NCBI GenBank assembly: GCA_002269645.1
Contig: NIVC01000483.1
Location: 1 to 64,000, forward strand
Direction: 5' to 3'
Source of the DNA: Macrostomum lignano
Lineage: Eukaryota
Length of the DNA stretch: 64,000 nucleotides
Shown here: in pieces, positions 1 to 64,000 of the stretch
How positions within the stretch are numbered: position 1 is the first letter of the stretch
Layout: every line of letters begins with the position of its first letter
Program-made: the position numbers and the translations under genes
The notes under the pieces: generated by a model
Told to the model about the DNA's origin: nothing
Seen by the model: the letters and a program-made list of their open reading frames with translations, nothing else
The model's database searches: none

Positions 1-520
1 TTTGCAAATGCTGATATGATGATGCTAAGATTCTAACTGTACGCTAGTTTTTATAGTTGACTAGTTCTTCATAATATCGATACACATAGATTCTATAGTC
101 ATGAAATATTACTTATGCATCGGGCTTTTGAATGAGTGCCGCAAATCGACATGCAACAATTGACCCCACCCATATCTAGGTTGTAACTTTTTTGTTTTGC
201 CACTTTCAACCCTTGGTACGATTAGCTCAGGTGCACGCTTTCACGGGGTGTACAGCGTCGCTGACTTATCGTTGAGCGTACCAGCGTACATACTTTGCCT
301 TGGGGGTCATCCCTCATGTAGCCGCCGTTGCCCTTTAAAACTAAGGTCAGGAATTAGTCTCTAGCGTTTAATGATTTGCTAATCAGCCACCCGCGGAAGA
401 GTACAGCACGTGAAAGTCAATCTGATGGATATGAGTCCAGATGTGATTTCGGTAAAAAAATTTTATAAGCAGAAATAATTTATCTTGAATTAAAATATAT
501 TAAAAAAATTAATTAGTCAC

Positions 521-1414
521 CAACTTGAAGATTTTTGTTGCTAAGGTGCGCCTTCGCGTCCTGCGGTGCGTCGGTCAGTCGGTGCCTTTCGCCAAGAACG
601 CTTCGATGTAGTCGCGCGCTCATCCGCGGTGTTGTAGGCAGCCTCTTTTGCGTCAATCTGACCCTGACAGAAGTTGAACACCGAATTGAAGATGCCGACC
701 ATCTTCTTCGGGAAAGGCATACTCAGCACCAGTTCTGGGGACAAGAAACGCTGAAACGCCATAGTAATCGTGAGTAACGGATGTCTGGATTCGGCCGAGG
801 TTTGTGTAAGTTTGTTGATGAGGCTCAGCTTCTCTTCAAATGACGGATCTTCGTCGGCAACCCGGCTGCCAAAACGAGGCTGCAGATGACGTTAGATACG
901 GCTTTGTTAAATGGAACCGATGTCGACGTTGGCTGACCGTTAGAGCTCTCCAGTGCCGCAATCAGCTCTTGCGCCTCCCTAGCTATGGTCTCTTCAGAAC
1001 CCGATTTGCCGAATCCGAAGTCGCGCAGAGCCTGCAGGCTGAATCTTCTCAGCTGCTTCCACTTCGGACCTCACCGGCTAACAAGCCGCTGTTGCCCAGC
1101 ACCTTGGTGGTGAAGATGTTCACCTGCCGGCCGGAGAAGTTGCTGGAATGCGTGAGGAAAGCCTCCCGCACGGCCTCGTAGCTGTTCAACACGCAGATTC
1201 GGCGACCATCGAGCACGAATGTGCAAACCTGACCGTACAGTTGCGGAGTCTTGAGAATCCAACATCGCATTGGGAATTGAATCCACAGGCTGCTCCCGAA
1301 AATAGGGACGGCCGGTGGACCCGGCGGCAGGTTTGATGGCGAACGGAGCTTTTTCGCTGCAAAGTAGCCAAACAGTGCTGCCCCTACTGCAAGAGCAATC
1401 GTCATTGGTTCCAT
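521..1414 (-). CDS. Cytochrome P450 (CYP2-clan-like), N-terminal coding exon; gene continues off the left edge
   Basis: Hydrophobic anchor + PPGP hinge (MEPMTIALAVGAALFGYFAAKK...LPPGPPAVPIFG). After restoring four single-base deletions (~1068, ~872, ~618, ~588) it reads GEGPKWKQLRRFSLQALRDFGFGK (WxxxR)...FNKAVSNVICSLVFG...DEPRDYIEAFLAE. Putative donor at 520. Heme-binding C-terminus lies outside the window. Confidence 0.85.
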
Positions 1415-1882
1415 GATTAGCCTGACTTCTGGTTGCTACGGAGACAGAATATGATCTTCAGAATATTTTTGAGCTACAAATTTTTGCAAGCTCTGTTTAA
1501 ATATAAAAACATTGCATGGCTAATCATGCATTCAACGAAGAGTCCAATGTTCGTTATAGAGCGCAACAAGTCACACTGCAGAGAGAGAAGCCAACTACTG
1601 ATAAGAGAGTTTTAATCACTGAACTCGAGTATGCTTTATAAACAGCAAACTTGGTTACATGTATTTTCACTTCAAGGTTAAAAAATGCTTCGACTTGAAG
1701 ATTTCGAAGCCACTTATGCAACGTATTCATGTAGTGTCGAGTGTGCCTGTCCTATTCTAGTGGGATGGCTGTCTGTAAATATATTTATAGCTACGCACTG
1801 AATTGAATTCATCTGTCTCTTAAAGGGCGTCGCCATGAATTTTATGGTGGGGGGGGGGACAAAGCCAAGAATACTACATGTA

Positions 1883-1910
1883 CACTCAGCAACAGCTAAC
1901 CCCCCCCCCG
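1883..1910. mobile_element. Isolated left terminus of the Tc1-like family seen at 29099-29555
   Basis: TA|CACTCAGCAACAGCTAACCCCCC matches the TIR at 29099; no partner right end found nearby. Confidence 0.45.
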
Positions 1911-2686
1911 GCTTCGCGCAGCGAGGCTGTCGCTTGCTGGGTGCCACGGCTCAGCAGAGTTGCGTAACAGCCACTGCGCCTCAGCAGAAGTAGAGTGCAT
2001 CGTATCACACAAAGGTGCACATGCAGACAGTCTCTCACTAGAAGTCAATAGCGCGTGTACGCGTAAATGTACATTGTTTTTAGAATCGGTGTTGTTAGCA
2101 CTAATTTTGGCGCCGCAGTCGCTAGCTATATTTATTGACTTGCATAACGGGTCACAAGGTGGGGGTGGGTGGTACAAAGCATTGGCAAATCCCCCCATTG
2201 CTTTTACATGTCCCCCCGGTGACAACGCCCCCCCCCCTGGGTCACTTCGTAGCAAACTCACAAAAGTTTGAATACCACTTTACACTGGCGCAATTCTGTA
2301 CCAAATGCTGAAACTGAGCTTTTTATATAAGTTCAAACAGCTCTGAAGTTCTGCAGTACTTGTTTTTTTTACAGAATATGCTATCGGCAGTTGAAATCGC
2401 ACTGCAATTGTGGCATAATGTGCGGCTTAAGCGGACGGCAACAGCTGGGCTGCTGCTATAGGCTGCTTTTTTTAGTTGCGGAAACAAATCTATTCAGTAG
2501 AAAAACAATACTACTAAGGAACTTATGGGGTGGAGAAAATCTACTCGTACACAAAGCATTCAGTTTACATATTTGGCATGCTAAAACAGGATATTGGATT
2601 TACCACACGTATTGGTGTGGAATCAAATGATTTCAATTTCTATCTATTGCCAGTGCCCTGTGAAACATTCTGAAGTTTACTGGCGT

Positions 2687-3016
2687 CAGTGGCGTAGCCA
2701 GGAATTTCAATTGGGTGGGGGCCAGGTTGGCCTGGCTGGCCATGCCTTATGCCATTGCCACTTTTGGCGCCGCAGGCACTGATTTTAGCGCCACAGGCAC
2801 TCATTTTGGCGCCGCAGGCACTCATTTTGGCGCCGCAGGCACTCATTTTAGCGCCGCAGGCACTCATTTTGGCGCCGCAGGCACTCAGCGCCGCAGGCAC
2901 TCATTTTGGCGCCGCAAGCACTCATTTTGGCGCCGCAGGCACTCAATTGCCTCATGGTTTTTGGTACCTGCCGCGCCCAACCCCACCCCCCAGGCGATTG
3001 ACTGGCTACGCCACTG
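2687..3016. mobile_element. hAT-type MITE with internal 21-bp tandem repeat
   Basis: Perfect 15-bp TIRs CAGTGGCGTAGCCAG; 8-bp TSD ACTGGCGT at 2679-2686 and 3017-3024; internal (GGCGCCGCAGGCACTCATTTT)n. Confidence 0.9.
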
Positions 3017-3971
3017 ACTGGCGTATCCGTCGTACCCAACGTCGATGAGTGTTTTTACATTACGCCAATAGACAATGACGTCATAGGCCAGTTGAGCGTC
3101 GGTGTCATGTACGAGCTATAAACTTTTTGTCTCTGTGTTTGCTACGAGTACTAAGGTATTTCCTGTTTTATAACGGGTCCACTGCCTTACTATTTTTCTA
3201 TGTTCTCTGCATGTTTCCCCTATAATACAGAGACGAACGAAGTCTGTATTGAATTGTACAGTAAATACGTATGTATCCAAATCGATAAAAATTCAGAAAA
3301 ATCTACTTCAAATCGTTTCTTTCCTACATTGTTTGAAGCAAAGAAGTTTCGCGCTTTATCTTATGCGTGCATATTGCGGCCAACTTGCCAGCTTTACTGA
3401 CCATTTTAGCAATTGTGCGAGCAATTGAGAGAGCAGCATGCATCAGCTGGCGACCACTTGTGCGACAAAAACTGCCATTCTTCCATGGCCAGAAATCGAT
3501 CAAATCGGTTGATTTTAGTCGCTGGGCTTTGGGGCAGAGGGGCGCACACTCCCTCCTCCTCCAACGCCCACGACGACAAATTCAGTCATTAATCTCTTGG
3601 GCTGGCTAACCACCTTTTTATTAGCTGGCATTGGCCCGAACGAACGGTAAAATTTCTAGATCTCGCTTTCGCTGTAGGTAAATCTATATGAAGAAAAAGT
3701 TAAATTTTTTTGCATTCTAAAATCCATAGCAAACTAGCCAAAACACCATTTCAACAATATTCGAATTATTTCGGATTTTAACTCGACAGGATGTCGTAAG
3801 TACTCTTATTGGTTCCCTATAACGTAACAATATGAAAAACTTCTCAAGACTTTAAGATTAAAAATGCAGAGAATCTGCAAGAAGCAAAATACAGATGTGC
3901 AAACCGAGTTTTACCATAGACGAACTCGGCTGAGAACAACAATGGTAGAAGGATATGTCTATGGTTCCGAT

Positions 3972-4255
3972 GGGGGTTGTAGCCTAGTGGTTAGAGCGTC
4001 GAACTCGCGACTGGATGGTCGGGGGTTCGATTCCTGATCCCACTGGAACGCTTGTGTCCTTGGGCAAGACACTTAACTCTGCATTGCTTCAGTTCAACCA
4101 GCTGTAAAATGGGTGCCAGCATTAGCTGAGGTAATTGAAGCTGTGTGGCGACCCCCCCCCCCAGTCCTTGGACTGAACAGCCGTACGCAGCCTTCAGATG
4201 CACCGCGCGATAGCTGCGGCTGAGCTGTCGGTTGTACATCTGTCCATTAGAGCAG
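3972..4255 (+). mobile_element. tRNA-derived SINE with CORE-like central domain
   Basis: A-box TAGCCTAGTGG and B-box GGTTCGATTCC, then GTGTCCTTGGGCAAGACACTTAAC...CAGCTGTAAAATGGG resembling the MIR/CORE-SINE core. Confidence 0.75.
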
Positions 4256-4665
4256 CTGTAATCAATTGTTAATTATGGTTGCGAGGAATGGTACCGATTA
4301 TTCATTACAGCATTCGGAACCAGCACTAGGAACCATGCGAACCATGCGTACGTAGACAAATCCGCATTATTCCTACATTTCGAGGCCCGGTCAGAGGAAC
4401 ACAAGCCAAATTAGCTGACCGAAGTGAGATGATGCGGCCCATTTTTTATTCACACACTTTTAAAGGTCAGAGAAATTTAGACAAAAATATTACACTACAC
4501 AAAAATACACTATGGAGGAATAACTGAAATTTTGCTTTTCCAGAATAAAGCTTAAACAATTCCTAGAATTGCTTATCGTGATTTTTAACGAAAACTGCGT
4601 GGTTTCCAGTGAAAGTTGCTTCTACCTCTACTTTATTTGTCGCGGACTCGTACATGTACTTGTAG

Positions 4666-10319
<5,654 letters not shown>

Positions 10320-10914
10320 GTCGGGGTTTTTCGTTTGACCGTCCTGGTTGTCAACTGGCTTTTGCTTCTTACTTCTGGTTAATTAAGGTTAAAAGACTGG
10401 GTTCCTTGTGTATATGTATTAAAATCGAGATTATTACTAAATAAGTACTATTTTAATTTGGTATTTAAACCCCACTAAAAATTATTTGTGATGTTGTACA
10501 ATCTTGGAGACTTTATTTTCTGCCTTTGATGTATCAGAATAACATACTTTGCTTTTATTTGATTGAGCAACCCAGTCTTTACATAACTATTAAAAAGTAA
10601 AATATAGTAAAGAAACAATATTTTATCAGTAGATTTTTGTTGAAATCTTAATTGTACATTTGAGTGAAAGATATATCGGAATAAAGATACTAATAAAGAG
10701 TAATGGATTTCTGAAGCACTTACGAGACTCGTACTTGTAAGGGTAAGAAATGCACTAGTTCTCTCTCTATGCAGTTGAATATTTTGAAATTAATTTGACC
10801 CATGTAGTCCGCATTACGTACTTTTACATAGAAAGATCATATGAAAATTCTGTTGATAAAAATCTGTTCAAACAATTAGCTGCTAGGTTAAGTTTATTGA
10901 AATTTAGCAAAGAC

Positions 10915-11700
10915 TAGCGGATCACGCCTTCTGACATGAAGACGCGCCGCCAATGGTGACGGTTACTTTGAACACTCCTGCATTGTTTGGTCGCTTGCCG
11001 ACCTGAAGCAGTTCTGAAAAAAAGTTGAAATTTGAATTGTCATCCACACTGATGGAAGCCGTCGGCAAGGTGTTATTCACAAACACTCCCCACGAGTCAG
11101 CTGTTTGAGTCAATGTGAAGCCGATGTTCACCCACTATTTTGCACTCGAAGTCAGTGGAGCTGTCGAGGTTTGATAGCGTCAGGTACCGGCACCTGCTTT
11201 AGTATTGATCAGCGTTGTGCTCCAAGATTTAACGTTTCAACGTTGGCGCAGTCCAGGAACTCAAACAGCAGCTACACTTGCGGCTGCCGCTTCATCCTGA
11301 GCAGCACCGTGACGCCTGTGCCGAACCCGATGTCGCTCTTGGCCAGAAACGAGCTGCTCCCATCGAACGCGGCGCCCTCCTCTGTCCACTGGACTCCGAT
11401 CGGATAAATTCGGTTGGTCTCTTCGTCAGCCTGGCACACGACATTCTCAAATGCAGACATGTCGTCTCCGAGCCACACGTTTGTGAGCTTCGGGTTGAGC
11501 TGAGCCGGATATTTGATCGGAAATCGGATGAGCACTCGGCAGTCGCTGCTCGCACCGCTAGAGACAAGGTCGCGACACACGGACTGGTAGCGGAAGAGAC
11601 TGCAGCGGAGAGAGGCCGGCTCGAACTGGACAACGAGAATGCCGGATGGAAAGGCATCGGTTGCCTGCATGCTGCAGTGCGGCTTCAAGACAGCCTTATG
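10915..11700 (-). pseudogene. LamG-family copy A (5'-truncated pseudogene)
   Basis: Central block nearly identical to copies B-D (HCSMQATDAFPSG...RMKRQPQV), then CAG>TAG nonsense at ~11272, internal deletion and frameshifts in the LamG half; no signal peptide. Confidence 0.8.
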
Positions 11701-12622
11701 AAGTTTTAGTTCATTTACCCAGATTTTATTGTGAGACGAATTGAGCTGAGTTTGCTTGGCCAAACTTCAGTTTTTTAGATCATTTGTCAACTGTTAATTA
11801 CCGGTGTTTTGTCAAAAAGTTTAGCCTGTCTGTGGTTTACTACAAGTTATTTTAAAAACTCCTGATTCTCCGTTGCCAAGCACTTGCTTCCATCAGATAC
11901 TCGTACTCAAAGCGGGTATTAATTCTTCATTATTATAATACGCATCTATGTGTAGTTGATCGCATCCAAAGAGCTTGGCCTAAGACGGAATGGTCATATT
12001 TTTAAATTGTCGCCAACTTTCAACGCCGGAGATTTTTTGAGGGAAATTTTTTGCCAGCGCCAGTCCCTAGCTGGTAGCTTCTTTTTTGTAAATAACCTCC
12101 TAGAAGACATTCAGGTAGGAATGGGAAAGAAAGAAAGAGCAGGTAGGCAAGCCACCTCAAGCAGCTGCATTGTCTCGCAACACTCGGCCCACTCAAAGGC
12201 CCGCCGATTCTGTGAAACAAAGGCTGCAAATTGTATTGATTCCTGCTCACTCTCAACACCCAGTAAGCAGATTTTCCCTAAGCAGCGGAGGCTGCAGAAG
12301 CTACATTCTTTGACAATGGCTGGGTCGACGATCTTCCACACTCAGGCTCCTGTAGCAGGCGTTGAGAGAAAAACCAGTCGAAGGGCTGCTGCCTGCTCAG
12401 GGTGGCCGAGAACTGCCAAGCCTCTTTAAGCGTTCATCTGTTGAAGCATTTTCCAAGAGTTTGAGGACAATGGCAGTCAGAATTCTTTTAAAAGCCTGGC
12501 CACTTCACTATTAGGAAAGCTCCAAATCTCTAAAAAGTGATCCTTAAACTCTAGGCTTTTACTAATTTTTCCCTTCACTAATTTTGCAAACTTTTTACGA
12601 GGGTTACCGATTTGATTACGAA

Positions 12623-13689
12623 ATGTATACAGGTAAGACACCAATTCCTTATTCTTTCTCGGTCTCAGATTTATGTTAAAGATAAAACTTACTTCCGCAT
12701 CTGCAGTTGGCCTTCTGCTTGCCACTCTTGAGCTGATGGCTCTGATGCCTGCCTGCCAGTGCAGGTCCGGAGAAACCTGGACTCAGGTGCAGGTGCAGTG
12801 CCTGTCCGAGGCCGCCGCGATTTACCGAGCGCAGGCGAGAAGCGATGTGCACTGCTCTGTGATCGCGTCCAACAAGCATATAGTCGGAATCATTGTGGCC
12901 CAGTTCGAGCCGGCCTCTCTCCGCTGCAGTCTCTTCCGCTACCAGTCCGTGTGTCGCGACATTGTCTCTGGCGGTGCGAGCAGCGACTGCCGAGTGCTCA
13001 TCCGATTTCCGATCAAATATCCGGCTCAGCTCAACCCGAAGCTCACAAACGTGTGGCTCGGAGACGACATGTCTGCATTTGAGAATGTCGTGTGCCAGGC
13101 TGACGAAGAAACCAACCGAATTTATCCGGTCGGAGTCCAGTGGACAGAGGAGGGCGCCGCGTTCGATGGGAGCAGCTCGTTTCTGGCCATGAACAAGAGC
13201 GACATCGGGTTCGGCACAGGCGTCACGGTGCTGCTCAGGATGAAGCGACAGCCGCAGGTGCAGGCCTTCTTTGAGTTCCTGGACTGCGCCAATTTTGAGA
13301 CCGGACTCCAGCAGCACCACTTCTGGGAGTTCGACGCTGCTTCTAAACTCTTTCTTGTGATTAAAACTGAAGCCGGTGCCACTCCTGGACGCTATCAATC
13401 TTCGACAGCTCCGCTGACTTCGAACGCGAACGAGTGGGTGAACATCGGCTTCACATCGGCTCCAGCGGCTGACTCGTGGGGAGTGTTCGTGAACGACGCC
13501 TTTTTATCGACGGCCTCTTTCAGCTTGAGTACTAGTGTCGACTTCACCTTGCTTCCACAGAACTGCTTCAGGTTCGGCAAGCGACTGAATGACGCTCAAA
13601 TGTTCAAAGGAACTGTGCGGGCCATCGCCATGAGCAACGTCACCATGTCTGAGAGCGAGATCCGCGACTTCTTTGCTGCTATCGGCTGA
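12623..13689 (+). CDS. LamG-family copy B: secreted Cys-rich (PAN/Apple-like) + LamG/concanavalin-A-like jelly-roll protein
   Basis: Mini exon ATGTATACAG (12623-12632), 74-nt GT-AG intron, exon 12707-13689 giving MYTVGLLLATLELMALMPACQC (signal peptide). LamG hallmarks AAFDGSSSFL, EWVNIGFT, GVFVND, FRFGK..MFKGTVRAIAMSNVTMSESEIRDFF. Domain names are pattern-based inference. Confidence 0.8.
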
Positions 13690-14339
13690 ACGAAGGTTTT
13701 GTGTGACTCTTGGCGAATCAACAAGCAGTTGAACTTTTTTCAATGAATATTCGAACGCTGCTGCTTTGAAATCGTGGATTTACCTTGTAATAGGCTGGAC
13801 TTTGGAAATTTTTTAATCAGATGTCTGAATGAACTGCGGTTGAAATATATTTCGAAGGTGAATTTACTTGAGCCCTACTTCAAATTTTACTGCCGATAAA
13901 ATTATTTACCTCACTACAGTGCAGTTTTGTGAGCATGTCCTAATTTATTTCTAACAGTTAGTCAACTTCAGTAGTAGGATTTCGCAAATTTAAGCTGCTC
14001 CGAATTCTTTTTTGTTCTATTGTCCATTCTGATTCATTAGATAAAACAAATTGCTTTGTGTTCAGAATCAGCCGGTTCCAGGATTGGATCGCAATAAAAT
14101 CTGTTTTTAACAACTTTCGAACTTATAAATTGGGATAAAAACATTTGTTCACGCATCGTCAATGACTTTTTTTATTGTTTTGGCGCTTTTAGCGCTCAAT
14201 ACTTTTCTGCACCCGACTCTACGTTGAGTATGTATAACATAATACGACGTAGCTATGATACTTTGCCCACAAACTGTGTTCCTATCTAACAGGTGAAATT
14301 CTACTGTGTCCGTTAGACATTTCAATACATTCCTTACTA

Positions 14340-14430
14340 ATTCACAAGGTGGATAGAGTAGCATTTTACCTGTTAGATATGGACACTCACTTGGTGGGTA
14401 GGGTAGTATTTTACCTGTTAGATAAGGAAT
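14340..14430. repeat. Two units of the 45-bp repeat also arrayed at 21845-22115
   Basis: GGTGGATAGAGTAGCATTTTACCTGTTAGATA shared with the 21.9-kb array. Confidence 0.7.
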
Positions 14431-15267
14431 ATTGGATAGAGCCACCAACCACTTACTGAGTCCGGCGGGATCAGCTGACCAAAACGCCTTGTTCGTTAAT
14501 CTGCAAATCTGCACGCTTGTAGAGATCTCCAAGCCTTATAGCCTACTAGAAGTGGTAAGATAAAAACATGAATACTATTTAAAAACTAACATGCGTCATA
14601 CTCTATTTTCAGTACTACGAGCTCGTACATGCAGTATCACGTAAACAGCGATTGATCATTCCATAGTCCAAAAAACCGGTTTTCAACATCCTTCCAAATA
14701 TGGTAAATGTCAACTTAAATGCGACCCAAGCTTCACCCCTTTTCTATGTAAAACCCCACCGGTCAAGAGACAAAGTCCATCTTTTGATTCTTATCAATAA
14801 AACCGGTTTGAAGCTCAAGGTCGAATGAAATCGTGCATAAAAATACAAGCGAAAATCCGAGCTGAAACCTCAGACTCGGAGCAGCCTTAAGAGATATTGG
14901 GCTTAGCTAGAGCTACCAAGCAAGGCTATATCTCTGAGAGAGGCAAACACCAATTGGTAAGCCTTTGTTAGAGTCTTTGTTATTTGGGTCTTTGTTATTC
15001 GAATATTGAGAGCTGTGTCAATGCCGGCCGTTACTGATCAGTCGATTTATTGAGTCTATTGAATTTGAGGCCTCCCTATTCCTAAGGGATTGGATAGGAT
15101 CTGCGGACCGATTCCGATACTCTTAGTCGACTACTGATTGATTGATTTCGGTACCCTAGAGTAACCGATAGGAGCACACGACTCCGATTCCGTTATTTCT
15201 AGAAGAAGACGCCCTTTCGGAGGACCTCACTATTGTTATAGAGTTGACTTTATTATTAGGGCGCATC

Positions 15268-15725
15268 TCTGCACTCGAGGAATATATTGGTTTCTGCACT
15301 CGAGGAATATATCGATTTCTGCACTCGAGGAATATATTGATTTCTGCACTCGAGGAATATATTGATTTCTGCACTCGAGGAATATATCGATTTCTGCACT
15401 CGAGGAATATATTGGTTTCTGCACTCGAGGAATATATTGATTTCTGCACTCGAGGAATATATCGATTTCTGCACTCGAGGAATATATCGATTTCTGCACT
15501 CGAGGAATATATTGGTTTCTGCACTCGAGGAATATATCGATTTCTGCACTCGAGGAATATATTGATTTCTGCACTCGAGGAATATATTGGTTTCTGCACT
15601 CGAGGAATATATCTGCACTCGAGGAATATATTGATTTCTGCACTCGAGGAATATATCTGCACTCGAGGAATATATAGATTTCTGCACTCGAGGAATATAT
15701 AGATTTCTGCACTCGAGGAATATAT
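15268..15725. repeat. ~25-bp minisatellite, ~18 copies
   Basis: Unit TTTCTGCACTCGAGGAATATAT(T/C)G(A/G); no unique spacers. Confidence 0.95.
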
Positions 15726-15937
15726 TGACGTCGATGGGCTATAAATTATGAAGCTCTCATATTTGGCCGATTCTAGAATTCAAGAAGACTACTCCGCAAG
15801 AAGAAGATTTGAAGAGACGAGCTCGGAAAACCGGCCCGGCAAAGAAGAGGAGCCCGCATCAGTAAGTGAACACTGAATTTTGTTCCCAGGCTTGAGGTCT
15901 GGAAGTGGGAGTTCGTGCGTTTAGACACTAGACTAAA

Positions 15938-15945
15938 TTCTCTCT

Positions 15946-16011
<66 letters not shown>

Positions 16012-16022
16012 TTTCCCTTTCT
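15938..16022. repeat. (CT)n microsatellite
   Basis: Direct reading. Confidence 0.95.
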
Positions 16023-16399
16023 CTAGTGTGCTAAAGCGAACTCCTCACGCTGTGCTGAGTTAGTTGACTTGTTTATTTCGTTCCGACTTGAATCTCACCC
16101 CATCGACTATAATATTTATTATATAAATTATATATATTATATTTATTATTATATTTATTATTTATTATTTAAAATTACTATTGGGGCGAAAATTCATGAA
16201 AATCAACATTTTGGATAGTTAGGTTACTCTTCGGTCAAAATAAAAACTACTTGGCGTCATTCTTGCGCCCCCCCTCAGAGGGGGGCTAAATGGCTATTTA
16301 TGATACTATTACTCAACTTATCTCATGATCCTGAAATTTAAAATTATTCTATAATATGAGTGTAAACTGGAGCAGGGTAATTTCGGTAGTTAATGGAAA

Positions 16400-18400
16400 C
16401 AACTACAACACCACATACCAATGTGAAGGTATATTTTCTATATCTTTTCTATCAAGACGAGACTTGTTAAGACTAATAATATTTCCACGAGTATAATACA
16501 TCCTCGTAAATCTTGTATTAAGTAGTATCGACATTTAATCCACGGTTTTGTTAAAGAAAAATACCGGGTTGCATCGTTTATTTGTCTCCGACATGTAGCA
16601 CCGCTCTCGATAACTACTTTGAGATCAGCAATTGAAATTTAACCCCAAAAGTGCTAATAGTCGACGGCTACAGATAAGGAAATTTGATCCGAGTTTGAGA
16701 TGTGTTCTTCTAGGCACTACGAAGTTTACTATCATTATGGATCAATAAACGCTTTTGGAATGTTTCCAATCCAGTCCGAACCCGCCTCGAGTTGATAGAG
16801 ATAGGAGTAAAATTTGAACTTCGATCTAATATCAAGACAGCCTTTCAAGACAAACCAGTTTGAATAAAATGAGATGAAAAGTAAAGTGATTCAGGTGAAA
16901 AGGTGGATGAATGTCTTGTAAATCAAGTCATGGCAGAAACGAGTTTAAACGGTTTTTTAAATGACCAGGTCAAAAGTAGATTTATGACGCAGAGGAAATC
17001 CTATTGAATTCAAGCAGCGCGCGCTGAGGTTCAATTAAAAATGAACTATGGAACAATTCTAAAGTTCATTAGCTCATATAATTTGCAAAATCAACGGCCC
17101 AGAATTAATGAAATTCTAATTTACTTTGATCGCTTTGTAATTCTAAATAATTCTTTAGCAAATCTGCCACGAACAGCGCACGAAGAACATAAAGAGAGTT
17201 GAAGCCGATCTCATCCGGAAACTTAAAATCCTTTCAATCATCCCGACACGGGTCTGTCCAAGGCAGCATAGTAGCTTGTCGGTGCAGATGACAAAGGTCA
17301 TTTGCTAGTGATTGACAAAGACACTGCTAGTGATTGTTGCTTACTATTTTCGCTAAAATGTTGTGTACATAGCACCAGAATGCAGTTGTATCCTTAGTGA
17401 TAGGTAAAATGAGGGAGTTAAACGGATATGTACAGTTAGCACCTGAAGACTCCGCGGAGTTGAACAATCTTATGCAAGAGATTAATTGTGTGGAGGTTAG
17501 CCTGGCTCATTCCTCAGTAGTGCAGCGAAGAAGTCATGGATCTTGCCTGGATCTCGATCAAAAATGCTGCTGTACATGGCGATAGCCGTGACGACTCTAC
17601 TGAAGCGCTGTATGAACTCAACAACCACTTGAAGTCTGCCGGAGAATGCCCAATTGAATGCGAGTCAGTTACACTAATGCACAATGCAAGAGGAAAACCA
17701 GCCCCCTTTCTGTTATTTGACTATCAACTCAGTAGTTTTACCAATACCGGAAGTCAATTAGCATGCTGCATAATATCCCTTAATTCAGTTTGCTTCACGA
17801 GGCTAACGGAGACGTGAGCTGTATCCATCTAAGTCAGCTGATTCTGAGTTATGCCAACCGTATTCATCACCATCTGTCATCGCTAGCTATTTGTTCGAAA
17901 AAGGCGGGGCGTTTATTAAGGATAGGCCCCAGACAAACTACTCGTATGTACATGCATTTATCTTGGAACCAAACTAAAGATGGTGCTACAGAAAGGCTTT
18001 AAAAAACTTGGATAGAAGCGAATAAAAAACTTCCAGTTGCTTGGCTGAAGCTGACTATGAATCATAAGCGTCAATCGCGAATGGAAAGCAGGTAAGAAAC
18101 ATTCTATTCATTACGTAATTTTAGCCTCTAGGCCGGAAAACTTGTGCGAGCTAAAAGCCTCTAATGTTTTCTACACTCCATGCTTTAAATTCTAGAAAGT
18201 TGGTCAATAAAAGCCGAAACCGTTCCATTGTGCACTGCTTTGTCGGAATTTAGGATGCTGAACCTGCATTAGCGAGAAAAGGAAATACCCCTGCTTCACC
18301 CTCAAACTACAAGACCCATTTGGCACAGGCCTACCAATCATTTGTAAAAAGCCAACGTGGGCGTTTCTGGGAAGGAAAAGCAAAACCAAACAAAAGCAAA
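16400..18400 (+). mobile_element. Heavily decayed Ty3/Gypsy pol remnant (integrase region), copy 1
   Basis: Interrupted translations resembling the integrase HHCC region (..RTAHEEH..) and core (LLVIVAYYF; LNNLMQEINCV); homologous along its length to 26.7-28.0 kb and 29.58-29.76 kb. Confidence 0.55.
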
Positions 18401-18711
18401 AACTTCAGAGCAGAACTGGCTTGTGAAATCTTATTAAAGAAGTCAAATTAAGTGTTGAGAGAATATTGGGACATTGTAACAAAACTGCGCTGTAGATAAT
18501 TAAATAATTTTGTCCGTATTAAACTTTAAGGTAAGGCTGAAGTACATTCCAAACGTCATTCAACTGCAGCTCATTGATCCGAACCAACAAATCTTCCAAA
18601 TTTAAGCCAATTAAAAGGTAAATAATCTACGAGTTCAAAGGAGCAGGCTTTTAGAATTGGTTGAAAAAAGTTCAACTGCTTGTTGGTTCGCCAAGAGTCA
18701 CACAAAACCTT

Positions 18712-19781
18712 TTAGCCGATGACGACATAGAAGTCGCGAATCTCGCTCTCAGACATGGTGACGTTGCTCATGGCGATGGCCCGCACAGTTCCTTTGAACA
18801 TTCGAGCGTCATTCAGTCGCTTGCCGAATCTGAAGCAGAACTGAGGCAGCAGAGTATAGTTAGAATAAGTCGTCAGGCTGAAGGAAGCTTTCGGCAAGAA
18901 GGTGTCGTTCACGAACACTCCCCACGAGTCAGCCGCTGGAGTCGATGTGAATCCGATGTTCACCCACTCGTTGGCGTTCGAAGTCAGCGGAGCTGTCGAA
19001 GATTGATAGCGCGTGGGAGCGGCACCGGCTTCGGTTTTGATCACAAAAAGGAGTTTAGAAGCAACGTCGAACTCCCAGATACGGTGGTAGTAGGGTCCGG
19101 TTTCGAATTCAAGGCAGTTTAGAAAATCAAAGAAGATATGCACTCGCGGCTGCCGCTTCATCCTGAGCAGCACCGTGACGCCTGTGCCGAACCCGATGTC
19201 GCTCTTGTTCATGGCCAGAAACGAGCTGCTCCCATCGAACGCGGCGCCCTCCTCTGTCCACTGGACTCCGACCGGATAAATTCGGTTGGTCTCTTCGTCA
19301 GCCTGGCACACGACATTCTCAAATGCAGACATGTCGTCTCCGAGCCACACGTTTGTGAGCTTCGGGTTGAGCTGAGCCGGATATTTGATCGGAAATCGGA
19401 TGAGCACTCGGCAGTCGCTGCTCGCACCGCCAGAGACAAAGTCGCGACACACGGACTGGTAGCGGAAGAGACTGCAGCGGAGAGAGGCCGGCTCGAACTG
19501 GGCCACAATGATTCCGACTATATGCTTGTTGGACGCGATCACAGAGCAGTGCACATCGCTTCTCGCCTGCGCTCGGTAAATCGCGGCGGCCTCGGACAGG
19601 CACTGCACCTGCACCTGAGTCCAGGTGTCTCCGGACCTGCACTGGCAGGCAGGTATCAGAGCCATCAGCTCAAGCGCCGCCAACAGTATCCACGAAACTA
19701 AAAGAGCACAATATATTATGTTATGCCTTTCAATATTTATTGATTAAAATCAACTTGTATTTAATCGTTCTTACCTTGCAT
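18712..19781 (-). CDS. LamG-family copy C (intact)
   Basis: Mini exon ATGCAAG (19781-19775), 77-nt intron, exon 19697-18712: MQVSWILLAALELMALIPACQC...; same architecture as copy B. Confidence 0.8.
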
Positions 19782-20829
19782 TTTAGGCGTGGAGGAGTGA
19801 AGTTATCAGCAGTTTTTGACAGATACGTCTCTCAAATTCAGTGCTGCTAACTGGCTGTAAGTAAGGAAGGCTTTTAATACTCGTATTTTTTCGTTTCTTG
19901 GATGGGCTGGCTGATTAGCCATTCTGCTAACAATGGAACCCAAGCCAGGACATACAATGCGTGTGCGTGTAGCAGCTGTCTGCATCCCAAGCAGCTGTCA
20001 GTCTCCCAACCCTTGGCAATTTCTGTAGTGAGTAGCATGCTTCGGTAGCATGCATACAGTAGCAGCTGTGTGTAAATTTCGGTACAGAAAACGTCTCATT
20101 TTTTGTACTGCAATTGTATTGTATTCTGTCGATTGAATTTTCCACAGTACGGATGTGGAAGCGAGACAGAGGAAAATTCCCCTTATTAGGAACAGTGGAT
20201 GATGAGGAATTAGTTCAAACGGGCCCTGCAGAAGACGCCTGAGTGTCTCATTCTTGCTAGTTGTTTAACTTTGATGAGTGACGCAGCGCTGGAAGCTATT
20301 TCGTAATAGTACATGTAGCCCATTACAGATTTTAGCTGAACCATGATTACCCCTAAAATTGGAATGCTATTCAATAGCTACTCTTAGAAGAGTCGTGTAG
20401 ACGAAGGGTACAACTAATTTTCTAAAACGAAAACCTAAACCATGAAACTACCTTGATAGTTAATGCAATCGTCTTTCTGAACCTGCAGTCATTAGAAATT
20501 TAAAGAACTACTTCCTAAACTTATCCAATAATCGCGATATTCATCATTATTCGATCGTATGATTAAGACCTAATATCTCGTGCTATCGAGTGCAGATCGA
20601 GTGCGGTGGTCCGCACTATCTCTCGAGCTGGGAAGATGCATCATCAAGTCCAGGAACAAGCAGAATGAAAGCATTCAAAAAGCAGCAAAACTCTGAACAG
20701 CACGTGGACGCAAATGAAACCGCAGTTCAAGCAAGCAGAATACGACAAAAAGCTACTCCCAGTTCAATCAAAATTTTCAGATTACAGCAATACAGCAAAA
20801 CGGCAAAGCAGCTGATTTCCAGTGTCATG

Positions 20830-21475
20830 GTGCCCTATCATGGCACGAGCTGGGCTGTGCTAACTGTGCTGTGCTGGCCTGTCGGATTTCTTTGAGACAT
20901 CCTCCGGGCTGCTCCAGGGAGAAGCGCTGGTGCCGTTTCTGTTCGTCCTTGACTGGGTGCTGCTGACCGCTCTTCCTTCTGACGACGATGGCTTCCTGCT
21001 GCAGCGACACGTGGGTCGACGCCAACAGGAGAGGTGGCTCAGCGTGCTTGGCTACTCCGACGATCTCGCCACGCTGTCCTCGACCGTCGAGGGCGTCCAG
21101 CGCCAGCTGGTAAGCGTTGTGGCCAGCATCGGCCTGGTGGTCAACACGCAGAAAACCGTCATGCTCTGAGTGCCGGGCGAGACCTGGACGCTGAGGGAAT
21201 CGCTCGAACAGCAGGTCGATGCGGCGCACGCTGGCCTGCTGCGCGCCGCCGCCAAGATCGGCTACGAGCGCCAATGCGGCACTCTATCGTCGCACCGGCC
21301 TGTTCCGTCCCAACTAACTGTTGCACCGTCGGCGACTCCAGCTGGCAGGCCATTTCATCCGAGCCAAGTCGTACTGCTCGCAGCCGGTGCAGGAGGTGCT
21401 GCTGCTGACGCTGCAGGCACCCTACCGGCGGGGACAGGCGCGCACTCGGCGTTTCGTCTACCGCCTGGGGCTTTG
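20830..21475 (+). mobile_element. 5'-truncated, frameshifted non-LTR retrotransposon (RTE-like) RT fragment
   Basis: DFFETSSGLLQGEALVPFLF...LGYSDDLATL...GLVVNTQKTVML (RT motifs QG..L.P.LF and YxDD), then GHFIR...RRG. Confidence 0.8.
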
Positions 21476-21844
21476 TGAAATCGGAAATACTATTTTTTTT
21501 TATCAGCGTGGCCCTGCTATGTTTAAGAAACTTCAATGCTCCAAAGAGAGTGATCGTAAACCTCTAGATTTAAAAAACCTTTGATCAATTCTGGAAGCTT
21601 GATATTTAAAGAATTTGTAGTGAAATTTATACAGGTAGGACACGAATTCATTACTCTGTTTCAGTCTCAGATTTATTTTAAAAATACGAATTCACTTCCA
21701 GTTTGTATTCCGCTTGTCGCTCTGGCGCTGATGGCTTTATTCTTATATTGGACGCCTTTAGCGTCTGTTTTCAACGCAAATTCTCGTACAATTGTGGCTC
21801 AGGTGCATCAGACAGGTGCTGATAGATGTACTTATCAATCCACC

Positions 21845-22115
21845 AGGTGGATAAAGTAGCATTTTACCTGTTTGATAGGGACACTCACCTGGTGGATAGA
21901 GTAGCATTTTACCTGTTTGATAGGGACACTCACCTGGTGGATAGAGTAGCATTTTACCTGTTTGATAGGGACACTCATCTGGTGGATAGAGTAGCATTTT
22001 ACCTGTTTGATAGGGACACTCACCTGGTGGATAGAGTAGCATTTTACCTGTTTGATAGGGACACTCACCTGGTGGATAGAGTAGCATTTTACCTGTTAGA
22101 CAAGGACAGTCACCT
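21845..22115. repeat. 45-bp minisatellite, ~6 copies
   Basis: Unit GGTGGATAGAGTAGCATTTTACCTGTTTGATAGGGACACTCACCT. Confidence 0.9.
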
Positions 22116-23999
22116 GTTGAACAGAGCACCTTTTAAACTTGTGAGGCCGTGCATGATGCAGTTGTTCATTTTTATGGGCATATTTTTAACGACTAGTTCA
22201 GTGAACTTGTGCACTTGCAATATATATACTTATTTTGTCCACTTTTTATTTCGCTTTGGAAGGTTTCAAAACCCACCTGCATGTTTTTTTTTATTTTTGG
22301 TTTTTTTAGCCACCTGCCAGCAGCTCTGAAAGTTCTGTGAATAATATTTATGGACATTCAGAACACACCGTTCTACACACACATACAGGTTTGTGACAGA
22401 CTGGGTTGATTCAAGTTAGCTACTGGGTTTACATGTACATCGAGTTGTAAAAAATGCATTGGTATTTGGTTTAAAATGCTCAGATATATAAAACAGAGAT
22501 GCTTTCGCAAAACTTTAAACTGGAGGACTCTCTGAAAACAAAATATTGAGCACTAAATTTATCTAGGCCTCGACCTAATCTACCTGTTTTGATCCCACCG
22601 ATAGCTCGAGATCCGTTACAGGCGTTACATCGAGTTTTTATTTTTTGTTCAAGCTAATAAAATAGATTGTGGAGTTCGTAGATAAAGTTGAATAACATTT
22701 TTAATGCCAGGATTTTGATTTAAAAGAACCAGAATAAACCTTATGGGATCGAAGCAAAGGTAAAAAGCAGAATATCGTTGACTTGAACAAAAAGGTTTTT
22801 ATTTCAACAGGTTCAATTATAAGTAGGAGCGAAATGTTATTATTTGTTATTAATAAACGGACAGGAATTGACTGCAAAACGTTACGATATTACATAGAAT
22901 TTGCTCGGAAGTTTATCAACTTTCCCTAATGGAAGCAGATACATTCGAGCTAATCGCCTCAAGTGAATCCGGTAGCCAAAGTCTCAAAAGGAAGCGTTAA
23001 TTTGAAACTGAATCATTTTGTCACTCGTAGAAATTGCGTGTACCGGATAGAAAAGCCGTACAAAGCCCCCTACAGCTCGTAAGTCAAGTCAGTATTGACG
23101 TCTCACCACGGCAGTCCCAAGCTCATAACAACCCTTTTTTCGCTACTCATTATTTCGTCATCGTTCATTCGTTGGACGGCCGTCAGAAAATCTGCTGGAA
23201 CCTTCTCCGGAAATAAAGCTGTTGGAATTTCATATTTTCCGTCTGCCACAAGCGGCCCTTTCTTTTCCATGTCATTCTGGTCTATCGGTTTAAAAGCACA
23301 TTTGTGACAAAGCTTGTGAAGCTCAAGACAACAAAAAACAATTAAATTAACCGGGAGCACCCGCTGCAGTCGCAGGGACGGGAACATCAGATGCATGAGT
23401 GGCCGAGACGGAGACATTCACCGCAGTCACTGTGCTGATCTCCGGACTCTGGGCGTATTTCTCTTTTTCCTCTTTATTTTTGTTGGCCTGAAATATGTGA
23501 TTTTGTGGAATTACAAACAGTCAGCGCCAAGTAAATAGACATATTTAACCTCGATCAGGATCGCGCTACACATGCCTGACTGCCGGACAACATCGAGGCT
23601 GCAGATTTCAGATACGACACACACACAAACCTGCACGCAGTTTAGATTTCACTACCACAGTTTTCGAAAGTATTGTATATAATTAATTCTTACCTGATTT
23701 GTTCCACAATATATGGTTTGTCGTACGAGCGTAGACCTACTGCACTTTGGAAGCAATTTGTGCAGCAATTTTTCGCGCATGTTTCTCTTGCGGCTCCATT
23801 GCTTCTTAATTTCTATAATTTTTTAGGTAACAGATCTTTAAATTTTCAAATGAAATTTTACAAGAATGGGGGAAAGTTTTCCAGAATTTTACTATTAAAG
23901 GAACTCACTGTTTAAAGCCTTCCCAATGCACGAGATTGTCAGACTCAGGAAGAGCCATTGATCTGAAACATTGAACCATTTCACAATGCCCAAAATATT

Positions 24000-26900
24000 G
24001 TGCCACCTTTGGCTTGCAGTGACGTTCTGTTTTTGGAGGGCATTCTAATGCAGTCTGCATGTGATTCTAAAGAGTTCATGTGCCAACAAACTCTTAACAG
24101 TACTTTTAACTGCCTTGCCTTTGGCCCTCCTTTCAATACGGAAGCGGGATCTTCAAGTTGCCTCTCCTGATAACTGGGTTTTCTTCAGCACGGATGTAGG
24201 AGCGAGACGATAAAAATTCACCTCGTTAGCAACAATGGATAATGAGGAATGACATCAAACAGGCTCTGCAGAAAACGCATGATGCAGCACTGCAAGCTAT
24301 TCCGTATTAACAGCAGGAATACCAAGCCATTTTTCCGCCCGTCGAACTACCAAGAGGGGGGAAATTCCACCCCCCCTGACAATATTTTTTTGCTGCGCCG
24401 GAACGGAGCAACGCAGGCACCCGAAATTCAAGAGCACGGGCCAACTTTTTGTTGCGCACCTTCTCAAACAAGAATCAAGTCGCCAGCCCTCCGGACCGTC
24501 GAGATATTCGACGATTCTGCTAGAAGGTCAAAGTGTACTGCTGTATTCAGTACACCCCTGTGCGCCAATCAGCACTGCGCCTCAGTGCAGCCTTGCCAAG
24601 TCTCCAAAATTCATCACAAAAAAATTTGAAAAATATTTGAAAAATATTGTCTTATTTTCATTTCTATTCCAGCCAGAAGGAGCACGAAAGTTTTCCGGCC
24701 ACGAATTTGTTGTGCATGTCATCAGAAAATTGAAGGATATTTGAGGATAATGAAAAAACTTTGTCATTGTTCTAGGATTTCTTGCGAATGTACAGTAGTA
24801 GCTGTCACGCTTTTGCGCTAATTTTCCTTTCTTTTTTATTGTAATACTAGTAGTCAGCTTTACCTGATCCTGAATTTCATTTGCGTGCCGGGTAAATTCA
24901 ATCGGTTTTTTCATTTTTAAAAGCATAACCCTTTTTGCATAAAAATTGGGTTCAATATTATAGTTGAATAAACTAAACAGCTTGTCAAATAAAATATGTA
25001 TGTAGCTCGTATGTATAAAAGTGTGTGAAATAATAATATAAATATACAGCAACATGAGTTCAAGCTTAACTATAGCAATGTCCGTGCTTAAAAAATTTTC
25101 AGAGCTTCAGAAATGTTAAGAGCATGATGAAAAATCACGCTCAGGTGTCCTTATTCACCTGGTGCCACCTGTTGAAGGTGCCGACGGCGTCGGGGTGATG
25201 ACTGAAGGCTCAAGAGACTAGCTGAGAATGTCCGGCAGTTGAGGTTTGCCCATTATTGAAGCTTGATAAGACAAATCTGACATATTTGCAACAGGATGTC
25301 CATAGTCACCTGGTGTAATCTGTTGAAGGTGCCGACGGCGTCGAGGTGAATGCTTGAATGACTAGCTGAGGATGTCCAGCAGTTGATTTTTGCCCACTGT
25401 CGAGGCTTGATCAGCGAAACTAGAGACATTCTTATCAGGCTGTCCACAGTCACCTGGTGTAATCTGTTGAAGGAGCCGACGGCGTCGGGATGATGACGGA
25501 ATGCTTGAGAGACTAGCTGAGAATGTCTGACGGTTGATTCTTGCCCACTGTCGAGGCTTGATCGGCGAAACTAGAGAAATCCGCATCAGGGTGTCCATAG
25601 TCACCTGGTGCCACAGCTGTTGAGGGTCCAGAAGCTCCACCTGGGCGAAGGCTAGTGACCAACGAAGTCAGAACTGATGCAGACACATGTGGTCGACGTG
25701 CTGATGAAATTTGGAGACTTGGCAAGGCTGCACTGAGGAGCAGTGCTGATTGGCGCACAGGGGTGTACTGAATACACTAGCGCTTATGGCAAAAATCCGA
25801 CCTTCTGGCAGAATCGTTGAATATCTCGACGGTCCGGAGGGCTGGCGACTTGATTCTTGTTTGAGAAGGTGCGCAACAAAAAGTTGGCCTGTGCTCTTGA
25901 ATTTCTGGTGCCTGCGTTGCACAGTTCCGGCGCAGCAAAAAAAATTGTCGGGGGGGGGATTTCCCCCCTCCCCCCTCTTGGTAGTTCTACTGTTAATACA
26001 GATTGCCTATTGTAGATTTTCAGTTGAATCATGATTACCCCTAAAAATGGAATGCTACTCAATGCTCTACAGAAGAGATCTGCAAAAATCGTCGTAATGA
26101 TTCAAGGGTTTGAGCACCTGTTCGGGAATAAAATACAGACATGGAGCTAGCAGAAAAGCTGTTTTCACTCGGTTGATAAAACTAAATCGTCGACAAGGGC
26201 AATACTGGATCATTTTAACGAAATCTTTTAAGGAAATGAAGCCAGCTGTCCGAACAACTTGATTCGCAATTTAAAGTGTCCAATTGCTGGTGGGACAAAT
26301 AATTGACCAGGAATGAACTAACACTTGAAGCTTTATTTAGCAACAGGCGGTCGTAAAAGTTGGCGGAGAGAGAGAAGGTTGAGTGAGAGTGACCCAGGCA
26401 AGGCAGTTATAGCTCGTATTTAAAGTAATAAAAACTGGACCTCTTCGTGCGCCACGCGCACAGAGAGGCCTAAATTATCGATCGTGAAACTACGAGTATA
26501 ATACGTTCTAAGTACGCACAAAACAGGCACAGTTAAAACGGCCCAATTGAGGGGCCACCAACGCAAAATTAAACATAGAGAAACTAGGAAAAAGAATAAT
26601 TATTGTCAATTTATGTGGATAAATCTGACAGAAAGGAAGAAATCAATGAACCTTCAAAATGTTCATCGGAACGGGCGTCACGGCTAGTAGTATTTCCAAA
26701 AGAAACTTACGACAGGAGTGCCGAACATCCGAGAAATATTACGGATCATAAAACGCATTTTAGATGCTTCTAAATCCGCAGTTGGGCGTTGCGCTTGCCA
26801 ATTTTAACTTCGAACTGAATGATCTTATCAATTGACAGCCATTCAAGGCTAAGCAGTTCAAGTGAAAGTGAAGTGAAAGGTGAAAAGCTTCAAAGGAAAT

Positions 26901-27990
26901 GGCCGATTAACGCCTTTTAAGTCAAGTCGTGACAGAAGACATTTTTTACGGTATTTCAAAGGACCAGATCGGAGAAGATTTAAAGGATGACTCAGAGTTC
27001 AGCAGCGCTGAGTCCAATTAAAAGTGGAATTCAGAACAAGTCTAAGATCTACCATAGTGTGCGAAATAATGAATAAAATTCTAATGTATCCGACACATTG
27101 ATCGTTTTGTAACTTCAGAATTCGAGAGCAAATGTGCAACGAAAAGCGCATGAAGGACGTATGAAATGATTTTTCAGAAATTGGTTTCATCGTGAGGGAG
27201 TTGTGCCAGATCATCCCGAGGGATCTGCCCAAGACAGCATGGAAGCTTGTCAGTGCAGATGTCACAAGTCTATTGTCATCGGGAAGTCTCTGCTAGTGAT
27301 TGGCAATTACTATTTTCACTATCCTGTTGTGTACATACGAGCTGACTTCAGAATTCATATGCAGCTTCGGTGATAGGTAAAATGAGGGAGTTCAACATAT
27401 ATGAAGCAACTGGTGAATTCGTGTCGGACAGCGGCACTTCACTGAGTTGAACAATCTTATGCGAGAGATTAATTGTGTGGATGCTCATCAGCCAGTTTTA
27501 TTCCTCGTTGGTGCAGCAAAGAAGTCTTGGATCTCGCGTGGCTGTTGGCCATACATCTGCTGCACCTGGCGATAGCCGTGACGACTCTGCTGAAGCGCTG
27601 TATGAGTTCTGGCTGTGCAAATCCGATGCCTCATTTCGGATTTAAAAGTTTCGAATTTGGGGAGAATCAGGGCAGCGAATTTCACTAAAGTTATCTCCAA
27701 AAACTTGGAGAAGTCTCTCAAAGACTGATCCACTAATTGTCGTGGATGCTTCATCCATATTGAAGATGCTGAAATGCCGCCTCTTTAGTCTATAAAACAC
27801 ATATAGCTCAGGACTCGCACGACATCGGAAAGCTTCGTAGCCCAAGGCAACCATTCAAGAAACGCGCACTGTATCTTTCAGGCCATGATTCACATGCTAG
27901 TGCTGCTCATCCTGAGCTTACCGATTGTCTGCCAGTGATTGTCTACCGTATACATGCACGTCTGTCATCGCTAGATGTTGGGTCGAAACG
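24000..27990 (+). mobile_element. Decayed Ty3/Gypsy element, copy 2 (interrupted by a TIR element)
   Basis: 27200-27600 translates with breaks to PRDLPKTAWKLVSAD..LLVIGNYYF..VSDSGT..ELNNLMREINCV (integrase core, SDNG-like). 24180-24310 + 25997-26080 rejoin to match 20140-20400; 26300-26620 is duplicated at 28540-29095. Confidence 0.55.
24311..25992. mobile_element. Non-autonomous DNA transposon with ~290-bp terminal inverted repeats, flanked by TTAA
   Basis: 24343-24615 is the reverse complement of 25700-25990; TTAA at 24307-24310 and 25993-25996; flanks rejoin to match the uninterrupted homolog near 20300; internal ~170-bp repeats; no transposase ORF. Confidence 0.8.
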
Positions 27991-28121
27991 AAGGGAGGCG
28001 CAAAATTAAGGATTGGCCCCGGACAAACTAATCTTCCGAAAAATGAGTTCCAAAAAAGCTAAAACACTGTAAGCTAAAAAATTACAGAGTAGAAAAAGCA
28101 AAATGAAAATTTCCTATCACT

Positions 28122-28305
28122 TGGGTCCGTAGCCCAGCGGTCTAGCGCAGGCTCTGGTGTGCCAGCGGCCCAGGCTCGATTCCAAGTGCAGTCACATTAA
28201 TTTGGGGCTGAATTGGAATCTCAGCTTGGCTCTGCTCGTGCAATTAACGACCTTGAGAGCCAACCCCCCAAGGCGCAGTGTACATGCCTAACCATAAAAT
28301 AAAGT
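28122..28305 (+). mobile_element. tRNA-derived SINE (second family)
   Basis: A-box TAGCCCAGCGG, B-box GGCTCGATTCC, non-tRNA body ending in an A-rich tail (CATAAAATAAA). Confidence 0.6.
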
Positions 28306-28739
28306 TAGGGCCGCTGTACACTCCTGTGTGAGTGTGTGCCTGCGTACGTATCCGCGCGCTTGTGTGCCTGCTCAGGGGAGTCGGCGGAATGGGCAGTAAT
28401 GCCTCTCGCCGGTTGTGTGCCTATGTCGCTTAAAGTGCGCGCGCCAGGGTGCACACAACCCCCTGCCTCTAATAAAAAAAATAATAAAATTTCTATCACT
28501 TGCCCAAGCCCGATTCTCGAATGGAATGCAGGTAGAAACCCAGGATTGATTATTGTCCAATTGCTCGTGGGACAAATAGCGAAGACGGAATGACTAACAC
28601 TTAAGAAGCTATATTTAGCAACAGGCGGTCGTAAAGTCGGCGGTGAGAGAGAGAGAGATAAGAGAGAAAGAAAGTGAAAGTAATAAACTGAGTCGAGGGC
28701 CAGACTATATATTTGAAGTAATAAACTGGCGCGGAGAGG

Positions 28740-28928
28740 CAGGGGCGTAGCCAGGAATTTTGATTGGGGGGGCCGTGAGTTAGGGGGCGCCAGTTTCTTT
28801 TAGGGGGGGGGGGCGCCAGTTTCTTATAGGGGGGCGCCAGTTTCTTTTCGGGGGGGGGGCGCCAAGGCCAGAGTTGGTGATTGGGGGGGGCCACGGCCCC
28901 CCTTGCCCCCCCTCTGGCTACGCCCCTG
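28740..28928. mobile_element. hAT-type MITE (same TIR family as 2687-3016)
   Basis: TIR CAGGGGCGTAGCCAG; 8-bp TSD CGGAGAGG (28732-28739, 28929-28936); homologous empty site at 26461-26468. Confidence 0.9.
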
Positions 28929-29098
28929 CGGAGAGGCCTAAATTATCGATCGTGCAAATATTATATATGCTCTAAATAGATCGTGCACACAACAGGAAAG
29001 TAAAACGGCCCAATTGGGTTAACTAAACGCAAAAATACATAGAGTAAGTAGGAATTGATACGGTTTTTGTCAGTTTATGTGGATAAATCTAACAATTA

Positions 29099-29555
29099 TA
29101 CTCAGCAACAGCTAAACCCCCCCCCCCAACTCACGCTGTCACACGGGCACAAAAGTTAAGCAATGTCTTTAATTCTAGTCTCAGTATCGTGTGTAGGAAC
29201 CACGAGCATGCAAAAGTGCCGTGACTCGTCGTGGCATCCTGATCACCAGCCGGTTGATGAACTCTTGGGGCAGCTGCTGCCAGGCATTCAGCACCGCCAG
29301 TCGCAACTGTTCAGCATTCTGTGGGGCATCCTGCTGAACTCTTCGCTTTACAAAGTCCCAGACATGCTCGATGGGGTTCATGTCTGGAGACCCTCCCCAA
29401 ATCCCCCATGCCGCACTTTGCGCTCGCGTCTGGCGGCGGCAGCCTTCACACATTTCTGAGTCACCGATGGCATACAAAACTTTTAGGCCGTGTGACAGCG
29501 TGAGTGGAGGGGGTTTAGCCACAGAATATTCTGTGGTTTTAGCTGTTGCTGAGTA
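29099..29555 (-). mobile_element. Internally deleted Tc1/mariner element with transposase C-terminus
   Basis: TIRs TACTCAGCAACAGCTAAA with TA TSD; ORF 29181-29522 has SPDMNPIEHVW...NAWQQLPQEFINRLVIRMPRRVTALLHARGSYTRY (Tc1 DDE tail). Confidence 0.9.
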
Positions 29556-30059
29556 TATACTTCATTTTAATCTCGACGCATGAAAACTTGTGCGAGCTCA
29601 AAGCCTTAAAGTTTTCTACACTGCATGCTTTTATGTTTTTTAAAAGATAGTCAACAATAGCCCTGGCCATTCCATTTGCATTCTCTGCTTCATCAGAATT
29701 GGGAAACCTTTATCGGTAACTGCAAGACACCCAATCATTCGCCAGCAGCTAGCGTGGGCATGTTTAGGAAGGAAGAAGGCTGGCAAATATTCCATATGCA
29801 TTAACAAAACTTGTAAATGGATCGAAATATTGGCGTTGCTAGGAACAATGCCTAGCAGGAAGCTACGATTAAAAGCTTTGTGAGCAGAGCAAACTCAACA
29901 GACATCAGCGGTGCATTTCGGAATCTGAGAGGCTAGGCTTGAAAGACGAAGCGGAGAGCTCAGCATATCGGATTGAAGGCTAAATTTGAATCTACAACAG
30001 CTAAAATACTATTGCCTACGTAGCTGATTTAGTGTATTACCCAGTTTGACTTTCAAGCA

Positions 30060-31043
30060 ATGATTCTCAAGATACTGCTGCTCACCTTGAGCCTGCAGGC
30101 AGCTGTGTGTCAGTGCAGGTCCGGAGACACCTGGACTCAGGTGCAGGTGCACTGCCTGTCCGATGCTGCCGCATTCCGCATCTCCAAGGCGGTCTCGGAG
30201 CGGCACTGCAGCATGCAGGCGACCGATGCCTTTCCATCCGGCATTCTCGTTGCCCAGTTCGAGCCGGCCTCTCTCCGCTGCAGTCTCTTCCGCTACCAGT
30301 CCGTGTGTCGCGACTACAGAAGCTCTGCTGGCGGTGCGAGCAGCGACTGCCGAGTGCTCATCCGATTTCCGATCAAATATCCGGCTCAGCTCAATCCGAA
30401 GCTCACAAACGTGTGGCTCGGAGACGACATGTCTGCATTTGAGAATGTCGTGTGCCAGGCTGACGAAGAGACCAACCGAATTTATCCGGTCGGAGTCCAG
30501 TGGACAGAGGAGGGCGCTGCGTTCGATGGGAGCAGCTCGTTTCTGGCCATGAACAAGAGCGACATCGGGTTCGGCACAGGCGTCACGGTGCTGCTCAGGA
30601 TGAAGCGGCAGCCGCAGGTGCAGCCGCTGTTTGAATTCTTAGACTGCGCCAACTTTGCCACAGGACCTTTGTACCACCACATCTGGGAGTTTTCCTCAGT
30701 GTCAAGGTTCTATGTGGTCTTCTACGATACTAATTCAGTACGTAACAGAATCATGTCGTCAGCCCTTCTTACCGCGAACGCCAGCGAGTGGATTGACCTC
30801 GGATTCACGTCGACACCGACAACGGACTCTTATGGAATGTTTGTGAACGCCTCCTTCTTGCCGATGTCTGCCATCAATTTTCAAACTTTAACTGCTTCTA
30901 TTTCGGTGTCAAAGTTTTGCTTTCGGTTCGGCAAGCGGTACAATCATGCCACCCTGTTCAAGGGCTCGGTCAAGGCCATCGCAATCGACAACAGCTTCAT
31001 GAACGAAACCGAGATTCGAGACTTCTTTGCCGCCCTACCGTGA
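30060..31043 (+). CDS. LamG-family copy D (intact, most divergent C-terminal half)
   Basis: 327-aa ORF; signal peptide MILKILLLTLSLQAAVCQC; alternative N-cassette (FRISKAVSERHCSMQATDAFPSG); shared central block; LamG tail FRFGKRYNHATLFKGSVKAIAI..MNETEIRDFF. Confidence 0.8.
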   Translation: MILKILLLTLSLQAAVCQCRSGDTWTQVQVHCLSDAAAFRISKAVSERHCSMQATDAFPSGILVAQFEPASLRCSLFRYQSVCRDYRSSAGGASSDCRVLIRFPIKYPAQLNPKLTNVWLGDDMSAFENVVCQADEETNRIYPVGVQWTEEGAAFDGSSSFLAMNKSDIGFGTGVTVLLRMKRQPQVQPLFEFLDCANFATGPLYHHIWEFSSVSRFYVVFYDTNSVRNRIMSSALLTANASEWIDLGFTSTPTTDSYGMFVNASFLPMSAINFQTLTASISVSKFCFRFGKRYNHATLFKGSVKAIAIDNSFMNETEIRDFFAALP

Positions 31044-31759
31044 GGAGCAGCTCAGCAACTGGTGGACTCGCTGCAGTTTAAACTGTGAACTCACGACGCT
31101 TTTTTTAGGTTTCTAAGCTTATACTGTTTTACTTCAAAATTATTATTAGGTAATCTAGGCGTCCTTTGTCATATCATATCCATATCAGATTCTGTTCGAA
31201 TGTTTATTAAGAAAGAAAGTGCTTTACTCTTACAAAGCTGTTTCTAACTCTTAATCAGAGTTATACTTTAAAATTTTATTGCGATTAGATAGCAAATTTA
31301 TTATAGAAATGTACGTAAGTATTTTAGTATTTGTCAAGATAATTTTCAACAACGTTCCATAACAATAGTCTTGCTTATTTACCAAATTTAAGAATACGAG
31401 CTATCAGATTAGGACAAAGACAATGAGAATTTGGATAGGTACAGAGAGTTACCCTAGCTTACCAAACCATGCAGATTTCTGGAAGCCGGCTCCGATTCAA
31501 ATTTGAAAATAATATCCTGATACAAACTGGAAGACCGCCGCCACTTCTTCATGAACACTGGCTTGCTAGCGCGTCGCTTATCGCATATCGCATATCGAGG
31601 TATCGCATATCTCCGTCGAAATCTATCGACACCAGCAAAATGTATCGGCCGCTCAACGCCGTCTTGGATCTGGGAGGGACTCAGCGCTGGTGTCGCTGGT
31701 GTCGCTGGTGACGATCGTGTCCGCGGTCAATCGAAGTGCACCAGGCTCGGTGGATTGAC

Positions 31760-32400
31760 TTTTGCCTCCTTCAACGCCTGGAACGCTCGCTCGCATTCGG
31801 CTGTCTAATTTGAATTCGGCGTCCCTCATGAGCAGAAGCCTCTGATCGAGGCGCCGTAACTTCGGCAAAGTTGGGCACGGACCGCATCAGGTAGTTGGAG
31901 GATCCCAGAAACGCCTGCAGTTCATTCTTTTTTGCCTGTGCGTGCAGCTCCTTGAAGGCCTTAGTTTGAGACACGGACAGTCGCATGCCGTCAGCCGAAA
32001 ACACAAAGCCGAAGAACTCGATCTCGGTCCTCCGCAGCTGGCATTTGTCCATTGTTGGCCTTCAGGCCGACTTCTTCCAGTCGCTTCAACAGAGCGCAGA
32101 GCATTGAGTCGTGCTCGGCCTCCATTGCTCCGTAGAAGATAAAGTCATCCAAGATGTGCTCCACTCCGGGCAGGCCGGCTACCAGGTGGCTCAGCATCCT
32201 TCTAAGGCCGCCGGCGCTGACGCTAGGCCGAACGGCACTCGGAAGAATCGGTAAGCGCTGGGCCGAACGGCACCAGGAAGAATCGGTACAATCTCTGGTG
32301 TGTTATGAATGTCCTCAGTTCATGTGATGACTCGTGGAGCTGCATCTGCATGTAGCCCGCCTTGAGGTCGATCTTGAGGTCGATTAGGCCATGAGGCCCC
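31760..32400 (-). mobile_element. Frameshifted Ty3/Gypsy reverse transcriptase fragment
   Basis: IDLKAGYMQMQL...HILDDFIFYG...KCQLRRTEIEFFGFVFSADG...LQAFLGSSNY..FAEVTAP. Confidence 0.85.
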
Positions 32401-32409
32401 TATCGCAAC

Positions 32410-33560
32410 CCCAAGCTAAAAACAGAAAGGCGTTAGCCTTGGGGCTGCGCCCACCCCTCGCCAGCAGCAGAAGAGCTCGGGAGTGTGGCGTCCGCGATCT
32501 TCATCCGTCCAGAGTCCCGAACGAATGCGCGTAGGTCCCGGATCCGGTCCGGAGTGGTGAGCTCGTCCAGCCCTAGCGGGCGACCGAGGTGACGTCTCCC
32601 CGCCTCGTTGAAGTGCGGGCAGAAAGTGAAGTGGTGCGTCGAGGTTTCCTCCTCTAAATCACAGAAGGGGCAGATAGGGGAGCAACCACTTTGTAGTGAA
32701 ATATGTCTCTGGAAGAAGCCATGGCCAGTAATGACCATGCGCACCTCCCTGAGGTCAGTTTTACTTAAGGAGATTAGATAGTCAAATACTTTCCGGTTTA
32801 TGGCAGGCATTGCCGTTCGTGTTTGCCGACATTCGGAGCAGCTGTTCCAGTGCATCTGGTGTTGGTGGTTCAGCCATTCTTGAATGGCGCGGTTGACTGA
32901 TGACTTCGGAGAAGGTAACTTGACCGAACGTTGCGCTCCATCCGGGATACTACCCCGTTTGGTGAGTTGATCCACTAGCTCGTTGCCGAGGATGTTGCTG
33001 TGACCTGGTGTACAGATAACATTGATCCTGTTGAGAATCGCCATGGTCTGCAAGCTTTTGAAGCAGTCTGAAACTGACTTGGTTGAGAGCTTGATGAAAG
33101 ACAAGGCCTTAATAGCTGCCTGACTGTCAAAGTAAAAATTTATGTCCAAGCTGCTGATGCCAGCTTTGTGCTAATGCTCAGCGCACTGTTTGATGGCCAT
33201 AACTTCGGATTGAAAAACTGAGACATTCTCACCAAGATGAAGACTCTCTTGTAAGATCGCCTCACCCTTGTGGAAAATGGCTATGCCCGCGCCAGCCAGG
33301 CCGTCACTCAGGGATCCGTCAGTGAAGCAGTGAATGCCATGGCTTCTCCGGTTGATGCCCACGTTCATTGGGTGGCACGTTCATTGGGTGGCTTGGGGTA
33401 CACTTGAAGCCCTTCCTGAGAATGAGAGTGGGGGTTTACAGTCCATCTCGTCTAAATTGAGTTGGATGTGTTGAAGTTCGCGACGGATGTAATCCAGATG
33501 TGGGATGGGAGTCTTCTCAGGCATGAAGCCCGATGGGCTCAGAAAGTCATGGTGACGGGT
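32410..33560 (-). mobile_element. 3' end of a non-LTR retrotransposon (RNase H + CCHC, R1/I/Loa-like) abutting the Gypsy RT fragment
   Basis: [39 protein letters not shown] (RNase H) with one in-frame stop near 33172; [18 protein letters not shown] zinc knuckle. Confidence 0.85.
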
Positions 33561-34197
33561 CTGTTTGATGCTGTATGTGTTACTCTCGGCCGGTTAATGA
33601 TGCAAACGTCCTATCTCTGAATATGGTTTCTAAATGTCTTTTGTTCCTTCGCCTTTTGCTCCTAATTGCACTTCTTGCAGTGCTTTGCTTGAATATCCAA
33701 CTACATGCATGTACGTCTTGTCTCAATGCACTATCGCACTGGTATTTTGTGGTCCCTGGTCTGAAGTCTTCTGCAACTCTTCTGTTGCTTTTTCATCGTT
33801 ATATCTGCAATTTAGCGTAGATCAAAGCATTGCCGAGTGGGCCTAAGCCACGTTAATGATGCTTCGTAAAATAATACGCAATCTTGAGAAGACTCAAGTA
33901 AAAACCATGTTGACAATTACATCGGAGACATTTAACTTTATCTATACGAAGATGAATTCTTCCTCAAAACTCTGCATGGAATTTTTACTCGTACCTTTTC
34001 TGTCTCTCCATAGCCACTTCTTCCAGCAGCGGCGGATAATTCAGTAGAAAACCTTAGAACTCAACTTCTTTGCAGTGTCTGCAAATCCTATTTAAAAATT
34101 CAAGCGAAGTGGTAGATGAGAGGCCACTGCAAGCGGCTGCAGTCACACAACTGAGACGCCAGCATCAGGGGATAGGCTTGCTGTGTCTAAGAGCATA

Positions 34198-34553
34198 ACG
34201 CTGCTTCTAAACTTCTTTTCGTGATCAAAACAGAAGCTGGTTCCGCTCCCAGACGCTATACAACCTCGACAACTCTGCTGACTTCGAACGCCAACGAGTG
34301 GGTGAACATCGGCTTCACATCGACTCCAGCGGCTGACTCGTGGGGAGAGTTCGTAAACGACGCCTTCTTGCCGACGTCCTCCTTGGGTTCGACTACTAGT
34401 GTCAGCTTCATCTTGCTGCCTCAGAACTGCTTCAGGTTCGGCAAGCGACTGAATGACGCTCGAATGTTCAAAGGCACTGTGCGGGCCATCGCCATGAGCA
34501 ACGTCACCATTTCTGAGAGCGAGATTCACGAATTTTACAACAATATCCAGTGA
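34198..34553 (+). pseudogene. LamG-family copy E (C-terminal half only)
   Basis: AASKLLFVIKTEAGSAPRRYTTS...EWVNIGFT...MFKGTVRAIAMSNVTISESEIHEFYNNIQ*; clear homology starts at ~34198; central block absent. Confidence 0.7.
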
Positions 34554-34779
34554 AACTCAGAATTTACTTTTAAATTGAAACTCTTATAAATTAATTCGCC
34601 TTAGTCTCTGATGTGAGAGATAGACTATATTATTTTCTTATGCTAGAGTAGATGAGAAAAAGTTCAAACTTATTCCTTGCTTGTGTACGGTTTGCCTAAA
34701 TTTAGTTTAGTAGCTTTTTTATAATTTATTAATTTCCATTGAAAAATTCCATTGTCGCATTAGTATTAGCGACTCCCTA

Positions 34780-35030
34780 ACTCCCCACAGATTAGTACTA
34801 CTTCCCACAGATTACCACTACTCCCCACAGATTAGCACTACTTCCCACAGATTACCACTACTCCTCACAGATTAGCACTACTTCCCACAGATTAGCACTA
34901 TTCCTCACAGATTAGCACTACTCCTCACAGATTAGCACTACTTCCCACAGATTACCACTACTCCTCACAGATTAGCACTACTCCTCACAGATTAGCACTA
35001 CTTCCCACAGATTAGCACTACTTCCCCAGG
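34780..35030. repeat. 20-bp minisatellite, ~12 copies
   Basis: (CACAGATTAGCACTACTTCC)n. Confidence 0.9.
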
Positions 35031-35859
35031 TTAACACTTGTCCCCAACCACAGATAAGCACTGCTCTAGAAGATTAACACAGCTCTAGCAAAAATTTCAT
35101 TTAACCTAAATATTAAAAAATCTGTAATTTCATCAGTATAATATTATAAGGTAAATATAATATACGTACTTTTAATTCAGATAAATTCTCTGCTTCCATG
35201 CAGACTCGAACTGCGACCTTCCGCTAAGCTGCATTGAGGACTGGTCGGAAATGCCTTATAGAATAATGTTTGATTTTATGATTGGAAACAGGGGATGCTA
35301 GCTTCCACACTCTAAATTTACTCGCTAGAACCTGATCCGGACACTGCAGTTGACAACCATGGAACTTTATCCAGAAATGTAGAGAGATTTTCGCAAATTT
35401 CCACTAGAGTCATTTGTTCCAAATCTAAGCCTATGATTAGGCTTCATGAATTCAACGAAATTAAAATCCGGTTGTGCAACTCAAATAAGAAATCTACATG
35501 TAGCAGCTTCCCTTACTTGTCCGGCATTAAAGGTTGCTGCGCCATGTAAACATTTGCCTTGGCAGCTGCAAACTCTGATATTTGACACCGATGCAGACGG
35601 AGCCAACTAAATTTTGCCTAGTTGGCTCCGTCTTTTGCCCTGTGCGATCAGTTTTTAGTGAGAACGCTTCGAAATGGAGGATCTGTCAGATATTGAAAAA
35701 AAGTAATCTGCTAAATTTGGCAAATTAATTATTCACTTGTCGGTCTATAAACGCTGGATACGAGCTATTATCATTAGCTCTCTGATATCTTCGTATAGTA
35801 CTGTTTTCTGAGTAAGTCGACGTCTTCATTAGTTACATAGATCCGATGCCTGACCGAAA

Positions 35860-36445
35860 AGCGTCAGGGTCAGGGAGCGGCACCAGCTTTGGCTTTGAAC
35901 ATCCGTGCTCCTAGATAAAGTGGTGGATAATTCCAGTTTCGAAGTCAAAGCAGTTTAGAAAATTGAAGAAGATCTGCACCTGCGGCTGCCGCTTCATCCT
36001 GAGCAGCACCGTGACGCCTGTGCCGAACCCGATGTCGCTCTTGTTCATGGCCAGAAACGAGCTGCTCCCATCGAACGCGGCGCCCTCCTCTGTCCACTGG
36101 ACTCCGATCGGATAAATTCGGTTGGTCTCTTCGTCAGCCTGGCACACGACATTCTCAAATGCAGACATGTCGTCTCCGAGCCACACGTTTGTGAGCTTCG
36201 GGTTGAGCTGAGCCGGATATTTGATCGGAAATCGGATGAGCACTCGGCAGTCGCTGCTCGCACCGCCAGAGACAGGTCGCGACACACGGACTGGTAGCGG
36301 AAGAGACTGCAGCGGAGAGCGGCCGGCTCGAACTGGGCAACGAGAATGCCGGATGGAAACGCATCGGTCGCCTGCATGCTGCAGTGCTGTTCCGTGAATG
36401 CCTTGGAGATGCGGAATGCGGCAGCATCGAACAGGCAGTGCAAGG
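35860..36445 (-). pseudogene. LamG-family copy F (pseudogene)
   Basis: D-type N-cassette without signal peptide, -1 frameshift at ~36275, intact central block, TGG>TAG nonsense at 35911-35913, only a residual KAGAAP after it. Confidence 0.8.
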
Positions 36446-37417
36446 CGGAACAGTACAAGATACAAAAGATTGAATGGTAGCTTCTAGTGGTCTTCACTGC
36501 ATACTCTTATCTTTGAAAGTTTTTTTTTAGTTTTTACAGTATTTCAAAGTGTTTGAACTTGAACGTAATAAAAGGTGCAATTGTGTAAATTTCAATAAAC
36601 GATACATCATGGCCCATCATGGGATAGACAACGTTTCCTATGTAACTTCTTGTCTTATGTATTCTTGAGATTACATGAAAAAAGTGTCGACACTCCCCAA
36701 GAGCAACATCTAGATGTAGCAAGCTATACTTGGACAAAAATAGGGCGTCCGAGCATACCCAGTCACGTGTTGTTGGCTGACGAAATACGAGTAATAGTCT
36801 CACCTGAGCTTGGGAGGGGGCATTGGGTCTGCAGGGCCAAAGCAAGCCATCGACATGTACGCAGGCATCTCTTGCTTCTCCTCTGCCTGCACTGGTCAGT
36901 AGAATTCTGCCTGAATAGAAATCCACGCTTTGTGCACTGAAATTTTTCAGGACAATGGCTCAAGGGAATGAAGAAAACACTTGAGTAAACACGCGGCCAG
37001 GCTTTAAGGTAGAACTATTTTAACGCTACTCAAACTTGAATGCGAATTGTTCCTCCCTCTGCCTGTCTGTTTTTTCTTTCTGTTCCAAAACTCGTTTCAG
37101 CTCGTGTATGTATTTTTCGTCTGCAAGCGTTGTAAAAACGTATTAACGACGCAATACAAACATACAGAAATTTATAAATCTAGCTTTAAGATCCAGAAAC
37201 CTCCGTTGCTAGAATAAGTTCCTGCGAAGTTTTTTAACATCCGGTCGTTAATTGCAGGTAGTTTTTAACTCATTTTGTACGAGCTAAGATTTCTTATGTC
37301 ACTGAATCTGCCTATCCGCTCTCACCTCAGTCTCTGAATCTGGCTCTACGCTCTCCCTCAGTCCCTGAATCTGCCTCTCACTAATGAAGTCATTTGACCC
37401 CTTCCTTCTAGCAAACA

Positions 37418-42249
<4,832 letters not shown>

Positions 42250-44299
42250 AAATGGAATTACAAAAAAATTGAAAAATGTGCAAACTACTGCTTTGTTTTA
42301 ATGTTTTACTTCTTAGAAACGTTCGAGCACAATAGGCAGCTGCGCTTAGCCTTGACCAAATGGTTTTGATGAATGCTTCTATCTAACATCTTGATTTTTA
42401 TTTGCATGGAATTTATATATAGTTCTCGGCTTTTGTTGAACGTCCTAACATGAGGCGTTTAGCTTATCTGTAAATGTAAGATTAAGATACAATTCCAACT
42501 CTTTTTTTGATCACATATGAGCTTGCAGTGTTGACTTTTTAAGGCTGTTGACTTCATGCCTGACTTTGAATATAACTTCTGAACATCTGCACTATAAATG
42601 CATATATATATATAAATAATCCATTTGCATGTAAACACTATGTGAACGCGAAATTGTAACAGCTTACACGAGTAGCTACACATATATTTTTTACATTAAA
42701 TACGGTTTGTTTTAGTTGTTACCATGCAATTGCTGCGCGGTACTTGATGAAGTCCTTTAGACTACAGTGGAAGCAGCAGCTGTAGCTGTAGCTCATTGAT
42801 CTTAAAGTTTAAGCTGGCAATTAATAAAAAATTGACGCTTGTACACCAAAAGTTAACATGCGCTATAAGCACTAAATATACACCTTAAAAAAACGATCTA
42901 CTTGTGTTTGGTCTCTAATAACAGCTCAGAACTTTGTACTTTAAGCGCTAGTAAATCTTAAGAACAATTATATTACCAAATTGTTTCTTCCAATCTTGTG
43001 CAGTAAAGCTAAATTCGTCGTGTACACACGTTTCAGTACAATTGGACTACTCAAGTAGAACGGGAAGCTACGTTTCTATGAAAAATTAGGAGGCCGGTTT
43101 ACCAAAAATATATTATGAGCTGGTTTGATTTTTTCAGCACAAAAGTGTTATTGCTTTTGATAGAAGGGATCGAGACCCAATGGTTCATGTCTTGCCTTTC
43201 TTAGGTAGCTCGATCTATTGATATTCATAGTAAAGCTTTTCGTTTAGAAAATTAGGATTCTATGATGCTCCGTAACATACATGTAACATGTATTTTTCGA
43301 TAAAAACATTGCCTCTTAAAAACTTACAAGAAACGTCGCTTCAAATCCTTCTACTTGACTTGTCCTTGATACGCCCTTTGAACTTAAGGGGTGTATATAT
43401 TGAAGATCCATTGGCCGTTGTGTTCTATATTGATCTTACCGCCGTGCTCATGCTTTTTCGCAAGTGCAAATTAAGAGTAAGCCTAAAATATTCTAAAACA
43501 AAGTAGCTTAAAAATGTAATAATTTTTTTTTGGTTTTGGCATACTTTAAAGAAAATCTAAAACTAAATAAAAATGTTATTATAACAGTTTTGTTCTAACG
43601 AAAAGTAGCTTCTAGGAAACTTCCGCACTTAGAAATGTGGCAGTGGGGTTGCCACAATTTAATAATTTTTTTAATAATTTTTCATTTTAAATGCGCGCCC
43701 GTATTTTCCTCGTGAATACCAACCCGTGCGGCCAACCATTGTTATATGACATCACCCCCTCCTCTTGTTGGCCCCGTGTGTGGACCCACCGTTGCTATTC
43801 AGTTTCCCATCGTTGGCTAACAGCCTTTTCATTAGTTGGAATTAAGCGGTTCATTATATATTTTCTGTGTAATTTCTCCTTTAACCATTGTATGGCCCCC
43901 TTGTTGGCTAATCTTTCCCCCATGCTTTGGACGTTGCCTTACTTTTTGCTTATATAAACTACTCATGCTCAGTTGCCAACTTTTCTAACTTTCTTCTTGC
44001 GCGATCGCTCCCTCACTATCTTGTCTGTTTATCTCTACAGTTCATTAATTTATTAGTCTATTAGCGCACCGGCGCCCGTGTAGTCATCATCGTCATTATA
44101 TTACTCATTAATCCATAAATAACCTGCTTTAAAATTAATAACCATAATTACTTTAATAAATAACAACAAATTAACACTTAATATTTATTCCGTTGACTTA
44201 AGCCATAGCCTATCTTGAATCCTTTGCCCGTGGGGCGTAAAATAACCGAAATCTCATCTCAAAGAAAGCTCTGAGATCATTAAACGTTCCGTAATACGT

Positions 44300-44760
44300 A
44301 AATTACGGTGGTGGCAGCAACTACCCTACTGACAGTAAACAGCTCTGCAAATCGACACATTAATTTACGGTGTCCATCTCCGGTGTCTACCATCTGAACG
44401 ACCGTGCCGCTCTAACGACCGCTCTGCTACGATTACGACTACCCTCCCCCCGGAATTTGAGGACCCCGGCTGTCGGAGTAAAAGGAGAAGAAATTCGTGG
44501 TGATTCGTCTGCGCGATTTTCCGGCTTTATTCGTGTTTCAACAACGCCGGCGGCAAATTCAAACGAGGAATTCGCCCCACCCCATGGTGTCAGCAACTAA
44601 TTTCAAACAACCAATTACCCAAGAAAACTTTCTCCACCCCACCTCAGAAACTTAATTTTAGCGAGAACTGAGTCCATGGCTCCCATGGCTCCCAAATAAA
44701 ATAAATAAATAAATAAAAAATGGCTCCCGCCGCGGACGGGCGGGCGAATAAAAAAAATCG
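44300..44760. promoter_or_regulatory. CpG/GC-rich island, candidate promoter or 5' exon of beta-TrCP
   Basis: Local GC/CpG enrichment between AT-rich flanks, upstream of a 2.7-kb AT-rich stretch and the first coding exon. No transcript evidence. Confidence 0.25.
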
Positions 44761-47578
44761 TTCTATTTATGGATGGAGTGTAGTGAACGACTCTTGAAGA
44801 ATGGCAGATTTTAACCAGCCTTTTTCCTAGTCTATAGAGTATACTTTAGATCTACCTTAATAAGCTTATTGTCCAAGGCCATAATTTGCTTATTATTGCG
44901 ATTATTTCAAGACATATGATCACATCGGAGATCATACTATAATATATGTTAGAAATTTCTTATTAATGTAAATTGTATTGGCAGTTGAATTAGAAGTTGG
45001 CATAAATATAGCATATTTCTCCTTATATATTATATTAACCATAAAATGTCATAAATTGGATAAAAAGCTTGGCATACATTGGTATAAAATTTGATAAATT
45101 GTCTTTTTTTCCTAGTGACCTAGCTAAAGCCTATTTCTACAATATATAAATATATATTCCATAGTGATAGCTCGGAACACTATATGTACCTAAGAAAAAA
45201 ATGACCAAATTTTTTGGTGTATGCCAATATATGCCAAATACATTACCTTATGGCAGAGCTTCAAATTGTAAATTTTGAAACATTTAATACTTTATTAGTG
45301 ATTTTGACATTTAGGCTAGGCCTAGGCCTAGTTTCAACTTTCAATTAGATTAGATGCAGTTAAACAAAAAAGAATTTTAATATTTATATTTGTCTAAGTA
45401 TCATATTTTGTATATATGTAACACATATTTTGTATATATATATATAGAGAAAAAAACAGTTGGTATATTTTTTTAATTTCAAATTATTACCTTGTAAAAA
45501 TATAGAAATCAATTTTGGGTAAAATAGTTACCAAATTTTATGATTATAATGCATAAACAACTTATAATTCTTTTTGAAAACATACTTTTTTAATTTTCTA
45601 TGCATATGATATACCAAAATACTAAACTAAAAGGCAAAACCCAAAATCACTTTTTATATGCCAATATATACATCAAATTTCTTGGATGTACCCTAGAAAC
45701 TTTAGGAATATATATCTTTTTCTTGACTAGGTCTATGATATATTGTATACTATTATAGACAGCTTTGTTTATTTTTTGAATAATAGCAAGGTGCTGGTTC
45801 ATTTAGTAGTTTTTCAACAGAAATCAGATTGAAGAGAAAACAAGGGGAGAGTGATTCGTGTCACTGCCATTGCCATATATTTATAGATTTGTAAATGTCT
45901 TCTAGAAATTTCTAGAAAGATTGAGCACATCTTAACAAAGCAAATAAACACTTAATTATATACATTACGCAAATACAAGTAGAATATTAACAGTGGAGTA
46001 ATAATTAATTATTTACTATTTATATGCATATGTAATAGATAAGCTGCTAACTTGAAGAAGTTTCTGGAAAAATAATAATGTTTTAACTTTTAGAAATCTA
46101 ACAAAATTTTGAGAAAGTTATTAAAGTATGCTATACCATCTCAAATTATATTATAGATAGGTTTCTAGATAGGTATATATCTTATCACTATCAATATAGT
46201 ATATAATTAAAATATTTCTTGATATTATTATTGCATAAAATTATATTATTAATACTTATAGAGCACCTATTATATTTTAAATGCTAAATTAGCTGGCCAA
46301 AAAAGGTTAACAAGTATATAGACCTATCTATGTGGCACTGTTCCTATGGTTTCTTTATCACTTAAATAAAAGGCTAAATTTTATTAACTTTACTTAGTTG
46401 TCTTGTTAACATTAAACAAAAGTGCTTTTGGCAATTGAAGTTATCTAGCTAATAAAAAAAATCGAAATAAGTATACTAATATACTAGTAGTATATTATTA
46501 TTAATATAAAAATTTTTTAATTATTAACTTTAGCATTTTATTGGAGATTGACTGTGATCGTAGGCTTAGTCACAATCATGAAAACTATGATTACGAGGAA
46601 AAAAATCGCATATTGTCTGTTGCCAATCATAATTTGTGAATTTCTTGATTTAAACCTTACTTTTTAAGTCGTAGCACAATATTCTAAAATATATGATTGT
46701 GAAAAGCAAACCAAAATTGTTACAAATCAGCATAGATATAACAAAGCCACATAATAAAATATGGTAAAACAATAAACTTAATAAAACAAAGCTTAAAAAT
46801 CAATACAAATTGCTAGACTTAGTAGTATTAAAACAAATAGTTTTATGTCTAATTTAAAATGTATGTTAAAAAATTCATGGTCATGCATTGTTTCATGCAT
46901 TGTCTAGTTCTAATCATGCACAAAAGAAAAAATCATAGTTGGTCAATCCCAAATTTTTATCTAGTTTTTTTTTACTTTGCCTAACACTGCCACCTAGAAT
47001 AGATATTAGGTTACTAGGAATTAGATGTAAGATGCTCTTATTCTAAAATGCCAATGTCTCTAAACTAAAAATTGCGCCAATATTTAAATATTATTTATAT
47101 AGCCCTAGGTCTTACAAATTTAAAGTATTTCCCAAACTCTTTTCAAACTAACTATAAATATAAAGACATTCAAACTATATTATTATATGCTTATTCAACT
47201 GAAAATATACTAACTATATAGTAGTGTAATATAGTACATAAGTTATTTTTATAATTATTTATTTATTGATAAGATTTTAATCAAGCCGGAATATGATATA
47301 TATCTAGTAAAAACTCACAACTGGTTTTTTTAATAGTAATTAAAATATGACTAACATTAAGAGTCTAATGTTTAGATGTTTTTCAATTTTATGAATTAAT
47401 AATCATTTTCCAATCTGTAATTAATAATATAATTACAATAATAGCTAACATAAAACAATTGAATAATATAGATGATAAAATTTTCATTTCTTTCTACTTG
47501 TATCATCCTTTGGAACACTAAACTATGTGCCTCTATACTGCACCTTGGAATTTATGCTGTACCAGAAAAAGCTACATC

Positions 47579-50500
47579 ATGTCTCTGTCTGAACAATTTC
47601 TGTCTGAGCAGTCAGTCTGCTTGGAGCAATTCTCCACTTGGTCAGAAATGGAACAGGTGAACTTTGTTGAACAGTTACTGGGCAGTATGTCGCATTATCA
47701 GCATGGCCAAGTGCAGGAATACTTAGCTCCCATGCTGCAGCGAGACTTTATCAGTGTACTGCCAACATGTGGCTTGGATCATTTGGCTGAGCGAATCTTG
47801 GCCTGTTTGGATGCAAAATCTCTGGCCTCTGCTGAGATGGTGTGCAGCGAGTGGCGACGGGTTGTATCTGAGGGCCTGCTGTGGCGTAAGCTGATTGAGT
47901 CGCAGGTGAGCGTTGAGAGGATTGACTTTGGGGACTCAAATATTTGGTTAGCAACTGTTTAGTTTCTGGCCCAGCCTCCCAGATCCTCAGTTGCTGGGCC
48001 AGCCTCCCAGATCCCTAGTTGCTGGCCCAGCCTCCCAGATCCTCAGTTGCTGGGCCAGCCTCCCAGATCCTCAGTTGCTGGGCCAGCCAGCCTCCCAGAT
48101 CCTCAGTTGCTGGGCCAGCCTCCCAGATCCCCAGTTGCTGGGCCAGCCTCACAGAGTGTCAGTTGCTGGGCCAGCCTCCCAGATCCTCAGTTGCTGGGCC
48201 AGCCTCCCAGATCCTCAGTTGCTGGGCCAGCCAGCCTCCCAGATCCTCAGTTGCTGGGCCAGCCTCCCAGATCCCCAGTTGCTGAGCCAGCCTCACAGAG
48301 TGTCAGTTGCTGGGCCAGCCTCCCAGATCCCCAGTTGCTGGGCCAGCCTCCCAGATCCTCAGTTGCTAGGCCAGCCTCCCAGATCCCCAGTTGCTGGGCC
48401 AGCCTCCCAGATCCTCAGTTGCTAGGCCAACAGCCTCCCAGATCAGTTTCTGGGCCAGCCTCCCAGATCCTCAGTTGCTGGGCCAGCCTCCCAGATCCTC
48501 AGTTGCTGCTTGCTGGGCCAGCCTCCCAGAGTGTCAGTTGCTGGGCCAGCCTCCCAGATCCCCAGTTGCTGGGCAAACCAGACAAACCGCACTGTACTTT
48601 AAAATTTGCTTGCAGGTGCGCAGAAGCAATCTGTGGCGCGGGCTGGCCGTCCGCAGAGGCTGGCTGCGAGACCTGCGCCGGCCGCAGCGAGACGGAGCGG
48701 AGAGCGACGTCGGCAGTTCAGACAGCCACTACAGGCAGCTGTACCCGAAGATTCTCAGCGACATCAGGCGAATCGAGAGCAACTGGGCCAAGGGCAGTTT
48801 TAAATTGCGTCGAATTCAATGCCGAAGCGAATCTTCCAAAGGAGTTTATTGCCTGCAGTACGACGAGGACAAGATTATTAGCGGCCTAAGGGATAACACC
48901 ATCAAAGTGTGGGATCGTAAATCTCTTGAGTGTACTAAGGTAAGGGATTCGGATTTCGGAATGGGGATAATAATATAGCATTAATCTTTGTGTAGAGGAT
49001 TCAAATCAAAAAATCGTAGGTGATTATCGATTTAGGTTATTTTATCAATTGGGATTATAAAACACAAGAGGGGATTATCAATTGGGATAATTAATCACTG
49101 GAGGGGATTATCGATTGGGATTATAAACCACAAGAGAGGATTATCAATTGGGATTATAAACCACAAGAGAGGATTATCGATTGGGATTATTAACCACAAG
49201 AGGGGATTATCAATTGGGATTATTAATCACTGGAGGGGATTATCGATTGGGATTATAAACCACAAGAGAGGATTATCAATTGGGATTATAAACCACAAGA
49301 GAGGTTTATCAATTGGGATTATAAACCACAAGAGAGGTTTATCAATTGGGATTATAAACCACAAGAGAGGTTTATCGATTGGGATTTTAAACCACAAGAG
49401 AGGATTATCAATTGGGATAATTAATCACTGGAGGAGATTATCGATTGGGATTATAAACCAAAAGAGAGGTTTATCAATTGGGATTTTAAACCACAAGAGA
49501 GGTTTATCAATTGGGATTATAAACCACAAGAGAGGTTTATCAATTGGGATTATAAACCACAAGAGAGGATTATCAATTGGGATTATTAATCACTGAAGGG
49601 GATTATCGATTGGGATTATAAACCACAAGAGAGGATTATCAATTGGGATTATAAACCACAAGAGAGGATTATCAATTGGGATTATTAACCACAAGAGAGG
49701 ATTATCAATTGGATTATAAACACATTGGGATTATTAACTTATCACCACAAGAGAGGATTATCAATTGGGAGAGAGGATTATCAATTGGGATCAGAGAGGA
49801 TTATCAAACTATGGGATTAGAGAGGATTATCAATTGATTATGCATCTCCCTTATCCGATATCCCCATCATACAATTATCACACAAACCAGGTGCTATCCA
49901 GTCATATGGGCTCCGTACTGTGCCTCCAATACGACGATGACATAATAATTAGCGGCTCCTCTGACAGCACAGTGCGAGTCTGGGACGTGCGCACTGGCCA
50001 ACCGTTGAACACACTGTATCATCATTGCGAGGCCGTGCTCCATCTGCGCTTCTGCGACGGCCTGATGGTCACGTGCTCCAAGGACAGATCCATAGCCGTG
50101 TGGGACATGCACTCGCCTAGCGACATCGCGCTTAGACGAGTTCTAGTAGGCCACCGAGCCGCCGTGAATGTTGTAGATTTCGATTCGCGCTACATTGTGT
50201 CAGCTTCCGGCGATAGGACTATTAAAGTTTGGCACACTGCCAGCTGCGAGTTTGTGCGCACCCTGAGCGGTCACAAGCGCGGCATCGCCTGTTTGCAGTA
50301 TCGCGATAATCTGGTTGTTAGCGGCTCGTCTGATAATTCTATCAGACTGTGGGATATCGAGAGCGGAATCTGTCTGCGAGTGCTCAATGGTAAGTTTGAA
50401 ACTGTAGATTCACTTCAAACTTCAAAGGCGCCGCCCCAACCTTTCATTAAACCCTTATCGGTAAGCATCAAAGGCCCGCCTTTCATTGAACCCTTTTCGG

Positions 50501-51292
50501 CAAACATCAAAGACCCGACTTTTATTGAACCTTTCACCAGGCACCCCGACTCTCCTTAAACCTTTTTCGGCAAAATTCAAAGGCACCTTCAGACTTTTAT
50601 TGAACCCTTTCGATAAACATCAAAGGTGTGTCTTTCATTGAACCCTGTCGGTGAACTCCGATTGCCCGTCGGTAAACTTCAAAGGCACCTCCCGACTTTC
50701 ATTGAACCTTTTTTCGGTGAACTTCAAAAGCACCTCCCCACTTTCATTGAACCTTTTTCGTTAAACATCAAAGGCACCTCCCGACTTTCATTGAACCTTT
50801 TTCGGTAAACATCAAAGGCACCTCCCGACTTTCATTGAACTTTTTTCGGTGAACATCAAAGGCACCTCCCGATACGATAGTTATTATCTTAATCCCCCTG
50901 CAGGGCACGAAGAGCTGGTCCGCTGCATCCGTTTCGACTCCAAACGAATTGTGTCCGGCGCCTACGACGGCAAGATCAAAGTGTGGGACCTGCAGGCCGC
51001 CCTTGACCCCAGATCGTCGGCCGACGCGCTGTGCATCGTCACACTCAGCGAACACTCTGGCAGGGTGTTCCGCTTGCAATTCGACGAATTCCAGATCGTT
51101 TCATCGTCCCACGACGATACTATCTTAGTGTGGGATTTCCTTGGCGACGATGGGGATCAGGGGGGCATTAAGGAAGCCGCCGATGAAGAGGTTGATGAGG
51201 CTGTTGTGCTGCACTTTGCCGATGCCGACGCCGAGGATGAAGGCGGCGGTGGAGACGCCGAAGACAACGAGGCCGGAGATGAAGATGATTGA
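47579..51292 (+). CDS. BTRC: beta-TrCP / slimb F-box WD40 protein
   Basis: Exons 47579-47905, 48616-48939, 49891-50389, 50904-51292. D-domain ([21 protein letters not shown]), F-box ([20 protein letters not shown]), WD40s [71 protein letters not shown]. An upstream coding exon is possible. Confidence 0.95.
47965..48575. repeat. 28-bp minisatellite filling a beta-TrCP intron
   Basis: (GGGCCAGCCTCCCAGATCCTCAGTTGCT)n. Confidence 0.9.
49040..49835. repeat. 33-bp minisatellite filling a beta-TrCP intron
   Basis: (GGATTATCAATTGGGATTATAAACCACAAGAGA)n. Confidence 0.9.
50420..50872. repeat. ~44-bp minisatellite filling a beta-TrCP intron
   Basis: (ACTTTCATTGAACCTTTTTCGGTAAACATCAAAGGCACCTCCCG)n. Confidence 0.85.
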
Positions 51293-51537
51293 ATTAAATA
51301 ATAGTTCAAAATTGATAAATTAAAAAAATATTTTGAAAAAAAATTATTCTAGCGTGTGTTTCGTCAAAGGCATCTAAATGAAGTATAATATATTTGTAGG
51401 AGGGCTGCAGGCACCCTGGAGCAACGTCCTGCCCATTCCGCTGACTTCTGAACACATACAAGCGTGCCAATACTGTACGCAGTTACGCACTCGTACACAC
51501 GCTCACACAGGGTGTACAGGGGTTCTGACTTTCTAAT

Positions 51538-52103
51538 CGGCCATAGACTATAAAGCCAATCAAAGCCACTGCCACAGAACTGCACTCGGCCATAGACAAT
51601 AAAGCCAATCAAAGCCACTGCCGCAGAGCTGCACTCGGCCATAGACAATAAAGCCAATCAAGGCCACTGCCGCAGAGCTGCACTCGGCCATAGACAATAA
51701 AGCCAATCAAGGCCACTGCCGCAGAGCTGCACTCGGCCATAGACAATAAAGCCAATCAAGGCCACTGCCGCAGAGCTGCACTCGGCCATAGACAATAAAG
51801 CCAATCAAGGCCACTGCCGCAGAGCTGCACTCGGCCATAGACAATAAAGCCAATCAAGGCCACTGCCGCAGAGCTGCACTCGGCCATAGACAATAAAGCC
51901 AATCAAGGCCACTGCCGCAGAGCTGCACTCGGCCATAGACAATAAAGCCAATCAAGGCCACTGCCGCAGAGCTGCACTCGGCCATAGACAATAAAGCCAA
52001 TCAAAGCCACTGCCACAGAACTGCACTCGGCCATAGACAATAAAGCCAATCAAAGCCACTGCCACAGAACTGCACTCGGCCATAGACAATAAAGCCAATC
52101 AAA
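51538..52103. repeat. 49-bp tandem repeat downstream of beta-TrCP, ~11-12 copies
   Basis: (GCCATAGACAATAAAGCCAATCAAGGCCACTGCCGCAGAGCTGCACTCG)n, near-identical units. Confidence 0.95.
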
Positions 52104-52489
52104 TTGATAATCCACACGGTCTGGTTGAAATACAATCAAGTAAAGAAGTTCAAACTTGATTGGCTTTGCTGTAAAATATCATTTTTCTACCTCACTATAC
52201 ACCAGTGTCTACTCTAGTCTGTAAATGTGTTAGTTTGTAACTTCAATTACAATCTTAACTGGTTAAATTCCATCAAATTGGTGTGCTTTTTGCCATATCT
52301 GAGCAAAGCATTCAATATGTTGTTGGTGATAATAATTGCATCTGATAAGCTAACGATTGTAGCGCATTTTATTGTGTCTATTTTGTCTACTTTGCCTATT
52401 TTGTTTGTTACTTGTATTCAGTCAGCATATATAGTGGTGTTATGTGTTTCAACTGTGTCCGTCTTATCTGCCTTTTATCTCATCTTCCT

Positions 52490-53280
52490 AATCTCACCCC
52501 CTCTTAATTTCACCAATCTCAATCCCACCAATCTCCCAATCTCACTAATCTCTCAATCCCACAAATCTCTCAATCTCACCCATCTCTCAATCGCCCCTAT
52601 CTCTCAATCTCACCCATCTCTCAATCTCACCCATCTCTCAATCTCACCCATCTCTCAATCGCCCCTATCTCTCAATCTCACCCATCTCTTAATCTCACCC
52701 ATCTCTCAATCTCACCCATCTCTCAATCGCCCCTATCTCTCAATCTCACCCATCTCTTAATCTCACCCATCTCTCAATCTCACCCATCTCTTAATCTCAC
52801 CTATCTCTCAATCTCACCCATCTCTCAATCTCACCCATCTCTCAATCGCCCCTATCTCTCAATCTCACCCATCTCTTAATCTCACCCATCTCTCAATCTC
52901 ACCCATCTCTTAATCTCACCTATCTCTCAATCTCATCCATCTCTCAATCTCACCCATCTCTTAATCTCACCTATCTCTCAATCTCATCCATCTCTCAATC
53001 TCATCCATCTCTTAATCTCACCCATCTCTCAATCTCATCCATCTCTCAATTTCATCCGTCTCTCAACCTCCCCCATCTATCAATCTCACCCATCTCTCAA
53101 TCTCATCCATCTCTCAATCTCACCCATCTCTTAATCTCACCCATCTCTTAATCTCATCCATCTCTCAATCTCACCCATCTCTTAATCTCACCCATCTCTC
53201 AATCTCACCCATCTCTCAATCGCCCCCATCTCTCAATCTCACCCATCTCTCAATCTCACCCATCTCTCAATCTCACCCAA
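52490..53280. repeat. 17-bp pyrimidine-rich minisatellite
   Basis: (ATCTCACCCATCTCTCA)n. Confidence 0.9.
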
Positions 53281-53889
53281 TATCTATTTCACAGTAACAA
53301 TGTTTTATATTCCAGTACTTTATATTTATCCAGTAATTTATATCCAGTCAACCATCTGAAGTCGCAGCAGTCTCACAATTTGGCAGTGTATTATTCTATG
53401 AATGTTTATAATCGTTTTAACATGGTTCAAATAAAAGTTATTCAGTCCAAAGTACTGCAACAGGCAGTTTGCTCTTTCGTAATGTGTAAAAATAGTATTT
53501 ATTATTATATGTTCGCGAAAAAATTAAAGAAAAGCGAATTTTACTACTAATATTTTAATCAAAAGTCTAGTACGTACTCAGATACGATTCAACATATCAT
53601 TTTTGTTCAACTTGAAAAAGAAGCGGCTTGATAAAAAACAACCTATTAGACTACAGAGAGCAGAAAGTAAAAAACTCAACAAAAATCTACTTTAGGCATT
53701 AACATCTTAATGGAATCATAATTGATTATTACTAGCTAGATTTAATAAAGCATAAACAGTATCATGCAATCACTGATTAAACTAGAAAATTATTGTCAAC
53801 AAGTTTCCCGTAGTTGTTTTGGATTTACATAAGGGGAATCCCTTATTTATTTATAGTTTTAACATAGGATCCCGTAGCTGATTTAAGCT

Positions 53890-54365
53890 TTACAATGGGG
53901 AATCCCGTAACTATTTTTAGTTTTGCAAAGGGGAACCCGGATTTCGGTTGCTGTTTTTGGTTCTACAAATGGAAATTCCATAACTTTTTAGTTCTTCAAA
54001 GGGGAATCCCGTCGGTTTTTTAGTTTTACAACAGGAATTCCATAGCTATTTTAGTTTTGCAAAGGGGAATCCCATAGCTATTTTAGTTTTGCAAAGGGGA
54101 ATCCCATAGCTATTTTAGTTTTGCAAAGGGGAATCCCATAGCTATTTTAGTTTTGCAAAGGGGAATCCCATAGCTATTTTAGTTTTGCAAAGGGGAATAC
54201 CATAGCTATTTTAGTTTTGCAAAGGGGAATCCCATAGCTATTTTAGTTTTGCAAAGGGGAATCCCATAGCTATTTTAGTTTTGCAAAGGGGAATCCCATA
54301 GCTATTTTAGTTTTGCAAAGGGGAATCCCATAGCTATTTTAGTTTTGCAAAGGGGAATTCCATAG
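53890..54365. repeat. 32-bp minisatellite
   Basis: (ATAGCTATTTTAGTTTTGCAAAGGGGAATCCC)n. Confidence 0.9.
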
Positions 54366-54620
54366 TCGTTCTGGAGTTTTACAAAAGAGACTCCCGCTGC
54401 TATTTATAGTTGCTAAAAAGGAAATCCCATATTATTGATTTTTAAGTGAGGAATCCTGTCCCGTCAATATTTGCGAGCGTATGCTAGCTGGTGTCTATGA
54501 TCCCCCAAAGGGGAATCCCATCGATAATGTTTTTATCGATTCAGATAAAAAAACGGGGAACCTTCTCGCAATGGTTTAACACCTCTAAAAATAGAAACAA
54601 TTTTTCGTCTCTGAGTCATT

Positions 54621-57600
54621 TTACTCAGCTGACTCGGCCGAGCTGCTGCTGCTTAGCGAGGAGTCCGACGTCCAGGCAGCCTCATTGTCGTCATCTTGGG
54701 TGGTCGCCGCGTTGTCTCCGACGCCTGGAAATTCCGTCAGCGTCGCCGTGCCGCCAAACCTCACGGCGGAAACTTTGGCGGCGGCATCGCGACCGCTGTT
54801 TCTTGCCTTCTGCTTCGACTTTCGCTTTCGTCTGCTAGCGTTTTTTTCGCCTTTGCGTTTCTTAGAATCCGCATCCCGAAGTTGTTCTGGCGAATGCATG
54901 GTCTGTAGAACAGCGCGCAGCAGGCACAGGAACGCTTCGCTGGCGCTCTCCGAGTCTAGCGCCGTTGCCTCGCGCCAAACCAGGCCGTGGCGCCGAGCCA
55001 GCGCCAGGCCGGACTGAGCTCCGGAGGGCGTAGGGAGCTCGCGGCGGTCGAGCTTGTTGCCGATCAGAGCGATGGGGGCGTCGGCTGGTAGTCCGACGCT
55101 GTCGCCGTCCTGTGCCGGGCGCAGTCGCTGCAGCCAGGCCTCGCAGTCGCGGAGGCTGTCCGCGTCAGTGACGTCATAGACCAGCATAGCACACTGGCAG
55201 CCGCTGTAGTAGCCCTCCGAGTTGCTGCGATGGCTGGGAGTAATGGCGGTGGACTTTGTTAGCACCTACCTCACTCCCTGCACCCACCTCACTCTGCACC
55301 CACCTCAATCTGCACCCACCCCACTCCCTGCACCTACCTTACTCCCTGCGCCCACCTCACTCCCTGCACCTACCTCACTTCCTGCACCCACCTCACTCCC
55401 TGCGCCCACCTCACTCCCTGCACCCACCCCACTTTCCGCACCCGCCTCACTCCCCGCACCCACCTCACTCCCCGCGCCCACCTCACTCTGCACCCACCTC
55501 AATCTGCACCCACCCCACTCCCTGCACCTACCTTACTCCCTGCGCCCACCTCACTCCCTGCACCTACCTCACTTCCTGCACCCACCTCACTCCCTGCGCC
55601 CACCTCACTCCCTGCACCCACCTCACTCCCTGCACCCACCCCACTTTCCGCACCCGCCTCACTCCCCGCACCCACCTCACTCCCCGCGCCCACCTCACTC
55701 CCCGCACCCACCTCACTCCCCGCGCCCACCTCACTCCCCGCACCCACCTCACTCCCCGCGCCCACCTCACTCTGCACCCACCTCAATCTGCACTCACCCC
55801 ACTCCCTGCACCTACCTTACTCCCTGCGCCCACCTCACTCCCTGCAGCTACCTCACTTCCTGCACCCACCTCACTCCCTGCGCCCACCTCACTCCCTGCA
55901 CCCACCTCACTCCCTGCACCCACCCCACTTTCCTGCACCCGCCTCACTCCCCGCACCCGCCTCACTCCCCGCACCCACCTCACTCCCCGCGCCCACCTCA
56001 CTCCCCGCACCCACCTCACTCCCCGCGCCCACCTCACTCCACACATCCCTTCGCGCACCACCGTGCGAACGTCAAAATCTCCTCACCTCTCCTGACCGGC
56101 AGTGTCCCAAATCTGGCATTGGACCGGCACCCCGTCAACCTTGACCAGTCGGCTCTGCAGACTCGCGGCCACTGTCGGCGCATACGATTCGTTGAATTGG
56201 CCGCCTACAAAGCGAGCCAGAAGGCTTGACTTGCCAACGCCAGCGTTCCCAACAACGATTACTGCGGGAGTTGATCGGTTTAATCATTGGTAAACATACT
56301 CGTAAAGTTGTTTGGCGCCATCGATTCTTATCGTTTAGTTTGGCGCCATTTGTGTTCAGTTTGGCGCCATTTGTGTCTAGGTTGACGCCTTTAGTGTCTA
56401 GTTTGGCGCCATTTGTGTCTAGTTTGGCGCCATTTGTGTCTTATTTAAAAGCCCTAAAAATCGCCCAAGATCACCATTGACGAGCACAGCAGGCCTGTCG
56501 GGCACAGACGCAGTCTGGGACTCAATCAACGGCAGCTCCTCCACGCTGGCACCTGGCGGCGCGCTTTGCCGCTGACTGTCAACGGTGAATCTGGACAAAA
56601 CTTTCGAATCGAAATTCGACGAACTCATATCTTTGACACTCGCCAGCATGCTGTCAATCTCTGCTATCCGTATTGACGCGTTGGCCGCCTTCGGCGCTGT
56701 CTCCGCCTTCTGAAGCTTCATCTGGGCGAGGCAGCGACTCTGCAGGCCCCTGAAAGCCTGGCCGACATTCTGTCCGGTGCGGGCGCTGACGCCCCAGCAC
56801 AGCTCGACGCCGTGCGACTTGGCGAACACGTCAGCCTCCTCCTGAGTCACGGCGGCCTCATCCGAGTCGCTCTTGTTGGCCACCAGAGCCACGGGCGTGG
56901 ACTCTGGCGCGGAGGCCCGCAGCTCCTGCAGCCAGCGCTCGCAGCTGTCGAAGCTGTCGCGGTTCGAGGCGTCGAAGATCAGCAGGGCGCCGGCGCAGCC
57001 TCGGTAGTAGGCGCTCGTGATGGAGCGGAACCTGCGGATGTCGGGGAGGGGCGAAGGGCGGTCTAAGGGGTGTTATGGTTTAGGTTTTATGATCCAGGTG
57101 TTATGATCCAGGTATTATGATCCAGGTGTTATGATCCAGGTGTTATGATCCAGGTGTTCTAATCCGGGTGTTATGATCCGGGTGTTATGATCCAGGTGGT
57201 ACGATCCAGGTGTTATAATCCAGGTGTTATAATCCAGGTGTTATAATCCAGGTGTTATAATCCAGGTGTAATGATCGAGGTGTTATGATTCAGATAATTA
57301 TGATCCAAGATTTATAATTTGAGTGTCATGATTCCGGTGTTTTAATATAGGTTTATGAGCCTAGATTCATGATTCAGTTATTATGATCCAGGTGTTAAGG
57401 TCCCTGCTGTCTAATGAGTTAATGATAGTAACTTATGTGTAAATCTAATGGGTTTTATAACACAATTTCGTCCAGAAATAAAGTTAATAAAGGAAAGAGC
57501 GAGCTATCCAACTTCAACCTCACCTCTGTTGTCCTGCCGTATCCCAAATCTGAGTTTTCACTCGCGACCCGTCAATGTCGCTGTTCACCACGCGAAAGTC

Positions 57601-60600
57601 CACTCCGATGGTGGGCGTTGCCTTGAGGCTCTAAATTCCTGGTCAATAAATTGGCGGACCAGGCAGGACTTGCCGACGCTGGAGTCTCCGATTAGCACCG
57701 CTGCGTGTGGGTGTGGGCATTGTGAGCATTGTCACACCCACCTCACTCTGCACCCACCTCACTCTGCACCCACCTCACTCTGCACCCACCTCACTCTGCA
57801 CCCACCTCCGAACCTCACTCCACTCCGCACCCACCTCACTCCGCACTCACCTCATTCCGAACCCACCTCACTACACACCCACCTCACTCCACACCCACCT
57901 CACTCCACACACACCCCACTTCACGCCCACCTCACTCCGCACCCACCTCACTCCGCACCCACCTCACTCCGCACCCACCTCACCCGCGCCCACCTCACTC
58001 CACACCCGCCGCACTCCGCACCCAGCTCACTCCACACCCAGCTCACTCCACACCCACCTCACTCCACACCCACCTCACTCCACACCCGCCGCACTCCACA
58101 CCCACCTCACTCCACACCCACCTCACTCCACACCCGCCGCACTCCGCACCCAGCTCACTCCACACCACCTCACTCCACACCCACCTCACTCCACACCCGC
58201 CGCACTCCGCACCCACCTCACTCCACACCCACCTCACTCCGCACCCACCTCACTCCACACCCACCTCACTCCACACCCACCTCACTCCACACCCGCCGCA
58301 CTCCACACCCACCTCACTCCACACCCGCCGCACTCCGCACCCAGCTCACTCCGCATATCCATCTCACTTCGCACCCACGTAACAGTCAGATGGTAAAGAC
58401 AAGGATGCTATATCTCACTTTTTATCACATAGTCAGGAGAGCGATCATCGTTCAGGTTTGCCTGTCCCACTGCTGCTGGCTTCGAAATGGGAGACTCCTT
58501 CGACTGCTCAGTAGATTTACTCGTATTGATGGCCTTCGGAGCGAAAGTAGTCGATTCGTTTGACTGCTGGGTCTGTGCCAAACTAGGAATCGGTTTTAAA
58601 GAGAAAATATTTGCGTTGTTATGCGGATAAAGTTGTGTTGCTATGGGGATGAATTTGTGTTGCTATGGGGATGAAGTTGTGTTGCTGTGTTTGAGGTTGT
58701 GCTGCCATGGGGACGAAGTTTTGTTGCTATGTGAATGACGTTGTGTTGCTATGACGATGAGAATGTATAGCTAAAGGGATTAAATGCTGTTGCAAAGGCC
58801 AGACACCAACCCGAATTGCTGGCTCTGGCTCTGCAGCACCCGACTCTGCAGGCCCCTGAAAGCCTGGCCGACATTCTGTCCGGTGCGGGCGCTGACGCCC
58901 CAGCACAGCTCGACGCCGTGCGACTTGGCGAACTCGTCAGCCTCCTCCTGAGTCACGGCGGCCTCATCCGAGTCGCTCTTGTTGGCCACCAGAACCACGT
59001 GCACGGACTCTGGCGCGGAGGCCCGCAGCTCCTGCAGCCAGCGCTCGCAGCTGTCGAAGCTGTCGCGGTTCGAGGCGTCGAAGACCAGCAGAGCGCCGGC
59101 GCAGCCTCTGTAGTAGGCGCTCGTGATGGAGCGGAACCTGCGGATGTCGGGTAATTTATGGATGGGTTTGGCCCTAGTCTAACAGGTGTCTCTGTCTAAC
59201 AGGTGTGAAGCCCCAGTCTAACAGGTGTGAAGCCCCAGTCTAACAGGTGTGAGGCCTCAGTCTAACAGGTGTGAGGCTCTGTCTAACAGGTGTGAGGCCT
59301 CTGTCTAACAGGTGTGAGACCTCTGTCTAACAGGTGTGAGACCTCTGTCTAACAGGTGTGAGGCCTCTGTCTAACAGGTGTGAGGCCTCCGTCTAACAGG
59401 TGTGAGGCCTCTGTCTAACAGGTGTGAGGCCTCTGTCTAACAAGTGTGAAGCCCCAGTCTAACAGGTGTGAGGCCTCTGTCTAACAGGTGTGAGGCCTCT
59501 AACAGGTGTGAGGCCACTGTTTAACAGGTGTGAGGCCTCTGTCTAACACGTGGGAGGCCTCTGTCTAACAGGTTTGAGGCCCCAGTCTAACAGGTGTGAG
59601 GCCTCTGTCGAACAGGTTTGAGGCCCCAGTCTAACAGGTGTGAGGCCTCTGTCTAACATGTGCGAAGCCCCAGTCTAACAGGTGTGAGGCCTCTGTCTAA
59701 CAAGTGTTAGGCCTCTGTCTAACAAGTGTTAGGCCTCTGTCTAACAGGTGTTAAGCCCCAGTCTAACATGTGTGAGGCCTCTCTCTAACAGGTGTGAAGC
59801 CCCAGTCTAACAGGTGTGAGGCCTCTGTCTAACAGGTGTGAAGCCCCAGTCTAACAGGTGTGAGGCCTCTGTCTAACAAGTGTGAAGCCCCAGTCTAACA
59901 GGTGTGAGGCCTCTGTCTAACAAGTGTGAAGCCCCAGTCTAACAGGTGTGAGGCCTCTGTCTAACAGGTGTGAAGCCCCAGTCTAACAGGTGTGAGGCCT
60001 CTGTCTAACAGGTGTGAAGCCCCAGTCTAACAGGTGTGAGGCCTCTGTCTAACAAGTGTAAAGCCCCAGTCTAACAGGTGTGAGGCCTCTGTCTAACAAG
60101 TGTGAAGCCCCAGTCTAACAGGTGTGAGGCCTCTGTCTAGCATATAAGCCTTCTCAGGTTAGCGTAATTCCATCTCAAACTTACCTCTCCGCACCAGCTG
60201 TGTCCCAGAACACACTCTTGACTCGACAGCCATCAATATTGTCTTTCACAGCTCGAAATTCCACTCCAATGGTTTGTGGCATTTCGTTAGTGGCATCAAA
60301 TTCTTTGTCTGCAAATCGCTGAAGCAAGCTGGACTTTCCAACACCGGAGTCGCCAATTAGAAGAACTGAATGATAAATTGAATGAGCGTAATACAATAAT
60401 TCTTTATTTTTACCTTCTACAATAAAAAAGTTCAATCCTGCTTACCTTTTATCTGATAATCAATATGTTCGTTAGAATTTTCACTTTTCTTAGGCACCAA
60501 CTGAGGCAATTGTCGCATGTCAGTTGAATTCATTGGAGCCTGATTTGAACTCAGTCTGTGGGAAGGCGAAACCCTAAGTTCTTGGTTACCATGCGAGAGT

Positions 60601-63600
60601 ATCGTGTTGCCATGCGAGACTAGCGTGTTGCTATGCGAGACTATAGTGTTGCAATGCTTTCTATTCTGAAACCTTCGGTAGCTCAATAACTAACCCATCA
60701 ACTTTGCTCTGCAGCACCCGACTCTGCAGGCCCCTGAATGCCTGGCCGACATTCTGTCCGGTGCGGGCGCTGACCCCCAGCACAGCTCGATGCCGTGCGA
60801 CTTGGCGAACTCGTCAGCCTCCTCCTGAGTCACGGCGGCCTCATCCGAGTCGCTCTTGTTGGCCACCAGAACCGCGTGCACGGACTCTGGCGCGGAGGCC
60901 CGCAGCTCCTGCAGCCAGCGCTCGCAGCTGTCGAAGCTGTCGCGGTTCGAGGCGTCGAAGACCAGCAGAGCGCCGGCGCAGCCTCGGTAGTAGGATGATG
61001 TTATTGTGCGGAATCTGGAGTTTTGTTGAAGTCAGAGGAAAGTGTACATTAGGGGGTAGAGATTGAATGGGTTGATAAGAGACAAATGTACATTTGGAGG
61101 GGTAGAGATTAAATGGGGTTGGTCAGACAAGTGTACATTTGGAAGGGGTAGAGATTGAATGAGTTGATAAGAGACAAGTGTACATTTGGAAGGGGTAGAG
61201 ATTGAATGGGTTGATAAGAGACAAGTGTACATTTGGAAGGGGTAGAGATTGAATGAGTTGATAAGAGACAAGTGTACATTTGGAAGGGGTAGAGATTGAA
61301 TGGGTTAATAAGAGACAAGTGTACATTTGGAGGGGTAGAGATTGAATGGGGTAGGTAAGAGATAAGTGTACATTAGGGGTAGAGATTCGGGTTGATCAGA
61401 GGCAAGTGCGCACAAGTAAAAATGCAAGGAATCACCTCTCTTGTCCAGCGGTGTCCCAGATCTGGCACTTGATGCTTGACCCATCGATTTCATTTTGAAC
61501 AATTTTGAAGTTCACACCAATTGTTGGCGTCGCGTTTTGACTTTCGTCAAATGAGTTTTCAGCAAATCTGCGCAACAGGCAGGATTTCCCGACTCCGGAA
61601 TCGCCTATGAGCAGCACTGTGGAATTAAAGATAAACAAGATGATTTCTTAATATAAAAAGCCTTTTAAGGACAAATATTTTTAATTTAAACTGAAAGAAA
61701 TCGCACATTTTATCACGCGTTGCTGTTTTGCTTCAGCTGCCGTCTCGGATCCGTCAACAGCAGTTCTGGACTCTGGGTTTTGAGCTGCTTTGACTTTATT
61801 TTGTCTGAAAAGAATGTTTGGTAAAGTGAGTTTTTAACCAGACACGTTCTTAACCAGACACGTTCTTAAACGAACTAGACACGTTCTTAACCGAACTAGA
61901 CACGTTCTTAACCGAACTAGACACGTTCTTAACCGAACCAGACACGTTCTTAACCGAACCAGACACGTTCTTAACCGAACCAGACACGTTCTTAACCGAA
62001 CCAGACACGTTCTTAACCGAACTAGACACGATCTTAACCGAACTAGACACGATCTTAACTGATAGACACGTTCTTAACCGAACTAGACACGTTCTTAACC
62101 GAACTAGACACGATCTTAACCGATAGACACGTTCTTAACCGAACTAGACACGTTCTTAACCGAACTAGACACCTTGATTCACAGAGTGAAAACACATTCT
62201 AACAGAATCAGACCAGGGTAGAGCTGTTTAGAGCGCGCTCAAACTCACTCAGTTTTGCTGCCTTCAGCTCCCTGACCATCTGCCGTGGTGGCAGCGGCAG
62301 CGGCTGCGGCGGCAGCGACCTGCCTCACCAGTTCCTTCCTGTCGTCGCCCCAGGCCCGGAATCGCCGAAAGAACTCTTTGTCGGGTCGATCGTGCAAAGC
62401 GGCCCAATCCAGGCCCTGAGCAGACCGCGACATCGGATGCCTGCTCAGCCAATCTTGCCGTTTAGCCATCATCTCATCGCTTGTCGTCGTTGCAGCAGCA
62501 GCTTCAGCCAAGTCTTTGGACTCGCTTAGCAACTCAATAGCGAGAATGTAGGCCTGGTCTAGCCATCGAATATAAGAGCCGTAGCATTCAGTCTGTTCGA
62601 TGACGTCATTGGCCAGGGCAAGGGCTCGTTTGGGATTGCCGGCGGCTCGGTGCAGCCTTTAGAGATGAAAAAAGTATTTAAATTATTGAATCTCAATTAG
62701 ATGACCCAAGTTTACCAAATGTTGATCTAATAGCCGAGTTAAACAATTAAAATTGACAGACTCATGCAGTGACTAGCAGACTCAAAATATCAGACTCAAA
62801 ATATCATAGATTCGAAATCAACCAGACTCAGAATCTCACAGACTTAAAATCCCAGACTCAGAATTTGACAGACTCAAAATCTCATACTCAAAATCCCAGA
62901 CTCAAACTCTCCCAGATTCAAAATCTCCCAGATTCAAAATCTCAAAGGCTCAAATCTCAGAGACTAAAAATCACCCAGACTCAAAATCTCACAGACTCAA
63001 AATCCCAGACTCAAACTCTCCCAGATTCAAAATCTCATAGATTCAAAATCTCTCAGATTCAAAATCTCAAAGGCTCAAATCTCAGAGACTAAAAATCACC
63101 CAGATTCAAAATCTCAAACTCAGAATTTGACAGACTCAAAATCTCACAGACTCAAAATTTCACACTCAAAATCTCACAGACTCAAAATCTCATACTCAAA
63201 ATCCCAGACTCAAACTCTCCCAGATTCAAAATCTCCCAGATTCAAAATCTCCCAGATTCAAAATCTCACAGACTCAAAATCTCAGTATCCAAATCCCAGA
63301 CTTAACATCTCAGACTCAAAATCACCCAGACTCAAAATCTCACAGACTCAAAATCTCACAGACTCAAAACCTCAGACTCAAAAATTTCAGACTCAAAATC
63401 TCAGAATAAAAAATCTGACAGACTAAAAAATGGCCTACTTAGCCAACTGGAGTTTAGCTCTGAGCAGCAGGTGCCCTTGAGCTGGTTGGCTGTCAATCAG
63501 CGCTTCTAGAGCTTCATCAGCCAGCCGCTCAGCCTCCGGACGGTACTCCCCCGAAGGCACATCGGCCAGAAGTCTGCCCAGACAGATTCTGGCTTGCACA

Positions 63601-63968
63601 GCTGCCGGACTGTGCCGACCGATGGTATTCGAGAGAATTTCAACAGATTTTCTACCGAATTCGATGGCGACTTGAAGCAGTTCAACTGGCAGGATGGCGG
63701 GGTTCGCTAGGCGAGCAGCTTGGGCTAGATTAGTCATCAAGGAGGCAGCGTTGGGATGCTGAGATGCCGACTCGCCAGAGCTCATTCTGACTGCGGCTAG
63801 AGAAGCTTCCACGTGAGCGACAACTTCTTGGGGCTCCGCAGTTGCACCCTGACCGCGGCGGCTGCGATGACGGAGCCGTAGAAGCTGCGCCAACGACAGG
63901 TGCGACTGGACTTCGGCTAGTAGCGGGTGCTGGTAGCCCAGGATGAGCTGAGCGAATAAAGATGCGTT
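54621..63968 (-). CDS. Multi-exon gene: TPR-like helical repeats fused to four tandem Rab-type GTPase domains (5' end beyond window)
   Basis: Exons 5'->3': 63968-63439, 62656-62249, 61804-61707, 61616-61436, 61014-60695, 60555-60446, 60365-60185, 59137-58811, 58582-58419, 57700-57524, 57031-56475, 56261-56087, 55233-54621. All GT-AG and phase-compatible after restoring 1 nt at ~60775 and 1 nt at ~57622; >=1280 aa. G1 motifs [32 protein letters not shown], each followed by WDTAG and NKxD. Confidence 0.8.
55262..56040. repeat. 18-bp C-rich minisatellite in Rab-domain-4 intron
   Basis: (CACCCACCTCACTCCCYG)n; source of spurious P/H/T-rich ORFs. Confidence 0.9.
56320..56442. repeat. ~21-bp intronic tandem repeat
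   Basis: (TTTGGCGCCATTTGTGTCTAG)n. Confidence 0.8.
57085..57400. repeat. 14-bp intronic minisatellite
   Basis: (ATCCAGGTGTTATG)n. Confidence 0.85.
57733..58380. repeat. C-rich intronic minisatellite with CACCCACCTCACTC core
   Basis: (CACCCACCTCACTCC[A/G]CA)n. Confidence 0.9.
58630..58760. repeat. ~22-bp degenerate intronic tandem repeat
   Basis: (GTTGTGTTGCTATGGGGATGAA)n. Confidence 0.7.
59175..60140. repeat. 22-bp intronic minisatellite with two alternating variants
   Basis: GTCTAACAGGTGTGAGGCCTCT / GTCTAACAGGTGTGAAGCCCCA. Confidence 0.9.
61040..61400. repeat. 47-bp intronic minisatellite
   Basis: (GGAAGGGGTAGAGATTGAATGGGTTGATAAGAGACAAGTGTACATTT)n. Confidence 0.9.
61835..62175. repeat. 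21-bp intronic minisatellite
   Basis: (CCGAACTAGACACGTTCTTAA)n. Confidence 0.9.
62775..63425. repeat. Degenerate intronic minisatellite
   Basis: CAGACTCAAAATCT-core units. Confidence 0.85.
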
Positions 63969-64000
63969 CTGGAATTTGATGGATAGGAAATTTATTAAAT

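What the first reader, a model, noticed from the sequence alone, without database searches (positions are those of the whole stretch)
54621..63968. One polypeptide with TPR-like repeats and four tandem Rab GTPase domains
Seen: what look like scattered Rab ORF fragments splice into one frame. The splice phases of 13 exons close exactly (2,2,1,2,2,1,2,2,1,2,1,2,stop) once two single-base deletions are restored. Dedicated linker exons end in the Rab N-terminal motif (QRVIK|LLLIGD, HIDYQIK|VLLIGD, SPDYVIK|TVLIGD, AVLVN|VIVVG), and no clean stop/start pair separates domains. The N-terminal exons encode KLC/NPHP3-like TPR helices ([16 protein letters not shown]; [18 protein letters not shown]). RabF motifs are present (IGVNF/IGVEF/IGVDF, KCQIW, RFRSIT, YYRG, LVFD). 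Established: known large Rabs (RAB44, RASEF/RAB45, CRACR2A/RAB46) carry one Rab domain, and Miro and EngA/Der carry two G domains. I know of no tetra-Rab protein. Inference: a lineage-specific multi-switch scaffold or multivalent effector/GEF decoy built by exon-module duplication.
Basis: partly seen in the sequence, partly recalled or inferred. Interest (0 to 1): 0.92.

Follow-up and report, generated by a model that had tools for sequence, protein, structure and literature searches.

The report
Flatworm CARD–TPR protein with four Rabs
The window holds the last 13 exons of a Macrostomum lignano gene whose single reading frame joins a CARD death-fold domain, an APPBP2-like TPR domain and four Rab-type GTPase domains; the architecture is real and unstudied, but the gene is already in public databases as a hypothetical protein.

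Summary
On the minus strand, 13 GT-AG exons (63968-54621) join into one frame with four Ras/Rab domains. The window breaks that frame twice: a missing C at 60775/60774 and a missing GACG (4 nt, not 1) at 57633/57632. The organism is Macrostomum lignano. Two other copies of the locus in the same assembly keep all 13 exons. One has a 3846-nt frame that is open without repair. From the Met in exon 2 to the stop, my model is identical to GenBank PAA53531.1, an RNA-seq-guided annotation. The gene starts outside the window. Its 5' part is a CARD plus an APPBP2-like TPR domain, giving about 1800 aa in all. Annelid, brachiopod, mollusc and nemertean relatives are about 800 aa and stop where exon 2 ends, so the Rab array was added in this lineage. 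Relic stop codons lie just past the weak donors of exons 5 and 8, one preceded by a CaaX-like CNSI. Rabs 1-3 are Rab1-like with nearly identical C-halves; Rab 4 is closest to Rab11. The protein has no C-terminal cysteine. Rotifer-like uninterrupted ORFs with 3-8 Rab domains also exist, so multi-Rab proteins are not unprecedented. Function is inferred only.

The parts
63439..63968 (-). Exon 1 of the window part (about exon 7 of the gene): TPR helices of the APPBP2-like domain. It starts at an acceptor (ccag|AACGCA), so the gene continues upstream of the window.
62249..62656 (-). Exon 2: the last TPR helices and an Ala-rich tail. The donor overlaps an in-frame TGA (ACT GA|G TGA), which is the likely ancestral stop of the CARD-TPR gene. 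The CDS of PAA53531.1 starts at the ATGATG in this exon.
61707..61804 (-). Exon 3: linker ending in ...QQRVIK, the N-terminal strand of Rab-a. It has no in-frame ATG.
61436..61616 (-). Exon 4: N-half of Rab-a (GDSGVGKS ... TIGVNF ... DTAGQER).
60695..61014 (-). Exon 5: C-half of Rab-a ([19 protein letters not shown]). It has a weak donor (GG|GTTAGT). One C is missing between 60775 and 60774, which shifts the frame in this copy only.
60661..60694 (-). Relic tail and stop that are read if intron 5 is retained ([11 protein letters not shown]).
60446..60555 (-). Exon 6: linker ending in ...HIDYQIK. It contains in-frame ATGs (MNSTDM...). The annotated CDS of this copy (PAA82250.1) stops at 60551, which shows that the exon 5/6 junction is used in that model.
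60185..60365 (-). Exon 7: N-half of Rab-b (GDSGVGKS ... TIGVEF ... DTAGAER). The catalytic Gln is replaced by Ala.
58811..59137 (-). Exon 8: C-half of Rab-b, 96% identical in DNA to exons 5 and 11. It has a weak donor (GG|GTTGGT).
58780..58810 (-). Relic tail read if intron 8 is retained: [10 protein letters not shown], a CaaX-like end. The Cys and the stop are kept in all three copies.
58419..58582 (-). Exon 9: Ser/Thr/Gln-rich linker ending in ...SPDYVIK. It has no in-frame ATG.
57524..57700 (-). Exon 10: N-half of Rab-c. In this copy GACG is missing between 57633 and 57632, and a G->A change at 57680 alters the P-loop (Gly to Ser). The other copies are intact and read [20 protein letters not shown].
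56475..57031 (-). Exon 11: C-half of Rab-c, then an 80-aa linker running in the same exon up to the first strand of Rab-d (...PAVLVN).
56087..56261 (-). Exon 12: N-half of Rab-d (GNAGVGKS ... DTAGQES).
54621..55233 (-). Exon 13: C-half of Rab-d (NKLD, TAL), a polybasic stretch ([21 protein letters not shown]), then an acidic and Ser-rich end, ...[10 protein letters not shown], and the stop. There is no C-terminal Cys.

Best explanation
Window 54621-63968 (minus strand) is the 3' two-thirds of one Macrostomum lignano gene (transcript cluster Mlig031168; this copy is BOX15_Mlig031168g2). Its reading frame encodes about 1800 aa (196 kDa). The order of domains is: CARD, an APPBP2-like domain of TPR repeats, three Rab1-like GTPase domains, and one divergent Rab closest to Rab11. 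Low-complexity linkers of 40-80 aa join the GTPase domains.

How it arose (inferred from sequence). An older spiralian CARD-TPR gene of about 800 aa was extended at its 3' end. A splice donor arose on top of its stop codon. Cryptic donors arose a few codons before the stops of downstream Rab genes. These changes turned a tandem set of three-exon Rab1-like genes and one further Rab into internal exons.

The two frame breaks in the window are specific to this copy. They are either assembly or polishing errors or real lesions of one redundant copy.

How it probably works (inferred, not shown). It is a soluble signalling scaffold, not a lipid-anchored Rab.
- The CARD would bring it into homotypic death-fold assemblies (caspase or adaptor CARDs).
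- The TPR solenoid would bind a peptide ligand that is not the R-x-x-G degron.
- The four nucleotide-binding modules would offer different switch faces on almost identical C-halves.
- At least one module (Rab-b, DTAGAE) is probably slow or unable to hydrolyse GTP.
- Together they would give GTP-dependent, multivalent binding of Rab1- or Rab11-type partners.

Shorter isoforms ending after Rab-a or Rab-b are likely, the latter with a CaaX-like end.
For: Gene structure:
- All introns are GT-AG, and the frame closes after two repairs.
- The assembly holds three copies of the locus. All 13 exons and their splice sites are conserved in each. Copy L002 is open for 3846 nt without repair.
- The model is identical from the exon-2 Met to the stop with PAA53531.1.
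- That annotation was built from RNA-seq with StringTie, TACO, TBONE and TransDecoder (PMC5730564).
- PAA82250.1, the annotation of this copy, runs from the CARD to a stop 5 nt into exon 6. It therefore uses the exon 5/6 junction.
- The two CDSs overlap over exons 2-5 and carry the same transcript-cluster name.

Domains:
- Four Ras-family stretches.
- CARD scores 37 bits against a cut-off of 23.9.
- The family profile matches human APPBP2 at E=9e-42, and Foldseek's top hit is 8JAQ.
- Rab-a to Rab-c match Rab1 best (1e-47); Rab-d matches Rab11 best (1e-30).
- G1-G5 motifs are present in all four domains, and there is no C-terminal Cys.

Origin:
- Spiralian homologues of about 800 aa align end to end and stop where exon 2 ends.
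- Relic stops, including CNSI*, follow the donors of exons 2, 5 and 8.

Constraint:
- dN/dS between homeologous copies is 0.24 for Rab-b and 0.35 for Rab-b to Rab-d (21 synonymous and 24 non-synonymous differences over 549 and 1758 sites).
Against: - No copy in this assembly carries an undisturbed path from the CARD to Rab-d. The window copy is broken in exons 5 and 10. The 99.3%-identical copy L004 lacks one G of a G5 run in exon 1. In copy L002 a ~290-bp insertion sits at the exon-6 acceptor, and its annotated CDS (PAA53536.1) ends after Rab-a.
- I could not inspect reads, so I cannot say whether the indels are errors.
- No transcript fragments spanning the junctions turned up in the protein collection.
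- The dN/dS signal is moderate and is blurred by gene conversion among exons 5, 8 and 11 and between homeologues from exon 11 onward.
- Nothing tests GTP binding, CARD partners or the TPR ligand. No paper mentions the gene.
Confidence: 0.72

Rival explanations
1. The Rab-b to Rab-d part is a decaying or untranslated 3' extension. The proteins actually made would be CARD-TPR plus one Rab, as in the annotated CDSs PAA82250.1 and PAA53536.1. The downstream Rab exons would be carried along as 3'UTR or skipped.
For: Two of the three annotated CDSs stop just after Rab-a. Every copy has some lesion or insertion. The donors of exons 5 and 8 are the only ones with T at position +3 (GTTAGT, GTTGGT), which favours retention of the relic stops.
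Against: Copy L002 keeps 769 codons from Rab-b to Rab-d open with all splice sites intact. dN/dS is 0.24-0.35, not 1. The G1-G5 motifs are intact in all four domains. Two of the three lesions sit in or next to G runs, which is typical of PacBio consensus error, and the repeated exons are hard to polish with short reads. Gene models from the older ML2 assembly read through exons 5 and 10 without a break.
Confidence: 0.17
2. The locus is a tandem array of separate Rab genes, possibly one polycistronic unit resolved by spliced-leader trans-splicing. They would look fused only because their exons can be joined on paper.
For: Relic stops lie after Rab-a and Rab-b, and exon 6 has in-frame ATGs. M. 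lignano trans-splices 38.8% of its genes and has multi-gene transcriptional units.
Against: Exons 3 and 9 have no in-frame ATG. Rab-c and the start of Rab-d share one exon. The annotation pipeline cuts units at trans-splice and poly(A) evidence, yet it left exons 2-13 as one CDS. The phases of all 12 junctions fit in three copies.
Confidence: 0.07
3. The tandem arrangement is an assembly artefact: a mis-joined or expanded repeat.
For: Exons 5, 8 and 11 are 91-96% identical, and the introns are full of minisatellites. Both make assembly hard.
Against: The same order of 13 exons is found on three scaffold regions. Gene models from a different assembly of the species (ML2) show it too. The N-half exons differ by 33-38%, so the units cannot be collapsed copies of one another.
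Confidence: 0.03

Closest known systems
Spiralian CARD-TPR proteins of about 800 aa (Owenia fusiformis A0A8S4N315, Lingula anatina XP_013395164 'amyloid protein-binding protein 2', Babylonia, Tubulanus, Physella)
   Same: They have the same CARD followed by the same APPBP2-like TPR region. They align end to end at 23-26% identity.
   Different: They end where exon 2 ends and have no GTPase domain. The M. lignano gene adds about 970 aa with four Rab domains.
Human APPBP2 (PAT1), substrate receptor of the CRL2 ubiquitin ligase for R-x-x-G C-degrons (PDB 8JAL, 8JAQ; PMC10614623)
   Same: Same TPR fold. The profile match is E=9e-42 over residues 40-574, and it is the best Foldseek hit with about 620 aligned columns.
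   Different: The VHL box (residues 1-39) is not matched; a CARD sits at the N-terminus instead. Only 1 of 18 degron-pocket residues is kept. The M. lignano sequence alone does not reach APPBP2 with phmmer.
Large Rab GTPases: Rab44, Rab45/RASEF, Rab46/CRACR2A (reviewed in PMC8303950, listed but not read here)
   Same: They are long proteins in which extra N-terminal domains precede a C-terminal Rab domain.
   Different: By my knowledge of these proteins, they have EF-hands and a coiled coil, one Rab domain, and a C-terminal prenylation site. Here there is a CARD plus TPR, four Rab domains, no EF-hand hit and no C-terminal Cys.
Predicted multi-Rab proteins of rotifers and others (Rotaria socialis CAM4892538.1 with 6 domains; an ENA metagenome ORF with 8; a Logan contig ORF with 3)
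   Same: Several complete Rab domains lie in one polypeptide, joined by short polar linkers, with no C-terminal Cys. Two of these are uninterrupted ORFs, so they are not artefacts of gene prediction.
   Different: They have no CARD or TPR. They are only 30-39% identical to the M. lignano domains, which are 46-53% identical to Rab1. An independent origin is therefore likely.
Canonical Rab1 and Rab11
   Same: The G1-G5 and RabF motifs are shared. Switch II of Rab-a ([19 protein letters not shown]) is identical to that of Rab1.
   Different: The domains are internal to a 196-kDa protein and have no prenylation motif. Rab-a to Rab-c carry a 2-aa insertion before switch I. Rab-b lacks the catalytic Gln. 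Rab-d has SHRSNS in place of RFRSIT.
ROCO proteins (DAPK1, LRRK2) and Miro
   Same: They are multidomain proteins with embedded Ras-like GTPase domains. DAPK1 also has a death-fold domain, and Miro has two GTPase domains (my knowledge).
   Different: The Pfam Roc score (399 bits) is below the Ras score (598 bits), and no COR, kinase or EF-hand domain was found. Those proteins have no Rab-type domains in tandem.

Membership tests
Rab family of small GTPases (per domain) | G1-G5 nucleotide-binding motifs (GxxxxGK[ST], switch-I Thr, DxxG, NKxD, SA[KL]) | tested here: met
   All four domains have them: GDSGVGKS or GNAGVGKS; TIGV or PTV; DTAG; NKSD or NKLD; SAR or TAL. Pfam Ras gives four stretches, E=1e-181.
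Rab family of small GTPases (per domain) | Rab-specific RabF motifs ([33 protein letters not shown]) | tested here: met
   Present in Rab-a to Rab-c (IGVNF/IGVEF/IGVDF, RFRTIT/RFRSIT, YYRGC, LVFD). In Rab-d they are weak (VAASL, SHRSNS, YYSGC, LVYDVT). The best PDB matches are Rab1 and Rab11.
Rab family of small GTPases (per domain) | C-terminal Cys motif (CC, CXC or CaaX) for geranylgeranylation | tested here: not met
   The protein ends ...[10 protein letters not shown] with no Cys in the last 10 residues. A CaaX-like CNSI* exists only in the read-through of intron 8.
Rab family of small GTPases (per domain) | Catalytic Gln in DTAGQE | tested here: inconclusive
   Present in Rab-a, Rab-c and Rab-d. 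Replaced by Ala in Rab-b in both homeologous copies. Enzyme activity was not assayed.
Large Rab GTPases (Rab44/45/46) | N-terminal EF-hand and coiled-coil domains with a single C-terminal Rab | tested here: not met
   There is no EF-hand hit in Pfam scans of either half, and there are four Rab domains rather than one.
APPBP2 / CRL2 substrate receptor | TPR solenoid homologous to APPBP2 | tested here: met
   Family profile against 8JAQ/8JAL: E=9e-42 over residues 40-574. Foldseek rank 1, E=1.7e-10, target-normalised TM 0.53.
APPBP2 / CRL2 substrate receptor | N-terminal VHL box that binds Elongin B/C and CUL2 | tested here: not met
   The match starts at APPBP2 residue 40. The region before it is a CARD and a disordered stretch. 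This was judged by sequence only.
APPBP2 / CRL2 substrate receptor | R-x-x-G degron pocket residues (Y338, Y341, Y345, R380, E387, E388, R437, H476 and others; PMC10614623) | tested here: not met
   Only 1 of 18 is kept in M. lignano (R437 aligns with Arg). The spiralian relatives keep 1-2 of 18. The result depends on an alignment at about 17% identity.
CARD (death-fold) proteins | Pfam CARD above the gathering score | tested here: met
   37 bits against a cut-off of 23.9, residues 38-106. All 7 members of alignment A1 match. AF2 gives a helical bundle at 29-129 with pLDDT 80-91. The CARD lies outside the window, on the same scaffold.
ROCO proteins | Roc GTPase followed by a COR domain | tested here: not met
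   There is no COR hit, and Roc scores below Ras.
Spiralian CARD-TPR family | End-to-end similarity of CARD plus TPR | tested here: met
   phmmer E from 1e-37 to 1e-54 for six proteins, with matches covering up to query residues 29-800. Alignment A1.

The most novel reading that the evidence does not exclude
The protein is an innate-immune guard with integrated decoys. The CARD-TPR scaffold would carry Rab1-like and Rab11-like baits; switch II of Rab-a is identical to that of Rab1. Pathogen effectors that modify or bind host Rab1 or Rab11 would hit the baits and trigger CARD-driven caspase or NF-kB-type signalling. This parallels the integrated-decoy domains of plant NLRs and the way pyrin senses Rho inactivation. 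The pattern seen here, diverging N-halves (switch faces) on homogenised C-halves, would then reflect diversification of the baits.
Probability: 0.08. Interest if true: 0.9.

Novelty: new variant of a known kind. Interest (0 to 1): 0.58.

Why it matters
Rab GTPases are thought of as single-domain, lipid-anchored switches that mark membranes. A 196-kDa soluble protein with four Rab switches behind a death-fold domain and a peptide-binding TPR solenoid would link two systems not known to be joined in one chain: Rab-type switching and CARD signalling. It also offers a natural case for studying what tandem GTPase domains do.

The locus shows how such a protein is built. Splice donors arose on or just before old stop codons, and gene conversion keeps half of each module uniform while the other half diverges.

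M. lignano has transgenesis and RNAi, so the gene can be tested directly. The uninterrupted 3- and 8-Rab ORFs found elsewhere suggest that multi-Rab proteins are an overlooked class.

Tried and rejected
- I searched the protein collection with a 353-aa query spanning the exon 5-10 junctions, hoping for fragments derived from transcriptomes. No Macrostomum hit appeared; the hits were only other Rabs and multi-Rab proteins.
- I searched with the CARD-TPR alignment through the word-indexed database. It returned only the two M. lignano proteins and unrelated TPR proteins.
- The M. lignano TPR region alone against PDB gave nothing. Only the family profile reached APPBP2.
- Four literature searches for tandem or multiple Rab or Ras domains and for the gene identifiers gave nothing relevant.
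It was repeated with PAA53536.1 as the target.
- I first read the near-identity of exons 11-13 between the homeologous copies as strong purifying selection. I rejected that because introns 11-12 and the 3' flank are equally identical, which points to gene conversion.
- I rejected APPBP2 orthology because the degron pocket and the VHL box are not kept.
- I rejected ROCO and large-Rab membership for lack of COR or EF-hand domains.
Full report
**Observation.** The minus strand of 54621-63968 contains Rab-like ORF fragments separated by introns full of minisatellites. I read the sequence and placed 13 exons: 63968-63439, 62656-62249, 61804-61707, 61616-61436, 61014-60695, 60555-60446, 60365-60185, 59137-58811, 58582-58419, 57700-57524, 57031-56475, 56261-56087 and 55233-54621. 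Every intron is GT...AG. Along the concatenated exons the open frame moves from 0 to 2 inside exon 5 and from 2 to 1 inside exon 10. So the frame closes only if two lesions are repaired. The repaired product has four Pfam Ras-family stretches, E=1e-181.

**Organism and existing records.** A search of the protein collection identified Macrostomum lignano.
- The locus of the window is scaffold NIVC01000483.1 of assembly GCA_002269645.1 (locus L003). Window position x corresponds to L003 position 77847-x.
- Its annotated CDS, PAA82250.1 (BOX15_Mlig031168g2, partial, 1003 aa), runs from a CARD through the TPR region and Rab-a. It ends ...AKLMD at window 60551, five bases into exon 6. It therefore follows the shifted frame of exon 5 and uses the exon 5/6 junction.
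- A second copy, L004 (NIVC01003072.1:1-27795), is 99.3% identical over 18.5 kb. It carries PAA53531.1 (BOX15_Mlig031168g1, 1043 aa).
- PAA53531.1 is identical, residue for residue, to my model from the Met in exon 2 to the stop in exon 13.
- According to the genome paper, these annotations come from RNA-seq assembled on the genome with StringTie and TACO. Transcripts were cut at trans-splice and poly(A) evidence by TBONE, and ORFs were called by TransDecoder (PMC5730564).
- The two CDSs share a transcript-cluster name and overlap over exons 2-5. The simplest reading is one transcript from the CARD to Rab-d, with TransDecoder picking the longest ORF on either side of a frame break. I did not see the transcript itself, so this last step is an inference.

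**The frame breaks.** I compared the three copies exon by exon.
- Relative to both other copies, the window lacks a C between 60775 and 60774 (TGCTGGGG[C]GTCAGC).
- It lacks GACG between 57633 and 57632 (GAATTT[GACG]AGAGCC).
- It has G->A at 57680, which changes GDSGVGKS to GDSSVGKS.
- L004 instead lacks one G of a G5 run in exon 1. That explains why its CDS starts only in exon 2.
- The third copy, L002 (NIVC01003072.1:56782-84581, about 92-98% identical, a homeologous copy), has no indel in any exon. Its 13 exons give an open frame of 3846 nt without any repair.
- Gene models from the older ML2 assembly (UniProt A0A1I8FWW3, A0A1I8FYK8, A0A1I8FSL7) also read through exons 5 and 10.
- Mlig_3_7 is a Canu assembly of PacBio reads polished with short reads. 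It has 180 Mb of near-identical duplicated sequence, and exons 5, 8 and 11 are 91-96% identical to each other. Short reads cannot be placed uniquely there.
- I therefore think assembly or polishing error is somewhat more likely than real damage. Without reads I cannot decide, and the 4-nt deletion with its nearby substitution is not a typical homopolymer error.

**A caveat from copy L002.** About 290 bp are inserted directly after the exon-6 acceptor, and the acceptor is duplicated (...CCCACAG|ATTCATAC... then ...GCACAG|ATTGAGTTC). The annotated CDS there (PAA53536.1, 1063 aa) splices exon 5 to the first acceptor and ends 33 codons later. An AATAAA lies shortly after its stop. The ML2 model uses the second acceptor and continues into Rab-b. 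In the public annotation, then, two of the three copies yield a protein with the CARD, the TPR region and one Rab. No copy has an undisturbed path from the CARD to Rab-d.

**The N-terminal part.**
- Pfam finds a CARD at residues 38-106 (37 bits, cut-off 23.9) and only a sub-threshold TPR_12.
- An exhaustive phmmer search found proteins of about 800 aa that match the CARD and the helical region and have no GTPase. They come from Owenia (annelid), Lingula (brachiopod, named 'amyloid protein-binding protein 2'), Babylonia and Physella (gastropods) and Tubulanus (nemertean).
- They align end to end with the M. lignano protein and stop where exon 2 ends.
- A profile of this family matches human APPBP2 at E=9e-42 over residues 40-574. 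Kinesin light chain TPRs follow at 1e-5 to 1e-7, and the RAIDD and ICEBERG CARDs also match.
- An AF2 model of PAA53536.1 has mean pLDDT 70. It shows a CARD bundle, a disordered stretch, about 30 helices from 165 to 818, a disordered linker and a Rab fold. Its best Foldseek match is APPBP2 (8JAQ), followed by Rab1b.
- It is not an APPBP2 orthologue. The VHL box is not matched, and only 1 of the 18 residues that form the R-x-x-G degron pocket (PMC10614623) is kept.

**The Rab part.**
- Rab-a, Rab-b and Rab-c are 76-78% identical to each other and 46-53% identical to Rab1. Rab-d is 34-37% identical to everything and matches Rab11 best.
- All four domains have the G1-G5 motifs.
- Rab-b has DTAGAE, in both homeologous copies. 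Rab-c has DTAGQQ.
- Switch II of Rab-a is identical to that of Rab1.
- The protein ends ...[10 protein letters not shown] after a polybasic stretch and has no Cys, so it cannot be geranylgeranylated at its end.
- The linkers are 39-81 aa and 70-92% small or polar residues.

**How the array was built.**
- Each of Rab-a to Rab-c is a three-exon module: a linker exon ending in the first beta-strand, an N-half exon, and a C-half exon.
- The N-half exons are only 62-67% identical in DNA, whereas the C-half exons are 91-96% identical and richer in G+C. This pattern fits continuing gene conversion of the C-halves.
- If the introns are read through, exon 2 stops one codon later (KTE*).
- Exon 5 then continues as [11 protein letters not shown], and exon 8 as [10 protein letters not shown]. 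The Cys and the stop of the latter are conserved in all three copies.
- The two tails begin alike (GLV). One still ends in a CaaX-like box, as some Rabs do.
- The donors of exons 5 and 8 (GTTAGT, GTTGGT) are the only ones with T at position +3.
- I infer that formerly separate tandem Rab genes, and before them the CARD-TPR gene, were joined when donors arose on or just before their stop codons. Retention of intron 5 or 8 could still give shorter isoforms.

**Selection.**
- Between the window type and L002, dN/dS is 0.36 for the TPR exons, 0.43 for Rab-a, 0.24 for Rab-b, and 0.35 over Rab-b to Rab-d (21 synonymous and 24 non-synonymous differences).
- By my own arithmetic this departs from neutrality (chi-square about 13). 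Gene conversion makes the test rough.
- From exon 11 to the 3' flank the homeologous copies are almost identical, introns included. That part therefore says nothing about selection.

**Precedent.**
- I found no paper on proteins with tandem Rab or Ras domains, and none that mentions this gene.
- The databases do hold such proteins. Rotaria models have 5 and 6 Ras domains. A 1634-aa protein with 8 Ras domains is encoded by one uninterrupted 4905-nt ORF on a metagenome scaffold (L001). A complete 569-aa ORF with three domains lies on a 2.3-kb Logan contig (L006).
- The three proteins whose sequences I read (the 8-domain ORF and the two Rotaria models) also lack a C-terminal Cys.
- They are less similar to the M. 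lignano domains than Rab1 is, so they probably arose independently.

**Verdict.** The interpretation needs three changes. The gene is a CARD-APPBP2-like-TPR gene extended by Rab modules. It is already deposited as a hypothetical protein. Multi-Rab polypeptides are not unique to it. Whether the full 196-kDa protein is made, and what it does, is open. My mechanism is a soluble, CARD-coupled scaffold with several GTPase switches. It is an inference from the domain content only.

Noticed in passing
window 55262-56040, 57069-57397, 57733-58352, 59190-60139, 61053-61374, 61852-62172, 62777-63429: Most introns of the gene (7 of the 12 in the window) are filled with a different minisatellite (periods 14-47 nt, up to 44 copies). 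Intron lengths differ up to four-fold between the three copies of the locus.
   Followed up: partly
window 60695-61014, 58811-59137, 56475-57031 versus 61436-61616, 60185-60365, 57524-57700: The C-half exons of Rab-a, Rab-b and Rab-c are 91-96% identical in DNA and have 63-67% G+C. The N-half exons are 62-67% identical and have 47-56% G+C. This looks like exon-limited gene conversion inside one gene.
   Followed up: yes
window 54621-57031 and its 3' flank; L002:21102-24343: From exon 11 to at least 1 kb past the stop, the two homeologous copies differ by 0-1%, introns included. Further upstream, exons differ by about 3-6% and introns by 3-18%. This suggests recent conversion or exchange between homeologues.
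   Followed up: yes
L002:17700-18007 (no counterpart in the window; the site corresponds to window ~60555): A ~290-bp insertion lies directly after the exon-6 acceptor, which is duplicated (CACAGAT on both sides). It supplies a stop and an AATAAA. It creates the alternative last exon of PAA53536.1. It looks like a small transposable element, but I did not classify it.
   Followed up: partly
window 58780-58810: The read-through of intron 8 ends in CNSI*, a CaaX-like box. The Cys and the stop are kept in all three copies although the intron has diverged by 13%. It may be a relic of a free-standing Rab, or the end of a prenylated short isoform.
   Followed up: partly
window 12673-13689 (+), 18712-19683 (-), 30060-31043 (+); fragments at 11272-11763 (-), 34221-34553 (+), 35911-36465 (-): A cluster of five or six paralogous single-exon ORFs of 320-340 aa. 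Each has a hydrophobic N-terminus and conserved blocks (e.g. NVWLGDDMSAFENVVCQADEETNRIYP). The two tested have no Pfam match. Some copies are broken.
   Followed up: partly
window 47525-51292 (+), 37418-41903 (+), 1049-1414 (-), 29181-29522 (-): The neighbouring genes are a beta-TrCP-type F-box/WD40 gene, a sodium:dicarboxylate symporter (SDF) gene whose introns hold long microsatellites, the first exon of a cytochrome P450, and a fragment of a DDE transposase. A CFAP90 gene lies upstream of the CARD exons in all three copies.
   Followed up: partly
L001:5001-9905; L006:328-2037: Uninterrupted ORFs encode 8 and 3 complete Rab domains. One is on an ENA metagenome scaffold and the other on a Logan contig. 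Rotaria gene models have 5-6. This appears to be an unstudied class of multi-Rab proteins.
   Followed up: partly
window 54780-54870 (exon 13): A polybasic stretch, [21 protein letters not shown], sits after Rab-d and is followed by an acidic, Ser-rich end. It could be a nuclear localisation signal or an electrostatic membrane anchor that stands in for the missing lipid.
   Followed up: no
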